Below are positions 1 to 64,000 of a DNA stretch of 64,000 nucleotides, one piece after another; positions within the stretch are counted from its first letter, which is position 1, and each line of letters opens with the position of its first letter. The notes below the pieces were generated by a model. That model was given only the letters and a program-made list of their open reading frames with translations, had not been told where the DNA came from and made no database searches. Source of the DNA: an uncultured Pseudomonadales bacterium (lineage in GTDB: Bacteria; Patescibacteriota; Microgenomatia; UBA1400; PJMF01); the NCBI GenBank assembly GCA_964406075.1, contig CAYOQI010000004.1, positions 57,718 to 121,717 of the forward strand. Direction: 5' to 3'. The position numbers and the translations under genes were made by a program.

Positions 1-281
1 CAAAGGAATGAAAAGAAGCATACGACAGCAGAAACTACGGAATTCGATTATTAAAACGAAGAGATTTAACTCTCTGAAACTTTAATAAAAGAATGCTCGT
101 TAACAAGGTAGTTACAGAAAATTTTAGTCAAAGTTTTTGGCTAAGGATATTGTCATGTCAGCCAAAGAGGGTTCGTTCTCTAATCAACGTTCCTTCCTTG
201 GCTGGCATTACACCCGCGCAAGCGGTGCCTGGCCGAAAACCTAATCTAATCAATCGTTCACTTAAGGAGTTTGTAGAAACA

Positions 282-1352
282 ATGAAGCGTAATTTTGTCA
301 TTCTGTCTGTTATCGTCCTGGCCCTCGTGGCCAGCTTGTCGCCAGTTATGGCACAAGAAGCAACCGAGGAACCCGTTTTTACATGCATCATTTCGGTTAT
401 CGACAACGTTGTTACGCGTGGAGCATGTCCCGAAGCCGCTCTGGCCGCTACTGGTCAAGGTGGTGGATTGACACCTCTCGCAGTTCCGTTCGATTTCATG
501 TCGGAAGCCTACGCCGCCGAAGCATTTGATTTTGGTAACGGTTTCCATCGCGTGAACGCCGCCTTCAATGGCGAATACACCTCATGGTGGCATCAAGAAA
601 GCCTTACGACTAACCGAGCTGTGAAGCCCGGCGAAATCGTCGCAGAAGATGCATTACTTTGGGTGTTTGAACCTGACGACGACGATCTGACCGTTCAATT
701 TACCGTTCAACTGAGTGTCGAGGATATTTTGGATTGGCAGTCGAAAGACTTCCCCTTCCAGCCCTACGACGCGCAGCGTGGTATGTGGATTGATCGCCCG
801 GCTGATGGCGAAAATGTGGCGCTTTTCCTGCTCGGTGATGCCACTTCCTTGAGCATCAATGGATCAATTCCATTTGATGTCTCAATCGATGGTTGCACAG
901 ACTGCGACAAGCCAACATTTGTGGTTAATCCTAGCACGGTAAATATCCCGGCTGAGTGGTTCGCCACTGAAAGTACACGCAAGGTCGATCATGACGCTGC
1001 CATCACTATCCCGATGGTGAATAATGCTGCCGCAGTTCGCGCCGGTACAGAACAACTCGTTCCAGTGACGATCCAGTTTACTGTCTTGAAGGACACGCGC
1101 TTTACCGTACACGCTGGTGCATGGACAGAAGTCGAAAACGCCGAGGCACTGATCGTTGGTGACTGCACGCTGACAGCAGTACAAAACGTGAACGTGCGCA
1201 CCGAAGCGAATTTGACCGCTGCAATTGAAACCGTGCTGGTCGCCGGCGCGAGTTTGCCCGTTGAAAGCCAAGAGAACGACTTTTATGTTGTTCCCGGTGG
1301 CTACGTTTCGAAAAATGCCAACGTCACTCTCTCTGAGGGTTGCGCTGGCTGA
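282..1352 (+). CDS. secreted hypothetical protein; compositionally atypical (GC-rich) gene
   Basis: The track ORF is 93..1352. I prefer the ATG at 282, which is preceded by AAGGAG at 264-269. From that Met the protein starts MKRNFVILSVIVLALVASLSPVMAQE, a typical signal peptide. No family was recognised. Spot GC counts are 52-55% (lines 301 and 1021) versus 30-42% elsewhere. Confidence 0.6.
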   Translation: MKRNFVILSVIVLALVASLSPVMAQEATEEPVFTCIISVIDNVVTRGACPEAALAATGQGGGLTPLAVPFDFMSEAYAAEAFDFGNGFHRVNAAFNGEYTSWWHQESLTTNRAVKPGEIVAEDALLWVFEPDDDDLTVQFTVQLSVEDILDWQSKDFPFQPYDAQRGMWIDRPADGENVALFLLGDATSLSINGSIPFDVSIDGCTDCDKPTFVVNPSTVNIPAEWFATESTRKVDHDAAITIPMVNNAAAVRAGTEQLVPVTIQFTVLKDTRFTVHAGAWTEVENAEALIVGDCTLTAVQNVNVRTEANLTAAIETVLVAGASLPVESQENDFYVVPGGYVSKNANVTLSEGCAG

Positions 1353-1466
1353 ATCAATTTTCCTGTAACACCTTGGAATCCCCCGGTCACAAAACTGGGG
1401 GGCTTCACAAAGTTTATGACCTTGAGTCGTGAATTTTGAAAAGCTAAAAAATTATTAAGGAACTCT

Positions 1467-1697
1467 ATGCAAAACACATTGTCTGCTATTGCACAAATGC
1501 TTATCGCCCTGGCTATCATTGCCGTGGCTGTGGTCATGTATTTATACATGCCAAAAGTCTCACAATACCTCGAGCAGACTGCTCGACATGATTGTGCGCA
1601 AGACTACCGTCTTGCCTTCACTGACAACAACACCACAGTTTCTCGACCTGTCGATGAACTGTACGCCAAGTGTTTAAGTGAAAAAGGTATTAAATAA
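1467..1697 (+). CDS. small single-pass membrane protein (hypothetical)
   Basis: 76-aa ORF with one hydrophobic helix (IAQMLIALAIIAVAVVMYLY). A strong terminator follows it. Confidence 0.5.
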   Translation: MQNTLSAIAQMLIALAIIAVAVVMYLYMPKVSQYLEQTARHDCAQDYRLAFTDNNTTVSRPVDELYAKCLSEKGIK

Positions 1698-1722
1698 TCA
1701 ATACTCTTCAAAAATTATTAAA

Positions 1723-1753
1723 ACAGGTGAGCCACAAACTCACCTGTTTTTTT
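1723..1753 (+). terminator. rho-independent terminator
   Basis: A perfect 9-bp stem ACAGGTGAG / CTCACCTGT (1723-1731 / 1739-1747) with the 7-nt loop CCACAAA, followed by a T7 run (1747-1753). Confidence 0.75.
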
Positions 1754-1811
1754 ATGCTCCTGATGGATTTGTTCATACCACTCTTCCCTCAAGTTCGATA
1801 TAGTAGAAGTA

Positions 1812-2657
1812 ATGGGGAAAATTCTTCTCTTTGGAGCTAAAGATCTCATCATTTTGGCCGTCTTTTCAGTCGCCTGTCTTGCTGTATTTGCAGGGGTAGT
1901 TCTCCCTTTTCAGTTCCCTATTATTCCCTTCGGCCAGTATCAAGTCGGTATTTTCCCAATGGGGTTTGCTTTATACCAACACAATACCAATGGTCCGTAT
2001 TATGGCGTTTCTCCATTTAATGACTTTTATGTCACTTCTTCTGGTTTTCGAGCACCTTTACTCGAGTCGAAAGAATACCAAGACAATAGTTTTAAAACGA
2101 ATATAAATCAGCCTGCCTGGAGACAGATCGGGTTAGTCTGGTCCAATATCTTTCTGAACGCTCAACCGAGTTACATGATTGAAAATGCACGCCACAAGAC
2201 ACTCTATACTGCCAAAATCGCTGAAAATAACCTGCTCTTGCAGAGAAGTACCCAACTCAAAGATAATCAAGTTATTACAGCAGGCGGCATAACCCTTCAG
2301 TATTTTGAAAATGATCTGGTATTAGAACCTCAATCTCGTTATTACTACAATCAAATCTCACCAAAAGATCTTGAGGTGGTCGAAAAAGAAATGTATTTCA
2401 CTCCTCAATACAGAGAAATCCCTGAAGAACTTCCTGATCAGGATAACTTCTCGTGGATTGTGGAGTCGGGAAAGATCGTAGTCGTGAATCCTAATAAACC
2501 AGGAGGATTTATGATTGAAAGCCTTCCAGGTCAAAGTATCTTAGTGCATCCTGTGGCACGCCTTATTGAAGTCGTAGAACAGAACCCTGAGAAATCCTCA
2601 ACTCAGTCTATAGAAATCCGAGTAAAAAACTTTACTGATTTAGGAGATAGTATCTGA
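1812..2657 (+). CDS. N-terminally membrane-anchored hypothetical protein
   Basis: 281-aa ORF with an N-terminal hydrophobic segment (LIILAVFSVACLAVFAGVVL). Its stop overlaps the next start (TGATG at 2655-2659), which suggests translational coupling. Confidence 0.6.
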   Translation: MGKILLFGAKDLIILAVFSVACLAVFAGVVLPFQFPIIPFGQYQVGIFPMGFALYQHNTNGPYYGVSPFNDFYVTSSGFRAPLLESKEYQDNSFKTNINQPAWRQIGLVWSNIFLNAQPSYMIENARHKTLYTAKIAENNLLLQRSTQLKDNQVITAGGITLQYFENDLVLEPQSRYYYNQISPKDLEVVEKEMYFTPQYREIPEELPDQDNFSWIVESGKIVVVNPNKPGGFMIESLPGQSILVHPVARLIEVVEQNPEKSSTQSIEIRVKNFTDLGDSI

Positions 2658-4615
2658 TGATTCAAGCTTTATTTTCTAGCCTTTTTTTCTATCTCCTACC
2701 ACTAGGAACAGGGTTATTTTGTTTTTCGCTGGTTCAGCTCATTCGAGAAACTCGGAATAAAAACCAGCCACTGTATGCCAGATTTGAACATGTTGTGGAA
2801 GAGAAAATTGATCTAGTACTCCACCCACATACTTTTTCCCTAGCCTCACTGTTTTTTTACATAACTTCAGCCTTCACAACTGGAATTGTTGTACTATTTC
2901 TTCTTGCTGTCGGACTCCAATATGGAGTTGTTCAACTGTTGTCATTGCCAACATTTAGCTTTCCTCAACTCTTTTTCCCTCTAGTGTACCTATTAGCACT
3001 TAGTGGTGTTGTTCTTTCTCTGATTACTCAGAAACACTATTTTAAAAAGCTATCTAAAGCTCGATTAACGCAATTCTTACCTGTATTTCTCATCATTTTC
3101 TTGGCTATAGTCACATCTCTTCTCTGGAATTACCGCAGTCCATACTCTCTGAATTGGGATCTGTATCAACATCAATTGATGTCGAGAGTAATTATCGAGA
3201 AGCAATTTAGCCTGACTACCTCGAGCTTATCTGATACGTTTGGGTTTGATAGCTATCCTCCGACTTTCCATCTCCTGATGGCGAGTGCTCAGTGGCCTTT
3301 TGAACTGGCTCCTACTTTCATTACCAGTTTTTGGCAAATCACGGCCTTTTTTCATCTGGCATTAATAGGAATTGCATCGTATCTCCTTGCTCGATCCTTA
3401 TATCCCAATCGCTGGGTCGGGATACTTTCCATCCTGACCGGAATGTTGATATTCGATTCAGTCGTTTCTTTTACTAATATCTTTCTTCTTCCTCAAACCT
3501 TAGCTGCCTTAATTTTTACTCTAGCATTTGCCCACATCATTGCTTTTAAACCTCATTGGCTTCAGATTGCAATATATTTGGTAGCTATTTTCATGTTGCA
3601 CTATGTGGTGGGAACTCTGGCTGTCACCATCTTATTAGCCACTGCCGTAGCCTTTCGAGTAGATAGCTTTTGGTCACCGGTTACTTCTCACTTCCCTTTG
3701 CTTCCAGTTTTTTTCTTTCTTTGTCTGGTTGCCTTGATCGGAGCGCCACAATTGAATTTAAGCGGTCTTAATCAGGGTGAAGCGGCTTTATATACTTATT
3801 CCTTATCTCAAAAGTGGGAATTTGCTCTCAGAGTTTACGGCTGGTTACTGATCATTTTTCTGCCGTTATCAGCTGTCACTATCTATGAAGCCAAAAGCAA
3901 GAAATTAGCCTGGAGTTCACTTATTTTCCTCGGCTTATTAACGATAATCTCAACCCAACTTCCATACATGTTGAAGTTTTATGTTATTACCCGATTTTTC
4001 CTTCATTTCTTTTTAGCCTTGGGTATTTGGAGTATTGTGAAAACGCTTGATTTAAGAATTTCTAAAGCTATTGCCATTATTTTAGTGATTCTGACCTGTG
4101 TGGGATTGTTTGGATACAATATTTCCTTCTGGAAACATGGATTAAATTACCAGGATCAACTTACTCATCTGGATCAATCTGATCTGGATACCGCAGAATT
4201 TTTACAAAAAGTCTATGCTGATCAGGAAATACTTATGATTTCTGATCCGGCTACTCAATTTATTTTGGAAGGCTTTAGTGGGGTGAATTCGCCTGGAGGT
4301 TCATTTATGACTCCTGTAAATCGCAATCTGTTATTTCAAGCTTTATCTCAAGAAGACTCAACTCAAATAAAAAGTCGTCTCGACCAAATGACTGATAAAT
4401 TAAGTACTCAATATGACAAAAAACTCTTTGTGGTTAGCGGACGGACCTTCCTCTGGAAAACAAGTGACGAAAAGTTCAGAAACTCTTTTGATTACAACAT
4501 CTGGTCTCCTCGAGACTTATCATGGCGTGATAAAGAATTTATTGAAAAATTAGACCAGTCAGCTGACTTTTCCATTGTTTTCTCTTCTCCTGTTTATACA
4601 GTCCTAGAGTTTTAA
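2657..4615 (+). CDS. polytopic membrane protein, possibly a GT-C-type (ArnT/PMT-like) glycosyltransferase
   Basis: 652 aa. Roughly 12-14 hydrophobic helices occupy the first ~480 aa, followed by a ~170-aa soluble C-terminal domain. It sits directly upstream of GT2 and GT4 genes. The family assignment is inferred from architecture and context only. Confidence 0.5.
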   Translation: MIQALFSSLFFYLLPLGTGLFCFSLVQLIRETRNKNQPLYARFEHVVEEKIDLVLHPHTFSLASLFFYITSAFTTGIVVLFLLAVGLQYGVVQLLSLPTFSFPQLFFPLVYLLALSGVVLSLITQKHYFKKLSKARLTQFLPVFLIIFLAIVTSLLWNYRSPYSLNWDLYQHQLMSRVIIEKQFSLTTSSLSDTFGFDSYPPTFHLLMASAQWPFELAPTFITSFWQITAFFHLALIGIASYLLARSLYPNRWVGILSILTGMLIFDSVVSFTNIFLLPQTLAALIFTLAFAHIIAFKPHWLQIAIYLVAIFMLHYVVGTLAVTILLATAVAFRVDSFWSPVTSHFPLLPVFFFLCLVALIGAPQLNLSGLNQGEAALYTYSLSQKWEFALRVYGWLLIIFLPLSAVTIYEAKSKKLAWSSLIFLGLLTIISTQLPYMLKFYVITRFFLHFFLALGIWSIVKTLDLRISKAIAIILVILTCVGLFGYNISFWKHGLNYQDQLTHLDQSDLDTAEFLQKVYADQEILMISDPATQFILEGFSGVNSPGGSFMTPVNRNLLFQALSQEDSTQIKSRLDQMTDKLSTQYDKKLFVVSGRTFLWKTSDEKFRNSFDYNIWSPRDLSWRDKEFIEKLDQSADFSIVFSSPVYTVLEF

Positions 4616-4771
4616 GACTCATCCGTTTAATTATTTCCATTGAACTAGCCCAGTTAACTCATTGCCAAAATCAGTTTTATTGGTTATATTCTCACCCTTG
4701 TCCTTACAATCTTTCTCTGGATCTCTTGCACTATAATTGACATTTTCATTATTATAGGATATAATCTCCGC

Positions 4772-5560
4772 ATGATTTTAAACAAATCTATTACACTCAT
4801 CATTCCCTGTAAGAACGAGCAAGGCTCGATCCCTAAGCTTTTGCGACGTGTTCCTACATACGTTGACGAAGTGATCGTCGTCGATAACAACTCTTCAGAT
4901 AATACTTCTGAGGTTGCTCGAAAACTTGGTGCTATCGTCGTTTCTGAAAAAAGAAAAGATAAATTTGGCATTGGGTATGGATATGCTCACCAAAAAGGTA
5001 TGCGATTTGCTACCAGTGACTATATCGTTACGATGGATGGTGACCGCACTTACCCTCTCAATGAGATCAAGAACTTGGTGAAACACATGGAGAAAAACCA
5101 ACTCGACTTTGTGTCATGTACTCGATTTCCTTTAATGCGATCTCAAGCTATTACTAAAATGAGACAATTTGGTGTTTGGATTTTGAACACTGAAGTAAAA
5201 ATGTTGTATCAATATCCTATGCAAGACATATTGAGTGGTATGTGGGCTATGAATAGAAAAACCGCACGCAAACTCAAACTTATTGAAGGTGGATGGGACT
5301 TATCTCCAGAGATTAAGCTTGAAGCTTTACAAACGAAAGATTTGAAGTTTGCTGAGTATCATATTGACCATGCTCACCGAGATAATGGTGCCAGTAAGCA
5401 ACAACTCTGGACTACGGGTTTTAATCATTTAAAGTATATTGCTGTTCGTAGATTTACTCGAGATAATCCAGCTTTCCATTTTTATAAAAAGCAAGTCAAA
5501 AGCTTTCGAAAAGGCTGGGAAATGGTTCTCGAAACCTTTGCACCAAACTTAGCTGAGTAA
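4772..5560 (+). CDS. family 2 glycosyltransferase (polyprenyl-phosphate sugar synthase / Dpm1-like)
   Basis: The N-terminal GT-A signature is present: LIIPCKNEQGSI ... VIVVDNNSSDNTSEVA ... VTMDGD (DxD). The 262-aa size is typical of Dpm1/GtrB-like enzymes. Confidence 0.85.
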   Translation: MILNKSITLIIPCKNEQGSIPKLLRRVPTYVDEVIVVDNNSSDNTSEVARKLGAIVVSEKRKDKFGIGYGYAHQKGMRFATSDYIVTMDGDRTYPLNEIKNLVKHMEKNQLDFVSCTRFPLMRSQAITKMRQFGVWILNTEVKMLYQYPMQDILSGMWAMNRKTARKLKLIEGGWDLSPEIKLEALQTKDLKFAEYHIDHAHRDNGASKQQLWTTGFNHLKYIAVRRFTRDNPAFHFYKKQVKSFRKGWEMVLETFAPNLAE

Positions 5561-5587
5561 TTGAGATAAACACGCTAGAATAAACTC

Positions 5588-6715
5588 ATGCGTATTCTTG
5601 TCACAACTCCCTATTTTCACCCTCATCCTGGCGGAAGCCAACGATATATTGAGGAACTGTATCAGGAGTTGCTCAAAATTTCCCCTGAATCATCAGTCGA
5701 TGTGCTTACTTACAATACAGAACATGTCAAATTTCATGAAAGTTATCATGGAATTGATGTGTATCGTGTTCCCTGCTGGGAAGTTCTTCGAGGTCAATTT
5801 ACCATTCCTCATCCTCTCGCCTTGATTAAAACGCTTCGTTTCTTGAAAAAGAAACGTAATGGGTATGATGTTCTCAACGCCCATACTCGTTTTTTTGATA
5901 CGGCCTGGTGGGGTCCTTTAGCTTCTAAATATCTGAGTGCAAAATCAGTTTTAACTGATCATTGCGCTGCTCATCCAGTTCATCCTTCTTTTATCGTTTC
6001 TTCATTGACTGCTTTACTGGATAAAATTGTTATTCCAGTATTAACTCGAACCTTTGATGCCGTCACTGTCGTAAGTGATGCCACTGGAAAATTTCTCGAG
6101 TCTCAAGGTGGGAAATCGAATTACACGGTCATTTATGGTGGTATTTGGTTAAGAGATAAAAAGCTGACAAAAAAGACTAATAACCAGCTTGTGATTGGTT
6201 TTTTAGGTCGAATGATACCAAGCAAAGGCGCTCAAAGATTACTTACCCTTGCTCAAAAAATGAATACTCAGGAGAAAGATATAATTTTCAAATTTGCGGG
6301 TGATGGACCAATCTTGGAGGAATTAAAACACTCACAATCAAAGAATACACAATTTTTAGGTAAACTCAATCGGCCTCAAGTAAATGACTTTCTCGATCAA
6401 GTAGATATTCTTGTTCACCCATCCACTCATCATGAAGGTTTCCCAAGCGTCTTACTCGAAGCAGGAGCTCATGGTTGTGCTGTCGTAGCTACCCCACAAG
6501 GTGGTACGACTGAGTTGATTATCGATCACGAGACAGGGTTGATTTGTTCTGCAGACGAAAATGACATTCAATCTAAAGTCATTGAATTAATTGAGAACAA
6601 AGGATTAAGAGAAACACTCGGTAAAAAACTCCAACAAAAAGTAGATAAAGAATTTCAATGGCAGGATATTGCCAAAAAGTACAAAAACTTCCTTGAACTA
6701 GTCATTAATTCTTAA
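5588..6715 (+). CDS. GT-B fold glycosyltransferase (family 4 / Glycos_transf_1)
   Basis: 375 aa. The C-terminal motif HPSTHHEGFPSVLLEAGAHGCAVVATPQGGTTELI matches the EX7E-type GT4 signature. Confidence 0.85.
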   Translation: MRILVTTPYFHPHPGGSQRYIEELYQELLKISPESSVDVLTYNTEHVKFHESYHGIDVYRVPCWEVLRGQFTIPHPLALIKTLRFLKKKRNGYDVLNAHTRFFDTAWWGPLASKYLSAKSVLTDHCAAHPVHPSFIVSSLTALLDKIVIPVLTRTFDAVTVVSDATGKFLESQGGKSNYTVIYGGIWLRDKKLTKKTNNQLVIGFLGRMIPSKGAQRLLTLAQKMNTQEKDIIFKFAGDGPILEELKHSQSKNTQFLGKLNRPQVNDFLDQVDILVHPSTHHEGFPSVLLEAGAHGCAVVATPQGGTTELIIDHETGLICSADENDIQSKVIELIENKGLRETLGKKLQQKVDKEFQWQDIAKKYKNFLELVINS

Positions 6716-7961
6716 CTACCAACCTTTTCCACTCTTTCCAAGTCAAAATCATCACCACCACTCGACTGATAATTCGAGCTACAGCGGCTCCCATCAGGCC
6801 AAAAACGGGTATTAGAAGCAAATCAAATAAGATCAGCGTACCACTGAGCAACCACCCAACTCTTGAGAAATACTGCGGATACTCAATGCTGTAAAACAGT
6901 GACGAAAATGGAACAGTCATGAAGAGTAAAAATGAAGAGATGGTTAAAATACGAAACTCAGTCAATGCCATCAAATACTCTGATCCAATTGTGTATTGAA
7001 GCAACCAGGGTGCAGTGATAATGACCGCTAAACAACTTCCCACACTTAACGCTACAATTCCCCAGCTTTTCTTCATAAACGCTTGTCGGTCAGCTTTTAA
7101 TATATATCGACTAGCTCGAATATTGAGCACATTCCCCAAACTAATTGCCAGCACACTAAATAAAAATGCTACTCGAGAAATTCCACCATAAATACCCGTC
7201 AAGTACACACCGAGGAACAGCTGAACAATGAGGACGTCAAGATTATCTGCAATCGCAATCGCAATGACTTGGACGCTATTATGTCGAAGAAACTGAGTCA
7301 AACGACCAGTCAATTCTTTCTCAAAGGTAAAGGTTGGACGTAAATATTTTTTTAACAAAAATAAAAATGGAAGTAATACTAACAACGGTAAAAGGTAGTA
7401 AATGACCGTAATACTAACGGCTGATTTCACTCCGAGAAAGATCAATCCTCCGACGATAAGTAACTTCAAAGCAGATTGCGAAATAAACATCACCATGGCT
7501 GGAATAAACCGATGAAGTGATTGATACAGACTCATACAATGTTCAAACCAGATCCCAATCAAGGCAAAAATCAACGCCGCGGGATAAATCCACCAGGCCG
7601 GAAGTTGGAATGCCCAAGTCACCACCGGAGAAAGCAATAATGCTGGAATCCACAGTAAGAGTAATTTCCACCGAAGACCAGTGATATGTTGCAAAACTTG
7701 TTGCACTTCGTGCTCTGATTTTTCTCTGGCTGTCGGCACAAATTTCTGCATGGCATACAGAAAGCCAGCATCACCAAACTTGATAAATAGCGAAAAAATA
7801 GCAAACACCAGAGAAAAGATTCCGAACTCGACCGGACCTAACATTCGAGAAATCAGGATAATTGTTAAAGCAGAAATACCTGTAGCCACCAGCGTTCCAC
7901 CAAATGTGATTACGCTCTGCTGAAAACCTTGAGAAGAAATGATTTTTTTGAAATCAACCAT
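6705..7961 (-). CDS. polysaccharide/oligosaccharide flippase (MOP/Wzx-like)
   Basis: 418 aa, hydrophobic throughout with about 12 helices. It is convergent with the GT4 gene and overlaps it by 11 nt. Confidence 0.7.
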   Translation of the reverse strand: MVDFKKIISSQGFQQSVITFGGTLVATGISALTIILISRMLGPVEFGIFSLVFAIFSLFIKFGDAGFLYAMQKFVPTAREKSEHEVQQVLQHITGLRWKLLLLWIPALLLSPVVTWAFQLPAWWIYPAALIFALIGIWFEHCMSLYQSLHRFIPAMVMFISQSALKLLIVGGLIFLGVKSAVSITVIYYLLPLLVLLPFLFLLKKYLRPTFTFEKELTGRLTQFLRHNSVQVIAIAIADNLDVLIVQLFLGVYLTGIYGGISRVAFLFSVLAISLGNVLNIRASRYILKADRQAFMKKSWGIVALSVGSCLAVIITAPWLLQYTIGSEYLMALTEFRILTISSFLLFMTVPFSSLFYSIEYPQYFSRVGWLLSGTLILFDLLLIPVFGLMGAAVARIISRVVVMILTWKEWKRLVVKN

Positions 7962-8040
7962 GACTGGAAGTATAAGAGGTACAAGGCACCAGATTCAAGC
8001 AGTAAGGAAAATATGATCATCATCTGGACCTATCTGCACG

Positions 8041-8817
8041 TTAATACTCAACCCGTCGAGCATACCGGAAGTAACGAACCGGAGAGTTCAAGAATTTACA
8101 GGTGTACAAAATAATATCGGCATCATAATCAGTGATTTCTTCACCTTCTTCACCAGCATAAATCTCATACTCATATCGACGTTTATCCCAGATCACTTCA
8201 AACGTATCCCCAACTTCTAATTTATTGAGGTTAAAAAAGGAATTTTGTCGACGATAGGCGTCTGTCCACTTGAGATATCCAAAGCGGTGAGCCAATAAAA
8301 TCATCGGACCAAGACTCTCTGGAGTAGCAAACTCTGTTTCTCGCCATACACCATGGCGCAAAGAATCTTCTGGCTCCACCGATTCTCCAATTTCAGTACG
8401 AACTCCAATCTTAGGAATGACTAACCAATTTCCATCTGGCAAATTTTCATCTCGAGGAGGGAGAACGATTTCAGAGTACAAAGTTCCCTCAGAATACAGT
8501 CCTCCCAGAGGTGATTCAGGTGTCTTGGCTTCAATTTGGACTCGTTCAACGGGTACAAATTTATAAAATGTATCTGGAAATAAGAATGCTGAAGCTACAA
8601 CGATTGACCCAAACAGTCCAATGGAAGAAATCAAGGAAATCAGATGTTTCCCAATTTTTCTTGGCTGTTTCTTAGGAAGAATAGTAGTTTGCACAGCAGA
8701 CCACATGAGCCACTCTTGGACTCTCTGTTCGCGTTGTCTGGCAAAATTGATCGTTGTATATAGCATATTAACTTGATTATTATAGGATACTTTTCCCGTT
8801 TTGTCCAGATACAACAC
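8041..8817 (-). CDS. sortase-family transpeptidase (membrane anchored)
   Basis: An N-terminal TM segment (LISLISSIGLFGSIVVASAFLF) is followed by the catalytic triad context LLAHRFG (His), IILYTCKF (TLxTC-like Cys) and a downstream Arg (RYFRYARR). The exact start is uncertain because there are several in-frame Met codons. Confidence 0.7.
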   Translation of the reverse strand: MLYLDKTGKVSYNNQVNMLYTTINFARQREQRVQEWLMWSAVQTTILPKKQPRKIGKHLISLISSIGLFGSIVVASAFLFPDTFYKFVPVERVQIEAKTPESPLGGLYSEGTLYSEIVLPPRDENLPDGNWLVIPKIGVRTEIGESVEPEDSLRHGVWRETEFATPESLGPMILLAHRFGYLKWTDAYRRQNSFFNLNKLEVGDTFEVIWDKRRYEYEIYAGEEGEEITDYDADIILYTCKFLNSPVRYFRYARRVEY

Positions 8818-8867
8818 ATATAAATAGCCTTGACTTTTTTATAAAGAGCAATGAGAATGATGTCTAT

Positions 8868-9197
8868 ATGACGGAAAAACACCAGCGCTCTGCAGCAACT
8901 ATTGCAATTGAAATAGGTTCAGGCCATCCTGTAACAGAACAAGTAACAAATATTAAGGTTACTTCTGATGACATAACCAGACTTCTGTTGAGAACCTCAT
9001 CAGAAGCAGAACTGCCAAATTTTGACCTTGAAAAAACTGTAACTCAACTTACGGAACTTCAAACTGCACTTCAGCAAGAACAATTCCCAAATGGTCCAGG
9101 AGAAATTGACCCTGAACTCAATACAGCATTGCGTGAACTTTCTTCGTTTTTAAACGGCATCAAACTGATGCAAAAGTTAGCTTCTCGACCAGAATAA
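8868..9197 (+). CDS. hypothetical protein
   Basis: 109-aa ORF, acidic and helical-looking, divergent from the sortase gene and upstream of the ATPase gene. No motif was recognised. Confidence 0.4.
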   Translation: MTEKHQRSAATIAIEIGSGHPVTEQVTNIKVTSDDITRLLLRTSSEAELPNFDLEKTVTQLTELQTALQQEQFPNGPGEIDPELNTALRELSSFLNGIKLMQKLASRPE

Positions 9198-9303
9198 AAT
9201 TCTCTACTTCATTGATCATTTTTAAAAAAAACATAGATCTTTAGAATTTTTTTAGTTATTACCCACTAGTTTCGTACACGCTTTCCGCTGTTATACTACA
9301 AGT

Positions 9304-11454
9304 ATGCCCAATACCACTCTGGTCACTCTCGAGCTTCGAACAGCGCGCGATGCCACCCATACGCCAGAGGCTGCTGCGCAACTTTTTGCTTCACTTCCCA
9401 ATCCACCTCATGGTTTTTTCAATCAATTCAAATCAGCCCCCTTATGTACATTTGAAATTTTGAATCAAGGTCAGGTGACGTACTTTTTTCTAACAGTTCC
9501 CGAAGATCTGGTGACATACTTTAAAAGCCAGCTTACTTCTAATTACCCTGAAATTTTAATCAAAAACCTCGAGCATAACCCGTTTGAAGAATTATATTCA
9601 GAACTCCCCAAAGCTTTAGGTGAGCTTCGATTAAGTGCGACAAACTACTTCTCGTTAAAAACGTATCAAGAATTCAAAGATATTGATCCTTTGTCTTCGA
9701 TCCTTTCTACCTTAACCCGAGCCATGGAAGGTGATACAGCATTGATTCAATTTCAACTCCGCAAAGATCGAGAAAGATGGAAAAATCATCCTTGGTCGCT
9801 AGTGCACGATGGTATTAAAAAAGCTGATGGTACTTTCTCACCCCACCCCCAAAAATCAGAAATTGAGGCCAAGATTACTCAAACCACGCTACAAACTGGA
9901 ATTCGTATTTTGATTCAAAGTCAAAATCAAACTCAGGCTGATCAGCTCATGATGAGTCTCACTCAGTCATTCCAAAGTGTTGATTCCCAACACAATCGAC
10001 TAACATTGAAGAAACCCGCTTTTTTTAATCGAAAAAAGTTTATAAAACAAACATTAGAGAGAACTTGGGAGCCTCCCAAACAATTTTTATCGCTGTCTGA
10101 ACTGGCAACGCTATACCATCTCCCCAACGTTCAACTCTCAACTGTCAAAAATATTGCCTGGGGAAAAACATTACTCGGTGAACCGCCTGAAAATTTACCA
10201 TTTTTTGAAGTGATACCAGAAGAACAACGGACCGAAGTCAATCTTTTTGGAACTACAGAATTTAAAAATCAAAAACGTATCTTCGGTATTCGTGAACCTG
10301 ATCTACGTCGTCACATGTATGTGATTGGGAAAAGTGGAACTGGAAAATCAACGTTGCTTGCCAACATGATCATCAATGATTTAAAACATGATAAAGGTGT
10401 TGCAGTCGTCGACCCTCATGGAGATTTGATTGAGACCGTCTTGAATTACATCCCTAAGCGACGTATGAACGATGTCATCTTAATCGATCCCACTGACCCA
10501 CATGCCGTAGTGAAGTTAAATCTGTTTGAAGGTGGAACGATGATTCACCGAGAACTCATTGCTTCAGGTATCGTAGCTATTTTTCAAAAACTCTATGCAA
10601 ATTCTTGGGGACCGAGACTCGAGTATATTTTACGAAATACCCTTTTAACTCTGCTGTCTCAAAATGCCAAATTGGAAGACATCCTGAGGATGCTGACTGA
10701 CAAGCGGTATCGTCAAAGAGTGATTGAAAACATGGATGATATGGTTTTGAAAAATTTCTGGGTGGAAGAATTTGAAAAACTACAGGATAAACAACGCACC
10801 GAAGCCATCTCTCCTATTTTGAATAAAGTTGGCCAGTTTGTGACATCTCCTTTGATTCGAAATGTGGTCAATACTAATCAAAGTTCATTTAGTATCGAAG
10901 ATGCCATGAACAACGGTCAGATCATGTTGATCAACCTATCCCAAGGAAAGTTAGGTGAAGATAATACTGCCTTGCTTGGAGCGATGTTGATTACCAAAAT
11001 TCAATTGGCTGCCATGAATCGTGTCTATATTCCTGAAGAAGAGCGTCGAGATTTTCACCTCTATATCGATGAGTTCCAAAACTTTGCTACCTCTAGTTTT
11101 ATCAAAATTTTATCTGAAGCCCGCAAGTATCGATTGAGTTTAATTTTAGCCAACCAATACATCGATCAAATTCCGGATGAAATTAAGGCTGCTATTTTTG
11201 GAAACGTCGGAAGTATGGCCAGTTTCATTCTAGGAGCTCAAGATGCGGAGTGGATGATGAAAGAATTTGGGAATAAATACACCCAAGAAGATTTGGTTTC
11301 TCTTGGACGTTATCAGATCATCGTCAAGCTCATGATTGATAATCACATGAGCCACCCATTTCCAGCAGAAACACTCGGCCTGGCATCATCATTTAATCAG
11401 AACAAGGAAAAGGTTATTCGTGTATCACGAGAACGCTACGCAAGAAAACGGTAG
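9304..11454 (+). CDS. P-loop NTPase of the FtsK/HerA/TraD-VirD4 (type IV coupling protein-like) superfamily
   Basis: 716 aa with Walker A (IGKSGTGKST), VAVVDPHGDL, and a Walker B-like FHLYIDEFQNF followed by LILANQY. The N-terminal ~330 aa matched nothing I recognise. Confidence 0.8.
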   Translation: MPNTTLVTLELRTARDATHTPEAAAQLFASLPNPPHGFFNQFKSAPLCTFEILNQGQVTYFFLTVPEDLVTYFKSQLTSNYPEILIKNLEHNPFEELYSELPKALGELRLSATNYFSLKTYQEFKDIDPLSSILSTLTRAMEGDTALIQFQLRKDRERWKNHPWSLVHDGIKKADGTFSPHPQKSEIEAKITQTTLQTGIRILIQSQNQTQADQLMMSLTQSFQSVDSQHNRLTLKKPAFFNRKKFIKQTLERTWEPPKQFLSLSELATLYHLPNVQLSTVKNIAWGKTLLGEPPENLPFFEVIPEEQRTEVNLFGTTEFKNQKRIFGIREPDLRRHMYVIGKSGTGKSTLLANMIINDLKHDKGVAVVDPHGDLIETVLNYIPKRRMNDVILIDPTDPHAVVKLNLFEGGTMIHRELIASGIVAIFQKLYANSWGPRLEYILRNTLLTLLSQNAKLEDILRMLTDKRYRQRVIENMDDMVLKNFWVEEFEKLQDKQRTEAISPILNKVGQFVTSPLIRNVVNTNQSSFSIEDAMNNGQIMLINLSQGKLGEDNTALLGAMLITKIQLAAMNRVYIPEEERRDFHLYIDEFQNFATSSFIKILSEARKYRLSLILANQYIDQIPDEIKAAIFGNVGSMASFILGAQDAEWMMKEFGNKYTQEDLVSLGRYQIIVKLMIDNHMSHPFPAETLGLASSFNQNKEKVIRVSRERYARKR

Positions 11455-12564
11455 TTAATTCGGTAGGGGTTCAACTTCTTGGAAACGATATGATTCTCGC
11501 TTGAGTGTATTTACTTGCTGACCAATACCTTCAAAAATCTCCTGCAGATCATTGGCATTCGTGGTTTCATACACTTTTGCAGGATCCGCAATCATTTCTC
11601 CCAATATTTTACTTCCCAACTCAAGCTGGGCTGAATTTAAAAATGATGTATTTCTATAAAATACTCCGAATAATTCATATCCGGCTTCACGCTGGTTTGT
11701 AGCAATCGTAATCGCATTATCTGAACACTCAGTGCCTGCACCCTCAGGGGCATAATTATCTAGTGACGCATAATCAAGTACTTCTCTGCTACACCCAAAA
11801 ATTGTTCCATTCGAACGAACTCCTCGATTCGCGACACCATCTGTAAAAAAGACAATGATATTTTTACGTGGAATAGGTGGTGGATCAGCTTTATCTAATT
11901 CTTCTGATGCTGATAGCATCCCAGCTCCAATATTGGTCAACTGTGTACCTCGTAAAATCTCAACTTCACCCACCCTATTAATAATCGATATTTTATCTGT
12001 ACTTAATTCATGATCAATTCTACCCTCGTTGGCATAACTAATGATGCTGATTCGATCATCTGGACCAAGTTCAATCTCATTTACCATATTTTGAATTGCA
12101 GTTTTTAAGGTATCAATGGTTGAATGCATACTACCTGAACGGTCAATCACAATTGCAATATCTAAAGGTAAATCTGCTGTGGAAGTTTCTTCGGTCACTT
12201 GGTACTGAGCTGTAAAACGCCGCTTGGCATCCCGAAAATTTGATCCGATATCAATATCGTATGTTTCAGATCCAGCATCATAGGTTAAATTTCTGGTAAC
12301 TCTAGTGTCACCAATCATGATTTCATCGGAATATGGATTTTCAGCCGGCCAACCAGGATACGTTCGTAATATTTGAAATGTGTCATACAAACCACCCTCA
12401 ACAGCATAGTACGCTTTTCTGGAATACTGCCCACTCAACGATCGTTCCGATCCAACTCTTGCTAGAAGCAACATACTAAAAAAAGCCAGTTCTAATAACA
12501 ACGCAATCACTAAAACGAGTAGTAGTGTTGACAAGCCTGATTGGTGTGAGAGTTTTTTTTTCAT
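11455..12564 (-). CDS. von Willebrand factor A (vWA) domain protein with an N-terminal hydrophobic, pilin/TadG-like anchor
   Basis: The MIDAS motif DIAIVIDRSGSM (DxSxS) is present, with downstream T (GTQLTNIG) and D (FFTDGVAN). The N-terminus is QSGLSTLLLVLVIALLLELAFF. Its stop codon abuts the stop of the convergent ATPase gene (TAG 11452-11454 / TTA 11455-11457). Confidence 0.8.
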   Translation of the reverse strand: MKKKLSHQSGLSTLLLVLVIALLLELAFFSMLLLARVGSERSLSGQYSRKAYYAVEGGLYDTFQILRTYPGWPAENPYSDEIMIGDTRVTRNLTYDAGSETYDIDIGSNFRDAKRRFTAQYQVTEETSTADLPLDIAIVIDRSGSMHSTIDTLKTAIQNMVNEIELGPDDRISIISYANEGRIDHELSTDKISIINRVGEVEILRGTQLTNIGAGMLSASEELDKADPPPIPRKNIIVFFTDGVANRGVRSNGTIFGCSREVLDYASLDNYAPEGAGTECSDNAITIATNQREAGYELFGVFYRNTSFLNSAQLELGSKILGEMIADPAKVYETTNANDLQEIFEGIGQQVNTLKRESYRFQEVEPLPN

Positions 12565-12576
12565 TTGATTTTAAAT

Positions 12577-13104
12577 CTATAAAACGATCTGGTTCCTCAT
12601 CGAGACCACGATCACTTTTTCAATTCTTTCCGGATTTCCTATCGCCATTTCCAATCCAATCCGAATTCTTAAGAGCGACAAAGTTCCTTCATCTTGAAGA
12701 TTCTCAATATCAAAATCTGTCACTCGAATGTTCGATGACAGTAATGTCTTCTCATTTTTCAAAAGTACTCCGTCTTCTACTCTATAGATCGTCGTAATGA
12801 GGACACCTGGTGTCTCTTCTTTTACTACTTCTAAGCTGTCTTCAACTCCCATGTCTGTCACAATTGCCGACTCCCCCCATTGAATTTCTTGGGTTAAATC
12901 ATTGGCTAAAGAAATCATCGAGCTTTGAATAACTTCTTGCCGATCTCCGGTTCTCTGAGAACGAAAGATGTCTGTCACAATCGCTAAAATGGAAGTTATC
13001 AGCACCACAATAATTAGGAGGAAAATAATCAACTCAAACAAGGTAAACCCCGCCTCAAGATCATGGTTCTTTTTATTGTTAACTGTTAACTGGTCGACTG
13101 ACAT
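12577..13104 (-). CDS. prepilin-type N-terminal cleavage/methylation domain protein (minor pilin / pseudopilin)
   Basis: The class III signal EAG|FTLFELIIFLLIIVVL is present, with Glu at +5. Confidence 0.8.
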   Translation of the reverse strand: MSVDQLTVNNKKNHDLEAGFTLFELIIFLLIIVVLITSILAIVTDIFRSQRTGDRQEVIQSSMISLANDLTQEIQWGESAIVTDMGVEDSLEVVKEETPGVLITTIYRVEDGVLLKNEKTLLSSNIRVTDFDIENLQDEGTLSLLRIRIGLEMAIGNPERIEKVIVVSMRNQIVL

Positions 13105-13634
13105 TATTCTTCCCCTTTCTTAATCACATACATTTCATACTCAACCTCTTGGGGAATACCATTAATATTCCAGCTCACTCGTGTAATAAGTCTTAAAGTA
13201 TCGGGATCATCGATAGCATCACTGACACTTTCATCCACAACTTGAAACGTAACCGGATCTCGAACAATGTTTTGAACAAATATTTCGCGAGTGAATTTAT
13301 CTTCCAACACCTCTGTTCCATTCAGTAACTGTAAAAATGGTGAATACTCAGGGTGATATGGCTCATCAGCATCAAAACTGGTACTAAACAACTCCCAATC
13401 GGTGGTAGAACTTGCCAAGTTGTACGCAATTTCCATCCCCTCTTGAGCATGTAAACCTGCTTCTACTCTTTCCCAAGAAGTACGTTGGGAAGAAAATACA
13501 TGTTGAAAAGAGATTATGAAAAAAACAATTAAAGAGATAAAAATCCCCATAGAAATGACAGCTTCCAGCAAGAGATATCCTTGCTCAGAGTGACGCTTAG
13601 AGTGGTTGTGGTACGGTTGTGTCAAGAACGCCAT
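13104..13634 (-). CDS. prepilin-type pseudopilin
   Basis: The N-terminus SEQG|YLLLEAVISMGIFISLIVFFII has Gly followed by Glu at +5. It overlaps the neighbouring pilin genes at both ends. Confidence 0.7.
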   Translation of the reverse strand: MAFLTQPYHNHSKRHSEQGYLLLEAVISMGIFISLIVFFIISFQHVFSSQRTSWERVEAGLHAQEGMEIAYNLASSTTDWELFSTSFDADEPYHPEYSPFLQLLNGTEVLEDKFTREIFVQNIVRDPVTFQVVDESVSDAIDDPDTLRLITRVSWNINGIPQEVEYEMYVIKKGEE

Positions 13635-14076
13635 AAGAATTTATACGAATCTGAGTGGTAAAACGGTTTGATTGTAGTTCAAGAGTTAAATCACTTCCCG
13701 GTGGATTTGTTTCTTGCGGGGACAATTCTAGTTGCCCCGTCAATTTCCGAAAAAAAACAAGGTCTGCGGTTGAATTTAATTGAATACCATATTGATAAGA
13801 AATTTGTTTATTTTCAGGCAAAAGCAAGTAGAATCCTGGAGAAACGAATGAGATACCATAACTCTCCCCGTTTTGAGCCACACGTGATTTTTGTTGTGCT
13901 TGCTTGAGCTCAGCCACGATTTTGTCGCGTTCCTTGGTCAATCGTTGGCGCTCTAAAGTTCCAAGTAAATATGGGGTGCTCGCACCAACCACCAACGCAA
14001 TAATTGTCATCACCACAATCAACTCCACTAAAGTGAAACCAGATGAATTCTGATGTTGGGCAGAACGAAAAAACAT
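13597..14076 (-). CDS. prepilin-type pseudopilin
   Basis: The N-terminus is NSSG|FTLVELIVVMTIIALVV, a canonical prepilin cleavage and methylation motif. Confidence 0.8.
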   Translation of the reverse strand: MFFRSAQHQNSSGFTLVELIVVMTIIALVVGASTPYLLGTLERQRLTKERDKIVAELKQAQQKSRVAQNGESYGISFVSPGFYLLLPENKQISYQYGIQLNSTADLVFFRKLTGQLELSPQETNPPGSDLTLELQSNRFTTQIRINSYGVLDTTVPQPL

Positions 14077-14122
14077 GTACGTATTTAGTGTACATGAGGA
14101 CTGTGAGGAAGAAAAGAAAGTG

Positions 14123-14189
14123 TGCCCCCACCGGGAACCTGCCTGCCGGCAGGCAGGTCGAAATTTGGATTTAGGGTTTAGGAAATTAG
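14123..14189 (-). other. tRNA-Arg 3'-half-like segment interrupted by a 20-nt palindromic insert
   Basis: The minus strand reads CTAATTTCCTAAACCCTAAATCCAAATTTCGAC[CTGCCTGCCGGCAGGCAGGT]TCCCGGTGGGGGCA. Outside the bracket it aligns with the 3' 44 nt of the adjacent tRNA-Arg (TTTCCTAAACC, TAAATCCA, TTCGAC and TCCCGGT are all shared). Confidence 0.6.
14133..14162 (-). repeat. conserved 30-nt GC-rich palindromic element, copy 1
   Basis: The plus strand reads GGGAACCTGCCTGCCGGCAGGCAGGTCGAA, a 9-bp stem ACCTGCCTG / CAGGCAGGT with a 4-nt loop. It is 29/30 identical to 62367..62396. Confidence 0.85.
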
Positions 14190-14261
14190 TGCCGATACCG
14201 GGAGTCGAACCTGGATTTAAGGTTTAGGAAACCTCCGTTCTATCCATTGAACTATATCGGC
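14190..14261 (-). tRNA. tRNA-Arg (anticodon CCT)
   Basis: Hand-folded cloverleaf: GCCGATA TA GTTC-AATGGAT-A-GAAC G GAGGT TTCCTAA ACCTT ... TTCGACT ... TATCGGC A. The acceptor strands are complementary. There is one A-C mismatch in the T stem and no encoded CCA. Confidence 0.8.
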
Positions 14262-14343
14262 TATGAGTATAAAAAATTGTCATCCATAGGCTGCCTGCCC
14301 GCCTTTGGAGGGATCGCCTTTGGCGGAAACTATGGGAGCAGTG
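14262..14343 (-). other. GC-rich structured spacer between tRNA-Pro and tRNA-Arg that begins with a tRNA-5'-end-like GCTCCCATAG
   Basis: The minus strand reads CACT GCTCCCA TAG TTTCCGCCAAAGGCGATCCCTCCAAAGGCGGGCAGGCAGCCTATGG ATGACAATTTTTTATACTCATA. It contains an outer stem CCATAG/CTATGG, the direct repeat CC(G/T)CCAAAGGCG twice, and a GGCAGGCAG motif shared with the palindromic element. Confidence 0.4.
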
Positions 14344-14415
14344 TCGGGGTGGAGGGAATTGAACCCTCTGCCTCTCGGTCCCGAACCGAGCGCTCTACCG
14401 ATGAGCCACACCCCG
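14344..14415 (-). tRNA. tRNA-Pro (anticodon CGG)
   Basis: Hand-folded: CGGGGTG TG GCTC-ATCGGTA-GAGC G CTCGG TTCGGGA CCGAG AGGCA GAGGG TTCAATT CCCTC CACCCCG A. All stems are perfectly paired. Length is 72 nt with no encoded CCA. Confidence 0.9.
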
Positions 14416-14482
14416 TATAAAAACTCTTACCAATTTCTCCACACAGGTGAAGATAATCCTTAGAATTTTACCACCCTGATCC

Positions 14483-14519
14483 AAAAACGGACGGATGAGT
14501 TCCGCCCGTTTCTTTTTTA
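14483..14519 (-). terminator. rho-independent (bidirectional-looking) terminator downstream of ndk
   Basis: A 10-bp stem AAACGGACGG / CCGCCCGTTT (one mismatch) with loop ATGAGTT. It is flanked by an A5 run on the plus strand (T5 on the minus strand) and by TCTTTTTT on the other side. It lies 13 nt after the ndk stop. Confidence 0.65.
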
Positions 14520-14531
14520 TTTAAAAAAAAG

Positions 14532-14999
14532 TTACTTCTTCATTTCGTAATCAGCGTAAATAACGCACTCCATAGCAGATGAGTAATCAAATAATTCATC
14601 TTTTCCGAAAACGATTTTAATTTCTCGCTCTGCATCTTCAGCAATGGCTGAAGCATGAATAAGATTGAATTGTTGACTCATTCCAAAATCACCTCGAATA
14701 GAACCAGCCTCTGCTTCACGTCCTAACGTCGTTCCAACCAATTTGCGAACAACTGGAACCGCATCAATACCTTGCCATGCCATTGCGACAATTGGCATCT
14801 GCCCCATGAATGATTTTAAATCGCCAAAGAAACTCTTATCTTTGTGCTCGGCATACCAATCAGACAACATCTCATCAGTCATGAGCACCATCTTAATTCC
14901 GACTAACTTGAGGCCTTTTCGTTCAAATCGAGAAATGATCTCTCCGATCAAACCTCGTTGCAAACCATCTGGTTTGACTAATACTGCTGTGCGTTGCAT
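14532..14999 (-). CDS. ndk: nucleoside diphosphate kinase
   Basis: The protein begins MQRTAVLVKPDGLQRGLIGEIISRFERKGLKLVG and contains RGDFG and NLIHAS (active-site His context). The 155-aa length is typical. Confidence 0.9.
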   Translation of the reverse strand: MQRTAVLVKPDGLQRGLIGEIISRFERKGLKLVGIKMVLMTDEMLSDWYAEHKDKSFFGDLKSFMGQMPIVAMAWQGIDAVPVVRKLVGTTLGREAEAGSIRGDFGMSQQFNLIHASAIAEDAEREIKIVFGKDELFDYSSAMECVIYADYEMKK

Positions 15000-15197
15000 A
15001 AAATATCCCTTTCTTTAAAACTTTGTAGATCTGGAAGAATTGTATGATAAAAAGAAAAAAATGCTAGCTTAAAGTCGAATGCTCATTTTTGAGCTCTTAT
15101 AAAATCCTTACTATTAGTATAGTATCCAAAAAAAATCATCTGTACTCATTTGGCTATTACACTAAAACAAATCGTGTTCAACTTATCATAAATTAGT

Positions 15198-15824
15198 ATG
15201 CTGAAAAAAACTCAGATAATTAATCATTTTAAAACTTCTGATCCGATCATTTTCCAGTATTTGAGCACCTTTAATTTTGAAGAAAAAATAAATTCTAGAC
15301 CCGAAGAAACATACTACACTCATCTAGTGGAAAATATCATCGGCCAGCAACTTTCAACCAAAGTGGCTGATATCATCATTAAACGCTTTCAAAACTTGTT
15401 TGAACATGGATCTTTTACCCCACAACAAATAATTACCATAGAAACTGAGACTTTACGAGGCATTGGTATGTCCTACGCCAAGATAAAATATGTCAAAGAC
15501 TTATCCGAGCGTACCAAAGATAATTTGATTCAGTACTCAGATTTTAAAAATATGGTGGATGAAGACGTCATTCTTCAGCTTACCCAAGTCAAAGGAATCG
15601 GTCGGTGGACAGCAGAAATGTTTCTGATGTTTTCGTTGGGACGAGAAAATGTCTTTTCTTACGGCGATGGTGGACTTCGAAGAGCCATGACCAATTTGTA
15701 CGGTTTGGAAAAAAAAGCCGATTTTGAAGAAATTGGTGCTATCGTTGAAACTTGGAGCCCCTACAAAAGTTATGCGTCATTAGCGTTGTGGCATAGTTTA
15801 GATAATGTCTCACGACTAGATTAA
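15198..15824 (+). CDS. HhH-GPD superfamily DNA glycosylase (AlkA-like 3-methyladenine glycosylase II)
   Basis: It has the helix-hairpin-helix LTQVKGIGRWTAEMFLMFSLGRENVFSYGDGGLRRAM, including the catalytic Asp context. Confidence 0.8.
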   Translation: MLKKTQIINHFKTSDPIIFQYLSTFNFEEKINSRPEETYYTHLVENIIGQQLSTKVADIIIKRFQNLFEHGSFTPQQIITIETETLRGIGMSYAKIKYVKDLSERTKDNLIQYSDFKNMVDEDVILQLTQVKGIGRWTAEMFLMFSLGRENVFSYGDGGLRRAMTNLYGLEKKADFEEIGAIVETWSPYKSYASLALWHSLDNVSRLD

Positions 15825-15834
15825 AATCAACTCA

Positions 15835-17127
15835 TTACTTTAATAACTTTTTAAATCTCTCTTCATCTTCAAATGGGCCGATCATGGCAAACCGGACTTC
15901 TCCAGGCTGAACCAGACGTGAGACTATTCTCTCAATATCTTCTGCATTCACTGCTTGTATCTTTGCAATGATCTCATCAAGAGTTCGGATTTTCCCTTCA
16001 AGAAGTAATTTAATCCCGTACGATAAAGCCACATTTTGACTATCTTCCATTCCAAGGATTAAATTCCCCACTGTAAAGTCCTTAGCCCGCTGAATTTCAG
16101 CTTCTTTAATTCGATTTGAACTCTCTAGCAGTTGAGTAAATTGGGATAGTGTTACTTGCACAGCTTCATCTATTCGCTTGGGATCCACGCCTGCAGCAGC
16201 CCCAAAGAAACCTGCTTCAGCATATGAATCAGCTTCACTATGAACGTAGTAACACAGTCCTCGTTTTTCTCGAACTTCCGTAAAGAGACGAGAGCTCATG
16301 TTTCCGCCAAGTGCAGTACTCAAGACTGACAAAGCGTATCTGTCTGGATCCATACGTTTTATGCCTGGAAATCCAATCACAAAATGAGCTTGTTCCGTTT
16401 TCTTATACTCCACCTTTACTCGAGATTCTTGACCAATTGGATTCTTAGTCACATCGAGAGATGCCGGCTTACTTCTTTTCAGTACTTCACCTTTACTAAA
16501 CATCTGGCTCACTTGATCAAGTAAGTCTGCTTTTTCAACTACTTCAGCATCCCCTACCACCATGACTACGATATTGTGCAGACCGTACCATTTATGTAAG
16601 TGATCTTGGAAATTTTGAATGGTCATGGATTTAACAGTTTCTCGAGTTCCAATCACCTCTCTACCAAGTGGAGATCCCGCATAAAACATTTGCTCAAACA
16701 CATCCCCAATATGTCTCATCGGTGTGTCTTCATACATGCTGATTTCTTCCAGAATAACTCCCTTTTCTCTCTCAAGATCATCTACTCGAAGCTTTGGCGT
16801 CAGCAACATATCAGAAACCACATCGAGTGCGACTGAGATATCTTTGCTTGCGGATTTGACGTAGTAGCCGGTATATTCCTTACTGGTAAAAGCGTTGTAC
16901 TCAGCTCCAATCGCATCAACTGTCATCGAGACATCTTGAGCTGTTGGATACTTCTCTGTTCCTTTAAATACCATGTGCTCAAGAAAGTGCGAGATCCCAC
17001 CGAGTTCAGCAGATTCATATCGAGATCCAACTTTGACTAAAGCCAAGACTGTCACACTCTTCACACTCTGGATCGGCACTCGCACGACTTGTAAACCAGA
17101 ATCCAAAACTGTTTTGTTGTATTGCAT
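15835..17127 (-). CDS. M16 family (pitrilysin/insulinase-like) zinc peptidase
   Basis: The inverted zinc motif HFLEHMVFKGT (HxxEH) is present, and the 430-aa two-domain length fits the family. Confidence 0.85.
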   Translation of the reverse strand: MQYNKTVLDSGLQVVRVPIQSVKSVTVLALVKVGSRYESAELGGISHFLEHMVFKGTEKYPTAQDVSMTVDAIGAEYNAFTSKEYTGYYVKSASKDISVALDVVSDMLLTPKLRVDDLEREKGVILEEISMYEDTPMRHIGDVFEQMFYAGSPLGREVIGTRETVKSMTIQNFQDHLHKWYGLHNIVVMVVGDAEVVEKADLLDQVSQMFSKGEVLKRSKPASLDVTKNPIGQESRVKVEYKKTEQAHFVIGFPGIKRMDPDRYALSVLSTALGGNMSSRLFTEVREKRGLCYYVHSEADSYAEAGFFGAAAGVDPKRIDEAVQVTLSQFTQLLESSNRIKEAEIQRAKDFTVGNLILGMEDSQNVALSYGIKLLLEGKIRTLDEIIAKIQAVNAEDIERIVSRLVQPGEVRFAMIGPFEDEERFKKLLK

Positions 17128-17337
17128 ACTGTTCCTCTTTGTCTCACTCGAAGTGAGACAACCTAGTTAGGTAAAAACGGTTATTTATAACTTCACTCTC
17201 CACTTGTTCGCTGAGAAGCGTTTACATCCTAATTCGAATGCATCTCCTAAACAAGCTGGAAACCAATAACACCACCTACTAGCTGTATTAGTCTTATAAC
17301 TTAATTCGAAATACTATATCAAAACATATCATAATAC

Positions 17338-17364
17338 ATCTTAATATAAAGAATGTGATCAAAC
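17338..17364. repeat. 27-bp perfect direct repeat, copy 1
   Basis: ATCTTAATATAAAGAATGTGATCAAAC is identical to 17388..17414. The upstream context ATATCAAAA(C/G)ATATC is also duplicated. Confidence 0.85.
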
Positions 17365-17387
17365 TACCTGTTTATATATCAAAAGAT

Positions 17388-17414
17388 ATCTTAATATAAA
17401 GAATGTGATCAAAC
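17388..17414. repeat. 27-bp perfect direct repeat, copy 2
   Basis: Identical to 17338..17364. It ends 22 nt upstream of the GTG start at 17436. Confidence 0.85.
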
Positions 17415-17435
17415 CGCATCAGCTACAATAGCTGG

Positions 17436-18788
17436 GTGCTAAAGTACCAAAATCTTGCTTTTTTTTCTTACATTGGAAAATATTCTAAAAAATGGGACTA
17501 TGTCTCATTCATTCTGCTTGCAACTTGCCTGTTTCTAGCTCCTAGTAACCTTTTTCTCAAGTTGCTTCCAAACACCGGCTACGTAAACAATCTGCAAATC
17601 GATTATTTGATCCCAAAACTGCATCTCTCTTTCCTTTTCCTCTTACTTTTTGTAATCACAAGACTACCAGTTATACTATTTAAATTTAACAAATCTTCTC
17701 AAGTATTTAAAAAAAATAAGTATTGGCTATTAGGACTGACGACACTTTTCATTCACCAATGCTTTGCCGTCTTCCCTATGGTTGCATTGTGGACCTTTAT
17801 TAGCCTGGTCATTTTTCTGTTATTTTATCGAACTGCTACTCTTTTTTTGGATACACTTTCTGACGCAAAAAAACAGCTCTTTATCTGGGTGCTGTACATT
17901 ACTCTGTTCTTTCAAGCAGGACTCGGAACATTTCAGTTTGTAACCCAACGATCACTTGGAGGATTTTTATTCTTAGGAGAAACAACATTACGCAACCAAC
18001 CGTATTTAGCCCGAGGAGATTTTTACTTCATTGATTCAATTGTAGGAACTAGTTTTGGGCAACGAGTACTCCCTTACGGCACATTACCTCATCCCAATGT
18101 CTTGGCAGGATTTTTGGCTGTAGGAATGGTTGTGCTTTTTTATCGATTAACAATAAATAACTGGCTCAAAAGTTTGTTGATGCTCCCACTACTGGTGACG
18201 TTATTCTTAACACTCTCTATCTCAGCTTGGATGACACTCTTACTCGGTTTGCTATCTCTATATTTCAAAAAAACGGCTCTTTTTCAGAGCAAATCTATCT
18301 GGTTCGCTATTTTAGGAGTCTTTTTTCTGATTCCAGTACTTCTTGGAATTTCTCAGCCAAAGGCTGATCAGCCTTTGGCTGAGAATTTATTTCTGAGGTC
18401 TTGGTCATCTAATACTTCAATCACTCGTCGAGTTATTTTAAATGAAGTTGCTCTTAAAGAACTCGCTTTCCAACCAGTATTTGGAGTGGGATTTAATCAC
18501 TTCACAGTCTTTGTAGAAAGATTCCAACCATCTTCAGAAGTCGTCGCTTTTGTCCAACCAGCGCATCACGTGGGACTCTTGATGTTGGCAGAACTTGGAA
18601 TTCTTGGTACAGGATTAATCTTGAGGTTAATGAAAAAGATAATGAAGCTGGATCGCCAATCAGTCTTGTTTCTGGCTATTTTGTTCTTACCCATTGCTTC
18701 GCTTGATCACTATCTCTTCACCTTAATTCAAGGGTGGTGGCTGGTAGTAATTGCTTGTTTATTTCTCAGTTCTGAGAAGAAAACTTAA
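17436..18788 (+). CDS. O-antigen ligase/polymerase-like (Wzy_C family) polytopic membrane protein
   Basis: 450 aa with about 10-12 helices. The loop LPYGTLPHPNVLAGFLAVG and the FGVGFNHF motif are typical of WaaL/Wzy_C-type proteins. The start is GTG. Confidence 0.65.
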   Translation: MLKYQNLAFFSYIGKYSKKWDYVSFILLATCLFLAPSNLFLKLLPNTGYVNNLQIDYLIPKLHLSFLFLLLFVITRLPVILFKFNKSSQVFKKNKYWLLGLTTLFIHQCFAVFPMVALWTFISLVIFLLFYRTATLFLDTLSDAKKQLFIWVLYITLFFQAGLGTFQFVTQRSLGGFLFLGETTLRNQPYLARGDFYFIDSIVGTSFGQRVLPYGTLPHPNVLAGFLAVGMVVLFYRLTINNWLKSLLMLPLLVTLFLTLSISAWMTLLLGLLSLYFKKTALFQSKSIWFAILGVFFLIPVLLGISQPKADQPLAENLFLRSWSSNTSITRRVILNEVALKELAFQPVFGVGFNHFTVFVERFQPSSEVVAFVQPAHHVGLLMLAELGILGTGLILRLMKKIMKLDRQSVLFLAILFLPIASLDHYLFTLIQGWWLVVIACLFLSSEKKT

Positions 18789-18791
18789 ACT

Positions 18792-20627
18792 CTACATCTC
18801 CTCAACAGTTTGAATTCCGAGTAAGCGTAACCCTTCACCAATCACTTCTTTCGTGGCTCGAACGATATTTAGACGCAACCAGGTTTGAGGAGTGAGTTCT
18901 TTTTTATCTAACGCTTCTCCCAAAATCGTGTGCTTGTTGTAGAAGGTATTGAAAAGCTGAGCTGTTTGATAAAGATACGTGCAGAGATGATGTGGTTCGT
19001 ACAGATCAGCTGATTGTTCGACTACCTCTCCAAACTGACTTAGTTTTTGAAGTAACTCGATTTCTTCCGGTTGAAGTAACTTTGCTACTTCACGCTCACT
19101 AGAAAAATCATTCAAATCATCAAACCAAGCTTGATTAAGAGATTTTTCTAACTCGATGAATTTCTTGAGCACGCTAATCGTTCGGACATAGACATACTGC
19201 AGATATGGACCGGAGTTGCCTTCCATACTTAAGATTTCATCCCAATCAAATACCACATCGAGATGTGAAGCTCGCTTCAAGTCATTCCATTTTAATGCTC
19301 CAATTGCCACTGCCTGGACTGAGGCATGATTAACTTTTGAACTCTTCTCACTTGAACCTTGAACCTTAAACCTTTCCCCTGCCCTCTTCTTCGCTTCTTC
19401 AATCACATCATTTAGCCAAATTACATTGCCTTTTCGAGTCGACATCTTTACATCTTTAAAACGAAACATGCCATGTTTGACGTGCACTCTCTGCCCTGGC
19501 TTATACCAACCGAGCAACTCTTCAATTTTATACAGTTGTCGAAAATAAAACTCTTGCTCAGCTCCTACTTCATTGATGACCAATACATCCTCACCATACT
19601 GTTTCAATCGGAACTTATCAGTCGCCAAATCACGAGTGGCATAGAGGGTTGAGCCATCTTTTTTGAGAATCATGAGCGGAGCCAACTCTTCGTTAGGGAA
19701 AAAGAATAATTGAGCACCTTCTTTTCCATCCTTGAGGAATTTTGAAGATTTTAACTCAGATACTACCTCTGACATTTTGTCCTCAAAGTATGATTCACCG
19801 TACCCTTTTCCATTATTCTCGGTAAAATGTACATTCAATTGGGCATAGATCCGATCGAACTCTTTCCAAGACCAATCGATGCATTTTTGCCACAATTCTC
19901 GTGCTTCTATATCACCATCTTCCAGCTTTTTAAACCATGCTCGCCCTTCGTCTTCGAATTCAGGATTTTTTTCAGCTTCATCATGAAATTTGATATATAA
20001 ATCAACCAAGTCTTTGACCGGGTTTTCTGATTTTTCTATGGCCTCTAAGTCTCCCCATTTTTTGATTGCCACGATTAACTTCCCAAACTGTGTTCCCCAG
20101 TCACCCAGATGATTGTCTCGAAACACTTGATAACCTGTAGCATCTAATACATTTGCAACCGCATCACCGATGATAGTTGAACGTAGGTGACCAATAGTAA
20201 ATGGCTTAGCAATGTTGGGTGAGGAAAACTCTACGATGACTTTTTTGCCAGCATTTTTCTTTCTCGTCACCTTTCCTTCTTTTTGAATCAACTCGCCCAT
20301 TTCTGCCACATAAAAATCTTTAGACACAAAAAAATTAATGAACCCGGGTCCGGCTACTTGAATATCTGAGATTAGTGATTGGAGGTGGGAACTTTGAATC
20401 TCTTTTTTTAGTTCAACAACTAAAGCTTCAGCAAGTTGTCGTGGATTTTGAAACCTGTTCTCTGATCTCTGATCTTTGATTCCTTGTAGTGCTAAATTTG
20501 TGGTCCAATCTCCAAACCCACTTCGAGTAGGTCGATCAAGTTGAATTTCTAGTTTTTCTGAAAAGCCGAGCGCCGACAAACTGTTTTTAAGTGAGTGAAT
20601 GATGTGGTCTTGAGTTGCAGTAGACAT
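18792..20627 (-). CDS. argS: arginyl-tRNA synthetase
   Basis: It carries SSPNIAKPFTIGHLRSTIIGD (class I HIGH region of ArgRS), MSTRKG (a KMSKS variant) and a C-terminal anticodon-binding region ending in M. Length is 611 aa. Confidence 0.9.
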   Translation of the reverse strand: MSTATQDHIIHSLKNSLSALGFSEKLEIQLDRPTRSGFGDWTTNLALQGIKDQRSENRFQNPRQLAEALVVELKKEIQSSHLQSLISDIQVAGPGFINFFVSKDFYVAEMGELIQKEGKVTRKKNAGKKVIVEFSSPNIAKPFTIGHLRSTIIGDAVANVLDATGYQVFRDNHLGDWGTQFGKLIVAIKKWGDLEAIEKSENPVKDLVDLYIKFHDEAEKNPEFEDEGRAWFKKLEDGDIEARELWQKCIDWSWKEFDRIYAQLNVHFTENNGKGYGESYFEDKMSEVVSELKSSKFLKDGKEGAQLFFFPNEELAPLMILKKDGSTLYATRDLATDKFRLKQYGEDVLVINEVGAEQEFYFRQLYKIEELLGWYKPGQRVHVKHGMFRFKDVKMSTRKGNVIWLNDVIEEAKKRAGERFKVQGSSEKSSKVNHASVQAVAIGALKWNDLKRASHLDVVFDWDEILSMEGNSGPYLQYVYVRTISVLKKFIELEKSLNQAWFDDLNDFSSEREVAKLLQPEEIELLQKLSQFGEVVEQSADLYEPHHLCTYLYQTAQLFNTFYNKHTILGEALDKKELTPQTWLRLNIVRATKEVIGEGLRLLGIQTVEEM

Positions 20628-21834
20628 ATGCTTGAGTAAATTAAATTAGTTGTATTGTATACCACCATAGGTTTCTCTTCATCTCAGTAACTTTCTATAT
20701 AAAAACTTGGAAGTTATCACTACTGTAGTTTGTTAACAAATGAGATGAACAAACACTGTTCGCTTTTTATTCGTTCTTTTCACTTATTTACTCTACCCCT
20801 ACTTTTTACTTGAACAGAGCGATTTCTTTTTGTTTCCATTTGATTTTTAATTTCTTTTTAACTAATTATTATTTTAATTAAATAGTAATTTTAAATTGAT
20901 ATTTCCACTCTTTTTAATACAATAAAATGTATTCAATAATTTAAATTAGAAAATATATTCGTGTTTAGTTTGGAGAATGAAAAAAATGACAATTTTGGAG
21001 TTTTTTTTATTATTGAATCTTCACGAAAGTATTTCTCACCGAAAAAACTTCGATGTCCGATTATTTTCAACAAACACAACCAGTGTTTTCTTCACTCGCC
21101 AGGCAATTATCATTTCTCATTGAATATTCTCTCCAGGCGTAAAGTTCTCCACGAGCTACACGCTGAATTCGTTTTAGATTGATTGATCAATGCAATATTG
21201 TTTCTGTATTCTTCGGTTTATTTAACCATCAATTTACAGCAACTTGATCAAGAGAGGACTGATCCAGCAATCTTTTTTACCACACATTTAGTTAGCACTC
21301 GGTAAGAATACTGCTAGTTTTAGCCATTGTGATTTCTCCTCAAGAGGATTGATGTCTACACGTTTCAATATCTTTAAATATTTCAGTGTTTATCATCATA
21401 GAACTCGAGATAATTAGAACTCGAACGATATAACCTTCAAAAATATTCTGAATTAGATGTACATAGTGACATGATCTGTTTATTCAGAGACAAAATCAGG
21501 AAATTAATCTCACAATACTCTCCTGTTTACTCAAGTTCACCTATGTTTGATGTGATCTCTGTTTTCACTACAGATTTCTTAAGTTGTAACTACCATTGCA
21601 GTTGAGAATAAGCTTCATGTTTCCCTCAAGAAAAACCTCTAAGTTCCATTTCATATTACGTCTACTCGAGGGGAAATCTAAAATGAGGAGTGCTACATGT
21701 GCTGACCAACTCATAAAGATGCCGAAATTGGGCAAATGACAGGGTTGGTATCTCTGCACATTTCATAAAAAATTATTGAGGAAGAATGCATTCCAGTGAG
21801 GATTTAAAATCAGTGATGAATGATCTACTTTTTC

Positions 21835-22746
21835 TTACTTTTCTCGAGAAGGTTTGACTTCATACCCTCTTCCATCACTGATAATTTCAATGTGTCCATG
21901 TTGGCTTGTTGTGTATATTTTGATATTTCTATATCGAAGTATATCAATTACTCGAGTGTGAGGATGCCCAAAACTATTGTTTTTGCCCACTCCCATCAAT
22001 GCAGTTTCGGGTCTGGATGCCATGATGAATTCCTCATGTGTTGAGTTTTTAGAGCCGTGGTGGGATACTTTTATTACATCGATGTCCTTTATCACATGCT
22101 CTCTTGTTAGTGATAACTCAATCTCACTACTGATGTCACCAGCAGACAGCATCCTGAACTCCCCATATCCCACATAGCCAGATACAGAAAGGTCATTATC
22201 ATTTTTTTTACCTTTGTTTTTTACCATTCGATTTGGGTCTTGTTCTTGTTCGGTCTTTTTAAAAACAGAAATATCTTCTACCTCTGGCCAGATACTTAGA
22301 AAAGTCACGTCCGTTTCTCCATTTTCAATGGTTATTTTCTTTCCTTGAGTAAGTGTATGAGTCTCTATCTGGTATTTTTTTATTATTTCTTCAATTGCTT
22401 TACTGAGTTCTGTGGGCTCCCATGGTGGATTGCGAAAAATAACACCAACTTTATATGAAGTAACTATCGATTTAATCCCCGCAGCATGATCTGCATCATC
22501 ATGCGTTAATACTATTACTTCAATATTCCTGTCCCAAAATGGCATGAATTCCCCAAGACAGTCCAATACAGCGTCACTTGGTCCGGTATCAATCAATAGT
22601 TGATGAAAATGCAGATTGATAAGTATCGCATCTCCTTGGCCGACATCACACATGACCACATGAAGTTTATCATCAGGCCACTTCCACCAAATTAAAAAAA
22701 ACAGAAGTATTAATCCAATCAATAGTACATACAGAGCCTTTTTCAT
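21835..22746 (-). CDS. metallo-beta-lactamase fold protein corresponding to the ComEC C-terminal domain (split ComEC)
   Basis: An N-terminal TM segment is followed by VMCDVGQGDAILI, LTHDDADHAAG (HxHxDH-like) and VSHHGSKNS. Its start overlaps the stop of the comEC core gene by 4 nt. Confidence 0.8.
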   Translation of the reverse strand: MKKALYVLLIGLILLFFLIWWKWPDDKLHVVMCDVGQGDAILINLHFHQLLIDTGPSDAVLDCLGEFMPFWDRNIEVIVLTHDDADHAAGIKSIVTSYKVGVIFRNPPWEPTELSKAIEEIIKKYQIETHTLTQGKKITIENGETDVTFLSIWPEVEDISVFKKTEQEQDPNRMVKNKGKKNDNDLSVSGYVGYGEFRMLSAGDISSEIELSLTREHVIKDIDVIKVSHHGSKNSTHEEFIMASRPETALMGVGKNNSFGHPHTRVIDILRYRNIKIYTTSQHGHIEIISDGRGYEVKPSREK

Positions 22747-24254
22747 TTTGGTCTTTTATTAAATTGACGATGAAAGTAGAAAATTGAGAAAATTATTAAT
22801 CCATACACAATCACCATTTGCCTCCCAGTTACTGTAAACACCACACTTGCCCATTTTGGACTGCTAAAAATTTCCACCAACTCAAAAAATACAAATAATA
22901 TTGAATCACAGACCAAACCTAGTGCTTTAGCTAAAAAAGGATGGATAAGCCAAGATCCAACGATGATCACGCCAAAAGCCATCAAAATCGGTATAAATAG
23001 TAGTAAGACTGAGTTAGCTACAACTGAAATGAGGCTTAACCGCTCAAAGTGATACACAATTAAAGGAGTGGTGAGTAGTAATGCTGAAATGGTTGCAAAA
23101 AGATTTTCTTTGATGGAGTCAAAAAGGAACTTGCCATTCAATGACGTTGTTTTAAAGTTGAACTTCGCAAAAAATGTTTCAATGAGTGGTGAGATCCAAA
23201 TTAAACCGGCTGTTGCTAAAACTGAAAGTTGAAACGAGATTTCAAAAAGGAACCATGGATTCCATAATAAGAGTATCAAAATGGTTAACCAGAATGCCCA
23301 ACTCGTTTTTTGTTGACGTCCATATAGTTGTGATATGAGAACCACACTAATCATTAATGTCGCTCTGACAATCGGAGCTGTGAGTCCTCCAATAAATGCA
23401 TAGATCCAAATGAAAATGAGTGCAACAATTCTCCGCATTCTAAAACTGAGAAATAACTGAGTAAGCGAAAGAAGACTTGTGCTTACCACCATGACGTTGT
23501 ATCCTGATGCAACCAAAATATGAGTCATACCTACTATTTGGAATTGATCAGCACGATTTTGAGGCAAATTATCGTCGCCTCCAAAAACGACACCATAAAT
23601 AAAAGCTGCATGGGTCGGTAAAAGACTTTCGTTAAAAATTTTTCGTAACCACGTCTTGTTTTTCTCTCTCCAGGCTAAAAAGTGCCCTTCAACATATAAA
23701 CCCGAATCAGCGGAGTGATTTTTAACTTCAATTTCCTTTGAAATCAATCTAATTTGACACACAAATTTTTCTATCATTTGAGGACTATTACTGCCATCCT
23801 CCAACTCAGTATTTGTACTATTCTTACTACCCATTTTTAGCCTGGTACTATCACTACTGGTTGACGTTATTTCACTTGAGCTAATTGAGTGAAATACATT
23901 CTTTTTTTCTTCTACTTGAACTGTAATCAAGAGATCACTCAAAACTGTTGGATTTTCTAAGTCTTCAGAACTTTGTATCTGATACTGAGGAATTGTAAGG
24001 AACATCGCTCCTTTTCTTACGTAATACCCACCATGCTTACTCTGTTTTAGTTCCGAAGTATTTGCAGTAATCACAAAAGTGCTTCCGATTTCCTTTTCAC
24101 GACAGTATTCAGTTAACTGAATTAGGTGCAATAATATAAAAGATGTAATAAGCATCAATATGGATCTAAATGCATACTTTCGTAACGTGCTTCGTCGTCG
24201 TAATTCGTCCGTGAAATGAGTAACTTCTGGAGTTAATTGCCTTGAATGGCTCAT
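22743..24254 (-). CDS. comEC: ComEC/Rec2 DNA-uptake channel (N-terminal and Competence domains only)
   Basis: 503 aa. The polytopic C-terminal half carries GMTHILVASGYNVMVV, the competence-domain signature. It overlaps comEA by 4 nt. Confidence 0.8.
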   Translation of the reverse strand: MSHSRQLTPEVTHFTDELRRRSTLRKYAFRSILMLITSFILLHLIQLTEYCREKEIGSTFVITANTSELKQSKHGGYYVRKGAMFLTIPQYQIQSSEDLENPTVLSDLLITVQVEEKKNVFHSISSSEITSTSSDSTRLKMGSKNSTNTELEDGSNSPQMIEKFVCQIRLISKEIEVKNHSADSGLYVEGHFLAWREKNKTWLRKIFNESLLPTHAAFIYGVVFGGDDNLPQNRADQFQIVGMTHILVASGYNVMVVSTSLLSLTQLFLSFRMRRIVALIFIWIYAFIGGLTAPIVRATLMISVVLISQLYGRQQKTSWAFWLTILILLLWNPWFLFEISFQLSVLATAGLIWISPLIETFFAKFNFKTTSLNGKFLFDSIKENLFATISALLLTTPLIVYHFERLSLISVVANSVLLLFIPILMAFGVIIVGSWLIHPFLAKALGLVCDSILFVFFELVEIFSSPKWASVVFTVTGRQMVIVYGLIIFSIFYFHRQFNKRPK

Positions 24255-24865
24255 AAAGAAATCTGGTCTTTAATTTTTTGAAAAATACTTTCAGACAGAA
24301 CTTTCTTAGAAACTAACTCTTCAATCGAAGAATATGGGCGGTTTTCGATAATATTATTCGCTCTCGACTCACCAACACCTTCCAATGTATCAAGTTCCCC
24401 TAGTGTTGCAGAGTTAATACTAATTTTGGAAGAGTTTTTTTGAATAGAGCTCTGACGAGCTGACTCGGAGGAAGATGGAATATAAATTTTCTGTTGATCT
24501 TGAATGACTTCAGCCAAATTGATTTGCTGGGCAATATAAACAGCATCTGCATGAGAATTCCACCCACCAGCAAGTGCAATTGCATCTTTTACTCGACTAC
24601 CTTCAGACAAAGTATATACTCCTGGTTTTTGGACTGCGCCACTTATATCCACTGTTATTTTACTTGTGACTTGAGTGCTTATTTCCTCTTTCACATCTGT
24701 ATCAGTAACAGTAATACTGTCATTCGTTGATCCAACAGCCCTGAGTTGTACAAAACCGAATCCAAATCCGCCTAAGCCAAGCAGGATGAGCAAAAGAGAC
24801 CAGATCGGAGGGAGGGTTGAAAAGAATGAAGAGGACGGATGAACAGAATCACCAGAATCTTCCAT
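24251..24865 (-). CDS. comEA: ComEA DNA receptor (TM + SLBB + helix-hairpin-helix)
   Basis: A TM anchor is followed by VQKPGVYTLSEGSRVKDAIALAGG (SLBB-like) and a C-terminal INSATLGELDTLEGVGESRANNIIENRPYSSIEEL (HhH_3). Confidence 0.8.
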   Translation of the reverse strand: MEDSGDSVHPSSSFFSTLPPIWSLLLILLGLGGFGFGFVQLRAVGSTNDSITVTDTDVKEEISTQVTSKITVDISGAVQKPGVYTLSEGSRVKDAIALAGGWNSHADAVYIAQQINLAEVIQDQQKIYIPSSSESARQSSIQKNSSKISINSATLGELDTLEGVGESRANNIIENRPYSSIEELVSKKVLSESIFQKIKDQISL

Positions 24866-24903
24866 TCATTCATGAAACAGAATTTACTTACAAAAGTCAA
24901 ACA

Positions 24904-27366
24904 TTAATTCACAACAATGCTTAAGATCTTATTGGGAATATAGATAATTTTTTGAATATCACCTTCCAGCCACTTTACTAACTTGTCATCACCTTTTGCT
25001 TTCTCCAAGATCAATTCTTGAGTCAAAGACTCACTGGTATTGATCTCTAAAGCGCCACGAATTTTCCCGTTTATTTGAACTGCTACTCTAGCCGTATCTA
25101 ATGAAAGTAAACCCTGGTCAGCTTGTGGCCAAACACCTAAGTGAATTGAGCTCGATGCTGGATTGACAGTACGCCAAAGTTCTTCAGCCATAAATGGCGC
25201 GAAGGGTGCCAGCAGTTTTAAAAACATGTTTATCTCGTTTTTAGAGAGTGAGTTTGGGGCTTTTTCCCACTCATTGACGCACTCCATCATCATCGCAATT
25301 GCAGTATTAAATTTGAGCTCTGTAATGTCTTTGGAGACTTTTGCCACTGTTTGATGAAGCTTCCGTACAACCAATTTCTCAGAAGTTTTATCGCTATCTT
25401 CTTGAGAAAGTGTCCAATTTTTAACCAATGAATAGATACGATGGAGAAAACGATATATACCAACCACTGAGCTCGTACTCCATGGTTTATCGGCCTCGAT
25501 TGGCCCCATAAACATCTCATACACCCGTAAAGTATCTGCTCCATACTTCTCGATAATCTCGTCTGGATTGATAACATTTCCTTTACTCTTACTCATCTTC
25601 TTTCCATCTGGACCTAAGATCATTCCTTGATGTCGCATCTTCATAAATGGTTCATCAAACTCTAGGTATCCTTCATCTCTGAGGAACTTGGTAAAAAATC
25701 TCGAGTAGAGTAAGTGAAGCACGATATGCTCTGGGCCAATCATGTAGAGATCAACTGGCAACCACTTTTTAATTTGATCAGAAGAAGAAAATTCTTGAGT
25801 ATTTCGTGAATCGACATACCTCAAGAAGTACCAAGATGAATCCACAAAAGTGTCCATCGTGTCGTACTCTGGTCTCCACCCTTTTCCATAGAGTTTTTCA
25901 GTTCTTTCAATAAATTCCTTCGAGTACGTTAATGGCGACTCCCCGGTTGGTTTAAACTCAACATCTGTGGGTAATAACCACGGTAAATGTTCTTCTTTGA
26001 CTGGATGTGGATTCCCCTCAGGGTCATAAACGACTGGGATTGGAGCACCCCAGTATCGCTGTCGAGAGATCAGCCAATCACGAAGTTTGTAAGTTGTTTG
26101 CCAAGAAGCATAACCGCTTGAAATCATCCACTCGGCCATTTCCTGCTTCCCTTCTTTCCATGCACTCTTCCCATCAAATTGAGCTGAGTTGATTAGTGTT
26201 CCTTCTCCCTCTGCAGACTTCTCTCCACTCGAGATCGCCTGATTGAGTTCTTTATCGTCATATGCAACAACTTGGAGAATATCGAGTTCATATTTTTTTG
26301 CAAATTCAAAATCTCGGCCATCATGGGCAGGTACACCCATAACGATAGCTGTTCCAACTCCCATTAAGACATAATCCGCAATAAACAAAGGGACGACTTT
26401 CCCATTCACTGGATTCACGACAGTTAAGCCAGTATCTACTCCAGATTTATCTTTATTTATTTTTCGTTCTTCCTCAGTTTTTTTCTTACTTTGACTTAAA
26501 TACTTCAGCACTGATGCTTTCCGTTGAGGCTTAACTTGATCCAACAGGCTCATCTGCTCAAACTGCTCTGGAGCAATAACAAGAAAGGTCACACCAAATA
26601 TAGTTTCCCAAAATTTAGTCCAAACCGTTAACTTCTCTTTTTCAGGCGTGTTTAATTGAAAATCGATGGCTAACCCCTTTGATTTACCAATCCAATTTAA
26701 TTGTTGCATTTTTGTTGCATTCGGCCAATCTACTTGATCAAGTCCGGAAATCAATTCATCTTGATACTTAGTAATCTTAAAAAACCATTGCTTCATGTCC
26801 TTCTGAATCACTTGACTTCCACATCGCTCACAATTGCCATTGACTACCTGCTCATTAGCCAAGACGGTTTGGCAAGAGGGACACCAATTTACCATCCCAG
26901 TTCCTTGATAGGCTAAGTCTTTTTTATACATTTGTAAAAATAACCATTGAGTCCACTTATAATACTCGGGGTGATTCGTGGCGAGTTCATTCGCCCAGTC
27001 GTAAGAAATTCCAATTCTTTTAATCTGTCGACGAAAAGTATTTATCGCATCCTTTGTGGTTTTTACCGGAGGGATTCCAGTTTTTATCGCATAGTTTTCC
27101 GCTGGCAAACCAAAGGCATCCCAGCCCACAGGGAAAAATACATCCTTCCCATTCATCCGATAATACCTCGCAAGAATGTCTAAAGCTGTTTTTGACTCAA
27201 CGTGACCGACATGTAAACCGGCTCCTGATGGATACGCAAATGCAAAAAGCAAATAGATCTTGTCTTTTATGGATGGCTTGGCTGAGTCTTGAAAGAAACC
27301 TTCTTTTTCCCAAGATTTCTGCCATTTTTCTTCTATCCTGATGTGATCATACATTGGTCGTGTCAT
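24904..27366 (-). CDS. leuS: leucyl-tRNA synthetase
   Basis: It has YPSGAGLHVGHV (HIGH), a CP1 editing domain and KMSKSKGN. Length is 820 aa. Confidence 0.95.
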   Translation of the reverse strand: MTRPMYDHIRIEEKWQKSWEKEGFFQDSAKPSIKDKIYLLFAFAYPSGAGLHVGHVESKTALDILARYYRMNGKDVFFPVGWDAFGLPAENYAIKTGIPPVKTTKDAINTFRRQIKRIGISYDWANELATNHPEYYKWTQWLFLQMYKKDLAYQGTGMVNWCPSCQTVLANEQVVNGNCERCGSQVIQKDMKQWFFKITKYQDELISGLDQVDWPNATKMQQLNWIGKSKGLAIDFQLNTPEKEKLTVWTKFWETIFGVTFLVIAPEQFEQMSLLDQVKPQRKASVLKYLSQSKKKTEEERKINKDKSGVDTGLTVVNPVNGKVVPLFIADYVLMGVGTAIVMGVPAHDGRDFEFAKKYELDILQVVAYDDKELNQAISSGEKSAEGEGTLINSAQFDGKSAWKEGKQEMAEWMISSGYASWQTTYKLRDWLISRQRYWGAPIPVVYDPEGNPHPVKEEHLPWLLPTDVEFKPTGESPLTYSKEFIERTEKLYGKGWRPEYDTMDTFVDSSWYFLRYVDSRNTQEFSSSDQIKKWLPVDLYMIGPEHIVLHLLYSRFFTKFLRDEGYLEFDEPFMKMRHQGMILGPDGKKMSKSKGNVINPDEIIEKYGADTLRVYEMFMGPIEADKPWSTSSVVGIYRFLHRIYSLVKNWTLSQEDSDKTSEKLVVRKLHQTVAKVSKDITELKFNTAIAMMMECVNEWEKAPNSLSKNEINMFLKLLAPFAPFMAEELWRTVNPASSSIHLGVWPQADQGLLSLDTARVAVQINGKIRGALEINTSESLTQELILEKAKGDDKLVKWLEGDIQKIIYIPNKILSIVVN

Positions 27367-27382
27367 ATGTTGCCTTTATAAA

Positions 27383-27426
27383 CAAAAAATCCCTCTAAGG
27401 GGATCTTTAAACATCTACTTATCCCC
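27383..27426 (-). promoter_or_regulatory. possible terminator/antiterminator (attenuator-like) element in the leuS leader
   Basis: The minus strand reads GGGGAT-aagtagatgtttaaag-ATCCCC-ttaga-GGGAT-TTTTTT, then GTTTATAAAGGCAACAT-ATG. ATCCC/GGGAT forms a terminator-like hairpin followed by T6 just before the RBS. The upstream GGGGAT could pair alternatively with ATCCCC. The stems are short (5-6 bp). Confidence 0.3.
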
Positions 27427-27948
27427 TGTTCTTAATTGTTAGGAAGAAGAAGCTGTTGATAAGAATGAATCATATTCATAACTTTGAGAAGTATATCACA
27501 TGCACAATAGGACATAGTAACCTTAATCTGAGATAAAAACCTTTTCACCAGAGTATTTTCCGAACCATATATAAATTACAGAGATATTAACTCACATTCA
27601 CCGCATAATTACCTCATAGCCTGTATAACTATCAACGCAGTACTCTTATTTTTACTATAAAGATCTCTTAGTACTACTATATATAGCTATATGCTCGTGT
27701 TCACATACTTTCACCAAGTGCCTGAGAAGATTCTTGCTAATTTTTTCACGAATAGATCGCGTCAATCGAAAATGATGCTGTTTTATACATATTGATATAC
27801 TTAGATGCATTTAGTTTTGATACGAAAATGACGCGACATTATCGCTCTGCAGTCAAGTTACCAGACAAGAAATTGTTTTCACTTCGAGATCGAAGTCATT
27901 GAATACCGCAAAATACAAAAGAATGTTAGGCAATTGAGGAGGATTTGG

Positions 27949-27974
27949 AAAAAATAAAGGTTTTATAAAAACCC
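27949..27974 (-). terminator. weak candidate terminator of the atp operon
   Basis: The minus strand reads GGTTTT-tat-AAAACC followed by TTTATTTTTT, about 107 nt downstream of the atpC stop. The stem is AT-rich and only 6 bp. Confidence 0.3.
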
Positions 27975-28080
27975 GTAACTGTAGAAGCCTAAATAGTTAA
28001 AAAGGATTGATCAATAAATATAATTTTGATATGTAAAAAATATAGCAGAACGAGTAAAGTACCGATCGAACTTGAGGGAA

Positions 28081-29789
<1,709 letters not shown>

Positions 29790-30668
29790 TTATCCGACAT
29801 TCATTAAGATACCAGATAATGAGTCTAACTGTTTGCGGTCCGACTGACGATGAGATGCCGCATGACGAGCTAAAATATAGCCAGTCCGTTGGTCTTTGAT
29901 CCGATCCATGGCTTGATCCATTGCCAGGATACGCGAGGCAAATTTTGCCAACTGTGACTCACGAACACTTTGCTCAAAAAGAGACGCAAATATTTCTTTT
30001 TCAAAGAATTGTAAAATTTTCTCTAAATTCGGTTCAAACAGGTACTGTCGTTTTGATTTAATTTCTTGAGGTTTTGAAAAGTCTAACTCAGCAGCTAAGG
30101 TAAAGACCACCGGCTTTTGCACTAAGACATTTTCAAACTGGCCAAAGAAAAGTTGGATCTGACTATATTGGACGATATGTTGCATGATCTTGAGAATAGC
30201 GTCTTGATTCAAACCATAGTCCGGCAATTCAAAAAAAGTGTATGGCTGATCAGGAGCATAAAATTCAAATAAAGCGGTTCCCTGTCTGCCAATAATTGTA
30301 ATCTCACTGTTTTTCTTTTTTGCTTCTTCTAGAAATACACGGAAGGTACGATGTACAATATCTCCATACAATCCTGAATTCGATGACAGTAAAACTGCAA
30401 CTGACTTTCCATTATGTGAAAGCAAGGTCAGCCCTTTATTGGTTCGCCGAGAACTCTGTTTCAGCAACTTGGTTATTTCTTTGGCATAGTTGGCTCGGAC
30501 CTCTTCAAAAACGTCTTGAATTGCACTTAAAAATTCTCGAGCTGATAAGACTGACGTGCGAGTCGACTTCATTCGAATCGATGCAATTTCTCCATAGGTC
30601 TGAACAACGCTCTGAAGCACATCTAGCTCGGTTAAAATTCCAGTAATTTTTTTCTTGTCCATTATCAT
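29790..30668 (-). CDS. atpG: F1 ATPase gamma subunit
   Basis: 292 aa, positioned between the alpha and beta genes. It has the N- and C-terminal helices typical of gamma (IASIRMKS..., ...LAKFASRILAMDQAMDRI). Confidence 0.8.
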   Translation of the reverse strand: MIMDKKKITGILTELDVLQSVVQTYGEIASIRMKSTRTSVLSAREFLSAIQDVFEEVRANYAKEITKLLKQSSRRTNKGLTLLSHNGKSVAVLLSSNSGLYGDIVHRTFRVFLEEAKKKNSEITIIGRQGTALFEFYAPDQPYTFFELPDYGLNQDAILKIMQHIVQYSQIQLFFGQFENVLVQKPVVFTLAAELDFSKPQEIKSKRQYLFEPNLEKILQFFEKEIFASLFEQSVRESQLAKFASRILAMDQAMDRIKDQRTGYILARHAASHRQSDRKQLDSLSGILMNVG

Positions 30669-32113
30669 GCTTGTACGGAGCCTTTCATTTTTTCAACTAG
30701 CTCAGCAAAACTCTGAGCTGTACTCAAGAGTTGATCAACTTGGGATCGGAAATTGGCATCCTGATCATATTGTTTTCGATAGTTCATGATCTCACTCTTC
30801 ACAGTTTGTGGATCTTGATCTTTCCATTGCCCATTCCAGAGTAAGCCTAATACATACACACTAATCGAGACAGATACGATTTCGTCAGGGCTTTGATCGA
30901 GTAAAACAAAAATTCTTTCTCCTAGGTTCAATTGATCTCGAACACTTTGGCTGACTTCAGAACCAAAGTGACTGTACTGCTTAATTTTTTCATAATTCAC
31001 CAGATAACTCGTGAGTTGCCTGGAGACATCTTTAATCAAAGGAAGCTGCACTCCTCTTCCCACACGAGTAACTGATAAAAAGGGATTCACCGCAGGGCGT
31101 CGCCCTTGATCAAAAAGTTCTGTGTCAAAAAATATATGCCCGTCAGTCATCGACATGATATTGGTCGTAATATACGCCGAGAGGTCACCGAGGATGGACT
31201 GAACCACCGGAAAACAAGTGATCGGGACATTTCCTTTCTTTGTGACAAAATTACCGCCGCGTTCCATCAAGCGTGAATGCGTATAAAAAATATCACTTGG
31301 ATACGCGCTTCTTCCTGGGAAACGTCGAGCCAACAAAGTAATTTGTCGATAAAACTGCGCATGAGTTGTCAGATCATCAAAAACAACAATCGTTTCTTTT
31401 CCTTGATCTCGAAAGTACTCAGCAATGGTCATGGCAACATATGGATTGAGAAAGATAAGTCCAGCAGGATCTGATGCTCCAGTAGCGACAATCACCGTAT
31501 TCTGAGTCACACCTTGTTTCTCAAAAAATTCTTGAAGCTGCTGAATTTCTAACTGTTTCTTTCCGATCAGTGCGAAGATACAGATGACTCCTTGACGGGC
31601 TTGACGCAGTACAGTCTGGAGAAGAAAAAGGGTTTTCCCTGTTTTACGATCACCAATAATGAGCTGACGTTGGCCTTTTGCCAGAGGAACAATCAAGTCC
31701 ACTGAAGTCACACCACTCTCGAGTGGGTCTACTATGGGAGCTCGAGCAAAAATACCTGGAGGTTTCGTATCAATCTGTCTGTATTCAACCTCCCCTAAAA
31801 TGGGTTCTGACAATGGATGTCTTCCTAATGGATCGATTCTTTTTCCTAAGATCCCAGGTCCAACTCCAATCGTGAGTCGCTCTCCGGTTCGGGCTACTCG
31901 AGTACCAATTTCCAAAACGTTTCTATCAAACAGAAGAATTTCTACACCAGATTCAAGTAAACCGATGACTTGACCTTTTTCGCCAGATTCAAAAAATACT
32001 AATTCGAACAAACGTACACCTGGAAGTCCGTTCACAACAACGAGACTCTGTTTGAGCTCTTGAACAGTTCCGACTTCTTGAGTGGAGGTAAGGTATTCTT
32101 GAAAAGATTTCAT
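30665..32113 (-). CDS. atpA: F1 ATPase alpha subunit
   Basis: It has Walker A GDRKTGKT, plus VVFDDLTTHAQFYRQITLLARRFPGRSAYPSDIFYTHSRLMERG. Length is 482 aa. Confidence 0.95.
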   Translation of the reverse strand: MKSFQEYLTSTQEVGTVQELKQSLVVVNGLPGVRLFELVFFESGEKGQVIGLLESGVEILLFDRNVLEIGTRVARTGERLTIGVGPGILGKRIDPLGRHPLSEPILGEVEYRQIDTKPPGIFARAPIVDPLESGVTSVDLIVPLAKGQRQLIIGDRKTGKTLFLLQTVLRQARQGVICIFALIGKKQLEIQQLQEFFEKQGVTQNTVIVATGASDPAGLIFLNPYVAMTIAEYFRDQGKETIVVFDDLTTHAQFYRQITLLARRFPGRSAYPSDIFYTHSRLMERGGNFVTKKGNVPITCFPVVQSILGDLSAYITTNIMSMTDGHIFFDTELFDQGRRPAVNPFLSVTRVGRGVQLPLIKDVSRQLTSYLVNYEKIKQYSHFGSEVSQSVRDQLNLGERIFVLLDQSPDEIVSVSISVYVLGLLWNGQWKDQDPQTVKSEIMNYRKQYDQDANFRSQVDQLLSTAQSFAELVEKMKGSVQA

Positions 32114-32128
32114 GGGCAGTCTGTTTTC

Positions 32129-32605
32129 CTATGGTGCAAATAACACTTGACGAATTTTGTCTGAATTATGTAAAAAATACTCTTGGACTTTTCGATGTAA
32201 TGAGTAATCAAAAAACTTTCCGTTGAGAGTAAAGTGAACTCCTCCCATGAGCTGAGGCACCGATTTCAAACTCAGTATCGCATTACCGGACTCGGGGCTT
32301 TGTCTGATAAGCCGAATGATCTCCGCAATAAAATTCGGCTTTACTGGGAACGCCAGTGAGAGTTCTATGACTGGTAAGTTCTGAACTTCTTTTTTCCAGA
32401 CCTGCCAGTCCTGAGGTGTCAGAGTATTTTTTTCTAAAAATTCAGTCCAAATCTGTAGACTCTGTGGACGAACCGTATTATTCAAAGTTTCTTTTTTCTT
32501 GTCAGGATCAGTAAAAAAAGCAATCTGGGATAATAACGACATCTCTTCCAACAAAGCGTTTCTATCTTCAAGGGTGAGTAGTATTGGTTGAAACTCAGAG
32601 TACAT
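32129..32605 (-). CDS. atpH: F1 ATPase delta (OSCP) subunit, divergent
   Basis: 158 aa in the canonical position. The C-terminal segment PQLMGGVHFTLNGKFFDYSLHRKVQ resembles the delta consensus (IGG...G....D.S...). Confidence 0.6.
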   Translation of the reverse strand: MYSEFQPILLTLEDRNALLEEMSLLSQIAFFTDPDKKKETLNNTVRPQSLQIWTEFLEKNTLTPQDWQVWKKEVQNLPVIELSLAFPVKPNFIAEIIRLIRQSPESGNAILSLKSVPQLMGGVHFTLNGKFFDYSLHRKVQEYFLHNSDKIRQVLFAP

Positions 32606-33203
32606 GATCTTGTTTGGCTTTTTGTAATGCTTCTAAAATAAGTTGCTCGTGTTGTTCTTGACTAAGTAATTTTCCGGAAACGTCTTCAAGCACTGATTGG
32701 ACTATTTTGAAAATATGTTCTTCTAGTTTGGAATTTAACTCAGTTTTTCTCTCCTGAATATATTTTTCCAACTCGGCCTGCACTGATTCAGTTTTCTTCT
32801 CTAAAACTTGTTCATTCTTTTTTGTTTCTTCAAGCAGCTTCGTACTAAAACTATGTAATTGCTTGACGGATTCGGACGTAATCTTTTTTTGAATCTGATC
32901 CATGGTTTTTTGATACTCTTCAGCTTCTTTTTGTTCTGCTTCTACTAATGCTTCTCGAACATGTTGCTTCATATCAGAAGAAATGAATTCGGAATCTTCA
33001 ATGATCTTTAACGCATGACGATGCGCTTTCTTGATCATGGCTTCTGAATGAAGAAGCACTCTCTCCCACAGCTTGTCATACTCAGTTTCTAACTCAGTGA
33101 AAGATCGCCGTTGGCGAAGATACACCATGATCATTGCGACAGTGGTGACAATGCCAATGCTGGCACTTGAGGCTAGTAGGAAGAAAAGAAAAAAGTCATT
33201 CAT
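32595..33203 (-). CDS. atpF: Fo ATPase b subunit
   Basis: 202 aa. One N-terminal TM helix is followed by a long charged coiled-coil region. It is in the canonical position upstream of atpH and overlaps it by 11 nt. Confidence 0.6.
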   Translation of the reverse strand: MNDFFLFFLLASSASIGIVTTVAMIMVYLRQRRSFTELETEYDKLWERVLLHSEAMIKKAHRHALKIIEDSEFISSDMKQHVREALVEAEQKEAEEYQKTMDQIQKKITSESVKQLHSFSTKLLEETKKNEQVLEKKTESVQAELEKYIQERKTELNSKLEEHIFKIVQSVLEDVSGKLLSQEQHEQLILEALQKAKQDHVL

Positions 33204-33204
33204 A

Positions 33205-34890
33205 TTATTTTTGTTCCAATAAATTATTTCCGGTCATCTCTTTGGGTACAGGTAAATTCATCATGCCTAACATCGTTGGAGCGACATCACTTAATGCCCC
33301 TGGTCGTAGCTGAATTGCTGGATTATTTTTAAATGCTGGATTCATGATAACAAATGGAACGGGGTTATTTGAATGCTCTGTATTTACCGTCCCTGGACTA
33401 CTGGTAAAAAAGAAGCTCGATTGATCATAAGTCAGCAATTCTTCTACATTTCCATGATCTGCTGTGATACACAAAGTACCTTGTCTTTCGATTAATACAT
33501 CGACAATTTCTCCCACCGCTCGATCTACAATTTCACACGCTTTGATCGAGGCTGATAAATTTCCACTGTGCGCAACCATGTCCGGATTCGCAAAATTCAT
33601 GACGATAAAATGATACACATCTTTCTCTAAAGCCAGATGAAATTCTCGCATGATCTCAGACAGAGACATTTCAGGTTTACGATCATATGTCCCTACTTTG
33701 GAAGAAGGCACAATCATAATGTCTTCACCTGAAAATGGCTCAAGTCGCATGCCATCAAAATAATACGTCACCATTTTCTCCTTCTCACTTTCCGCTAGGT
33801 GAAATTGACGAAGGTTTTGTTGAGCCAATACCTCTGAAAGTGTATGCTCAACATCAATTTTGGGATATGCGACTGCGGACACAGGTAAATTATGCTGATA
33901 CTCAGTCATGGTCACAAAACATAAGTTTTTTAAAATAACTGGTCTCTCAAAGGTGCTCACTCTTTTTTGTTCTGTTGAATTCTTAGAGCTCTCGACCAAG
34001 ATTCCCTGTTCAAAATCTGGAAGCACAAATACTTGACTCAACTGCCTGGCACGATCTACACGAAAGTTAAAATAAATCATCGCATCGCCATCTTTGATAA
34101 AGACTGGAGGTTTTCCTGGTTGATTGATAAGAGTTGGGATGACAAATTCATCAGTTAAATTTTGCTCATATGAACTTTTTATAGCCTCAGAAGCACTCGT
34201 TGCCGTTGCTCCTTCTCCAAGCGTCATGACTCGATATACTTTTTCAGTCCTTTCCCATCTGGCATCTCTGTCCATAGCGTAGTAACGACCAGCTACTGAA
34301 ACAATTTGACCAAGTTGAAGCTCAACGAGTCGTTTCTCAATGGTTTCCATCACCCCTGCCCCATCCTGAGGAGGAGCATCTCTTCCATCGGTGAATAAGT
34401 GTAAATACACTCGAGTGAAGGATTGGCGTTTACACAATTCCAACAACGCAAATAAATGTTCGGTCGAAGAATGAACATTCCCTGAGCCAATTAATCCACA
34501 CACATGCAGATTGGTATTATTCTCTCTAGCATAACTAATTGCTTTGAGTAGTGCTCGGTTTGAATAAAAATCTCCAGTTTCAATTGCTTTATTTATTCGT
34601 GGCAAACTTTCCAACACAGTCCTTCCAACCCCCATCGTGAGGTGACCTACCTCAGAATTCCCTACTTCATTGGCTGGCAAACCGACAGATTCACCGGAAG
34701 CAATCAGCTTGGTATTTGGATACTCTGAAATGAGCTGATCCCATCTTGGTAACCGAGCCTGAGACATTGCATTTCCCGCTGAAGGCGGAGCGATTCCCCA
34801 CCCATCCAGCACCAATAAAACCATTGGCCGTATGTTGTACGTCTTGGGAGTAGAAGAAGCGTTGAATAAAGTATCAAGCCAGGAAGACAT
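33205..34890 (-). CDS. gpmI: 2,3-bisphosphoglycerate-independent phosphoglycerate mutase
   Basis: Motifs present are LLVLDGWGI, GNSEVGHLTMGVGR, YYAMDRDARWER and ITADHGN. Its stop lies 1 nt from the atpF start codon. Confidence 0.9.
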   Translation of the reverse strand: MSSWLDTLFNASSTPKTYNIRPMVLLVLDGWGIAPPSAGNAMSQARLPRWDQLISEYPNTKLIASGESVGLPANEVGNSEVGHLTMGVGRTVLESLPRINKAIETGDFYSNRALLKAISYARENNTNLHVCGLIGSGNVHSSTEHLFALLELCKRQSFTRVYLHLFTDGRDAPPQDGAGVMETIEKRLVELQLGQIVSVAGRYYAMDRDARWERTEKVYRVMTLGEGATATSASEAIKSSYEQNLTDEFVIPTLINQPGKPPVFIKDGDAMIYFNFRVDRARQLSQVFVLPDFEQGILVESSKNSTEQKRVSTFERPVILKNLCFVTMTEYQHNLPVSAVAYPKIDVEHTLSEVLAQQNLRQFHLAESEKEKMVTYYFDGMRLEPFSGEDIMIVPSSKVGTYDRKPEMSLSEIMREFHLALEKDVYHFIVMNFANPDMVAHSGNLSASIKACEIVDRAVGEIVDVLIERQGTLCITADHGNVEELLTYDQSSFFFTSSPGTVNTEHSNNPVPFVIMNPAFKNNPAIQLRPGALSDVAPTMLGMMNLPVPKEMTGNNLLEQK

Positions 34891-34902
34891 AGAAATAAAA
34901 AT

Positions 34903-35838
<936 letters not shown>

Positions 35839-36676
35839 TTATTAAGAATTTTCTCAATAAATGTCCAACCTTTGAACGATGTGTCTAAGTTTAAAATTTA
35901 AGAAATCATTAATTATTTCATTCACATTTTAAACTTTCTCAATGCAAATATTTTTAATATCACAAGGATTTTAAAATCAGCCTTTCTGTTATCATCCGTC
36001 ATTTTTTTGAATCACTTTTACGATGATCCTATATCATTCAGTGCTCAATGAGACGATAACAATTCTTATTGATTCCAATTTAGGCTTCAAATAACTACGA
36101 CTGAGTCCAACACTCTTCTTTTTTAATTTTCTCAAACAGAAAAGGAAATGAGTTTAAAATTACTTCATTTATATTTTTATATAAAAACAAAATTCTTTTT
36201 GAAAACAAGTTGATTGATTTTCATATATTCAAAAAATAATGATTGAGTTTGGTTTAGCAACTTCATCATTTGCTTCCACTCTTAGGTGATTTCTTTATCA
36301 CATAACACAAACGCATGCGTTAATAAACTATATTTGCATTGATAAATATTTTTTCTATCTTAGATTATATTTTTAACGATTACTGTTCTTGCGATATTAA
36401 TTGTTGCGTCTTCGGCTGAAATAATCTTGTGCTATTTTCAAAGAGTCTTCATTCCGCATTCATCACATAAACACCCACTGAAAGATTTTAACGATTTTAA
36501 AAAGACTTTGTATCAATTGATCAAGCAACTTGAGCGAAAATAATTTACAGAATCAAATGAGAGAAAATATTACCAGCAGGCTAAATATGTGAATAAAAAT
36601 GTGTTCGTTGTGAACTTTTATTTGTATTTTATTCGGTAATAATTAAACATGATTATTACGAAACACAGTACACCTC

Positions 36677-36706
36677 TTGACACCATCAGGTAAAAAATGC
36701 CTTAAT
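36677..36706 (+). promoter_or_regulatory. candidate sigma70-type promoter for the giant gene
   Basis: A consensus -35 TTGACA (36677-36682) is followed by an 18-nt spacer and CTTAAT (36701-36706), about 65 nt upstream of the ATG at 36772. The -10 match is only 4/6. Confidence 0.25.
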
Positions 36707-36771
36707 GAAGTTGGACAAAAAATGTGACAATTGCTCTTAAAATGTCCCACATTTCGTAAGAACGTAAAAAA

Positions 36772-39700
36772 ATGATTCCCAGTGATCTGCCCCCACTAGT
36801 CTCCATTCATGAAGCTGCAAAGTTTCTTAAAGTTTCGACAAAAACTTTACGTCGTTGGGAAGATCGACACATTTTGTTACCAGCTCGAACTTCTGGCGGA
36901 CACCGAAGATATGATCTCAACGAGATCAAGGCCTTCAAAAAACAAAAGTATTCCAGTGGCTCAGTCGTTCATCAAACAGTACTCCCACTTGCAACAGTTA
37001 AACCACTTGAATCAAAAGTGGTTGACCAAACAGATATTCTTCAAGTTTCCAAACCACTCATCATCAAACCCATTGATCATTTTCCGTTAAAAACACCGAA
37101 AGTAACTGCATACAAGCCATTCCCAGAGACAATTACGAAAGTAAAAAAAACATTTGAGTTTCCTTCATTCCAAGTTAGAAACAACATTCCTCCTCAGGTC
37201 GAAATTCCCACAGAGAAAATAACGGATTTCCCTATTCCAACCACTCCACCTTCTTGGGTGTCTGTCTCAATCGTGTTGGCTTTTTTCTTTATTTCAGCTG
37301 CAGCATTCAGTATTCAAGGTTTCTTCAAGCCTCTAGTTGCAAAACATCCAGTCCTAAGTGAAATTGCGTATTCCCTCGAAAAGAGATTGGCAATAAATGT
37401 TTTTCCTAAAAAAGAAGTGATGATTGTTCAGGCTAACGATAGCAAAGTCTTGGGAGAACACTCCAGCTTAGATTTTTTAAAATTTAATATTAATGTCGAG
37501 TCTTCTTTTCGCGAGTTTGCGAACTTCCTCTCAGATGTCAATGTCGAAGGAAATGCCACGGTCAGTGGAATTTTAAGTGTGAACTCCGGCTCACTTCAAA
37601 CAACTTCTGAAACAGCTCAAGTTTTTGAAAACGCTTCTACTCTCTCAATTGCTGCGAACACTGGCACCACAACAGTGAACAACTCACTAAACGTGGGTGG
37701 AAATTTAACAGTAATTGGTTTGATAAATGATATTGCCGGTACTCTCAATCTTTCCGGTAATACTTTGACTTCAACTGGTGATCTAGTTATTGATCCTGGC
37801 GGAGGTGGTGTTTCGATTGGAGATGCCACTCCAGGAATTATAGATATGACAGATGGAGATTTTTTTGTTTCAGGCGATGTAGAAATTGACGGCATTTTAT
37901 ACGCACCAACTGCAAATATATCAGGCACTGCGAGTATCGGCACTGTCTTGGTGAATTCCGACAGTATCAATGACTTTACTGGAACAGGCTTGACTGTCTC
38001 TGATGGAGCTCTTCAAACCACAATTGGCACATCGGTTTCTTCCTCTGAAATTGAGAATGACACAATTTTGGAAGAAGATCTTAAAGTCTCAAATGATGCG
38101 GTAAATGGTTATGCTCTTACCTATGATAATTCGACCGGCGGATTCACTTGGACAGATATTGCATCCAGTCAAGTTTGGATCGATGGTGGCTCAGTCTACT
38201 ATCAAGCCACGACCACCGATGATGTGGTGATTGGAGGTACTTCCAGCTTGGGTAAACTCTCGGTCGATGGGGATAGTGATGAAATCCAACTCGTAGTTCA
38301 AGGCAATGGGACGCAAACATCAAACATCTTCGTAGTTGAAGACTCCAGTGGGACAGATCTTTTTGTGGTGAACAATACTGGAAGCATCACCATTGCGTCT
38401 GGCCAAGATCTCACCATTGGGTCGATTGGATTGAATGATGTCGGAACAGATAATGTCACTTCTGGAGCATCACTTATCGGAGTGTTTGATGAATTCACTA
38501 ACTCCTCAGCTACGACACTACAAGATGTCCTCGATGATTTTGACGCTGCTATTGGTGGTGGAGCTTCAAAGTGGGCTCAAGATACTGGCTTTGTTTACCT
38601 AGCAAGTACGACTGACGACATCGTTGTCGGTGGTGACACAATAGCTAATGGTTCTTTGTATTTTGATGAATCTGCGGGAAGTCTGTATCTCGGAACTAAT
38701 GAGGCTTTGAACGGCTCACTTACTCTCTACTCTTCAGGAGCAGGGATAACTGACCCTACGATTACCGCAGATGCTACAGGAAATGCGAATATCACTACCT
38801 CTGCCACAGCCTTAGTAAATATATTAGCGGGTAATTTGAAAGTGGGTAATGGCGCGCCCACTCAGACCTTAAATGGTGAAGATGCCTATGTCGAAGGCAC
38901 GCTTGAAGTTGATGGGATACTCTACGCTGGTTCTGCCACTACAGCCTTAACCGTAGCAAGCGGACTGATCGATGCTGATGCAATTGCTTTAACTCCAACC
39001 ACTGAGGGATTAAGTGGTATCTCATCAGGCTCAGGTTTAGCGGTATACAGCGACACACTTTCTCTTCTCCAAGGTTGTGGTGATGGTCAAGTTTTGAAGT
39101 GGAACGAAACAAATGATTCATGGGAATGTGCAAATGATACCGGCGCTTCTTTTGCCGTGGTAAACATTGAGAACAATGATGTTGCAGTCGGGAGCAATGT
39201 CGATTCCATTGATTTCTCTACTGATTTCTTAGTCACTGCTTCCCCATCAAACGAAGCCAATGTTGCAATCGCCGATGACATTTTAAACTTCACAGAATTC
39301 TCTGATGCCCTTACCTTAGATGCCGCTACCACCATCACCAATTCTTTAGCCGGCAACTTGACAATCGACCTCACTTCAACCGGTGATTTCGTCATTGCAG
39401 ATGGTGGAGTTGCCTTCTTTACCTTTACTGATGGTGGTGCTTTAACTCAGGCTGGAAGCGGTCAAATAACCTTGACTGGAAACGTTGATGCTACAAATGG
39501 TCTTGATATAACAGGCGCTTCCCTAACGGTTGGTGGTGCAAATGCCACGATCACCACAGGTGGAGCGTTAACATTGGCATCAACAATTACAGCAGCGACC
39601 GACGAGACCATTAACGGCGTTGATATCAATGCCGGTACCGTTTCAGATGTTGTGAATTTAACTATTAATTCAGGTGGTGACTTAACCATTGGTTCAATCG

Positions 39701-42700
39701 GTTTGAATGATGTGGGTTCAGACAACATCACTTCCGGTGCTTCCTTAGTGGGAGTGTTTGATGAATTCACCAATTCAAGTGCAACAACTGTTCAAGACGT
39801 CTTAGATGATCTCGATGCAGCAATTGGTGCTGGTGCAAGTAAATGGACTGACTCTGGTACTGTTACCTACCTTACTGACACGACTGACAGTATTACGATT
39901 GGGAGTTCAACCGAACTTGGTAAACTTGCAGTCGATGGAGATGCTGATGAAGTTCAGTTATTAGTTCAAGGTAATGGAACCCAGACCAATGCCCTTGCAA
40001 TTTTTGAAGATTCAACAGGTGCTGACCAATTTAGCATTAGTAATACTGGAAACGTGACGTTAGCTGGAGATTTAACAATCAGTGGTGGAAATATTACCTC
40101 TGCAACTACCTTTGATTCCACCGCAACCGTAACAGGAACATTAACAGCAAATGGCACTTTAGATGCCAATGGGATCTTCACACTTGGTGACAATGGCGAA
40201 ACCGGTGCAATTGATACTTCTGATTGGGATATTTCTGCCACCGGTGTACTCACTGGAGTGAGTGGTATTACCACTGATGGTGGATACACTCAATCAGGCG
40301 CGACCGGAAATACATTTTCAGGCAATGTCGATGCAACTTCTGGCCTTGATGTCACAGGTGCTTCTCTGACTGTCGGTGGTGCAAATGCCACGATCACTAC
40401 AGGTGGAGCGTTAACTTTAGCCTCCACAATTACAGCCAACACAGATGAAACAGTGAACGGAGTTGATATTAATGCAGGGACTGTTTCTGATGTGGTGAAT
40501 TTAACAATCAATTCTGGTGGTGACTTAACTATCGGGTCAATCGGACTCAACGATATTGGTTCAGACAACATCACTTCCGGTGCTTCTTTAGTTGGAGTCT
40601 TCGATGAGTTTACTAATTCAGATGGTCTTAATGTACAAGATGTCCTTGATGACTTTGATGCTGCTATTGGTGCAGGTTCTAGTAAATGGACAGACTCTGG
40701 TACTGTTACCTACTTAACTTCTACTACTGATGACTTAGCCGTGGGAGGATCCACTGTCCTGGCTTCCATGTTTGGCATTGATGAATCGGCAGGAAATTTC
40801 TACTTTGGCTATGACAACTCAGTTTCCCCTACCTTCAACTTTGAAGCCTCTGATGGTGATGCTGGTGAATTTGGATTTAATACCAATGACACATTCTTCT
40901 TCTCCAATGCACGAGTGGGTGTCGGAACGACCAATCCTTCAAGGTTATTACATGTAAGTGATTCTTCAGGGTCGCCCGCCATTAGAGTTACTGGTTCAGC
41001 CAGTGGTTCACCGTTTATTGAGTTCGAACAGTCAGGAAATGTTAGAGGTGTTTTTGGTTATGATAATACAACTTCGACCTTGCAACTTGCATATGGAGCG
41101 AATTTTAGTACTACCTTCCTATCACTAAATAGTTCTGGTTCTATGGGTCTTGGAACCTCTGCACCTGACGCCGCATTAGAAATCAATCATGCTACGGGTG
41201 ATAGTTTACGACTTACATACAATGACTCAAATGGTTCCGCTACCAGCTACACAGACTTCTCTCTCGCCTCTGATGGAGATTTAACAATTGATAGTGCTGG
41301 TGGTGCCATAAACCTTGGTGCAAATGATGACCTCAATATCACTGCTTCTACTGACTTAATCTTTGGAGGATCAACCTCTCTTGGTGAATCTACAGGAGCG
41401 GCTGATTCAGGAGCTTTCTTAACTGGTATTTTTGATGAATTTGATAACTCTGCTTCCTCTACAGTACAAGATGTGATTGATGATATTGATGCAGCTATTG
41501 GAAATAGAACATACACTGCTGATAACTACGTGACTGATGGTCAAACTCTGACAGCTTCCATCAATGCCCTTGATATTGCACTTGCCTCTGTTTCAGGCGG
41601 TGCGTACACAGGATGGAGTATTGACGTGGATGATGACGGAGCTGATCCAATTGCAAGTGGAGCTACGCTGAATGTTGATGCTGGAAGTAATGTGTCATTG
41701 ACCTACACAGCTGGTACCAATACGCTTTTAATTGCTGCTACTGATACAAATACTACCTACACAGCTGGGAATGATCTTGATCTTACCGGAACGGTCTTCA
41801 GCCTAGAAACCACCCTCGATTTTGTCGACACAATTAATTTAGCTGGGACAGGAACTCTCAACGGTCTTGATGCCGTTGATGCTACTGGAGAAAATACTAT
41901 TGAGGCCCTGATCTTTGATACAGATGCTGAAAGTATTACCGGAGTCTGGACGGTAGCTGACTCGACCAACTTCAGAATTGGTACCGGTGGTGACTTAACC
42001 TTCGCTCATGATGGTTCAAACTCTACTATTACTAGTACGACGGGTGACTTACTTATCGACAATACAAATGCCACCGGTTCAACCATTTTTGACCTGGGCA
42101 CAGATACTTCAGCCACTGATTTCCTTATTAGGAATGATTCTGGCACTCAACTCTTAAGCTTGAACGGTGCCGGGGCACTTCAGCTTGGAAGCAATGGTCA
42201 AGATGGTCAGTTCATCCTCTACAACGAACTAGGTGTAACAGATTACACAAACACAATTAACCCAAGTGGTTCTCAGTCCCAAAACATCACCTATACCCTA
42301 CCTCCTGATGATGGTGGCGCTGATAATTACGTTCTCACCACGGATGGAAATGGCGTATTGCAATGGGAATCCGTCACTGGTGCCGGTGGAGGAAGTGGAG
42401 ATCTGACAGATATCATTGCTGGGAACTACATTGATGTTCAAAACGCTGGTGGTCCGAGTCCTACTGTAGACTTTGATCCAACCGAACTTGAAGGAGTGAC
42501 TTGGGGTGCCTCATCTGGCGCCAGTGAACCTTTTACCTGGACGTATGATGTGACGAACTCCGGAACTGATCCTTCCATCACTTTCGCGGACAATGCCATC
42601 ACTCTCACAGCAGCAACTCTTACAGCTAGTGGTGATTTAACAATTCAAGGTGGAGACGCAACGCTTGGAATGGCTGGAACCGATGGTTCGCTCACTTTTT

Positions 42701-45700
42701 ACAATGAACTCGGAGCCACAGATAGAAGTGTTATCTTTAACGTCTCGGGATCGCAGTCAGAAGATATTGTCTACACTCTTCCTCCTGATAATGGAGCTGC
42801 TGACAACTATGTTCTTACCACTGATGGGTCAGGTGTGTTGCAGTGGGAATCAGTTTCCGGAGCTGGTGGCGGAACAGGTGATGTTACCGATATCGTTGCT
42901 GGCAACTACATTGATGTTCAAAATGCTGGTGGCCCAAGCCCAACCGTGGACTTTGATCCAACTGAACTTGAAAGTGTGACCTGGGGAGCACAAACTGGTG
43001 CTTCATTTACCTGGACGTTTAATGCTTCATCTGGCACTGATACCAGTATCGCCTTTGCGGATGGCAGTATCTCCCCCACACTCGCTGCAACTGGACTATT
43101 CAATGTCTTAACTGGAAATTTGAAGGTCGGAAATGGAACACCTGGACTTTCGCTCGATGGTGAAGATGCATATATTGAAGGCACTTTTGAAGTGGACGGC
43201 GCATCTCAATTTGATGGTGCTTTGACAACTAATGGAACGTTAACCGCAAACGGCCAGTTCACACTCGGAGATAATGGTGATACTGGGGCTATTAATACCT
43301 CAGATTGGGATATTTCTACTACTGGTAGTCTCACAGGAATTTCTGGAATTGCGAATGACGGAAGCTATACCCAAACCGGATCAAGTGCAAATGCATTTAC
43401 AGGTGTAACAACATTTAACACTGATGTTGATTTCACCTTCGCTGATACTGAAAATATTGCCATTACTAATACCGTAACAGGCACAAACGGTCTCGATCTT
43501 ATTTCTGCTATTATCACAAATCAAACTTCCTCTGGAACTCAAAGAGGTATTGTTATTTCTAATGCGAACGATGCTGCCAACGCCTCAACTGAGTCATTAA
43601 TCTTCTTAGACAATGCCGAAACTACCGCTTCTACCCTTACAGACGCAATACTCATTACTTCATCTGGTGCTGATGGTGGCATTGTCGATGCCATTGATGT
43701 TTCAGCTGGCAACATCACCAATGCGCTCAATGTCGGTGGGAATAATATCATCGGAACAACAGCAGTCATAAACTTTGATAACTTTGACATTGATGGTTCA
43801 GGAAACCTCGTAACTGCTGGAACATTAACAGCTGCCACGAATGAAACAATTAATGGGGTTGATATCAATGCTGGAACTGTTTCAGATGTGGTGAATTTAA
43901 CAATCAATTCTGGTGGTGACTTAACTATTGGTTCAATCGGTCTCAATGATGTCGGATCAGACAACATCACCTCTGGGGCTTCCCTAGTTGGCATGTTTGA
44001 TGAGTTTGATAACTCTGCGTCCACCACAGTTCAAGATGTTATTGATGACATTGATGCAGCTATCGGGAATCGAACCTACACTGCTGATAACTATGTGACT
44101 GACGGTCAGAGTTTAACCGCTTCGATTGATGCCCTTGATGTTGCTCTTGCTGCTGTCTCCGGTGGTGCGTACACGGGCTGGGATTTAGATGGTGATTCCG
44201 GAACCGCCGAAACCATTGCTAATGGCAATACGGTCAATATCCTCGGTGGCACCAATGGAATTGATACCGTCGTAAGTGCGACTGATACTTTAACTATTAA
44301 TTTAGATACTACGGAAATTGGTACAAGCACTTTTGGATCTGGATCAGGTTTTACTTGGACTTTTGACGCCGGTGCTACTGATCCCACACTTGCCTTTGCA
44401 AGTAACGCCATTACTATCGGGGGTGCTGCTACACTCAACTTTGGCGGTACTCTTGACCTCGGAACAAACACTCTCAGTGATGGCAACTTTAATGGTAACT
44501 GGGCATTTAATAGTGGAAATCTCTCCGGGATTGGAACCATCGGTGCTTCTGGTGCGATTACTGCTGCAACCGATGAGACCATTAACGGCGTTGATATTAA
44601 TGCAGGGACTGTTTCTGATGTGGTGAATTTAACAATCAATTCTGGTGGTGACTTAACTATCGGGTCAATCGGACTCAACGATATTGGTTCAGACAACATC
44701 ACTTCCGGTGCTTCTTTAGTTGGAGTCTTCGATGAGTTTACTAATTCAGATGGTCTTAATGTACAAGATGTCCTTGATGACTTTGATGCTGCTATTGGTG
44801 CAGGTTCTAGTAAATGGACAGACTCTGGTACTGTTACCTACTTAACTTCTACTACTGATGACTTAGCCGTGGGAGGATCCACTGTCCTGGCTTCCATGTT
44901 TGGCATTGATGAATCGGCAGGAAATTTCTACTTTGGCTATGACAACTCAGTTTCCCCTACCTTCAACTTTGAAGCCTCTGATGGTGATGCCGGAGAGTTT
45001 GGTTTTAATACCAGTGATTCCTTCTTCTTTAGTAACGCCTTAGTTGGTATTGGAACTGCAAGTCCAAGCGAACAGCTAGAAGTTGGAGGAAATATCGAGC
45101 TAACTGCTGCAGTTCCTCGTCTTGCGTTTGACAATACGAACGGTGATAACGATTGGTATATACAAGCTTCAGCCACTGGCTTTCAGTTTAGAAACTCATC
45201 TGATAACGTCAACTACCTTTTGATCAATCAAACAGGTCTTGTAAGCATTGGTGGAGATGATTCCCCTGATTATCTGCTAGAACTTTATGATGCCACAGCC
45301 ACTCCTACATTTGCCTTATCTGATGATGATGTTACACACGGACTCACAACACTTGCTCAGACAGATGTGTTTTCTCATCTAACATCACTCTCAACCACAG
45401 CCGGAGGTGCAGAACTTACCACAATCAGTGACACAGATGCTCAAGCACTATCGATCCGAGGCGTGATTGGTTCTACTGACCCGACCGATACGACTCCAGC
45501 AGTTAAGCTTGTAGGTGCAAAGAGTAATGGAACAACCGGTATGGCAGATCTTGGTGCAGCAGAAACAGTATTCCAAGTTGCAAACAATGATGACGCTTCA
45601 GCATTAACAATACTTGGGAATGGAAATGTTGGGATCGGTGATACAACGCCAGCTGCACTTCTGACCGTTGGAACATCAGATGCATTACAAATTGATGCTT

Positions 45701-48700
45701 CTGGAAATGTTGTGACGACTGGAACAGTAACTGCAGCTACGAATGAAACAATTAATGGAGTTGATATTTCAGCAGGAACGGTTTCCGATGTGGTGAATTT
45801 AACAATTAACTCAGGTGGTGACTTAACTATTGGTTCAATTGGTTTGAATGATGTTGGAAGTGACAACATCACTTCTGGAGCATCGCTCGTTGGTGTGTTT
45901 GATGAGTTCACCAACTCAAGCGCAACAACAGTTCAAGATGTCTTAGATGATCTCGATGCAGCAATTGGTGCTGGGGCAAGTAAATGGACTGATGGTGGAG
46001 CTATTACCTACTTAACAGCAACAACAGATGACCTCGCTGTCGGTGCTTCCAACACTCTCACTGCTCCTTTCTCTGTCGATGTCTCTGCCAACTTAGTCAG
46101 AATCGGTACTGGTTCAACAGCCAATGCTCAACTTGACATGTATGCTTCAGATGGCGACACAGGAAGTCTTATTTACAATACTTCAGATCAATTTAACTTC
46201 ACCGGTGGTGATGTCTTGATTGGTCAGGCATTAACAGTAACTGGAACAACTACCGCCAATGGTGCCTTTGATGCCAATGGTCAGTTCGATCTTGGAGATG
46301 GTGGCGATGCTGGAACAATTTCTGCAACTACGCTAGACATTGATGCCACAGGTGCTCTTCAAATTAACTCCTCAGGTGGAGCTATTGGGATTGGTAATGA
46401 TGCTGTTGCTCAAGCAATTAACATTGGCACTGGTGCTGCAGCTCGAACCATCACTATGGGAAACAATACCGGTGCTTCAGCGCTCCAACTTACCTCAGGA
46501 ACTGGCGACATTACTTTGACATCAACTGACGATATCTTATTCACTCCTACTGACGATATGCTCGCAACCTTTGCCGCAGGCTCAGCATTTACTATAGATG
46601 CTGCAACCACTGATACGACAGTAACCGGCGGAGTTCTTGCCCTTGATGTCGATGCTGGAAATGCGGCTGTGATTGGAATTGATTTAGATTTTTCTCAATC
46701 AAGTGGAGCAACGACAGGGACAGATGCTATTGGTCAAAACATCGCTGTTTCAGCCAATGATGCAGATGGTGATGTATTTGGACTTTCAATCCGATCAAAT
46801 GCCACAGCCAATGCTGGAGTGGGTTCTTATGAGGCATTAATTCGACTAATTAATGCTGAAGATACCGCCTCGGCTGTAACAGACGCTATTTTAATTGACT
46901 CAACTTCAGGCGTAGACGGTGACATCATTGATGCGATCGATGTTTCTGATGCAAATATCACCAACGCTTTGAATGTTGGCGCCAACAATATTATTGGTAC
47001 TTCAGCTGTTATCAATTTCTCAAGCTTTGATGTAGATGCTTCAGGAAATACGATAATTGGTGGAACACTCGACGTCACTGGAATTTCAACTCTAGTTGGC
47101 AACTTGAACGCAAACGGTGGTCTTGATGTCGATAACGCATTCGTTGTAGCGGATGGTGGAGTGTTAACCACCTCTCAAACTGCTAACTTTGATGGCACAG
47201 CTGACTTTGATGGTGCTGCCGACTTCTCCGCTGGAGTTACAAACTCTGCAGGTGAATTCTTAGTTTCAGGTGGAAACCTCCAGCTCAATGACAATATTAA
47301 TTTGACGGTTGGAACTGGTGATGACTTAACTATCGTTCACAATGGAACCAACACACTTCTCACTTCCGTAACGGGTGACTTAATCTTTGATAATACTTTA
47401 GTAACTGGTTCTACTATCTTTGATCTTGGAACCGATACCTCTGCAACTGACTTCTTAATTCGAAACAATTCTGGAACTCAACTTCTCAGCATGAACGGTG
47501 CTGGTGCATTCCAACTTGGATCAAATGGTCAAGATGGCCAGTTCATTCTCTATAACGAACTGGGTGGAACTGACTACACAAATACAATTAACCCAAGTGG
47601 TTCTCAATCTCAAAATATTACCTATACCCTCCCTCCAGACGACGGCGGACTAAACTACGTTCTTACCTCAGATGGTAGTGGTGTACTCACCTGGCAGTCT
47701 GTCGGTGGAATCGGAGCTGGTGGAGATTTAACTGACATTGTTGCCGGAAACTACATTGATGTCCAAAATGCTACCGGGCCAAGTCCTACAATAGATTTCG
47801 ATCCAACCGAACTCGAAACCGTGACCTGGGGTGCCCAAGCTGGATCTTCCTTTGCTTGGACATTTAACGCGTCAAGTGGCACTGATCCTGTCATGACATT
47901 TGCCGATAATGCCATCACTCTTACAGCTGCTACCACTACTCTCTCTGGAGATCTTGCGATCAATGGTGGAAATGTCACAACCGCGACCACCTTTGACTCA
48001 ACACTGACAGCAACAGGGACACTTACAGCAAATGGAGCCCTTGATGCTAATGGTCAGTTCGATCTTGGAGATGGTGGCGATGCTGGAACAATTTCTGCAA
48101 CTACGCTAGACATTGATGCCACAGGTGCTCTTCAAATTAACTCCTCAGGTGGAGCTATTGGGATTGGTAATGATGCTGTTGCTCAAGCAATTAACATTGG
48201 CACTGGTGCTGCAGCCAGAACAATCACAGTGGGAAACAATACCGGTGCCTCCGCACTCCAACTCACCTCAGGAACCGGAGACATCAACTTGAATTCTGCC
48301 GATGATATTTTCCTGAGTCCAAGTGATGACCTTACGGCCTTCATCACCGCCGTTGGTCAATTTACTATTGATGCGGCAACAATTGATAGTCAGAATACCC
48401 TCGGCGCATTTAGACTTGATATTGATAGCTCTACATCAGGGACTATTGGATTCTTGACCAACTTTAGAGCTATTGATGATGACGCAGCCGACATTCTCTA
48501 CGCCAATCGTACTGATGTCACAATTCAAGATGATACCACTGCTTCTGACACCGTCTATGGAAATTATATTAGTCTCATTCAGAATGACACCACACCAGCA
48601 ACAACATATGGCTTAGCGGTAGTAGCAGAAGATGCTGGTACTTCCCCTGTCTCTACTGGAATCTTAATTGAAAACTTACAAGCAACTGATATTGATCTCA

Positions 48701-51700
48701 CCGATGGTCTGTTGATCAGAGCAACAACAGATGGTTCATTAGTAGATGCTATTGATGCGTCAGATGCAGAAATTACCAATGCCTTAAATATTGGGGCAAA
48801 CACAATCTTAGGAACAACTGGGGTTATCGATTTCACTAACTTTGATGTTGCAGCTACAGGTGCGCTCTCACTCTCTACCGCCGGAAATACCTCAGCCTCC
48901 TTCACCAGAACATCTGCTGGTCAATGGATGGCATTCAACGATGGCACCGATACTTGGGGTATTTACAACACCGCTGGTAGTCCTGAAGCATCGTTGACCG
49001 CAAATACTGGAGCCCTCGCAATGGATACAACCAATGGAACTCTCTATGTCAAAACTGATGATGGCGATAACACAGGGTGGGTAAACCTCGCTTCCGGTGC
49101 TTCTTCACCTTGGACTGATTCAGGGACGACTTCCTACTTAACCGATACTACAGATGAAGTAGTGATTGGTGGAGCTTCCCCACTTTCCAGTGCCAAATTT
49201 TCAATCGATGGAGATGCGGATCAAACTCAACTACTTGTCCAAGGCAATGCAACTCAAACCACAGACCTCGCAATCTTTGAGAACTCAGCGGGAGCAGATC
49301 AATTCAACTTCAGTAATACTGGAAACTTGATTGCAGCTGGAGACATTACTGCCACTGGTGGAACATTCAACGGTGCATCTGGAGAAAGTATTGACCTCGG
49401 AGTCGCAAGCTCAGATGTCCTCACCTTCACGACTGGAGCCTCAACTGAACTACTCCTTTCCACAACTAACTTAACAGCTGGAACAGCTGAAGGAAACTCA
49501 CTTGGATCTGCAACAGTAGAATGGGAACAACTCTTCCTTGGTGATAACAATGGAATTTCCTTTGGTCTCGATCAAGATTGGTCATTTGGTTATGATGAAG
49601 CTACAGATGATCGACTTGAATTAATCACAGCAGGAACGTCTGGAATGTTAATCCAATCCGCAACGGCTACTGGCAACGGATTAGCACTTACTTTTGATTC
49701 ACTCTCAACCGGTGAAGGACTCTACTTGTCTTCTACTTCAACAGCATTAACATCAGGTGGACATCTTGGTCTCTTCGAGTGGAATCCTGGAAGTGCCAGT
49801 TCGACCACCGCAGATCTGTTTAGTATCAATATTGGAAGTAACGCCACTGTGCTGGGAGATATCTTTAATGTTCAAGATAACGGCTCTGATCTTTTCTCCG
49901 TTGGAGAAGCTCAAATTACCTCTGCTCTTCCCCACTCATTTACCGCAGCCGGCGATGTATCAGTGGCCTACGATCTCCAATTTACCAATCAAACTGCTAG
50001 TTATTTGAAAACATACGGCCCACTTCAGATCGAAGCTGGTGAATCGTTTGAATCAAATAACTTAACGATAAAAACATATAACTCAGGTGACGTCGTCATT
50101 GATCTACCAGCCACCGGCCAAATGATCGTACAAGGTGCGTTCTCAATTGGAGATCAGCAAACACTTCCTGCCGGAACCACACCTTCCGTAGCCGGTGGTT
50201 CACACTACATTGGAAACGCGAATGGATTGATCACCAACTTCACCAGTGGAACTGCAGGTCAGATCCTAGTACTTGAGTTCGATGGAACTTCGACTGACCT
50301 CGACTGTAGCACTGCCGGACCGATTCGTTGTGGAAGTACAGATATCACTACCCAACAAGCAGCCGGTGACATCATTACCTTCATTTATGACGGAACAAAC
50401 TGGAACATGATCGAGTATGTAGCACTGGACGCAGACTCTACAGCTGGAGCTGACCTTGCCGAGTACTACCCCGCTTCTGAACACTTAGAGCCAGGTGACA
50501 TCGTCAGTATTGATTCAACTCAGCCAGTGATGGTGGAAAAATCTCACGAGTCTCATCGTCAACGAATAATGGGTATCGTATCAAGTGATCCAGGATTATT
50601 ACTTGGTGAAGAAGCGGATAATTCTTACCCCATCGCCTTGGCAGGGCGTGTGCATGTAAAAATGTCAGAATCATCTGAAGCTATTCAACCCGGCGACTTA
50701 GTTGGAGTTTCTCAGGAAACCGGAAAAGCCAAAAAAGTAAACTCTGGATATACAGTTGGCCGTGCTCTTGAATCATGGGATCCAAACTCTGGCGATCGAG
50801 ATGTGGTGGTATTTGTGAACTTATCATATATTCCCGTAGATTTAGCTTTAAATAATGATGGTCAAGTCAGCTCAAGCTACTCACTTATTACGACGGATTC
50901 TCTTGAGTACGCGATTCGCGATCTGAACAATGGACAGGATATTCAACAAACCTTAGTCTTGGCCGAATCATTGATTGGACGACTGGAAACCGGAAGTATA
51001 GTTACTCGAGAATTACAAGCTCAAAGTATCGAAACTGAAGACTTCCTCACGAATAACGCCACAGTATCTGGACAACTCAATGCCAACTCTGCAGAAATTA
51101 ACTCATTGAGATTTGAAACCGCCACAGTGGCGGGTCAACTTTTCTTATCAGATGGACGAAGTGTCGGCTCATTACTGGATGAAAATGATGCCTACTTAGC
51201 TTCCCTCTCAGCTCAGACCCAACAACTCGCACAATCATTTAGTGAGCAAACTGTCCCAGGCACATCCACAGCCTTTGATGAATTCCTCGCTCAACTGACA
51301 GGTACAGAAGACGCTTCTCTCTCAGCTGCCTTAGCAGCAATTCAGAATCAAGAAGATATTGAACTCGATGCAGAAAGCATGGTCCTGGCACCAGACGCAG
51401 TCTTTGTCAAAGAATACTTGAATGTCACCGGCTTCACTCAATTAACTACGGCCAGCATTTCTCAATCACTTACTGTGGGAGATGGTTTACTCTTAACTCA
51501 AGATACGATCGCCACAGCAGAGGAAACACTCTATATCCAACCAACTGCCGGATCACTGAACTTACTCGCCGGTTTGATGACACTCACTCCAGATGGAAAC
51601 GTCACGATTAACGGTGATCTGACTGTTACTGGAATCGCTTCCATTACTGATGGAGTGAAAACTAGTCAGCTCTCTCCAAATGACTTTACGCAAGATTTGA

Positions 51701-52173
51701 CAGTCAAACTTGCATCAGAATCAGCCTCAGTCTTGGGCACAACTGATAGCTCAGAGTTCCAGATTTTGAACGCCAGTAACTCAGCAGTGGCCAGTATCGA
51801 TGCATCTGGATCCGCCAAGTTCTCTAGCATTTCAACTGAAGGCTTAGTCTTGAAACAACCTCAGTCAGAGGCATCATCCTCTGCTCAACGACAAGCTGAA
51901 ATTGCTCGCAAACAAACAGCGGGACAATTAACTCTTGAGGCTGGTGAAGTCACAATGGAAATTGAGAATGATAATGTTGAAGACGACAGCTTGATTTATC
52001 TCACTGCAACTTCAGATACTCAAAACCAAGTCATGTATGTTGGAGAGAAAGAAACCTGTGCATTTGCTGGCCCAACCTGTCAAACCAGCTTCACCGTAAA
52101 AATTAATCAACCGATTGCTACAGACATTAAGTTCAACTTCTGGATTGTAAATGTCTCAAAACAACAGCCGTAA
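36772..52173 (+). CDS. giant (5133 aa) surface repeat protein: N-terminal MerR/excisionase-type HTH, single TM anchor, Thr/Gly/Asp/Asn-rich repetitive ectodomain
   Basis: An uninterrupted 15.4-kb ORF. Residues 10-57 (SIHEAAKFLKVSTKTLRRWEDRHILLPARTSGGHRRYDLNEIKAF) match the MerR/HTH_17 pattern. Residues ~161-185 (WVSVSIVLAFFFISAAAFSIQGFF) form the only TM segment. At least 7 copies of a TINSGGDLTIGSIGLNDVGSDNITSGASLVGVFDEFTNS..VQDVLDD.DAAIG module lie between ~38400 and 45980. Three copies of a GSTIFDLGTDTSATDFLIRN...ITYTLPPDDG..YVLT.DG.GVL.W module also occur. There is almost no Cys. Confidence 0.9.
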   Translation: MIPSDLPPLVSIHEAAKFLKVSTKTLRRWEDRHILLPARTSGGHRRYDLNEIKAFKKQKYSSGSVVHQTVLPLATVKPLESKVVDQTDILQVSKPLIIKPIDHFPLKTPKVTAYKPFPETITKVKKTFEFPSFQVRNNIPPQVEIPTEKITDFPIPTTPPSWVSVSIVLAFFFISAAAFSIQGFFKPLVAKHPVLSEIAYSLEKRLAINVFPKKEVMIVQANDSKVLGEHSSLDFLKFNINVESSFREFANFLSDVNVEGNATVSGILSVNSGSLQTTSETAQVFENASTLSIAANTGTTTVNNSLNVGGNLTVIGLINDIAGTLNLSGNTLTSTGDLVIDPGGGGVSIGDATPGIIDMTDGDFFVSGDVEIDGILYAPTANISGTASIGTVLVNSDSINDFTGTGLTVSDGALQTTIGTSVSSSEIENDTILEEDLKVSNDAVNGYALTYDNSTGGFTWTDIASSQVWIDGGSVYYQATTTDDVVIGGTSSLGKLSVDGDSDEIQLVVQGNGTQTSNIFVVEDSSGTDLFVVNNTGSITIASGQDLTIGSIGLNDVGTDNVTSGASLIGVFDEFTNSSATTLQDVLDDFDAAIGGGASKWAQDTGFVYLASTTDDIVVGGDTIANGSLYFDESAGSLYLGTNEALNGSLTLYSSGAGITDPTITADATGNANITTSATALVNILAGNLKVGNGAPTQTLNGEDAYVEGTLEVDGILYAGSATTALTVASGLIDADAIALTPTTEGLSGISSGSGLAVYSDTLSLLQGCGDGQVLKWNETNDSWECANDTGASFAVVNIENNDVAVGSNVDSIDFSTDFLVTASPSNEANVAIADDILNFTEFSDALTLDAATTITNSLAGNLTIDLTSTGDFVIADGGVAFFTFTDGGALTQAGSGQITLTGNVDATNGLDITGASLTVGGANATITTGGALTLASTITAATDETINGVDINAGTVSDVVNLTINSGGDLTIGSIGLNDVGSDNITSGASLVGVFDEFTNSSATTVQDVLDDLDAAIGAGASKWTDSGTVTYLTDTTDSITIGSSTELGKLAVDGDADEVQLLVQGNGTQTNALAIFEDSTGADQFSISNTGNVTLAGDLTISGGNITSATTFDSTATVTGTLTANGTLDANGIFTLGDNGETGAIDTSDWDISATGVLTGVSGITTDGGYTQSGATGNTFSGNVDATSGLDVTGASLTVGGANATITTGGALTLASTITANTDETVNGVDINAGTVSDVVNLTINSGGDLTIGSIGLNDIGSDNITSGASLVGVFDEFTNSDGLNVQDVLDDFDAAIGAGSSKWTDSGTVTYLTSTTDDLAVGGSTVLASMFGIDESAGNFYFGYDNSVSPTFNFEASDGDAGEFGFNTNDTFFFSNARVGVGTTNPSRLLHVSDSSGSPAIRVTGSASGSPFIEFEQSGNVRGVFGYDNTTSTLQLAYGANFSTTFLSLNSSGSMGLGTSAPDAALEINHATGDSLRLTYNDSNGSATSYTDFSLASDGDLTIDSAGGAINLGANDDLNITASTDLIFGGSTSLGESTGAADSGAFLTGIFDEFDNSASSTVQDVIDDIDAAIGNRTYTADNYVTDGQTLTASINALDIALASVSGGAYTGWSIDVDDDGADPIASGATLNVDAGSNVSLTYTAGTNTLLIAATDTNTTYTAGNDLDLTGTVFSLETTLDFVDTINLAGTGTLNGLDAVDATGENTIEALIFDTDAESITGVWTVADSTNFRIGTGGDLTFAHDGSNSTITSTTGDLLIDNTNATGSTIFDLGTDTSATDFLIRNDSGTQLLSLNGAGALQLGSNGQDGQFILYNELGVTDYTNTINPSGSQSQNITYTLPPDDGGADNYVLTTDGNGVLQWESVTGAGGGSGDLTDIIAGNYIDVQNAGGPSPTVDFDPTELEGVTWGASSGASEPFTWTYDVTNSGTDPSITFADNAITLTAATLTASGDLTIQGGDATLGMAGTDGSLTFYNELGATDRSVIFNVSGSQSEDIVYTLPPDNGAADNYVLTTDGSGVLQWESVSGAGGGTGDVTDIVAGNYIDVQNAGGPSPTVDFDPTELESVTWGAQTGASFTWTFNASSGTDTSIAFADGSISPTLAATGLFNVLTGNLKVGNGTPGLSLDGEDAYIEGTFEVDGASQFDGALTTNGTLTANGQFTLGDNGDTGAINTSDWDISTTGSLTGISGIANDGSYTQTGSSANAFTGVTTFNTDVDFTFADTENIAITNTVTGTNGLDLISAIITNQTSSGTQRGIVISNANDAANASTESLIFLDNAETTASTLTDAILITSSGADGGIVDAIDVSAGNITNALNVGGNNIIGTTAVINFDNFDIDGSGNLVTAGTLTAATNETINGVDINAGTVSDVVNLTINSGGDLTIGSIGLNDVGSDNITSGASLVGMFDEFDNSASTTVQDVIDDIDAAIGNRTYTADNYVTDGQSLTASIDALDVALAAVSGGAYTGWDLDGDSGTAETIANGNTVNILGGTNGIDTVVSATDTLTINLDTTEIGTSTFGSGSGFTWTFDAGATDPTLAFASNAITIGGAATLNFGGTLDLGTNTLSDGNFNGNWAFNSGNLSGIGTIGASGAITAATDETINGVDINAGTVSDVVNLTINSGGDLTIGSIGLNDIGSDNITSGASLVGVFDEFTNSDGLNVQDVLDDFDAAIGAGSSKWTDSGTVTYLTSTTDDLAVGGSTVLASMFGIDESAGNFYFGYDNSVSPTFNFEASDGDAGEFGFNTSDSFFFSNALVGIGTASPSEQLEVGGNIELTAAVPRLAFDNTNGDNDWYIQASATGFQFRNSSDNVNYLLINQTGLVSIGGDDSPDYLLELYDATATPTFALSDDDVTHGLTTLAQTDVFSHLTSLSTTAGGAELTTISDTDAQALSIRGVIGSTDPTDTTPAVKLVGAKSNGTTGMADLGAAETVFQVANNDDASALTILGNGNVGIGDTTPAALLTVGTSDALQIDASGNVVTTGTVTAATNETINGVDISAGTVSDVVNLTINSGGDLTIGSIGLNDVGSDNITSGASLVGVFDEFTNSSATTVQDVLDDLDAAIGAGASKWTDGGAITYLTATTDDLAVGASNTLTAPFSVDVSANLVRIGTGSTANAQLDMYASDGDTGSLIYNTSDQFNFTGGDVLIGQALTVTGTTTANGAFDANGQFDLGDGGDAGTISATTLDIDATGALQINSSGGAIGIGNDAVAQAINIGTGAAARTITMGNNTGASALQLTSGTGDITLTSTDDILFTPTDDMLATFAAGSAFTIDAATTDTTVTGGVLALDVDAGNAAVIGIDLDFSQSSGATTGTDAIGQNIAVSANDADGDVFGLSIRSNATANAGVGSYEALIRLINAEDTASAVTDAILIDSTSGVDGDIIDAIDVSDANITNALNVGANNIIGTSAVINFSSFDVDASGNTIIGGTLDVTGISTLVGNLNANGGLDVDNAFVVADGGVLTTSQTANFDGTADFDGAADFSAGVTNSAGEFLVSGGNLQLNDNINLTVGTGDDLTIVHNGTNTLLTSVTGDLIFDNTLVTGSTIFDLGTDTSATDFLIRNNSGTQLLSMNGAGAFQLGSNGQDGQFILYNELGGTDYTNTINPSGSQSQNITYTLPPDDGGLNYVLTSDGSGVLTWQSVGGIGAGGDLTDIVAGNYIDVQNATGPSPTIDFDPTELETVTWGAQAGSSFAWTFNASSGTDPVMTFADNAITLTAATTTLSGDLAINGGNVTTATTFDSTLTATGTLTANGALDANGQFDLGDGGDAGTISATTLDIDATGALQINSSGGAIGIGNDAVAQAINIGTGAAARTITVGNNTGASALQLTSGTGDINLNSADDIFLSPSDDLTAFITAVGQFTIDAATIDSQNTLGAFRLDIDSSTSGTIGFLTNFRAIDDDAADILYANRTDVTIQDDTTASDTVYGNYISLIQNDTTPATTYGLAVVAEDAGTSPVSTGILIENLQATDIDLTDGLLIRATTDGSLVDAIDASDAEITNALNIGANTILGTTGVIDFTNFDVAATGALSLSTAGNTSASFTRTSAGQWMAFNDGTDTWGIYNTAGSPEASLTANTGALAMDTTNGTLYVKTDDGDNTGWVNLASGASSPWTDSGTTSYLTDTTDEVVIGGASPLSSAKFSIDGDADQTQLLVQGNATQTTDLAIFENSAGADQFNFSNTGNLIAAGDITATGGTFNGASGESIDLGVASSDVLTFTTGASTELLLSTTNLTAGTAEGNSLGSATVEWEQLFLGDNNGISFGLDQDWSFGYDEATDDRLELITAGTSGMLIQSATATGNGLALTFDSLSTGEGLYLSSTSTALTSGGHLGLFEWNPGSASSTTADLFSINIGSNATVLGDIFNVQDNGSDLFSVGEAQITSALPHSFTAAGDVSVAYDLQFTNQTASYLKTYGPLQIEAGESFESNNLTIKTYNSGDVVIDLPATGQMIVQGAFSIGDQQTLPAGTTPSVAGGSHYIGNANGLITNFTSGTAGQILVLEFDGTSTDLDCSTAGPIRCGSTDITTQQAAGDIITFIYDGTNWNMIEYVALDADSTAGADLAEYYPASEHLEPGDIVSIDSTQPVMVEKSHESHRQRIMGIVSSDPGLLLGEEADNSYPIALAGRVHVKMSESSEAIQPGDLVGVSQETGKAKKVNSGYTVGRALESWDPNSGDRDVVVFVNLSYIPVDLALNNDGQVSSSYSLITTDSLEYAIRDLNNGQDIQQTLVLAESLIGRLETGSIVTRELQAQSIETEDFLTNNATVSGQLNANSAEINSLRFETATVAGQLFLSDGRSVGSLLDENDAYLASLSAQTQQLAQSFSEQTVPGTSTAFDEFLAQLTGTEDASLSAALAAIQNQEDIELDAESMVLAPDAVFVKEYLNVTGFTQLTTASISQSLTVGDGLLLTQDTIATAEETLYIQPTAGSLNLLAGLMTLTPDGNVTINGDLTVTGIASITDGVKTSQLSPNDFTQDLTVKLASESASVLGTTDSSEFQILNASNSAVASIDASGSAKFSSISTEGLVLKQPQSEASSSAQRQAEIARKQTAGQLTLEAGEVTMEIENDNVEDDSLIYLTATSDTQNQVMYVGEKETCAFAGPTCQTSFTVKINQPIATDIKFNFWIVNVSKQQP
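40462..40862 (+). repeat. 401-bp perfect intragenic repeat, copy A
   Basis: By eye it is identical base for base to 44590..44990 (offset 4128 bp). Identity stops abruptly at both ends. Confidence 0.85.
44590..44990 (+). repeat. 401-bp perfect intragenic repeat, copy B
   Basis: See copy A. The flanking sequence is only about 70-85% similar. Confidence 0.85.
46276..46442 (+). repeat. 167-bp perfect intragenic repeat, copy A
   Basis: Identical to 48049..48215 (offset 1773 bp). The following ~100 nt are about 85% similar. Confidence 0.85.
48049..48215 (+). repeat. 167-bp perfect intragenic repeat, copy B
   Basis: See copy A. Confidence 0.85.
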
Positions 52174-52424
52174 AACACTTGCCGAACTGAATTCATTTTT
52201 GCAATTTCTTCATGAATACTCTTACTTTTCAGATTGAATTGGTATTTTTTGAACTCTGAGATCGAATATGAATATTTTTTATACTCAAAAAAGGGTTGAT
52301 CAATAAACATTTACTACTTTTTAGAAAAATAAGAATACAAACTCTCTTCAGTTTTTTCTCCACAAATTTCTTAATTCTCCTCTGGTATTTCTCAATAATA
52401 AAAGCAGATTAAGTCGGAGATTTT

Positions 52425-52433
52425 TGGTATTAT
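52425..52433 (+). promoter_or_regulatory. candidate extended -10 promoter element for the LamG-array gene
   Basis: TGgTATTAT (TG at 52425-52426, TATTAT at 52428-52433) lies 15 nt upstream of the ATG at 52448, implying a very short leader. No good -35 is present. Confidence 0.25.
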
Positions 52434-52447
52434 GTAGATAGAAATTC

Positions 52448-55400
52448 ATGTTCTCATTTCGTCGTCGCCCACTATCTTCCGTATCTAGAAAACGCTCACC
52501 GAAGGTAGTTGTTCTCTTATTGTTGTTAACACTGCTTTTACTCCCAATCGTCTACAGCCTCATTACACGTCCCAATCAAGGAACAGCTGCACCACTCAAC
52601 GCGACTGAAGATTCTACTTCCATCACAATTACATCCCCAGGAAAATATCGAGCAGTGATCCAAAAAGGCGATACCACAGATTACATTCTTTTTTATGATC
52701 TAGCTGAAGATGCCGGTAACCCTGATCCGACACATGAGTTTAAGGGCCCGTGTGTTTTGGAAACAAACACGTATTGCCTGCGAGATGATAGTAACCGAAT
52801 GACAACACTGATTGAGGTGACAGACACCGTTGTGAAAGTTCGGGTCATGGGCAGATTCAATAACGAAGCCAGTACTGATTATCTTGATGATGATACGCCA
52901 CTCTATTTCCCTGAAGTGATCGAAAACTATGCGTTCACTCGTGATGGAGTAAGTGTCATGAACCGTACGGACTTCGCTACGGGAACTGGTGTCACTTTTG
53001 ATGCAGATTCTGGGCACAACGGATATGACTGGCTCGGTGTGTACTCAGATGTCACCGATGGTGCATACGATGACACCGCCAATAATAACTATGGTGATGG
53101 TGCGACTGAGGCTCAAATATCCGCCGATGGAGAGTTTTCTAATACCAATAGTTACTTTCACATGCCTGGAACTGGGAGCTCTACCTACCAAGACGCCTTT
53201 GTCGGTATACATCGAGATGGTTGGTATAGCGATTTAAACTCCAGTGGTGTCCATGAGTGGAATTGGGATGAGGCTGAATCAGGTACGCAGGATTTAATCA
53301 CAGCACAAGAGCAAAACTACAACTCCAGCAGACGTCATGAGGCCAAATGGTATTTCCTCCTGAAAAGTGAATCAGATCTTGATACTGAAGCCGAACGAGA
53401 AGCTTTGAACAATGAAATGATCAATGCCGATATACTCTCCTACACCGTAGGTGAAACGTCCTACGAGATGCCGGTGACTGCAACTGCAATCAATTTTGAT
53501 GCGGATACTGATTACGTCAACGTGCCTGACAACTCAGCCTATGATTTTGGTGATACAGCAGACTACTCTGTTGAAGCGTGGATGATGAGAAATGGAAACC
53601 CTATTTCAGGTGATAACCCCATTGTCTCAAAACGGCTCTGTTGTGGTGCTTCCGGCTGGGAATTCCAGATTCGACTTTCAAGCGCACGAATGCGTTTGCA
53701 AATGACTGATGGAACAGATACGTATGATCTTGAAGGCAGTACGGTTCTTAGTGACCAAACTTGGTACCACGTTGCAGCCGTGTTTGATCAAGACAACGCC
53801 AGCAATAGCATTATCTATATAAACGGTGTTGCAGAAACGATGACTCGGACAGGGACTATTGGAAATTTGGGCAGTATGGCAAGTACCGCTGGACTCGGTT
53901 TTGGTGTTGGTGAGCCTGGTATTGGGAACTATAACAGTTTTTCCGGCCGAATAGCTGAAGTACGAATCTGGGATGATGTGCGAACAGCAGCTGAAATTCG
54001 CGAAAACATGTTTCGACAAATTGACCCCGCATCAGCAAACCTAGTGGGATACTGGAAACTGGATGAAGGGACCGGAACTGCAGTACATGATTCCAGTGCA
54101 ACCGGTGCGAATGGAACAATTGTTGGAGGTGCCACTTGGGACTCAGTCAATGAACGTAAGGCCGATCACTTCAATGAATTTGAATTTGCCCACACACTTC
54201 AGTCAACAGCCCAAAATGCGCAGTACGATATTGATGCTGGAGCATCAAATGTCTCAACAACAGCCAATGGTGCTATTTCCGATAACGCGACCACAGTCAC
54301 AGTTACCTCCACGACAGGCTTTGCCTCTTCGGGAATTGCCTACATTGATGGAGATAAGTTTAGCTACACTGGAACCACTGCCACGACATTTACCGGTGTT
54401 CCCTCTTCTGGTGAACACAGCGTAATTGCTCATGTCACAGGAAGTGTGGTCGCTCAGTTCACGCGAAGTAACACCAACTTTAAGGTTGGTGGCTACCAAT
54501 CCACTGAGAAACCTGCGCAAATTACCAAAGAAGGTATCTCGCAAAAAGAAGGGGTCGATTTCTCAGCTTCTGTAAAGCCAGTAACGGATGGCTACTTTGC
54601 CCAAGACTTAAGTTTTTATGCAGACTTTGCAAGTACGACAGTTGACGTTGGTTCAAACTTGACCAATAGCGGATGTACCCTGACACAAGGTGGCAATGAC
54701 TACACTTTAGGATTTATCACCGTATGTGATGGTGGCTCCGATGACATGACATTTACCTCAACAGGCAATATCGACTATGCCAAAGGAGCCCTTGAGTTTT
54801 CGATCGCGGCATTCAGTACCAGTGCTGACAGTACCGAACGTACATACTTTCGCATAACCGATGGCACCGATGAGTTTCGATTTCGCAAAACATCAGGCAA
54901 TACTTTAGAGTTTTTAATTGATGAAGGCGCTTCCACCTATACAGAATCTATCTCAAGTGCAAACTACAGTTGGGGGTTTTTGGACACTGTTCACATTCGA
55001 CTGGAATGGGATGACAGTGCCTCTACCACAGAAGATGAAATGAAAATTTACATCAATGGAAGATTACCGACCTCCACAGATGCGAGTGGTTTTACCGGTG
55101 CAAATGTGTCTCCTGGTACCACCTTCCGTTTAGGAAATAGTGCAGACTCTGGAGGTACGCACTGTAACTGCTTGATCGATGAATTCAAAATCTATGACTT
55201 CAACGGCAGTGGTGATCAAGTTGGACTGGCCAAGGTTGGAGCCGGTGGTGGAGGTGGTGATTATTTCTATAACCCAAATAATAATCTGACGCTTTCTTTT
55301 GCTCCGGTGGACGCTGGTAATCGAGGTGAGTATCTCTACTTAGGCGCTGATGCCAAAGTCAATGGATATAACTTTGATCTTGCTACCAATGGTGTTGGAA

Positions 55401-58400
55401 GTTCCTTAAATCTTGATTGGGAATACTGGAATGGTGTCGCTTGGACAAGCTTAGAATCCATTGTTGGCTTTACAGATACGACAAGTAACTTAACCCAAAG
55501 TGGCACCGTGTATTGGACTGCTCCACCGACCAACTGGAGACCATATGCGATGAACAGCAAAAATGAGTTCTACTATATTCGAGCTTCCTTAAATGCAGCA
55601 TCTGGTACGTACACCACAAGTCCTGTCGAAAATAGAATCACCACAACAACTCTCTACATTCGAAGCGACACGACACTTAATCTTGAAGATCAAACGTTTG
55701 TCATTCCCACCCAATTCCAACCATCTGTTTTCTGGAAAATGGATGAAGGTCAAGGAACAGCAATCAATGATAGTACTGGGAATAAAAACGACGGAACACG
55801 CCTCAATGCGGTGTGGCAAACGGAAGATATGTGTGTTTCAGGAAAGTGTCTCTATTTTGATGGGAGTGGCAGTCCAAGAGACTATCTGTATAGATTAAAT
55901 GATGACAGTTTCAACTTTACAGCCAGCGAAAGTTTCTCAATAAGTATTTGGATAAAACGTGAACCAATATCTACAGACCCGAATGTGATTCTTGCAAAAC
56001 ATAACTCAAGCGGTGGTGGATATAAAATTCGAATGGAAAATGATGGTGATATCAGTTGTGGAATTGATGATGACAGTACGTACACCCCTGATGCTGAGGC
56101 AATTAGTACGCTCGCCACCTATGATGATAATCAATGGCACCACATCGAGTGTGTCAAAGATGGTACTTCAAGTTTGTCGCTCTATATCGATGGAATACTT
56201 ATTAATACCAACTCCTCTATCTCTGGAGTAGGAAGTCTTGTAAACACGCAACCGTTTTACCTTGGAAATGGCGGTGACGGTTTATCAGATGCATTTAAAG
56301 GCTTCATGGATGAATTCAAAATGTATCCCTATGCTCGAACTGCAGATGAAGTAAAAGCCGACGCTATTGCAGGCGCTGGAAATCGTGGCTCCTCCGCTGT
56401 ACTCGGAGCACAGGACACCGCATTTCTAAATGACGGCTTAGCCGGTTATTGGTCACTCGATGAAGGAACCGCTAACTCTTGTAGTGGAGGAACAAACGAT
56501 AGCTGTGATAAATCTGGCAACAATAATGATGGTGCTTGGCAGGATAATGCCACAAGTACGCGTGGTAAGTTTAGTCGTGGCACAATTTATGATGGAACCA
56601 ATGACAATGTCACCATAACTGATCCAACGTCTGGGACATTAGATTTTGGGACAGGTGATTTTACCGTGTCAACCTGGGTGAACTTCAGTGCTATCGCGAA
56701 TGGAAGTACCCTGCTTGGGAAAAACTTCACTGGTTCGGGAGCCGGGTATGGTATGCGTATACAAACCACTTCCCCGACGATATGGGTGGGAGATGGTGCT
56801 ACTACGGCTGAGCTTGCCCACACGGCAGTACTTTCAAACTCTGCCTGGTATCATGTTGTTGGTGTCAGGAAAAACGGCACATTATATATATACGTGAATG
56901 GTGTACAAGGCTCATCCACTGCATCTTTTACTGGGAATGTGAGTACCACAGGAAATCTGTATTTGGGGGCCAGAGGAACGGGAGCAACAGCAAATATGGC
57001 TGGAAGTTTAGATGAGGTGAGAATATATAATCGGGCCCTTGCTCCTGCAGAAATAACTACTTTATATAACTGGGCACCCGGACCGGTAGGATATTGGAAG
57101 CTGGATGAAAATACGGGTATCAGTGCATATGATTCATCAGGTAATGCTAGCACTGGCACTCTCACAAATAGTCCAACCTGGACACCAGGAAAATTTGGTT
57201 CTGGAGTCAATTTAGGAGGAAATAGTTCCAATCATTATGTGAGCATTGCCGATAATGATCTCTACTCTCCTTCACTCTTTGCAGGAGCTACTATCCAGGC
57301 CTGGTTCAATCAAGACACCGCAACTGCAGCCCGAGACTGGATTGTGGCGAAGGGAAACACAAGTAACTTCGAGTGGGGTCTCGCCGTAAGCAATGGTGTT
57401 CTCTATTGTGAGATCTGGGATTCATCTGGTAGTAGTCAAGCCCAAGTCGTTGCAGGCGTGGTATCCACTGGAGCATGGCACTTCGCCTCTTGCACCATGG
57501 ATAATACCAATGGTGTTTATCTCTATCTTGATGGAGTGTTGCAGGGATCTTCCCCAGGACTTACTGGTGGAATGAGTAATACTACCTCTGCTGTACAAAT
57601 TGGTAATCGTGCCGATGGTGGAGACAATAATTTTGACGGAACTATCGATGAAGTAAAAATCTACAACTATGTTCGTACTCCCGGCCAGATGCTTGAAGAC
57701 ATGAATGGTACTCACCCGGTTGGAGGCTCCCCGGTGGGTTCTCAAATACTTAATTGGAAATTTGATGAGGGCAATGGAACCACAGCAAATAACGAAATAA
57801 CTGGTGGAACAAACGGCACCCTTACCAGTATGGCCACTGCCCCATCGACTTCTTCTTCAGGGTGGACTGCCTCAGGAAAATTTAATAAAGCCTTAGTTTT
57901 TGATGGGACAGACGACAAAGTCGTCATTGACACTGCAAGCGACGCAAATGTGGACTTCAATGCAAGTGAACAGTTTTCTTTGTCGGCCTGGGTGTACTCC
58001 ACCACTGTTCCCACTACTGCAACCGACGAGGATTTAATTATAGGAAAATGGGACGAAACAAGTTCTCAACGTGCATACAGAGTGTTCCTCGAAAATGATG
58101 ATACTGATTCAACAGGTCACATCCGAGTTGAAGTCATGGATGAATCCACCGGAGGAAATGAAATTCTCTCAGCAGTTACGAGTAATGACACTATCTCACA
58201 AAACACTTGGTATCACGTCACCATGACATTTAATGGAACGATCACTGGAGCTGCAAATAGTCTGAAGGTATATCTAGATGGCAAGCAACTTGGTACCAAC
58301 GCAGCGAATGCAAGTTTCGTAGGTATTGATGACGTCACCTCTGATTTCACGGTAGGTGATTATGATGCCACAGACAGTGACGGAGATCTTGATGGCTTTA

Positions 58401-59968
58401 CTGGTCGAATAGATACTGTGCAAGTGTATGGTGCAGAGCTTACAGCAGATCAAGTAAAAATTGTCATGAATGCGAACTCCGGTGTCAACTTCTCTACGGG
58501 TAGAGTTGAAACTGATCAGTCTATTGATGGAACACCATCAAACATAGCTGGATATTGGAATCTGAACGAGAACACAGGGACAACAGTGAATGATACATCT
58601 GGTAATGCAAACGCATTAACGATGAGTGGTGTGTCTGCTAGCTCTTGGGTACCTGCCAAATACGGATCAGGCTTGTACTTCGATGGAGCTGATGATTATC
58701 TCTCTATTGCTGATGATGCTGATTTTGATTTTGCTGCAGTTGATAGTTTTACTATTTCTGCCTGGGCAAAAAACTCTGGCTCACTTGCTTCAAGTCAACA
58801 TATTTTCGTCAAAGGTGACACCACTGATGGGGGCTGGAAACTCTACTTAAATACTGCCGGAAATTACTGTGTCCATTTTGCAGACAACATTAATAATGCC
58901 CCGACTGACTCAGCGTGTTCTTCATCAGGAGGATATGACTACAATGACAATCAATGGCATCACATTACTGCAGTGAAAGTAGCTAACTCTGAACTGCATC
59001 TCTATATTGATGGTGTGCTGGTAGCCTCTGATACAGCATTTTCATACTCCGGAACACTTGCAAACACTGGATCCTTATTGGTGGGCATAGGACAAAGTAC
59101 TACTACAGAAGAATTCACAGGTATCTTGGATGAATTAAAAATTTCGAGAACACCACTTACTGCCTCCCAAGTAGCTTTTGAATACAATCGTGGCCGTTCA
59201 CTAGCCTGGTGGAAATTTGATGACTGTACTGGAACTACTGCATACAATGCTGCCCAAAACGGTAACGGCGATGCGATTGGAAGTAATGGCACCATTACCA
59301 TAGGTGCAACCGGTTCCAACACATCCGCAGGTTCTTGTAATGTCGTGAACACCGCCACAGCTTGGTACAACGGGTTGGTCGGTAAATTTAATAACTCCAT
59401 TGATTTCGATGGCACTGATGATTATGTTTCTGTCGCAGATACAGAGATACTTCGACCAGAGGCAGGTAGCTGGTCCGTATCCTTGTGGGCAAACCCTGCA
59501 AATATCAATCAAAATTCTCCACTTATTACCAAGCGCCTAAACAGTGGGAATTTTGAACAATGGTCACTCTATATCTGTGGAAACATTGGATGTAGTACCG
59601 ATGGACAGCAAGTGCGCTTTGCTTTTGTTGAGGCCGATGGAACTACTGATCGCAAAGCACTCAGCACTCTAGACGTTGTTGATGGCAACTGGCATCATTA
59701 CGTGGGCATAGCCAGTAAAGACGATGACTCCATTATTTTATACAGGGACACAATAGAGCTAACTTCAACTTCTACAACAAATGGTTCCTGGCCTACTGTC
59801 AATAATACTGATCCTGTCCGCATCGCAAACGACAATGGAAGTGTTTACTATAATGGTCAAATTGATGATGTGCAGGTTTTTAACTATACTTTGTCTCAGG
59901 AACAAGTTAAAAAATTGTATAATGAAGGCTCTAGTGCTCGGTTTGGACCAGAAAGTGGAACTCCTTAA
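52448..59968 (+). CDS. giant (2506 aa) membrane-anchored protein with about 9 tandem LamG/concanavalin-A-like lectin modules
   Basis: An N-terminal signal anchor (KVVVLLLLLTLLLLPIVYSLI) is followed by a repeated module signature: (G)YWKLDEGTGT..DSSGN.N.GT ... F(D/T)G.DDYV ... F(T/S)(I/V)SAW(V/I) ... W(Y/H)H(V/I) ... L.LY(I/V)DG ... G.(I/L)DE(V/F)(R/K)IY. Seven W-x-(L/F/M)-(D/N)-E-type module starts can be counted, plus two or more degenerate ones. Confidence 0.9.
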   Translation: MFSFRRRPLSSVSRKRSPKVVVLLLLLTLLLLPIVYSLITRPNQGTAAPLNATEDSTSITITSPGKYRAVIQKGDTTDYILFYDLAEDAGNPDPTHEFKGPCVLETNTYCLRDDSNRMTTLIEVTDTVVKVRVMGRFNNEASTDYLDDDTPLYFPEVIENYAFTRDGVSVMNRTDFATGTGVTFDADSGHNGYDWLGVYSDVTDGAYDDTANNNYGDGATEAQISADGEFSNTNSYFHMPGTGSSTYQDAFVGIHRDGWYSDLNSSGVHEWNWDEAESGTQDLITAQEQNYNSSRRHEAKWYFLLKSESDLDTEAEREALNNEMINADILSYTVGETSYEMPVTATAINFDADTDYVNVPDNSAYDFGDTADYSVEAWMMRNGNPISGDNPIVSKRLCCGASGWEFQIRLSSARMRLQMTDGTDTYDLEGSTVLSDQTWYHVAAVFDQDNASNSIIYINGVAETMTRTGTIGNLGSMASTAGLGFGVGEPGIGNYNSFSGRIAEVRIWDDVRTAAEIRENMFRQIDPASANLVGYWKLDEGTGTAVHDSSATGANGTIVGGATWDSVNERKADHFNEFEFAHTLQSTAQNAQYDIDAGASNVSTTANGAISDNATTVTVTSTTGFASSGIAYIDGDKFSYTGTTATTFTGVPSSGEHSVIAHVTGSVVAQFTRSNTNFKVGGYQSTEKPAQITKEGISQKEGVDFSASVKPVTDGYFAQDLSFYADFASTTVDVGSNLTNSGCTLTQGGNDYTLGFITVCDGGSDDMTFTSTGNIDYAKGALEFSIAAFSTSADSTERTYFRITDGTDEFRFRKTSGNTLEFLIDEGASTYTESISSANYSWGFLDTVHIRLEWDDSASTTEDEMKIYINGRLPTSTDASGFTGANVSPGTTFRLGNSADSGGTHCNCLIDEFKIYDFNGSGDQVGLAKVGAGGGGGDYFYNPNNNLTLSFAPVDAGNRGEYLYLGADAKVNGYNFDLATNGVGSSLNLDWEYWNGVAWTSLESIVGFTDTTSNLTQSGTVYWTAPPTNWRPYAMNSKNEFYYIRASLNAASGTYTTSPVENRITTTTLYIRSDTTLNLEDQTFVIPTQFQPSVFWKMDEGQGTAINDSTGNKNDGTRLNAVWQTEDMCVSGKCLYFDGSGSPRDYLYRLNDDSFNFTASESFSISIWIKREPISTDPNVILAKHNSSGGGYKIRMENDGDISCGIDDDSTYTPDAEAISTLATYDDNQWHHIECVKDGTSSLSLYIDGILINTNSSISGVGSLVNTQPFYLGNGGDGLSDAFKGFMDEFKMYPYARTADEVKADAIAGAGNRGSSAVLGAQDTAFLNDGLAGYWSLDEGTANSCSGGTNDSCDKSGNNNDGAWQDNATSTRGKFSRGTIYDGTNDNVTITDPTSGTLDFGTGDFTVSTWVNFSAIANGSTLLGKNFTGSGAGYGMRIQTTSPTIWVGDGATTAELAHTAVLSNSAWYHVVGVRKNGTLYIYVNGVQGSSTASFTGNVSTTGNLYLGARGTGATANMAGSLDEVRIYNRALAPAEITTLYNWAPGPVGYWKLDENTGISAYDSSGNASTGTLTNSPTWTPGKFGSGVNLGGNSSNHYVSIADNDLYSPSLFAGATIQAWFNQDTATAARDWIVAKGNTSNFEWGLAVSNGVLYCEIWDSSGSSQAQVVAGVVSTGAWHFASCTMDNTNGVYLYLDGVLQGSSPGLTGGMSNTTSAVQIGNRADGGDNNFDGTIDEVKIYNYVRTPGQMLEDMNGTHPVGGSPVGSQILNWKFDEGNGTTANNEITGGTNGTLTSMATAPSTSSSGWTASGKFNKALVFDGTDDKVVIDTASDANVDFNASEQFSLSAWVYSTTVPTTATDEDLIIGKWDETSSQRAYRVFLENDDTDSTGHIRVEVMDESTGGNEILSAVTSNDTISQNTWYHVTMTFNGTITGAANSLKVYLDGKQLGTNAANASFVGIDDVTSDFTVGDYDATDSDGDLDGFTGRIDTVQVYGAELTADQVKIVMNANSGVNFSTGRVETDQSIDGTPSNIAGYWNLNENTGTTVNDTSGNANALTMSGVSASSWVPAKYGSGLYFDGADDYLSIADDADFDFAAVDSFTISAWAKNSGSLASSQHIFVKGDTTDGGWKLYLNTAGNYCVHFADNINNAPTDSACSSSGGYDYNDNQWHHITAVKVANSELHLYIDGVLVASDTAFSYSGTLANTGSLLVGIGQSTTTEEFTGILDELKISRTPLTASQVAFEYNRGRSLAWWKFDDCTGTTAYNAAQNGNGDAIGSNGTITIGATGSNTSAGSCNVVNTATAWYNGLVGKFNNSIDFDGTDDYVSVADTEILRPEAGSWSVSLWANPANINQNSPLITKRLNSGNFEQWSLYICGNIGCSTDGQQVRFAFVEADGTTDRKALSTLDVVDGNWHHYVGIASKDDDSIILYRDTIELTSTSTTNGSWPTVNNTDPVRIANDNGSVYYNGQIDDVQVFNYTLSQEQVKKLYNEGSSARFGPESGTP

Positions 59969-60142
59969 GCTTCTCTTCTTACGATCATTCAAGAAAGAAA
60001 CTCATTCAGTAAAACTTCAGTTTCCCTCTTACATTTTTCTCTCTATAAACAAGCTTTTTTTTATGAATTTTCTACTTGTATCTCATTGCAAAATACCGGT
60101 ACAATGACTACTTAATATAGTGAAGGTAACTTAATACGCACC

Positions 60143-62296
60143 ATGGCACAACCGTCCACTCGCCCACAATCACTTGATCTCATCATTCCCAAGCTCGTTG
60201 AATATATGCTGTATGGAGCAGTGATTTTAACTCCATTATTCTTTTTACCGTTTCTGCAAAATATTTTTGATACATCAAAGTATGCCCTGCTCTTGATAGT
60301 CACATTGATTTCACTTGGACTTTGGACGGTAAATACGTTGAGACATAAAGTATTACGATTTACTTTTCATCCTTTTACCTTTCCATTAATTCTTTTATCG
60401 TTCAGTATTTTAGTTTCTTCAGTATTGTCACCGGTGTATTTTCTTGAAGATTTTGCGGGAATTTTTGGACTCATCTTTTTCTTAAACTTACTTATTCTGT
60501 TTGGTTCAAGTTTAGTAAAAGTCAAACAAAGTAAAACATTTATTGATATGGCAAGTATTGGGGCCATTTTATTGAGCATCGTTTCTCTTCTCCAGCTCGC
60601 TGGAGTTGGACCAACAGTTGCATTAAATTCTTTACTGACCTTACAGTTTCCAAATACTTTTGCATTCTCTCCCGCTGGATCTCCATTGATTGGTTTATCT
60701 GCATTAGTAACCATCTTGGTACCAATGGTTGTGATGTTGGTTACTAATAAAGCATGGAAAGAAAAAATTCCGACAATGGTAGCTACTGCTATCGTCGCGA
60801 TCGGAGTACTTCTTCATGTCGGAGTAATGGTTGCAAAGCCTGAATTTCGACCTAACCTGCTTCCTTTATCAGCAAACTGGTTAATCTCCGTAGAAATTTT
60901 GAAGAACCTCCCCAGAGCCCTTTTTGGAGTTGGTCCTCAAAATTTTATGGATGCGTATGCTCAATTTCGACCAGTGAGCTTAAACAGTAATGACACATGG
61001 CAACTACTCTATCAATCAGGATCAAACACTCCATTCTTTATTTGGGTCAGTGTCGGGACTGTGGGATTGATTGCTTGGATCTTACTTTTTATTCAAAGTT
61101 TACTATTGCTCAAATCATCTCCAATATCCGCTCGCCCAGTTGGAATCATGGTCGTCACTGCTTTTATTATCGAGTTATTTATTCCGTTTAATATTGTCCT
61201 TGTCGCTCTACAAGCACTGGGTATGTTGTTCTGGATCGCGACACTCAGAGCTGAGCATCATCCCAAAAGTTCAGATATTGTCGTTAGCTTAAATGCCTTA
61301 AAAGTTACTCGCCCTGAAGACTACCCAACAGAAAAGAGAATGGGATCTTTGACATACATCACCACATTTTTTGTTCTGGTTGTAATCGCAGTCAGTACGT
61401 ACGGTCTCTTTAGAGTTATGGCCGGAGAGTTTTTCTTCTTCCAATCACTCCAAGCTGCTCAAGCTAGCGATGTCAAAAAACTGTATGAGATTCAACAAAA
61501 AGCCATTCAATACAATCCATATCGAGATATTTATCGCAGAACCTATGCCCAAACCAACTTTGCAGTGGCATTAAATTTGGCTCAAAAAGAAGGTATTACC
61601 GAAGAAGAAAAAGCCACACTTTCTAAATTACTTCAGCAAGCAATTCGAGAGGCTCGTATTGCCGCAAGTTTGAACCCTGCTCGCTCAGTCAATTGGAGAG
61701 TTTTAGGTGATATTTATCGAGGATTAATTGGTTCAACCAAGAATGCCGAACAGTGGTCAGTCGCATCATATGTCCAAGCCGTTCAAACTCATCCCAATGA
61801 CCCAACGTTGCGTGTTGATCTAGGTGGAATTTTCTTGAGAACCAAAAACCCTGATCAAGCAGCTCAATTGTTCCAACAAGCAGCACAGCTCAAACCAGAT
61901 TACGCCAATGCCTACTACAACTGGGCCCAAGCATTAATTTTACTCAATCGACCAGATACAGCTGTCTTAGCGTATGAGAAAGTTCTCACCTTACTTAAAC
62001 CTGATTCAGCCGATTACGTCAAAACTCAAAAGGAGTTAGTGGATTTGAGAGAAAAAGCCAAGGCCGCTGCAGCTGCTCAACCAAAACCACCTGCTACTCA
62101 AACCGCAACTGGATCAGCTACGACACCCACACCTCAACCAACACCAAGTAATACTCAACCTGAGGAAGCTGCCTTACCTGAGTCAGTCAAGCCATCACCA
62201 GGTTTGTTAGATCAAGAACCTGAAAATGTCCAGCTCGATCCTAATCAAGCCAGTCAATCAGCCACTCCCCAACCCAATCCAACTGCTGCTCCGTAA
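60143..62296 (+). CDS. Wzy_C (O-antigen ligase-like) polytopic membrane protein fused to C-terminal TPR repeats and a Pro/Thr/Gln-rich tail
   Basis: 717 aa. About 12 helices occupy the first ~440 aa, including FGVGPQNFMDAY (compare FGVGFNHF in the 17436 paralogue). TPR-like repeats follow (YRRTYAQTNFAVAL, WRVLGDIYRG, AQLFQQAAQLKPDYANAYYNWAQALI). The tail is AAQPKPPATQTATGSATTPTPQPTPSNTQPEE. Confidence 0.7.
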   Translation: MAQPSTRPQSLDLIIPKLVEYMLYGAVILTPLFFLPFLQNIFDTSKYALLLIVTLISLGLWTVNTLRHKVLRFTFHPFTFPLILLSFSILVSSVLSPVYFLEDFAGIFGLIFFLNLLILFGSSLVKVKQSKTFIDMASIGAILLSIVSLLQLAGVGPTVALNSLLTLQFPNTFAFSPAGSPLIGLSALVTILVPMVVMLVTNKAWKEKIPTMVATAIVAIGVLLHVGVMVAKPEFRPNLLPLSANWLISVEILKNLPRALFGVGPQNFMDAYAQFRPVSLNSNDTWQLLYQSGSNTPFFIWVSVGTVGLIAWILLFIQSLLLLKSSPISARPVGIMVVTAFIIELFIPFNIVLVALQALGMLFWIATLRAEHHPKSSDIVVSLNALKVTRPEDYPTEKRMGSLTYITTFFVLVVIAVSTYGLFRVMAGEFFFFQSLQAAQASDVKKLYEIQQKAIQYNPYRDIYRRTYAQTNFAVALNLAQKEGITEEEKATLSKLLQQAIREARIAASLNPARSVNWRVLGDIYRGLIGSTKNAEQWSVASYVQAVQTHPNDPTLRVDLGGIFLRTKNPDQAAQLFQQAAQLKPDYANAYYNWAQALILLNRPDTAVLAYEKVLTLLKPDSADYVKTQKELVDLREKAKAAAAAQPKPPATQTATGSATTPTPQPTPSNTQPEEAALPESVKPSPGLLDQEPENVQLDPNQASQSATPQPNPTAAP

Positions 62297-62322
62297 AGAA
62301 AGAATAAATTAAAAATTGAAAC

Positions 62323-62352
62323 AAAAAAGCTGACTAAAAGTCAGCTTTTTTT
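62323..62352. terminator. bidirectional rho-independent terminator
   Basis: The stem AGCTGAC (62328-62334) / GTCAGCT (62340-62346) has loop TAAAA and is flanked by A6 upstream and T7 downstream. It can therefore terminate both the plus-strand Wzy_C-TPR gene and the minus-strand tRNA transcription unit. Confidence 0.8.
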
Positions 62353-62353
62353 A

Positions 62354-62405
62354 TGGTGGACCGTGGGGGAACCTGCCTGCCGTCAGGCAGGTCGAACTCT
62401 CACTG
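62354..62405 (-). other. tRNA 3'-half-like segment (T-arm region with palindromic insert + acceptor strand + encoded CCA)
   Basis: The minus strand reads CAGTGAGAG TTCGAC[CTGCCTGACGGCAGGCAGGT]TCCCCC ACGGTCC A CCA. It lies directly 3' of tRNA-Ala(CGC) and directly 5' of the terminator. Confidence 0.55.
62367..62396 (-). repeat. conserved 30-nt GC-rich palindromic element, copy 2
   Basis: The plus strand reads GGGAACCTGCCTGCCGTCAGGCAGGTCGAA, which is 29/30 identical to 14133..14162. The single difference is in the loop. Confidence 0.85.
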
Positions 62406-62476
62406 TGGACTCACGGGGAATTGAACCCCGAACTATGCAATGCGAATGCATCGGTATACCGTTTACCTATGAGCCC
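62406..62476 (-). tRNA. tRNA-Ala (anticodon CGC)
   Basis: Hand-folded: GGGCTCA TA GGTA-AACGGTA-TACC G ATGCA TTCGCAT TGCAT AGTT CGGGG TTCAATT CCCCG TGAGTCC A. The G3:U70 identity pair is present. Length is 71 nt with no encoded CCA. Confidence 0.85.
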
Positions 62477-62509
62477 GAATGCTATGTACTACCACTATAC
62501 GAACGGCCC
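62477..62509 (-). other. tRNA 5'-half-like segment (acceptor strand + D-arm + 5' anticodon stem)
   Basis: The minus strand reads GGGCCGT TC GTAT-AGTGGTA-GTAC A TAGCA TTC and abuts the 5' end of tRNA-Ala(CGC). GGGCCGT is complementary to ACGGTCC in 62354..62405, with a G3:U70 pair. Confidence 0.5.
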
Positions 62510-62518
62510 TCATTTCAA

Positions 62519-62755
62519 TTAAATCAGTCGCTTATTTCTAAAAGCAAATCCTGCTCCCGTTTTTAAATACTTTTCAAATTCTATTGCGAGTTTTTCTGAA
62601 GCAAAAGCGGAGTAGAAAATTAGTTTACATGGGAGAAAGTTTTTTGTTGCCTTAACTCTTCCCGAGCTATGCTCTTTCAAACGAGTTTTCAAATCAGAAG
62701 AATAACCAGTATATATTGTGTTATTTATTAGCTGAAGAAGATATGTGTAATACAC
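62519..62755 (-). CDS. stand-alone GIY-YIG (URI domain, UPF0213/YhbQ-like) nuclease family protein
   Basis: 78 aa. YYTYLLQLINNTIYTGYSSDLKTRLKEHSSG matches the GIY-(10-11)-YIG pattern with the downstream R..H and E residues. Confidence 0.75.
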   Translation of the reverse strand: MYYTYLLQLINNTIYTGYSSDLKTRLKEHSSGRVKATKNFLPCKLIFYSAFASEKLAIEFEKYLKTGAGFAFRNKRLI

Positions 62756-62878
62756 TTGAACCTTAAAGTCCTACTTCGCTAAAGCTACGCGGGACACACT
62801 TCGCATGACTTAAAATATCTCTTACTATAAAAAGTGGCCTGCCACACGAAGCTCTGAGTGATAACGAAGAGCGAAGTG

Positions 62879-62949
62879 TGGACCCGAGGGGAATCGAACC
62901 CCTTTCTATTCCATGCCATGGAAGTATACTACCGGTGTACTACGGGCCC
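62879..62949 (-). tRNA. tRNA-Ala (anticodon GGC)
   Basis: Hand-folded: GGGCCCG TA GTAC-ACCGGTA-GTAT A CTTCC ATGGCAT GGAAT AGAA AGGGG TTCGATT CCCCT CGGGTCC A. G3:U70 is present. There is one C-U mismatch at the top of the anticodon stem and no encoded CCA. Confidence 0.75.
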
Positions 62950-63070
62950 CTAAAATAACTTTTCAACTTCTCCTCCCTGATGTATCGGGGAGAAAGCTGA
63001 GTTCTGTCATAACAGAACCAGCAGGTGGGGGTTTCAATTAAATCAATCTCAGAATTTTAACATACGCTTC

Positions 63071-64000
63071 TCAAGTTGAAAGGATTTGTTCCAAGCCTTG
63101 TTTGACTTGTTCAATTCCCTGTTGAGTGGCACCACTCCAAAATACAAGATTTTTCTTTTCTTTTTTAAATTTTGCCTCGACTTTTTTCTGAAGATCAGGT
63201 GAGTACAAATCAATTTTATTGATACTGATCAAAGACGGTAGGTTAACTAGATCTGGATTGTAATTCTTCAGTTCATCGAGCAACTTGTGATAATCATCAA
63301 AAATCTGTTGAGCCTGATCAGCTACTGATGCATCGAGATCTTGAACGAACAGGACATATAACAACACTCTACAACGCTCAACGTGACGAAGGAATTGAAT
63401 TCCTAATCCCTTGCCTTCACTTGCTCCTTCAATCAAGCCTGGAATATCTGCGATCACTACTTCTTTCCCATATAAAGAAAGCACACCTAAATTAGGAGAT
63501 AGGGTTGTAAAAGGATAATTCGCTATTTTTGGATTAGCTCGAGTGACAAGAGAAAGAAAAGTTGATTTCCCGGCATTGGGAAATCCAACTAAACCAACAT
63601 CAGCTAGAAGTTTTAACTCGAAATATACTTCGAGACTTTTACCTGGAGTACCTTTTTGAGCATACATTGGTGTAGTGTTGGTAGAGCTTTTGAAACGATC
63701 ATTCCCTTTTCCGCCATGCCCACCTTTAGCAACTAACTCTTCTTGACCATCAGCTAAAATTTCGACCACTTTTGTCTTTTGAATATCTTTGAGTCGAATA
63801 TCTTTCAGTTCTTTCTGGCGGGAAATAAACACTTCTTCAATATCATCCACTTCATCCTGCTTTAAATTTGCTTGAACTTTCTTTTTTGAATCCGAAACTT
63901 CGGATTGCATCTCCCAGACTACAGTACCAATTGGTACATCAATATACAGATCTTCACCTTTTTTTCCAAAGCTTTTATCTTTCCCACCCACTTGGCCATT
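63071..64000 (-). CDS. obg: Obg/CgtA GTPase (5' end runs off the window)
   Basis: Motifs present are AKGGHGGKGNDRF (Obg-fold Gly-rich repeats) and LKLLADVGLVGFPNAGKSTFLS (G1), plus DIPGLIEGA (G3) and NKID (G4). The reading frame stays open to position 64000, and the track start at 63991 is an internal GTG. Confidence 0.9.
   Translation of the reverse strand, partial: NGQVGGKDKSFGKKGEDLYIDVPIGTVVWEMQSEVSDSKKKVQANLKQDEVDDIEEVFISRQKELKDIRLKDIQKTKVVEILADGQEELVAKGGHGGKGNDRFKSSTNTTPMYAQKGTPGKSLEVYFELKLLADVGLVGFPNAGKSTFLSLVTRANPKIANYPFTTLSPNLGVLSLYGKEVVIADIPGLIEGASEGKGLGIQFLRHVERCRVLLYVLFVQDLDASVADQAQQIFDDYHKLLDELKNYNPDLVNLPSLISINKIDLYSPDLQKKVEAKFKKEKKNLVFWSGATQQGIEQVKQGLEQILST

Follow-up and report, generated by a model that had tools for sequence, protein, structure and literature searches.

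In the window, i.e. the whole stretch of 64,000 nucleotides that was analysed, a single giant gene carries two perfectly identical 401-bp segments (here termed R) inside short blocks that are otherwise strongly diverged. This arrangement is probably the result of recent intragenic gene conversion between old paralogous blocks, a process that would have left behind a substrate for in-frame deletion. The evidence comes from the fine structure of the repeat, from the other copies of the same module in the gene and from a three-way comparison with the closest relative that we found.

The gene and its recognizable N-terminal elements are the following:

36772 to 52173, plus strand: giant open reading frame (5133 aa), with an N-terminal MerR-type helix-turn-helix (HTH), one transmembrane (TM) helix and about 4950 aa of Thr/Gly/Ala/Ser/Asp-rich mosaic repeats.
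36799 to 36948, plus strand: MerR/HTH_17 helix-turn-helix, aa 10-59 (Pfam PF00376 at 2.2e-9, PF13411 and PF12728; NCBIfam BldC/HspR-like HTH).
37255 to 37326, plus strand: single hydrophobic stretch WVSVSIVLAFFFISAAAFSIQGFF, aa 162-185, a putative membrane anchor as read from the translation.

The encoded protein is exactly identical to P0036, which comes from one 135-kb NCBI contig and which forms a singleton in its 90% cluster. Its N-terminal HTH clearly exceeds the Pfam thresholds (37.4 bits for PF00376 with a cut-off of 28.2, and 34.9 bits for PF13411 with a cut-off of 21.6). The profile matches end at about position 47-49, and neither the dimerisation coiled coil nor the C-terminal effector-binding domain of MerR follows the HTH; the full-length models of NCBIfam score far under their cut-offs on this protein. 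What does follow is a linker, the TM helix and 4950 aa of repeats, in which several module types recur in shuffled order. For this large body, Pfam, PHROG, NCBIfam, a PDB sequence search and a phage tblastn gave no match, and an AlphaFold2 model of aa 1195-1420, built on a shallow alignment, was nearly all coil and was judged uninformative (pLDDT 69, pTM 0.38). The product is probably a membrane-anchored cell-surface protein of a Patescibacteria (CPR) bacterium, built of shuffled recurring modules; its HTH is predicted to be cytoplasmic and the protein is presumably exposed at the surface.

The two copies of R, the blocks in which they are nested and the segment between them are located as follows:

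40462 to 40862, plus strand: R copy 1, 401-bp exact tract (aa 1231-1364).
44590 to 44990, plus strand: R copy 2, 401-bp exact tract (aa 2607-2740).
40426 to 40932, plus strand: homology block 1, i.e. all that aligns with 44554-45060 (507 bp with 35 mismatches, all in the flanks).
44554 to 45060, plus strand: homology block 2, the counterpart of block 1.
40863 to 44589, plus strand: X, the 3727 bp between the R copies, starting with a module termed R1'.

All 401 positions are equal, just as a sequence-only reading of this DNA had proposed, and the exact run extends no further, since the bases at 40461 and 40863 are mismatched. This is by far the longest exact repeat of the 64-kb window, followed by repeats of 167 bp and 44 bp, and given 35 mismatches in the 507-bp alignable block, a run of at least 401 bp is expected by chance with P <= 3.4e-25. 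Also as previously described, the copies are direct repeats at a distance of 4128 bp (3 x 1376 codons) in one and the same frame of the open reading frame. In fact, all 19 of the 19 exact repeats of at least 20 bp within the gene have offsets divisible by 3; since the duplicated modules are coding, however, this in-frame spacing is not an independent observation. The earlier estimate of 70-85% similarity just outside the tract holds roughly for the nearest bases (71% over 21 bp on the left, with 6 mismatches, and 79% over 39 bp on the right, with 8), but not for the entire flanks, where identity is 64% on the left (13 mismatches in 36 bp, 9 of them at third positions, with 3 of 12 amino acids affected) and 69% on the right (22 mismatches in 72 bp, 14 at third positions, 5 of 24 amino acids). 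Outside of 40426 and 40932, identity at offset 4128 falls to about 27-31%, i.e. to random. Thus, the copies do not reside in long diverged paralogous modules; homology covers only about 507 bp and not 4.1 kb, in a gene that is itself a mosaic built from shuffled modules.

The identity of the tract extends to synonymous sites. In both flanks these are saturated, whereas the tract itself has no difference in 133 codons with about 97 synonymous sites, which sets a 95% upper bound of about 0.03 on dS. Other copies of the same module, which begins with a motif termed D1, provide the relevant comparison:

39586 to 39885, plus strand: D1-family copy, an old paralogue that corresponds to the R region's first 300 nt (dS 1.0-1.2 to the R copies, with 90-92% aa identity).
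43825 to 44124, plus strand: D1-family copy within X, which includes a 44-bp exact run common to both R copies (P of about 5e-4, marginal).
45727 to 46026, plus strand: D1-family copy used for paralogue comparison.

The other D1 copies are 84-93% identical in protein, yet their dS is 1.0-2.0, and therefore selection on the protein does not account for the identity of the R copies. Likewise, synonymous sites vary freely among four other copies of the R-region module (dS 1-2).

R is not the only such tract. The same gene contains a second one, termed T2:

46276 to 46442, plus strand: T2 copy 1, a 167-bp exact tract (P <= 2.2e-16).
48049 to 48215, plus strand: T2 copy 2, at an in-frame offset of 1773 from copy 1.

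The flanks of T2 are graded rather than razor-sharp, and the recombinant-orthologue pattern described below for R is absent here, with the relative L001 being collinear with T2 copy 2 only. In addition, a distant homologue, L026, has a 200-bp exact and sharp-edged tract over a homologous D1-like motif (P <= 4e-12). A conversion-type process thus recurs, both in the same gene (T2) and in L026.

The closest relative found, L001, is a contig of a short-read SPAdes metagenome-assembled genome (MAG) and belongs to a different species from that of the window, with about 80% nucleotide and 91% amino acid identity and with a syntenic downstream gene. Two segments of the giant gene, one on either side of the repeat pair, have orthologues in it:

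40126 to 40461, plus strand: L1, upstream of R copy 1, orthologous to L001 9854-10189 at offset -30272 (67-90% identity per 30 nt, 90% aa).
44991 to 45968, plus strand: R2, downstream of R copy 2, orthologous to L001 10591-11568 at offset -34400 (70-93% identity per 30 nt, 92% aa).

L001 thus carries a single R, placed between the left flank of copy 1 and the right flank of copy 2 (L1-R-R2), and what it is missing is X plus one R, i.e. a unit of 4128 bp or 1376 codons; at the copy-2 offset, L1 has no similarity to L001. That a crossover would remove exactly 1376 codons in frame had been suggested on the basis of the repeat itself, and on an evolutionary scale L001 has precisely that arrangement, as its two offsets differ by 4128. 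A virtual 4128-bp deletion product aligns with L001 in one ungapped HSP of 1715 bp (79.9% nucleotide identity, 519 of 571 amino acids), although skipping of the X loop at a collapsed repeat in this short-read assembly could mimic the same arrangement.

Site patterns indicate the relative ages of the different parts. In the left flank, copy 1 agrees with L001 against copy 2 at 8 sites, and each of the two alternative patterns occurs at 2; on the right, it is copy 2 that agrees with L001 against copy 1, at 13 sites (6 and 3 for the alternatives). Inside the tract, by contrast, the two copies agree with each other against L001 at 92 of 401 sites, and the other two patterns do not occur at all. 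Each flank is thus closer to L001 than to its own paralogue, while the R copies are closer to each other than to L001. The flank sites are few, with the orthologue pattern at 21 of 34 (P = 6e-4 against a star tree), but together the patterns suggest that the two blocks are older than the species split and that the identity of R is younger. Together with dS = 0 in the tract versus 1-2 in other paralogues and with the nesting of the tract in older homology, this three-way pattern, which is that of concerted evolution, makes recent gene conversion or recombination, as put forward by the sequence-only reading, the best explanation.

Most simply, the L001 arrangement is a deletion derivative of an ancestor with two R copies, and a deletion in the L001 lineage would be the polarity of the difference. 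This polarity is based on 106 flank sites, and none of the homologues could serve as an outgroup: the flanks in L018 are unrelated modules and the other homologues are too diverged. The history that separates the window from L001 was not a single event, because further module rearrangements also distinguish the two genes (5133 versus 4167 aa).

Our preferred reading, recent conversion between the paralogous blocks, would start from two old blocks of about 507 bp, each comprising the D1 motif and the next segment, situated 4128 bp apart. Intrachromosomal homologous recombination would recently have overwritten 401 bp or more of one block with the sequence of the other, by non-reciprocal gene conversion or, equivalently, by a double crossover or gap repair templated by the other copy, with a RecA-dependent process as the presumable pathway. 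This would have wiped out all differences, including synonymous ones, and would have halted within the homology, such that diverged flanks were left on either side. Identical runs in the present flanks are all too short for RecA to pair efficiently, and the flanks do not explain the end point of the exchange. Donor and recipient of the transfer are indistinguishable, as the copies are now identical and L001 has one R. At 401 bp, the resulting perfect direct repeat greatly exceeds the shortest length at which RecA-type recombination is efficient. If the R copies crossed over once or slipped against each other during replication, R plus X (1376 codons) would be eliminated in frame and a protein of 3757 aa would be left, whereas unequal sister exchange would duplicate R plus X. 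Such length variation may be of adaptive use; the antigenic variation raised by the sequence-only reading would be no more than a candidate for it.

An important question is whether the identity could have been generated during assembly or polishing, i.e. whether merely similar copies were made identical when graph bubbles were popped, when the consensus was called or when multi-mapped short reads were used for polishing or, in the extreme case, whether the contig is chimeric at the repeats. The window stems from an assembly of an uncultured organism, with P0036 on just one NCBI contig, and genes of this family are visibly difficult to assemble: contigs L007 and L015 terminate within exact intragenic repeats, and L002 lacks five pieces of 31-44 bp that are present in L018. 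Perfect identity might thus partly reflect consensus or polishing of copies that are really, say, 97-99% identical. However, cross-mapping and bubble-popping require copies that are already nearly identical, and so abrupt a rise in divergence at both ends, from 0% to about 30-35% over a few bases, would still mark a real and recent tract. Moreover, the reading frame stays open for 15.4 kb across all repeat junctions, the graded flanks of T2 do not look like a collapse, and a similar tract occurs in the unrelated assembly of L026. We also infer that there are two real R copies because R precedes X as well as follows it: the contig could not exist without R on both sides of X, and a single R would fail unless X-R were circular or tandem. 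Altogether, an artefact seems unlikely.

A different history would begin with an L001-like ancestor with a single R. A segment with X and R-type ends, whether derived from a different allele or giant gene or released as a circle, would have recombined into this R and thereby doubled it. L001 with its single R, the difference of exactly R plus X, a polarity that is set by no outgroup and the R1' module, for which L001 offers no equivalent, would all fit such an insertion. Yet X carries at either end a diverged homologue of an R-block flank, and these homologues predate the split between window and L001 (8:2:2 and 13:6:3), which places two R-type blocks before that split; Campbell-type integration would leave identical repeats on both sides only where the R of the donor already matched that of the target in full; and R followed by an R1'-type module also occurs in a distant homologue, P0067, the sole such case among the other homologues checked. 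We regard this insertion as quite improbable, and since it still needs homologous recombination at R, it differs from the conversion reading in history only. Constraint at the nucleotide level, e.g. an embedded RNA element, internal promoter or binding site present twice, has to be considered because synonymous sites are also identical, but nothing positive speaks for it. Rfam has no match in 36000-53000, the coding frame is the only open frame in the tract, and both the freely varying synonymous sites in the four other module copies and the 92 of 401 sites at which the L001 orthologue differs make it very unlikely. Finally, diversity-generating retroelements (DGRs) are frequent in CPR genomes and a surface protein would be a fitting target for a template/variable repeat (TR/VR) pair. 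Zero mismatches between the copies, however, mean that there is no adenine-specific variation; no reverse transcriptase was present among the window ORFs of at least 150 aa that were scanned (all but small reverse-strand ORFs inside the giant gene); and both copies are coding in the same reading frame, with 401 bp being several times the usual TR/VR length. A DGR thus seems extremely improbable.

Further alleles were sought in several data sets. Scans of genome and metagenome contigs with the L1-R-R1' protein recovered only more distant homologues, none of them closer than L001, and searches for homologous proteins yielded nothing longer than about 800 aa and missed even the protein from which the query was taken, which makes their negatives weak. 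Via a 308-aa neighbour, a sole independent assembly of the same strain was found (Logan contig L027), which is 100% identical to 34081-38423 and ends before the R tract. Exact look-ups of a 2506-aa neighbour and of iPGM gave no record, and no match was obtained for a C-terminal fragment whose start was guessed to lie k-1 bases upstream of the T2 end. The indels between L002 and L018, which are otherwise identical, were considered as repeat-mediated variants, but turned out to be assembly gaps: the five missing pieces are 31-44 bp long, and their lengths are not divisible by 3.

The alpha C, Rib and M proteins of Gram-positive bacteria contain identical tandem repeats. Gene conversion also occurs in repetitive antigen families such as the PE/PPE proteins of Mycobacterium tuberculosis (PMC13061034). 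The giant gene shares with all of these that it is a repetitive surface gene in which recombination homogenises copies and alters repeat number. In contrast to these mostly tandem, near-identical repeats or multi-gene families of pathogens under adaptive immunity, however, it has a dispersed repeat pair and belongs to a free-living or episymbiotic CPR bacterium without known immune pressure. In Helicobacter pylori cagY, direct DNA repeats reside in a large gene for a surface protein, any recombination between repeats is in frame, and variants arose within single hosts and altered antibody recognition (Aras et al. 2003, PMC2194252). The in-frame exact repeats are similar, and so may be the arrangement of the relative L001, which would correspond to the R plus X deletion form. 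Instead of hundreds of short repeats, however, the giant gene has a few long ones (401 and 167 bp) in a mosaic of diverged modules, and its product belongs to a protein family unrelated to that of cagY. For rRNA operons, tuf and others, gene conversion is described as the cause of concerted evolution among bacterial paralogues (PMC8022953, PMC6053082). There, too, paralogues of the same genome are more alike than orthologues, tract bounds are sharp and synonymous sites are homogenised. Yet rRNA operons and tuf are separate operons or genes that remain identical over most of their length for long periods, whereas the tract described here is intragenic and comprises 401 of 507 bp in otherwise saturated modules.

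Of a similar type are the very large surface proteins of Patescibacteria proposed for host attachment (PMC13059738) and the giant genes of bacteria with a predatory or epibiotic lifestyle (bioRxiv 10.1101/2023.11.21.568195). Like these, our protein is membrane-anchored and repeat-rich, has several thousand residues and comes from ultra-small bacteria, and its repeats fragment short-read assemblies. Unlike these, which have recognisable adhesion domains (FN3, ConA-like, integrin and others), it starts with a MerR-type HTH and its body has no family match; intragenic conversion is described in neither study.

A more far-reaching idea, which we consider rather doubtful, is that the conserved D1 module serves as a built-in recombination cassette in a widespread family of Patescibacteria giant proteins with a cytoplasmic MerR-type HTH, one TM helix and an ectodomain of several thousand residues. 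Recurrent conversion would keep chosen pairs identical, and cells would change, at an appreciable rate, from long to short or re-shuffled fibres and back. If this were true, the host or surface specificity of an episymbiont would vary, possibly coupled to signalling via the membrane-tethered HTH, and the forms seen in the window and in L001 would be two states of one system rather than the outcome of a one-off deletion.

The mechanism as such is well known and not new, and the giant gene is a clean example of it in a little-studied gene family. Overall, it provides a well-documented case of giant unannotated surface proteins of CPR/Patescibacteria evolving by homologous recombination between internal modules, with signs both of homogenisation by conversion and of kilobase blocks being lost or gained without a change of frame. 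Exact tracts of this kind are the reason why such genes break or mis-assemble in short-read MAGs. At the same time, the alternative junctions L1-R-R2 and L1-R-X-R-R2 allow long-read metagenomes to be screened for the rate at which a presumed host-attachment fibre changes.

The longest exact repeat of the 64-kb window is a 401-bp tract, R, that occurs twice within the giant gene, which encodes a mosaic-repeat putative surface protein; the runners-up measure 167 bp and 44 bp. All 401 bases match, as the sequence-only reading had claimed, and the run is maximal.

Features of the giant gene and its protein
36772-52173, + strand: giant gene, open reading frame of 5133 aa
aa 10-59, + strand: MerR/HTH_17 helix-turn-helix (Pfam)
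aa 162-185, + strand: single hydrophobic helix, read from the translation
40462-40862, + strand, aa 1231-1364: copy 1 of R
44590-44990, + strand, aa 2607-2740: copy 2 of R

The spacing of the two copies is in frame, as claimed (4128 = 3 x 1376), which is automatic because coding repeats share one reading frame; among the exact repeats of at least 20 bp inside this gene, the offset is divisible by three in 19 of 19. Self-BLAST, a check that had been proposed, found the homology at offset 4128 to be short (40441-40901), and codon-level inspection placed the alignable block at 40426-40932. In its left flank 13 of 36 bp are mismatched, nine of them at third positions, and 3 of 12 residues differ; in its right flank this applies to 22 of 72 bp, with 14 at third positions, and to 5 of 24 residues. 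Outside the block, identity at this offset is random (27-31%) and the proteins run into different modules. The originally described flank similarity of 70-85% thus holds only right next to the tract, over 21 bp on the left (71%) and 39 bp on the right (79%), and the diverged modules are indeed paralogous, but with a size of about 507 bp rather than 4 kb. Compared with itself, the giant protein is a mosaic, in which several module types recur in varying order.

For a 507-bp block holding 35 mismatches, an uninterrupted stretch of 401 or more matches has a probability of at most 3.4e-25. A module family, D1, includes the opening 300 nt of the R region and has five in-register copies that share 69-93% protein and 69-81% nucleotide identity, with a dS of 1.0-2.0 and a dN of 0.07-0.25, which marks them as old paralogues on which purifying selection acts. 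The tract itself has 0 differences over 133 codons with approximately 97 synonymous sites, which puts the 95% upper bound of dS at about 0.03. Its coding frame alone is open, its composition is ordinary and an Rfam search gave no match. Judged from these comparisons, the identity of the tract exceeds chance, and protein-level selection does not explain it.

The in-frame variant of 1376 codons that had been predicted from the two copies appears to be present as the form of the orthologous gene in a related species. Contig CAZBKJ010000007.1 (L001), the closest relative found, carries a syntenic orthologue (ORF 4805-17308, 4167 aa, protein P0037) with the same helix-turn-helix and transmembrane start; synteny extends to the downstream Laminin_G gene (81.5% nucleotide identity). 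(L001 is labelled ‘uncultured Pseudomonadales bacterium’, as are, similarly, contigs L004 and L016; L001 is clearly a genome of CPR type, its locus being syntenic with the CPR-type window, and its label is likely a taxonomic mislabel.) Window 40126-40928 aligns with L001 9854-10656 at offset -30272 and window 44557-45968 with L001 10157-11568 at offset -34400, a difference of exactly 4128. In identities per 30 nt, L001 has the context of copy 1 on the left (0.63-0.90) and that of copy 2 on the right (0.70-0.93), and shows no similarity to the left context of copy 2 or the right context of copy 1. A virtual deletion product (40126-40862 joined to 44991-45968) matches L001 9854-11568 in one ungapped 1715-bp HSP with 79.9% nucleotide identity and 519 of 571 residues identical, and no counterpart of R1', the module to the right of copy 1 (40933-41960), was found in L001. 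The structure of L001 is therefore the expected product of a crossover between the two copies of R. Module order and number differ elsewhere also between the giant gene and its orthologue, so that the difference in R plus X, the segment between the copies (40863-44589), is only one of several recombination differences.

How old is the identity? At three-way variable sites in the left flank (36 nt), copy 1 agrees with L001 against copy 2 at eight sites, with two sites for each of the alternatives. In the right flank (70 nt), 13 sites unite copy 2 and L001 against copy 1, six, mostly in the first 23 nt, unite copy 1 and L001, and three unite the two copies; the orthologue pattern is thus found at 21 of the 34 variable flank sites (P = 6e-4 versus equal thirds). 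Within the 401-nt tract, copy 1 agrees with copy 2 against L001 at 92 sites, with 0 for either alternative. Therefore, the R-type blocks predate the split between the window and L001, and the identity of the tract postdates it, a contrast that matches the signature of concerted evolution as defined in PMC6053082. The simplest reading, drawn from few sites, would be an ancestor with two copies of R and a deletion in the L001 lineage, with the crossover towards the block's right end; outgroups were uninformative for this polarity, save the distant protein P0067, in which R is followed by an R1'-type module.

Polishing or graph simplification during assembly could have made near-identical copies perfectly identical, and local errors do occur in public assemblies of this gene family, with contig L002 being without five 31-44-bp pieces in comparison to L018. 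(L002, L018 and L019 represent one Roizmanbacteria population in three assemblies, 99-100% identical; the missing pieces, which are not multiples of three, resemble assembly gaps that had been closed silently in the GW2011 record.) However, such processing would be unable to produce the sudden rise to 30-35% divergence where the tract begins and ends, or to explain why X must have R at each of its ends. L001 was assembled from short reads with SPAdes (SRP286056 co-assembly), and its single-R form could possibly come from skipping of the X loop; in that case two near-identical copies of R would be present in L001, again pointing to conversion. An independent Logan assembly, of SRR12762304, contains the same strain; its contig L027 matches window 34081-38423 (4343 bp) at 100% identity and ends at 38423, 2 kb before the tract and ten bases inside the first D1-like repeat; no exact repeat of at least 20 bp lies at this end point in the window, and the end may reflect a branch originating in a co-occurring strain or in another gene paralogous to it.

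Recent intragenic gene conversion, acting between old paralogous modules, is the best explanation of the tract, as had been proposed, with a dS of 0 in old homology and the three-way pattern of concerted evolution. RecA-type intrachromosomal recombination or gap repair would have transferred 401 bp or more from one block to the other, with copying ending within homology. Further tracts occur in the same gene and in distant homologues:

46276-46442 and 48049-48215 (+): second tract of the giant gene, T2, 167 bp exact, in frame, offset 1773
10343-10542 and 10967-11166 of contig L026: exact repeat of 200 bp, offset 624

T2 (P <= 2.2e-16) sits in a 382-bp alignment that is elsewhere about 71% identical (62 mismatches in 215 non-tract positions), and in L001 collinearity exists with its second copy only. 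The gradual decay of its right flank, to about 88% and then lower, points to a conversion event that was older or overlapping. A 44-bp run common to three D1 copies is marginal (P ~5e-4, uncorrected). The sharp-edged L026 tract (P <= 4e-12), in a 1801-aa ORF of Woesebacteria type, spans a homologous D1-like motif (…IGSIGL…LIGAFDEFTNS…VQDVLDDLD…). Two other contigs end inside exact intragenic repeats, L015 in one of 66 bp (9975-10040, 10599-10664) and L007 in one of 127 bp (12461-12587, 13598-13724), which is the expected footprint of exact repeats in short-read assemblies; intact contigs therefore probably under-report such tracts. By these sequence comparisons, tract formation appears recurrent, in the giant gene and in related loci.

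With a GC of 41%, the window represents part of a bacterial chromosome of Patescibacteria/CPR type; it has genes for aaRS, F-type ATP synthase, iPGM, ComEC, sortase, a pilin-like protein and glycosyltransferases, and giant-gene homologues are labelled Roizmanbacteria, Woesebacteria, Saccharibacteria, Dojkabacteria, WWE3 and Microgenomates. In NCBI, the giant protein is P0036, on one 135-kb contig and a singleton in its 90% cluster, and scans of genome and metagenome contigs yielded no allele from the same species. For the approximately 4950 residues after the hydrophobic helix, there was no match to any Pfam, PHROG, NCBIfam or PDB family or to a phage record. An exhaustive HMMER search detected the R-region module in the representatives of 910 clusters; many of these proteins are 2-6 kaa long, and several have the same helix-turn-helix start. 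For the module, AlphaFold2 gave a low-confidence model, which was set aside. The start itself (window 36799-37326, aa 10-185) recurs in L001 from 4805, in proteins P0038, P0041 and P0042, in contig L028 and in many 2-6 kaa Patescibacteria homologues, fragments of which NCBI names ‘MerR family transcriptional regulator, partial’. A cytoplasmic helix-turn-helix would here be tethered to an ectodomain of about 4950 aa, and this could be a membrane-tethered regulator of ToxR type or no more than an anchor that has been retained. L028 (ENA ERZ25039527 contig_67474), from an unrelated organism, carries tandem MerR-start giant genes (5279 aa, 597 aa, 1652 aa and >1363 aa), with a Peptidase_S74 intramolecular-chaperone domain in the 1652-aa protein, which hints that family members may be trimeric, fibre-like and occur in clusters.

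The next gene of the window (52448-59968, 2506 aa) encodes eight Laminin_G_3/neurotoxin-receptor-binding-like repeats and, unlike the giant gene, has no internal exact repeats of at least 20 bp. A surface-apparatus cluster at 8041-14076 comprises sortase, a TrwB/TraG-like coupling ATPase, a VWA-domain protein, small unannotated ORFs and the pilin-like protein, which has an N-terminal methylation motif. A 27-bp exact direct repeat (17338-17364 and 17388-17414, spacing 50 bp) is intergenic, upstream of a Wzy_C/O-antigen-ligase-like gene (17436-18788).

The minimal efficient processing segment of E. coli is about 25-30 bp, and a perfect direct repeat of 401 bp, being well above this length, is therefore able to recombine. 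Recombination between the copies of R would either delete R plus X, leaving a 3757-aa protein, or duplicate them, with antigenic or phase-like variation as a hypothetical consequence. This mechanism is of a well-known kind, and what is new lies only in the gene family and the lineage. Host attachment has been proposed as the role of large Patescibacteria surface proteins (PMC13059738), and one may speculate that length variation of the giant protein acts in attachment.

Follow-up and report, generated by a model that had tools for sequence, protein, structure and literature searches.

The locus raises the question of what a very large LamG-containing protein, encoded directly downstream of an even larger gene, consists of, and what it may do for the bacterium that carries it. 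Within the window, i.e., the whole 64,000-nt stretch of DNA that was analyzed, the gene occupies positions 52448..59968 of the forward strand, with ATG as its start codon and a product of 2,506 aa; an in-frame TAG stop codon lies 12 nt 5' of the start, and 274 nt separate the gene from the stop of the 5,133-aa ORF upstream (36772..52173). The coordinates, length, and intergenic distance given by a first-pass annotation made from the sequence alone were all exact on re-checking. The product is strongly acidic, with a pI of about 4.2 and a mass of about 263 kDa. We hold it to be somewhat probable that the protein is exported and serves a Patescibacteria (CPR)-type bacterium as a multivalent adhesin that binds glycans, and we weigh three other explanations below where the evidence touches them. 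The features on which the discussion relies are collected in Table 1.

Table 1. Features of the LamG protein, in order, followed by three further genes of the window (positions in the window; residues in protein numbering)
Feature	Position	Strand	Residues (aa)	Description
N-terminal export signal	52448..52573	+	1-42	basic tail aa 1-15, hydrophobic helix aa 16-42, then GTAAP
N-domain	52595..53482	+	50-345	predicted galactose-mutarotase-like beta-supersandwich plus C-terminal helix; unannotated family
LamG module 1	53501..53998	+	352-517	Pfam core; PF13385 81 bits, E=1.3e-22; self-built HMM 317-514
WKLDEG-type leader strand	54044..54145	+	533-566	YWKLDEGTG at aa 535; parted from LamG2 core by the insert
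Insert module	54146..54718	+	567-757	no known family; in all cassette-bearing homologues
LamG module 2	54731..55213	+	762-922	Pfam core; PF13385 38.2 bits, E=2e-9; profile positions 2-147 of 151
Mid beta-domain	55214..55720	+	923-1091	WEYWNGxxW motif; kin of phage tail/eCIS baseplate domain
LamG unit 3	55721..56356	+	1092-1303	leader plus core; PF13385 97.5 bits; self-HMM E=4e-88
LamG unit 4	56441..57055	+	1332-1536	PF13385 96.6 bits; self-HMM E=2.5e-68
LamG unit 5	57083..57685	+	1546-1746	PF13385 89.2 bits; self-HMM E=1e-77
LamG unit 6	57743..58459	+	1766-2004	PF13385 70.5 bits; self-HMM E=2e-72
LamG unit 7	58544..59176	+	2033-2243	PF13385 86 bits; self-HMM E=9e-84
LamG unit 8	59198..59911	+	2251-2488	PF13385 85.1 bits; self-HMM E=3e-73
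Giant gene	36772..52173	+	5,133 in all	MerR-type HTH aa 10-59, Pfam MerR E=2e-9; one TM helix aa 160-185
TPR gene	60143..62296	+	717 in all	about 9-10 TM helices (TM scan); C-terminal TPR repeats (Pfam)
Sortase gene	8041..8817

Eight LamG modules behind an N-terminal export signal

When the whole protein was searched with Pfam, Laminin_G_3 (PF13385) matched in eight stretches with E=6.4e-159 and 523.5 bits, and each of the eight segments scanned singly passed the family's gathering cut-off of 27.6 bits; the first-pass annotation had anticipated about nine. The motifs quoted in that annotation were recovered by motif search, i.e., starts of the W-K-L-D-E-G-x-G type at aa 535, 1096, 1549, 1770, and 2036, FDGxDD at aa 1381, 1818, 2078, and 2320, F(S/T)xSxW at aa 1163, 1405, 1843, and 2101, W(H/Y)H at aa 439, 1230, 1467, 1921, 2170, and 2415, and (I/L)D(E/D/T)(V/F/L)(K/R/Q)(I/V) at aa 910, 1521, 1733, 1988, 2227, and 2472. 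The Pfam scores put the repeats well outside what chance could produce. They do not run on without a break, as two non-LamG modules (aa 567-757 and aa 923-1091), which the first-pass annotation had missed, interrupt the LamG units, the first of them within a unit: a self-HMM match at aa 533-623 spans HMM positions 3-95, the region of the leader strand.

The assignment of the repeat as LamG/concanavalin-A-like, which the first-pass annotation had drawn from motifs, is borne out by PF13385 at the sequence level and by fold in the two modules that were modeled; neither Pfam nor Foldseek placed the repeats in an unrelated fold. In the AlphaFold2 (AF2) model of the N-terminal region, LamG1 and LamG2 were predicted at a pLDDT of about 70-89, and their top Foldseek matches were neurexin LNS, laminin LG, PAPP-A LamG, and pentraxin domains (E=1e-12 to 1e-7), with trans-sialidase lectin domains also among the closest solved structures. 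These two modules are thus predicted to adopt the beta-jelly-roll LG/LNS fold. A PDB sequence search with the whole protein returned weak PAPP-A LamG matches only.

Pairwise identity between the LamG units is 16-36%, and repeats at the DNA level are confined to motif-coding stretches of 31-38 nt. Judged by this divergence, the repeats are old, and a recent tandem duplication or contingency locus was dropped as a candidate on the same grounds. The low identity is also consistent with units whose specificities have diversified. Comparable strings of modules are found in the eukaryotic LG/LNS arrays (laminin alpha LG1-5, neurexin-1alpha LNS1-6, Gas6, and PAPP-A LamG), which share the jelly-roll fold of the module and the principle of multivalent glycan or protein binding by several LG modules per chain. 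In contrast to those proteins, with which it has no more than fold and Pfam clan in common (7-19% identity), the protein described here lacks EGF spacers and belongs to a bacterial context. The domain content suggests multivalent binding, and the eight domains above the cut-off, together with the structural matches to lectin domains, count for an adhesin. LamG domains are also known to bind proteins and steroids, and some serve as non-binding spacers or as parts of enzymes.

A hydropathy scan of the whole protein found a single hydrophobic segment, at aa 16-42 (mean KD 2.9), behind a basic N-terminus. This lone helix after a basic tail, with no other TM segment, likewise counts for the adhesin reading. 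Some 8-10 residues past the helix there is a small-residue x-A-A-x motif (GTAAP here) that is kept in eight co-linear homologues and could be a signal-peptidase I site; the helix may thus act as a signal anchor or else belong to a Sec signal peptide that is cleaved off, as far as its sequence indicates. The earlier description of the protein as membrane-anchored holds insofar as there is one N-terminal helix, and anchoring itself is made uncertain by the conserved motif behind it. Other routes to the surface were considered and dropped. A Tat signal had been suggested by RRR in the N-terminal tail; 12 residues separate this triplet from the hydrophobic core, and homologues do not keep it. For a type IV pilin or modular minor pilin, PF07963 (N_methyl) gave no hit, and the N-terminus (MFSFRRRPLSSVSRKRSPKVVVLLLLL...) has no G/FTLxE motif. 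For a sortase substrate, a C-terminal LPXTG is absent, the only regex match being an internal VPSSG at aa 651. No C-terminal sorting signal, LPXTG or other, was found in the LamG protein, which stops 18 aa past LamG unit 8 with ...ARFGPESGTP and no hydrophobic tail.

A conserved N-terminal cassette

A conserved cassette makes up the N-terminal ~1,050 aa; it is headed by the N-domain and continues with LamG1, a 190-aa insert, LamG2, and the mid beta-domain, giving the order supersandwich-LamG-insert-LamG-mid; six LamG units follow. The first ~330 aa, previously left unassigned, can now be read as a galactose-mutarotase-like supersandwich, a confident structural prediction whose nearest neighbors are domains of polysaccharide lyases and glycosidases. 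As this fold is typical of carbohydrate-active enzymes, it fits a carbohydrate-directed role. At the sequence level, Pfam at E<=10 gave no match for the N-domain, the insert, or the mid domain, and a PDB sequence search with an N-domain profile gave none either, so that neither database ties the N-domain to any enzyme family. The N-domain was found in just 46 cluster representatives worldwide.

Such a fold raises the possibility of a targeted glycan-degrading enzyme, in which the supersandwich would be the lyase or hydrolase and the LamG domains would serve as carbohydrate-binding modules on the substrate, e.g., a host cell wall or capsule. The supersandwich is indeed catalytic in some families (mutarotases, GH174, and OpgG/D-type glucanases), and residues invariant across 36 members of the N-domain family include charged and aromatic ones (D84, R117, E123, Y236, R317, and D328) that could form a site, G135, F163, T164, and G218 being invariant as well. 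However, identity to all enzyme matches, among them the supersandwiches of PL26, PL4, GH38, GH174, GH2 domain 5, and OpgG/D, is 4-12%, which does not amount to membership at the sequence level, and the lack of any Pfam or PDB sequence relationship mentioned above points the same way. Moreover, catalysis in many of the matches (GH38, GH2, and PL8-type lyases) resides in another domain, the supersandwich being accessory. No catalytic Pfam domain was found anywhere in the LamG protein, searched whole and in sub-segments, which counts for the adhesin, and we consider an enzyme of this kind quite improbable.

The insert matches 14 homologue copies with E=1e-31 to 1e-51 (phmmer) and reaches moderate confidence in AF2 only at model residues ~557-625, i.e., aa ~601-669; pLDDT is below 50 over the mid domain and parts of the insert. 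For the mid domain, relatives were found by profile: its profile A3 retrieved 9efk_M "orf18" (E=4.5e-12) and the eCIS baseplate protein Afp11 (6rao_I; E=0.007) from the PDB, the former belonging to the portal-tail complex of Legionella phage LME-1 (PMC12407071). What these proteins share with the LamG protein is one beta-domain of ~110 residues with a WEYWNGxxW ... YYIR motif, the remainder of each being unrelated. Many bacterial phyla carry the domain, and 160 relatives were found in IMG/VR viral contigs.

This kinship is one reason to ask whether the gene is cargo of a mobile element or phage, that is, a receptor-binding or cell-contact protein of a prophage or integrative/conjugative element and not a chromosomal adhesin. 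LamG genes have been reported in CPR phages (PMC11310336). Against this, a scan of the viral contigs for the cassette returned essentially the mid domain alone, and none held the full cassette. A BFVD viral fold search with the N-domain retrieved only supersandwich proteins of chloroviruses and giant viruses and no phage tail proteins, which leaves a phage origin of this domain unsupported. The chromosomal evidence bearing on the question is given in the next section.

Homologues, neighboring genes, and chromosomal context

The LamG protein has full-length homologues, at 33-37% identity, whose sources are metagenomes or CPR bacteria; homologues with names are "LamG domain-containing" or "DUF2341" proteins of Patescibacteria. 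These giants come from the same phylum-level source, are 1,400-3,600 aa long, show full-length or partial homology at E=0 to 1e-100, and likewise place tandem Laminin_G_3 arrays after an N-terminal export signal; the attachment role presumed for them (PMC11310336) is the one proposed here. The DUF2341 proteins differ in that PF10102, frequent among the homologues, was not found in our protein (Pfam E<=0.01), which starts with the cassette instead. Of the 109 homologues retrieved, only about 15 carry the cassette, a small set of CPR giant proteins in which it stands once or twice. By its gene content and the taxonomy of these homologues, the window appears to be a Patescibacteria (CPR)-type chromosome; its genes include those for F-ATPase, iPGM, LeuRS, ComEC/ComEA, Obg, and pilin-like proteins. 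We would like to note that a symbiotic lifestyle of the organism is assumed from this phylum-level affinity.

Part of this context agrees with mobile cargo. Two homologues (P0009 and P0008) are encoded directly behind an SSB gene, in mobile-element-like blocks that hold AEP primase, SNF2 helicase, RadC, DUF6908, pAgo, and DNA methyltransferase genes, and GC content in our window rises to 0.43-0.46 at 38-60 kb, against about 0.39 elsewhere. However, the two giant proteins encoded there are rich in the amino acids G, A, T, and D, which can account for the GC shift, and the flanks of the locus are housekeeping genes, with the ATP synthase operon and iPGM upstream and tRNAs and Obg downstream. Integrase, capsid, portal, and terminase genes are absent nearby, and in L088, the closest relative, the LamG, TPR, and Obg genes follow one another as they do here. 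Mobile cargo is in our judgment very improbable.

The upstream giant gene encodes, past its TM helix, a stretch of ~4,950 aa rich in T/G/S/A/D/N and poor in K/R. The first-pass annotation had proposed that this gene and the LamG gene act together. In favor of this, L001, L003/L004, and L007/L010 each encode a homologue of the C-terminal part of the giant protein upstream of their LamG homologue; on the other side, it is absent beside the LamG homologue in L002 and L005/L006, where an SSB gene precedes the LamG gene within a block resembling a mobile element. The downstream TPR gene adjoins LamG homologues in L007/L010, L088, and L020, and syntenic relatives (L089-L091) carry it with neither the giant gene nor the LamG gene directly alongside. 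Beyond this window, linkage thus extends to three independent contexts for the giant gene and two to three for the TPR gene: linkage of the LamG gene to either neighbor is recurrent and not universal, and its not being universal counts against an adhesin that works with its neighbors.

For the membrane part of the 717-aa TPR protein, Pfam gave no match to Wzy_C even at E<=10. Three of its full-length homologues (P0182, P0179, and P0168) pass PF04932 with 56.8, 51.6, and 33.3 bits against a cut-off of 31.7, and four more score 25-29 bits, under that cut-off. By transitive homology, the TPR protein would be O-antigen-ligase-like (Wzy_C).

This neighbor bears on a further explanation, in which the cassette and array would bind, guide, or anchor the bacterium's own polysaccharide or glycoprotein layer, as a part of envelope assembly or a scaffold. 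In three homologues (P0011, P0020, and P0023), the cassette is fused to an N-terminal HTH, a multi-pass GT2 (Glyco_trans_2_3-type) synthase, and a C-terminal TM/basic tail. Behind the trio of giant, LamG, and TPR genes in L007 come GT2, methyltransferase, RmlC-like, and RmlD-like genes, and our window holds GT2, GT1/GT4, a Wzx-type flippase, and a second Wzy_C gene. Considering the fusions, the L007 glycan genes, and the Wzy_C-like neighbor, handling of the cell's own polysaccharide fits as well as binding of foreign glycans. The protein of this window, on the other hand, has no synthase fusion, and glycan genes are absent near the copies in mobile-element-like contexts. In L088, the LamG array is only about 31% identical to ours and the adjacent TPR protein 66%, a divergence less typical of housekeeping assembly of the envelope than of a protein whose partner varies, and one which accords with the rapid change that exposure at the cell surface is expected to bring. 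Own-glycan handling is a reading that we regard as rather unlikely.

A candidate contact molecule of CPR bacteria

Returning to the exported multivalent adhesin, the CPR-like chromosome, the named Patescibacteria homologues, and the recurrent linkage to neighbors all count for it, and surface proteins with LamG/concanavalin domains in CPR and DPANN organisms are presumed attachment factors (PMC11310336; bioRxiv 10.1101/2025.02.25.640227; PMC9563170). He et al. 2021 (PMC7906910) makes no statement on LamG or lectin. The SPEARE proteins of Nanohaloarchaeota, like the LamG proteins of DPANN archaea, belong to ultrasmall symbionts and are thought to mediate contact between symbiont and host (PMC9563170); they too are very large exported multi-domain proteins with adhesion-type domains. 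Unlike SPEARE, the protein described here is bacterial and not archaeal, and it holds no serine-protease or restriction-endonuclease domain (Pfam E<=0.01, sub-segments included). A further comparison is TafC (NF052521; PMC11821415), the LamG-type subunit of haloarchaeal Tat-fimbriae, whose model matches seven of the LamG stretches with 254 bits summed. Membership was rejected, since this falls below the NCBIfam cut-off of 410 bits and reflects a shared domain only; moreover, our protein is about 7 times longer, and no other Taf genes lie nearby.

From these observations, we infer that the protein is exposed at the surface, binds glycans, mediates adhesion, and cooperates with the neighboring gene products, as follows. 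The protein would be exported by Sec and then either held by its single N-terminal helix or released by cleavage of the signal peptide. Outside the cell, it would extend as a long chain of beta-sandwich modules, each folding on its own, i.e., one supersandwich, eight diverged LamG modules, one insert, and one phage tail/baseplate-type beta-domain. At about 12 modules of 4-5 nm, a rough estimate puts this chain at ~50 nm. It may bind polysaccharides or glycoproteins multivalently on the surface of another cell or on a matrix and in this way fasten a small symbiont to a host or substrate, with specificities that would differ by module and avidity that would come from module number. The upstream giant fibre-like protein and the downstream O-antigen-ligase-like/TPR membrane protein probably share the same envelope context, and the latter may glycosylate or assemble Ser/Thr-rich surface proteins such as the giant and LamG proteins.

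More speculatively, the cassette, which is undescribed, could form the active end of a dedicated CPR machine whose task, where symbiont and host meet, would be to capture, process, or extrude one particular polysaccharide, the trailing LamG array being merely a variable extension for reach and specificity. This suggestion, which we make tentatively and think unlikely to be correct as it stands, arises because the cassette is repeatedly tied to glycan machinery, through the GT2 fusions in three homologues, the O-antigen-ligase-like/TPR neighbor, and the giant HTH fibre.

An attached life on other cells is presumed for CPR bacteria, yet hardly any of the molecules that make this contact are known. 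The LamG gene is of a type expected for this phylum, and proteins of its kind have been described from CPR bacteria before. Its modules now account for all ~2,500 residues of the protein, with a confident fold for an N-terminus that could not previously be assigned, and the protein is thereby a well-delimited candidate contact molecule with concrete modules. It belongs to a recurrent trio of a giant HTH-fibre, a LamG protein, and an O-antigen-ligase-like/TPR protein, and its rare cassette family offers a handle for the comparative genomics of host attachment.

Modules of the LamG protein

The first-pass annotation was right in its placement of the LamG gene (plus strand, ATG start), whose start cannot be extended because an in-frame TAG lies 12 nt 5' of the ATG, and in the 274-nt gap that separates it from the upstream giant gene, the 5,133-aa ORF of which stops at 52173. 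A hydropathy scan of the whole LamG protein found one hydrophobic segment (aa 16-42, after the basic tail MFSFRRRPLSSVSRKRSPK) and no others. An A-A pair of small residues (…SLITRPNQGTAAPLN…) stands 8-10 residues past this helix, directly before the N-domain, and eight co-linear homologues have a pair at the same position (…TQAAT…, …VKAAT…, …SKAAG…, …AKAAS…, …TLAAK…). From these residues, the pair could be a signal-peptidase I site, and the N-terminus may be either the membrane anchor first proposed or a cleaved signal peptide. From residue 48 on, the chain has a computed mass of about 263 kDa and a pI of 4.2.

The repeats are Laminin_G_3 domains (PF13385, E=6.4e-159, eight stretches, per a Pfam search of the whole protein), in agreement with the LamG-type identity first claimed, and all of the listed sequence hallmarks are there at the expected spacing. 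When the protein was split into ten segments and each was scanned alone, eight exceeded the PF13385 gathering threshold (38-97 bits vs. 27.6), and the segments at aa 525-760 and 915-1095 had no Pfam match. A search with an HMM trained on six units of the protein itself recovered the identical eight modules. The earlier count of about nine modules should thus be lowered to eight, and two non-LamG modules, at the unmatched segments, break the array. The Pfam core starts at the 'FDG.DDY' strand, and units 3-8 carry ahead of this core a 50-70-aa leader opening with W-K-L-D-E-G-x-G. The units are old duplicates, since they are 16-36% identical pairwise and DNA repeats are limited to motif-coding stretches of 31-38 nt. 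Structure prediction adequately modelled the LamG fold of two modules, which match neurexin LNS, laminin LG, PAPP-A, pentraxin, and trans-sialidase lectin domains.

Both modelled modules belong to the first ~1,050 aa, here called the cassette, whose fixed order of domains differs from that of the later units. About 15 of 109 retrieved homologues (P0002-P0013, P0020, and P0023) contain the entire cassette, in one or two copies each. Its N-domain, the ~330-aa region left unassigned at first, is unmatched in Pfam even with the cut-off relaxed to E<=10 and has no PDB sequence relative by a 36-sequence profile; 46 cluster representatives were found among 1.84 billion proteins, mainly inside very large proteins. 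The AlphaFold2 model from the 36-sequence alignment is confident (pLDDT 90.7, pTM 0.89) and all-beta with one C-terminal helix. Its structural matches, at 4-12% identity, are galactose-mutarotase-like supersandwiches of the CAZyme type; the modelled supersandwich is an assignment of fold and not of family membership. A targeted polysaccharide-degrading enzyme, with the supersandwich as its catalytic part, remains an alternative reading of the LamG protein, in which the Pfam scan detected no enzymatic domain.

The mid domain has the motif W-E-Y-W-N-G-x-x-W ... Y-Y-I-R and is poorly resolved in the cassette model. Its profile (25 sequences) matches chain M, 'orf18', of PDB 9efk (E=4.5e-12), an 818-aa protein present in six copies in the portal-tail complex of Legionella phage LME-1, for which a hexameric nozzle has been described (PMC12407071). 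Given the six copies, we infer that chain M is probably this nozzle. The eCIS baseplate protein Afp11 is a weaker match (E=0.007). Relatives of the mid domain (loci L013-L087 and L092-L171) are frequent in viral contigs (160 in IMG/VR) and occur in many bacterial phyla, including Gammaproteobacteria, Myxococcota, Ignavibacteria, Cyanobacteria, and Planctomycetota.

Features of the LamG gene, its cassette, and the surrounding genes
Feature	Window position	Strand	Protein position (aa)	Remarks
Sortase	8041-8817	-		envelope and DNA-transfer cluster, 8041-14076
VirD4/TrwB-like coupling ATPase	9304-11454	+		same cluster
vWA-domain protein	11455-12564	-		same cluster; followed by three small ORFs
Small ORF	13597-14076	-		one of these three; prepilin N-methylation motif
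Giant gene	36772-52173	+		5,133 aa; MerR-type HTH at aa 10-59 (E=2e-9)
LamG gene	52448-59968	+		2,506 aa
N-domain			50-345	
LamG1 core			352-517	
WKLDEG leader			533-566	
Insert			567-757	190 aa
LamG2 core			762-922	
Mid domain	55214-55720	+	923-1091	WEYWNGxxW motif; no Pfam family
TPR protein gene	60143-62296	+		717 aa; about 9-10 TM helices, C-terminal TPR repeats

Genomic setting and linkage

The window is a bacterial chromosome whose gene set is typical for Patescibacteria, i.e., four tRNAs, housekeeping genes (F-type ATP synthase operon, iPGM, LeuRS, ArgRS, ComEC/ComEA, Obg, and NDK), envelope and transfer genes (sortase, VirD4-like ATPase, vWA protein, and pilin-like genes), and glycan genes (GT2, GT1/GT4, a Wzx-type flippase, and a Wzy_C protein). 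Named homologues of the LamG protein come from Patescibacteria, CPR3, and Roizmanbacteria, and a genome scan added cassette-bearing loci in one Woesebacteria MAG and the same CPR3 MAG.

Three related loci (L089, L090, and L091) share with window positions 14532-63991 the order NDK, M16 peptidase, (ArgRS), metallo-beta-lactamase-fold protein, ComEC, ComEA, LeuRS, small ORF, TPR protein, and Obg. The window carries ~25 kb more from LeuRS to the TPR gene (the ATP synthase operon, iPGM, and the giant and LamG genes), so this is a spot where giant surface genes vary. Over the two giant genes (38001-60000), GC content is 0.43-0.46, compared with 0.35-0.41 across the bulk of the window, and the GC skew changes sign. 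This shift is probably due to the G/A/T/D-rich proteins and their plus-strand orientation; horizontal acquisition of the region may be its source instead.

The giant has one TM helix (aa 160-185) followed by ~4,950 residues rich in T, G, S, A, D, and N and very poor in K/R (13% Thr, 12% Gly, about 1% Lys, and about 1% Arg). It is predicted to be a DNA-binding domain tethered to the membrane and carrying a giant extracytoplasmic surface fibre; HTH domains also open the cassette homologues P0011 and P0023. The membrane part of the TPR protein has no direct Pfam match, to Wzy_C or otherwise, and its full-length homologues P0182, P0179, and P0168 exceed the threshold of PF04932 (Wzy_C, O-antigen ligase), so the TPR protein is putatively O-antigen-ligase-like, by transitive homology. 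Its role may be to glycosylate the Ser/Thr-rich giants beside it or to assemble them.

The joint action of LamG protein and giant proposed in the first-pass annotation is supported in part. In L001, L003/L004 (with three small genes intervening), and L007/L010, a cassette-LamG gene is preceded by a homologue of the giant's C-terminal ~1,000 aa. In L002 and L005/L006 the LamG homologue follows an SSB gene, with neither giant nor TPR gene. In L007/L010 and L088, the next gene after the LamG gene is TPR/Wzy_C-like, and L020 has the trio in part. The TPR gene, which stays beside Obg in L088-L091, has no LamG or giant gene directly beside it in L089-L091, where a LamG/DUF2341 gene or giant-gene homologue lies 3-4 kb away. 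With trio members present in some loci and absent from others, the linkage is recurrent yet loose. That the window copy is mobile-element or phage cargo is unlikely, because housekeeping genes flank it and L088, the closest relative, keeps the order LamG-TPR-Obg. Between L088 and the window, the LamG protein is about 31% identical and the adjoining TPR protein 66%, a marked difference in evolutionary rate.

Homologues in other loci

The giant homologues P0011, P0020, and P0023 (L008 being CPR3 bacterium 4484_211, contig MZGJ01000002.1) join an HTH domain to a multi-pass GT2 synthase and to a long extracellular part that has the cassette at its end. Their C-termini ('VVPE(Y/Q/N)LW', a hydrophobic stretch, and an RRRKK-type tail) resemble PEP-CTERM or archaeosortase-type sorting signals. 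The genes of P0009 and P0008 (L002 1-27818 and L005 1-25962) lie directly 3' of the SSB gene in blocks with an AEP primase, a large SNF2 helicase, RadC, and DUF6908. The L002 block additionally has a Piwi-domain Argonaute (pAgo) and an N6/N4 DNA methyltransferase; these blocks look like a CPR integrative/conjugative element or prophage. In L003 (3769-21456), a cassette-bearing and a DUF2341-bearing giant LamG gene are interleaved with three small 23S_rRNA_IVP (four-helix-bundle) genes, and a 23S_rRNA_IVP/bAvd gene is also found near the L088 locus. bAvd is a diversity-generating retroelement accessory protein. Contigs binned as Bathyarchaeia and Nanoarchaeia also encode cassette or mid-domain proteins (L009, DATKWK010000007.1; L020, DATBWR010000005.1), L020 with a gene like the giant's C-terminus and a TPR-membrane gene as well. 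These are either mis-binned CPR contigs or cases of inter-domain sharing between ultrasmall symbionts.

Proposed function

By the PF13385 test, the LamG protein is a Laminin_G_3 family member; it is also one of the CPR 'LamG domain-containing' giant proteins, a loosely defined class. Rejected assignments were a DUF2341-type member (no PF10102 domain), a TafC-family protein (254 bits vs. a 410-bit cut-off), a SPEARE-type protein (no protease or nuclease domain), an LPXTG sortase substrate (neither this motif nor a different sorting signal was found at the C-terminus), and a pilin (no prepilin signal). Eukaryotic LG arrays share with it only the general plan of tandem lectin-fold modules. The conserved cassette and the rare N-domain family appear undescribed so far, a refinement inside a known class.

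Handling of the cell's own glycan remains a rival reading, favoured by the GT2-synthase fusions in P0011, P0020, and P0023, the Wzy_C-like neighbour gene, and the glycan genes behind the trio in L007. We think it rather improbable that the cassette is the head of a dedicated glycan-handling apparatus with synthase and ligase-like partners. The best-supported reading, inferred at every step beyond domain content, is that the LamG protein would be an adhesin toward a partner cell or substrate, given its export signal, solely beta-sandwich binding-type modules, CAZyme-type supersandwich, module diversification, fast divergence, and phylum context. LamG/concanavalin-type surface proteins of CPR/DPANN have a presumed role in attachment, and some CPR/DPANN viruses have been reported with such genes (PMC11310336; bioRxiv 10.1101/2025.02.25.640227; PMC9563170). 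As an adhesin, the LamG protein would be exported with its modules as beads on a string, bind carbohydrates or glycoproteins multivalently, and so may mediate contact with a partner cell or substrate.

What the first reader, a model, noticed from the sequence alone, without database searches (positions are those of the whole stretch)
62354..62509. tRNA-Ala(CGC) nested inside a second split tRNA-like shell that carries G3:U70 and an encoded CCA (Ala locus)
Reading the minus strand after the GIY-YIG stop, the order is:
- GGGCCGT TC GTAT-AGTGGTA-GTAC A TAGCA TTC, a convincing tRNA 5' half with a D-arm and GG in the loop.
- The complete tRNA-Ala(CGC).
- CAGTGAGAG TTCGAC[palindrome]TCCCCC ACGGTCC A CCA.
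- The bidirectional terminator.

The outer strands GGGCCGT / ACGGTCC are fully complementary and include a G3:U70 pair, the alanine identity element. The outer 3' end is the only tRNA-like end in the window with a genomically encoded CCA. This is the same architecture as at the Arg locus, which makes random decay a less attractive explanation. Possibilities include a processing or maturation scaffold, an aminoacylatable minihelix-like RNA, or the relic of a site-specific insertion into tRNA genes.
Basis: seen in the sequence. Interest (0 to 1): 0.7.

Follow-up and report, generated by a model that had tools for sequence, protein, structure and literature searches.

The report
Dead tRNA gene wrapping its replacement
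The "shell" is the wreck of this lineage's own tRNA-Ala(CGC) gene, split by a complete replacement tRNA-Ala(CGC) gene and a 20-bp palindrome, and the same scar recurs beside tRNA genes in dozens of Bacteroidota and Patescibacteria genomes, often next to a small GIY-YIG nuclease gene.

Summary
On the minus strand, 62509-62354 reads: tRNA 5' half (nt 1-34), a complete tRNA-Ala(CGC), then a T-arm/acceptor 3' piece with a palindrome and an encoded CCA.

The functional readings are not supported. The closest relative found (L108) has the same gene order and carries the shell as one uninterrupted tRNA-Ala(CGC) gene with CCA. Identity to the shell is 31/33 and 24/25. The shell is therefore the resident gene, destroyed in this lineage by three changes:
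- a 72-nt tRNA-Ala(CGC) of a different sequence type replaced nt 35-48;
- a 20-bp palindrome (PAL, CCTGCCTGNCGGCAGGCAGG) was inserted exactly between T-loop nt 58 and 59;
- the T stem is broken.

Joined, the halves are no longer a tRNA.

The Arg locus carries the same PAL at the same position. In 61 loci with PAL in a T loop, 42 have an intact same-strand tRNA just upstream and 39 have a small GIY-YIG nuclease ORF. Most are tRNA-Leu(CAA) in Bacteroidota; in Patescibacteria they are Arg, Ala, Pro and Ile.

Best reading: the footprint of a tRNA-gene-targeting selfish replacement system. The nuclease-driven mechanism is inferred, not shown. I found no description of it in Rfam or in the searched literature.

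The parts
62878..62949 (-). tRNA-Ala(GGC). It is intact, but its encoded CCA has been replaced by the left end of the GIY-YIG cassette.
   Evidence: ARAGORN and Rfam at 53.2 bits. Identical to the L108 tRNA-Ala(GGC) for nt 1-74. L108 then continues with CA, whereas the window continues with ACTTCGC....
62756..62877 (-). Conserved structured leader of the Patescibacteria GIY-YIG cassette. It starts right after C74 of the tRNA.
   Evidence: The same leader follows tRNA-Val, tRNA-Ala(CGC) and two tmRNA 3' ends in L054, L064, L063 and L142. RNAalifold predicts 25 pairs, 8 of them with compensatory changes. It is absent from L108.
62519..62755 (-). 78-aa protein consisting only of a GIY-YIG catalytic domain.
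   Evidence: Pfam PF01541, E=2.5e-14. PDB 1zg2 (UPF0213), E=3.6e-7. 39% identical (E=2e-14) to the Flavobacterium ORF that sits between tRNA-Leu and the PAL fragment. It is the only copy in the window.
62477..62509 (-). Outer 5' remnant: nt 1-34 of the resident tRNA-Ala(CGC) gene.
   Evidence: 31/33 identical to the intact L108 tRNA-Ala(CGC). It pairs 7/7 with 62364-62358.
62405..62476 (-). Inner tRNA-Ala(CGC), the functional replacement copy. It is a different sequence type and has no encoded CCA.
   Evidence: ARAGORN and Rfam at 63.7 bits. It aligns much better with the L064 tRNA-Ala(CGC), which lies next to a GIY-YIG cassette, than with the L108 resident gene (alignment scores 95 vs 76).
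62392..62404 (-). Junction segment AGTGAGAGTTCGA: a degenerate T-stem 5' strand plus TTCGA.
   Evidence: With C62405 (CAGTGAGAG), only 4 of the 9 nt before TTCGA match L108, against about 95% identity in the rest of the shell. Most PAL loci have (G)GTTCGA immediately 5' of PAL, whatever lies further upstream.
62372..62391 (-). PAL, the 20-bp palindrome CCTGCCTGACGGCAGGCAGG, inserted between T-loop nt 58 and 59 with no target duplication or deletion.
   Evidence: Found twice in the window with 0 expected. Comparison with L108 shows an exact insertion between GGTTCGA and TTCC. The same element sits at the same position in about 60 other loci.
62354..62371 (-). Outer 3' remnant: nt 59-76 of the resident gene (TTCCCCC ACGGTCC A CCA).
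   Evidence: 17/18 identical to L108, including the encoded CCA.
62323..62351 (.). Bidirectional intrinsic terminator shared with the convergent TPR gene.
   Evidence: repeat I14.
14262..14339 (-). Arg locus, outer 5' remnant. It reads GCTCCCA TA GTTT, then a 38-nt palindromic insert (14326-14289), then the D-arm remainder, then an AT-rich promoter-like stretch.
   Evidence: GCTCCCA pairs 7/7 (one G.U) with TGGGGGC at 14130-14124. The insert is related to the D-loop insert of L019 and to PAL2 at 18347-18388.
14189..14261 (-). Inner tRNA-Arg(CCT), intact.
   Evidence: ARAGORN and Rfam at 66 bits.
14123..14188 (-). Arg locus, outer 3' remnant. It runs from the anticodon loop (TTTCCTAA) to the acceptor end, with PAL (14157-14138) between T-loop nt 58 and 59.
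   Evidence: Only 1 of 5 T-stem pairs is kept across PAL.

Best explanation
The 156-nt unit is a scar in the DNA, not a designed RNA.

Shown:
- This lineage had one ordinary tRNA-Ala(CGC) gene with an encoded CCA, lying between tRNA-Ala(GGC) and the terminator.
- In the window's genome, a complete tRNA-Ala(CGC) of another sequence type now occupies the anticodon region of that gene, with nt 35-48 lost.
- A 20-bp palindrome (PAL) sits exactly between T-loop nt 58 and 59.
- The remnants, nt 1-34 and 59-76, still flank the new gene and still pair with each other only because they are two ends of one recently killed gene.

Inferred (expression):
- The inner tRNA now supplies the function.
- It is probably transcribed through from the GIY-YIG gene to the terminator, released by RNase P and 3' trimming, and given its CCA by the CCA-adding enzyme.
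- The shell pieces would then be only leader and trailer.

Inferred (cause):
- The scar is the footprint of a selfish tRNA-gene replacement system. A nuclease-induced break in a tRNA gene is repaired from DNA that carries a replacement tRNA, or a replacement tRNA part.
- That donor DNA often also carries a small GIY-YIG nuclease ORF, and it has a right end of the form (G)GTTCGA + PAL.
- The right junction is precise, at T-loop nt 59. The left junction varies. This yields either 'intact tRNA + 3' fragment' or, when part of the resident 5' half survives, the nested look seen here.
- PAL keeps the displaced fragment from being a tRNA, a re-cleavable target, or a long homology for deleting the insert.
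For: Ortholog evidence:
- L108 (neighbouring TPR protein 66% identical, tRNA-Ala(GGC) 100% identical) has the same Obg / tRNA-Ala(GGC) / tRNA-Ala(CGC) / terminator / TPR order.
- Its tRNA-Ala(CGC) is uninterrupted and matches the shell 31/33 and 24/25, including CCA. One difference is compensatory: C5:G68 in the window versus T5:A68 in L108.
- More distant relatives have no tRNAs at all between TPR and Obg.

Loss of function:
- ARAGORN finds no tRNA in the joined halves, with or without PAL. It finds tRNA-Ala(CGC) once L108 nt 35-48 are restored.
- The Rfam tRNA model does not hit the shell pieces at E<=10.

The inner tRNA is a different type and resembles the tRNA-Ala(CGC) next to a GIY-YIG cassette in L064.

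Recurrence:
- PAL is at the identical T-loop position at the Arg locus.
- In 61 PAL-in-T-loop loci, 42 have an intact same-strand tRNA within 900 nt upstream: 31 Leu-CAA, 5 Arg-CCT, 2 Ala-CGC, and one each of Ile, Arg-TCT, Pro-GGG and Arg-GCG. Eleven of the other 19 are cut by the contig end. Thirty-nine have a GIY-YIG ORF upstream.
- Nested versions, with 5' piece, intact tRNA and PAL-bearing 3' piece, occur in L001, L036 and L046.
- Mirror versions, with a PAL-tagged 5' fragment, the ORF, then the intact tRNA, occur in L104 and L144.
- Tandem arrays occur in L128/L129, L004, L010 and L043.

Mosaicism:
- L008 and L015 are identical except that the whole T arm and acceptor 3' strand of the intact tRNA-Arg are swapped. 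The displaced fragment keeps the L015 version.
- In L125 the fragment's acceptor strand pairs better with the intact tRNA's 5' strand than that tRNA's own 3' strand does.

PAL as a junction: T-stem pairing across PAL is 3/5 or worse in 22 of 52 distinct fragments.

PAL-independent sample: a GIY-YIG profile searched against viral contigs gave 6 loci. Five lie next to tRNA genes or fragments, and three of those carry PAL or PAL variants.

Presence/absence polymorphism: the cassette is absent from L108, and in the window it replaces the CCA of tRNA-Ala(GGC).
Against: - No cleavage activity or target is known for this 78-aa protein. It has only the catalytic domain and no DNA-binding domain.
- None of the other 17 non-Leu or ORF-less PAL loci checked (mostly Patescibacteria) has a GIY-YIG gene within the 8 kb or less held for each locus. 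The Arg locus has none nearby either. The nuclease link therefore rests mainly on Bacteroidota and on co-location at the Ala locus.
- The left junction of the inner tRNA shows no homology or target duplication, so how a whole tRNA gene gets inside another is not explained.
- PAL also occurs in non-tRNA contexts in viral contigs, often between 7-14 nt direct repeats. It may therefore be an independent mobile mini-element.
- Only one close relative (L108) was available for the Ala locus. No ortholog could be found for the Arg shell.
Confidence: 0.8

Rival explanations
1. PAL is an autonomous-in-trans mini mobile palindrome (REP/RPE/MITE-like) that prefers single-stranded loop positions of tRNA genes. 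It kills tRNA genes, and cells survive only if an intact copy is acquired or already duplicated. The GIY-YIG cassettes are a separate tRNA-end-targeting element that merely co-locates.
For: - PAL occurs outside tRNA genes, often flanked by 7-14 nt direct repeats, and in DR-PAL-DR-PAL arrays.
- Several PAL copies can sit in one pseudo-tRNA, at the D loop, the T loop and the acceptor end (L118/L136, L025, L041, L003).
- The PAL loci checked outside the Leu/ORF group (mostly Patescibacteria) lack a nearby GIY-YIG.
- A second palindrome family (PAL2) inserts both in a pseudo-tRNA D loop and in frame in a protein gene.
- Patescibacteria cassettes sit at tRNA/tmRNA 3' ends without any PAL shell.
Against: - In Bacteroidota the ORF is sandwiched between the intact tRNA and the PAL fragment in most loci, and whole ORF+PAL units are tandemly repeated.
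- A PAL-independent GIY-YIG search still recovers PAL-tagged fragments.
- PAL is frequently a junction to non-tRNA DNA rather than a clean insertion.
- No transposase candidate is known.
Confidence: 0.25
2. The nested unit is a functional RNA. The outer helix would act as a processing or maturation scaffold for the inner tRNA, or as an alanine-accepting minihelix (G3:U70, A73, CCA).
For: - The outer helix pairs 7/7 with G3:U70 and an encoded CCA.
- The predicted fold closes the outer helix, z = -2.66.
- Nested arrangements recur at the Arg locus and in L001, L036 and L046.
- PAL insertions avoid helices, as expansion hairpins would.
Against: - All of these features are inherited from an intact ortholog (L108).
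- The T stem is broken and nt 35-48 are missing.
- Most loci have no 5' piece at all.
- In L046 the outer helix pairs only 5/7 and keeps no standard acceptor-T-arm spacing.
- The PAL sequence itself, not only its structure, is conserved across phyla. That points to recognition at the DNA or protein level, or to recent spread.
Confidence: 0.04
3. A local tandem duplication or triplication of tRNA-Ala(CGC) followed by random decay of the outer copies, with no mobile element involved.
For: - Inner and outer are the same isoacceptor.
- In L036 and L001 the outer and inner copies share acceptor sequences, and in L036 also the upstream flank.
Against: - In the window the inner and outer differ throughout the acceptor, D arm and T arm, whereas the outer is about 95% identical to the single L108 gene.
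- Getting a 5' piece upstream and a 3' piece downstream of an intact copy needs three copies and two deletions.
- The identical 20-bp PAL at the identical position in unrelated tRNAs and phyla is not random decay.
Confidence: 0.05
4. The fragments are attL/attR-type remnants of an integrase-mediated island or prophage that integrated into the tRNA gene and was later lost.
For: Direct repeats of tRNA 3' parts, sometimes extending into the terminator, are the classic signature of integration into tRNA genes (L040, L003, L006). L146 and L148 lie at the two ends of one viral contig, with tRNA-Lys at one end and a tRNA-Lys 3' fragment at the other.
Against: - Only 0-700 nt lie between the intact tRNA and the fragment, with no integrase.
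- Excision would restore a single copy.
- This model explains neither PAL nor the 5' remnants.
Confidence: 0.04

Closest known systems
Free-standing GIY-YIG homing-endonuclease ORFs that invade a gene together with a replacement copy of its 3' end. The example from my own knowledge is the Allomyces mitochondrial atp6 case (Paquin, Laforest and Lang 1994); I did not re-read it here.
   Same: - A small GIY-YIG ORF lies between an intact, partly foreign gene and the displaced original fragment.
- The site shows filled/empty polymorphism between relatives (window vs L108).
- There is mosaicism: the 3' part of the tRNA is swapped in L008 relative to L015.
   Different: - The targets are bacterial tRNA and tmRNA genes.
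- The protein is only the ~80-aa catalytic domain.
- The displaced fragment carries a conserved 20-bp palindrome at one precise position.
- A whole replacement gene can sit inside the old one.
Phage T4 SegB and related Seg GIY-YIG endonucleases in tRNA gene clusters (from my own knowledge).
   Same: A GIY-YIG nuclease gene embedded among tRNA genes, whose spread is thought to co-convert the flanking tRNA sequence.
   Different: - Seg proteins are more than 200 aa and have DNA-binding domains.
- They leave no partial tRNA duplication and no palindrome tag.
- The match to the group I intron endonuclease family TIGR01453 is far below its cut-off.
Integrative elements that insert in tRNA/tmRNA genes and carry a replacement 3' part, with sublocations at the anticodon loop or T loop (from my own knowledge: Williams 2002).
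   Same: - The tRNA stays intact while a displaced 3' fragment forms a direct repeat.
- Junctions fall in the anticodon loop or T loop.
   Different: - There is no integrase.
- The 'element' is 0-700 nt long.
- PAL interrupts the repeat, 5' remnants exist, and mirror-image forms exist.
Small palindromic insertion elements such as Rickettsia palindromic elements, REP/REPIN, and GC-rich palindromes of fungal mitochondria (from my own knowledge).
   Same: - Short, GC-rich hairpin-forming insertions scattered in AT-rich genomes.
- They are tolerated inside genes. PAL2 at 18347-18388 is in frame in an ORF.
   Different: - PAL is only 20 bp.
- It is nearly identical across phyla.
- In these genomes it is found almost only at T-loop nt 58|59 of displaced tRNA fragments.
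Intron-containing, split or permuted tRNA genes, meaning bacterial group I introns in anticodon loops and archaeal BHB introns or split tRNAs.
   Same: A tRNA gene is interrupted in the anticodon loop by foreign sequence, and the outer acceptor strands are complementary.
   Different: - The 'exons' lack nt 35-48 and cannot form a tRNA.
- The insert is itself a tRNA, not a ribozyme.
- There is no Rfam intron hit.

Membership tests
Functional tRNA gene (the outer shell) | A complete cloverleaf that tRNA finders detect once the inserts are removed. | tested here: not met
   ARAGORN finds nothing in the joined halves, with or without PAL and even with the intron option. It finds tRNA-Ala(CGC) only after nt 35-48 are restored from L108. 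The Rfam tRNA model has no hit on the shell pieces at E<=10.
tRNA pseudogene derived from a resident gene | An intact ortholog at the syntenic position in a relative. | tested here: met
   L108 has the same Obg/Ala(GGC)/Ala(CGC)/terminator/TPR order. Its gene is 31/33 and 24/25 identical to the shell pieces.
Intron-containing tRNA (group I or BHB) | The exons join to give a complete tRNA, and the insert has an intron core or BHB motif. | tested here: not met
   The joined halves are not a tRNA. The insert is a 72-nt tRNA. No intron family appears in Rfam.
Homing-endonuclease cassette | An ORF from a recognised homing-endonuclease catalytic family. | tested here: met
   Pfam GIY-YIG PF01541, E=2.5e-14. 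Matches to TIGR01453 and phrog_314 'homing endonuclease' are only sub-threshold.
Homing-endonuclease cassette | Presence/absence polymorphism at the same site in related genomes. | tested here: met
   The cassette lies directly after C74 of tRNA-Ala(GGC) in the window and is absent from L108, whose tRNA is otherwise identical. Five of five Patescibacteria cassettes abut a tRNA or tmRNA 3' end.
Homing-endonuclease cassette | A sequence-specific DNA-binding module and demonstrated cleavage of the empty site. | tested here: inconclusive
   The protein is 78 aa and consists of the catalytic domain alone. No DNA-binding domain is present. Cleavage cannot be tested with these tools.
Integrase-type tRNA att site | A tyrosine or serine recombinase and an island between the direct repeats. 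| tested here: not met
   The intact tRNA and the fragment are separated by 0-700 nt, holding at most the GIY-YIG ORF.
MITE/REP/RPE-like palindromic element (PAL) | Multiple dispersed copies of a hairpin-forming sequence. | tested here: met
   Two copies in the window, more than 80 in the fetched loci, and 35 viral stretches.
MITE/REP/RPE-like palindromic element (PAL) | A target-site duplication and an associated transposase. | tested here: inconclusive
   There is no duplication at the T-loop site when compared with L108. Direct repeats of 7-14 nt flank PAL in many viral contexts. No transposase was identified.
AlaRS-chargeable minihelix | An acceptor helix with G3:U70, A73 and a free CCA end on a processed RNA. 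| not testable with these tools
   The sequence elements are present, but they are inherited from the intact gene. Processing and charging need experiments.

The most novel reading that the evidence does not exclude
PAL, the (G)GTTCGA-PAL end and the ~80-aa GIY-YIG protein may form a previously undescribed, cross-phylum class of tRNA-gene-replacing selfish element.

- It would break a resident tRNA gene at the T loop, acting on folded or single-stranded DNA, since PAL is only ever found at unpaired positions.
- It would install its own tRNA, or tRNA part, in place of the broken gene.
- It would leave the displaced remnant locked by a 20-bp palindrome.
- The host would then depend on the element's tRNA copy and could not delete the element by simple recombination.
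Probability: 0.35. Interest if true: 0.8.

Novelty: new variant of a known kind. Interest (0 to 1): 0.6.

Why it matters
For the window itself, the result turns an apparently exotic "tRNA inside a tRNA" into an annotatable event: a dead resident gene and its replacement. It also explains why this is the only encoded CCA in the window.

More broadly, it exposes a recurrent and apparently undescribed signature. An intact tRNA sits beside a fragment of a second copy, and that fragment carries the same 20-bp palindrome at T-loop nt 58|59. The signature is seen in Flavobacteriia, Chitinophagia, Saprospiria and several Patescibacteria lineages, and is usually linked to a tiny GIY-YIG nuclease whose family (UPF0213-like) has no established function.

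If the link is causal:
- It would give that large protein family a role.
- It would show that tRNA genes in streamlined CPR genomes are being replaced horizontally.
- It would offer a very small site-specific insertion system. All of these are testable in culturable Flavobacterium.

It also matters for annotation. Such fragments can be mis-called as tRNAs; ARAGORN calls PAL-containing pseudo-tRNAs in L097 and L118.

Tried and rejected
- **Known RNA family.** Rfam at gathering threshold on the window and on three Flavobacterium loci, and at E<=10 on both shell regions, gave only the intact tRNAs plus chance hits.
- **Intron, split or permuted tRNA.** Rejected, because the joined halves are not a tRNA.
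- **Assembly artefact.** Rejected. An independent Logan contig (L053) is identical over the 653 nt it shares with the locus, which covers the shell and the GIY-YIG gene. The architecture also recurs in isolates and MAGs from many projects.
- **Cultured-phage and plasmid collections.** No PAL-in-T-loop match was found.
- **Literature.** Seven full-text searches, including one for the PAL sequence itself, found nothing relevant.
- **Exact look-up of the window's GIY-YIG protein.** Not on record.
- **Metagenome scan for the outer 5' half**, allowing both the window and L108 variants. Zero hits, so no population-level intermediates were found.
- **Ortholog of the Arg shell through the NDK neighbour.** Three relatives with 91-95% identical NDK do not keep the tRNA-Pro/tRNA-Arg arrangement: L137 has tRNA-Pro only, L140 ends at tRNA-Pro, and L141 has none. 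The Arg shell's resident origin is therefore inferred by analogy only.
- **Own promoter for the inner tRNA-Ala.** The consensus scan found none on the minus strand.
- **GIY-YIG gene near the other PAL loci that lack a Leu tRNA or ORF (mostly Patescibacteria).** None within the DNA held for each locus.
Full report
**1. What is in the sequence**

Read on the minus strand, the region runs as follows.
- Obg gene (63991-63071).
- tRNA-Ala(GGC) (62949-62878).
- A 122-nt leader (62877-62756).
- A 78-aa GIY-YIG ORF (62755-62519; Pfam PF01541).
- A bidirectional terminator (62351-62323).
- The end of a convergent TPR gene.

The unit is exactly as described.
- GGGCCGT TC GTAT AGTGGTA GTAC A TAGCA TTC is tRNA nt 1-34.
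- A complete tRNA-Ala(CGC) follows (ARAGORN; Rfam 63.7 bits).
- Then comes AGTGAGAGTTCGA, the palindrome CCTGCCTGACGGCAGGCAGG, and TTCCCCC ACGGTCC A CCA.

The outer strands pair 7/7 with G3:U70. The CCA is the only encoded one in the window. The predicted fold closes the outer helix around the inner cloverleaf and the palindrome hairpin (-56.7 kcal/mol, z = -2.66).

The 20-mer, called PAL here, occurs only twice in 64 kb, with none expected by chance. The second copy is at the Arg locus, in the same T-loop position of a 3' partial copy of tRNA-Arg(CCT). That partial copy follows the intact tRNA-Arg(CCT) after 4 nt. Upstream of the intact gene lies a matching 5' remnant: GCTCCCA TA GTTT, a 38-nt insert, then the D-arm remainder. 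The observation, including the "same architecture at the Arg locus", is confirmed.

**2. What the shell is**

I used the neighbouring TPR protein to find relatives and fetched their loci.

The nearest is L108. Its TPR protein is 66% identical and its tRNA-Ala(GGC) is identical over nt 1-74. It has the same order: Obg, tRNA-Ala(GGC), tRNA-Ala(CGC), terminator, TPR. It has no GIY-YIG gene, no inner tRNA and no palindrome.

Its tRNA-Ala(CGC) is GGGCTGTTCGTATAGTGGTAATACATAGCATTCGCATTGCTAGAACGGGGGTTCGATTCCCCCACAGTCCACCA.
- It matches the window's outer 5' half at 31/33 positions.
- It matches the outer 3' end (GTTCGA|TTCCCCCACGGTCCACCA) at 24/25 positions, CCA included.
- One of the differences is a compensatory pair: C5:G68 in the window versus T5:A68 in L108.

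The shell is therefore the lineage's resident tRNA-Ala(CGC) gene.

Relative to L108, the window's copy has the following changes.
- A 72-nt tRNA-Ala(CGC) of a different sequence type sits where nt 35-48 were. It scores 76 against the L108 gene and 95 against the L064 tRNA-Ala(CGC).
- PAL is inserted cleanly between TTCGA and TTCC, with no duplication and no deletion.
- The 9 nt before TTCGA are unlike L108 (4/9 matches), which leaves a GAGAG/CCCCC T stem with two mismatches.

The joined halves are not recognised as a tRNA with or without PAL. Restoring nt 35-48 from L108 restores a tRNA-Ala(CGC) call. The Rfam tRNA model ignores the shell pieces even at E<=10.

More distant relatives have only about 48 nt and no tRNA between TPR and Obg. 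G3:U70, the perfect outer helix and the encoded CCA are thus inherited features of a recently killed gene, not evidence of a new function.

**3. The same scar elsewhere**

A scan of one genome per GTDB species for TTCGA-CCTGCC..GGCAGG-TTCC returned 52 stretches. Of these, 37 have the PAL core in a T-arm context. A JGI metagenome scan added 23.

Counts over all 61 loci, the window included:
- 42 have an intact tRNA on the same strand within 900 nt upstream of the PAL fragment.
- 11 of the remaining 19 are cut by the contig end.
- The intact tRNA is Leu(CAA) in 31 loci (Flavobacterium, Nonlabens, Psychroflexus, Chitinophagaceae, Saprospiraceae).
- Elsewhere, mostly in Patescibacteria, it is Arg(CCT) in 5 loci, Ala(CGC) in 2, and Ile(GAT), Arg(TCT), Pro(GGG) and Arg(GCG) in one each.
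- 39 loci have a GIY-YIG ORF of about 80-90 aa on the same strand just upstream of the PAL fragment.

In Bacteroidota the ORF sits between the intact tRNA with its terminator and the fragment. It is 39% identical to the window's protein (E=2e-14).

The fragment starts at various points:
- at the T stem (L040, L006, L008, L011);
- in the anticodon arm (Flavobacterium, L030, the window's Arg locus);
- in the D loop (L025, L118).

The repeat may run on into the terminator (L040, L003, L006).

Other forms also occur.
- Units can be tandemly arrayed, up to six copies in L128/L129.
- Truly nested forms, with a 5' remnant, the intact tRNA and a PAL-tagged 3' remnant, occur in L001 and L036 (Leu) and in L046 (Ala-CGC). 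In L046, 15-nt inverted repeats flank the inner gene.
- Mirror forms, with a PAL-tagged 5' fragment, the ORF and then the intact tRNA, occur in L104 and L144.

As a PAL-independent sample, I searched a GIY-YIG profile built from these ORFs against viral contigs. It gave six loci. Five are next to tRNA genes or fragments, and three of those carry PAL or PAL variants.

**4. Clues to mechanism**

(a) **Replacement and mosaicism.**
- L008 and L015 are identical through the first 47 nt of tRNA-Arg(CCT), and again from the spacer onward.
- In between, the T arm and acceptor 3' strand of the intact gene are swapped wholesale (ACAGG/CCTGT..CGGGGCT versus GGTGG/CCACC..CGGGGCC). The displaced fragment keeps the L015 version.
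- In L125 the fragment's acceptor strand pairs better with the intact tRNA's 5' strand than that tRNA's own 3' strand does.
- In the window both shells differ throughout from their inner tRNAs.
- The intact copy, or its 3' part, is therefore often the incomer, and the fragment is the displaced resident.

(b) **One precise junction and one variable junction.**
- The right junction is always T-loop nt 59.
- PAL is usually preceded by (G)GTTCGA, even when nothing further upstream is tRNA-like.
- T-stem pairing across PAL is 3/5 or worse in 22 of 52 distinct fragments.
- The left junction ranges from upstream of the gene to nt 22, 26, 34 or 43. This is why a 5' remnant sometimes survives and gives the nested look.

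(c) **PAL lands only at unpaired positions of the folded piece.**
- T loop 58|59.
- D loop.
- D-loop/stem boundary.
- Between nt 31 and 32.
- Variable loop.
- The acceptor 3' strand, in fragments that lack the 5' strand.

(d) **The Patescibacteria GIY-YIG cassette has its own insertion site.**
- In five of five loci it starts right after the discriminator or C74 of a tRNA or tmRNA gene (..TCCA|CACTTCGC).
- In the window it has replaced the CCA that L108 still has.
- Its 120-130 nt leader is conserved, with compensatory changes.

From this I infer a nuclease-initiated, repair-mediated replacement. The break would lie in the T loop. The downstream end would be re-joined precisely through the TTCGA/TTCC microhomology next to PAL. 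The upstream end would be resected to a variable extent and joined to incoming DNA that carries a working tRNA, or tRNA part. PAL would then keep the displaced piece from being a tRNA, a target, or a long homology for deleting the insert.

None of these steps is shown.

**5. Weak points**
- The protein is only a catalytic domain. Matches to homing-endonuclease families are below their cut-offs, and the nearest structure is the uncharacterised UPF0213 protein 1zg2.
- Besides the window, none of the other 17 PAL loci lacking a Leu tRNA or ORF (mostly Patescibacteria) has a GIY-YIG gene in the DNA held for it. The Arg locus has none nearby either.
- PAL also occurs in non-tRNA contexts in viral contigs, often between 7-14 nt direct repeats.
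- PAL could therefore be an independent mini mobile element, with the GIY-YIG cassettes a second tRNA-seeking element. I give that rival 0.25.
- I could not find an ortholog of the Arg shell or any population intermediates.

**6. Comparison with what is known**
- The nearest analogues are free-standing GIY-YIG homing ORFs that bring a replacement 3' end of the invaded gene (fungal mitochondrial atp6; recalled, not re-read).
- Others are T4 Seg endonucleases in tRNA clusters, integrase-type insertion into tRNA genes with a displaced 3' repeat, and small palindromic insertion elements such as RPE and REP.
- This case differs in several ways. The target is bacterial tRNA and tmRNA genes. The protein is minimal. 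There is no integrase. A 20-bp palindrome that is nearly invariant across phyla sits at one exact tRNA position. A whole replacement gene can sit inside the old one.
- No Rfam family and no paper in the searchable library describes it.

**7. Verdict**
- The functional "scaffold or minihelix" readings are not supported.
- The "relic of site-specific insertion into tRNA genes" reading is supported and made specific.
- Confidence that the shell is a dead resident gene wrapped around its replacement is about 0.9.
- Confidence that it belongs to a recurrent PAL-marked tRNA-replacement phenomenon is about 0.85.
- Confidence that the GIY-YIG nuclease drives it is about 0.4-0.5.
- Novelty: a new variant of a known kind. 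Interest: 0.6.

Noticed in passing
window 62756-62885 (-); L054 1808-2000; L063 1858-2000; L064 1864-2000; L142 1375-1500: A conserved structured leader of about 120-130 nt lies between the tRNA/tmRNA 3' end and the 78-aa GIY-YIG ORF in Patescibacteria. A long-range helix ACACTTCG...CGAAGTGT encloses a GCTC..GAGC hairpin and a GTGGCAGGCCAC terminator-like hairpin, followed by a 3' hairpin. RNAalifold on four sequences predicts 25 pairs, 8 with compensatory changes. There is no Rfam match. It may be a cis-regulatory RNA or the end of a mobile element.
   Followed up: partly
window 18347-18388 (+): The longest palindrome in the window, AATTTCTCAGCCAAAGGCTGATCAGCCTTTGGCTGAGAATTT (42 nt), lies in frame inside a membrane-protein ORF (..ISQPKADQPLAENL..). 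Related sequences form the D-loop inserts of the Arg-locus shell (14326-14289) and of the pseudo-tRNA-Arg(TCT) in L019. This looks like a second, RPE-like palindromic insertion family.
   Followed up: partly
L073-L107 (viral contigs): The exact 20-mer PAL occurs in 35 viral-contig stretches from very different, often GC-rich, contexts. It is frequently flanked by 7-14 nt direct repeats (for example L075 cacagaga|PAL|cacagaga) and occurs in DR-PAL-DR-PAL arrays (L073, L102). One contig carries at least 6 copies (L093, L100, L101). How one 20-bp sequence is shared so widely is unexplained.
   Followed up: partly
L097 2239-2330; L074 about 8570-8650: A phage-contig tRNA-Met(CAT) carries PAL in its variable loop and is still called a tRNA by ARAGORN. 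It would resemble a class II tRNA with a long extra arm. A related contig has the same insertion plus a deletion of the T arm.
   Followed up: no
L104 490-880 (same contig as L147): A phage contig has, in order: tRNA nt 1-33 with PAL in the D loop, a GIY-YIG ORF, then the same 5' part continuing into a tRNA. That tRNA is interrupted after the anticodon-loop CT by an insert of several hundred nt that encodes an HNH-like ORF, probably a group I intron. Two different selfish elements therefore appear to sit in one tRNA gene.
   Followed up: no
window 14123-14125, 14340-14342, 62875-62877: In place of CCA, three of the window's tRNA ends are followed by CAC: tRNA-Pro ..CGA CAC, tRNA-Ala(GGC) ..CCA CAC, and the Arg shell ..GCA CAC. 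In the case that can be checked against L108, the CAC is the start of the GIY-YIG cassette. The others may be remnants of the same kind of insertion.
   Followed up: no
L146 and L148 (two ends of IMGVR_UViG_3300027819_000412, 16.3 kb): One end of the contig has a GIY-YIG ORF followed by an intact tRNA-Lys(TTT). The other end has a second GIY-YIG ORF followed by a different hairpin (CTCTCC..GGAGAG) fused to a tRNA-Lys 3' fragment (AATCCCAGTCGGCTCA). Palindromes other than PAL can therefore tag displaced T loops.
   Followed up: no
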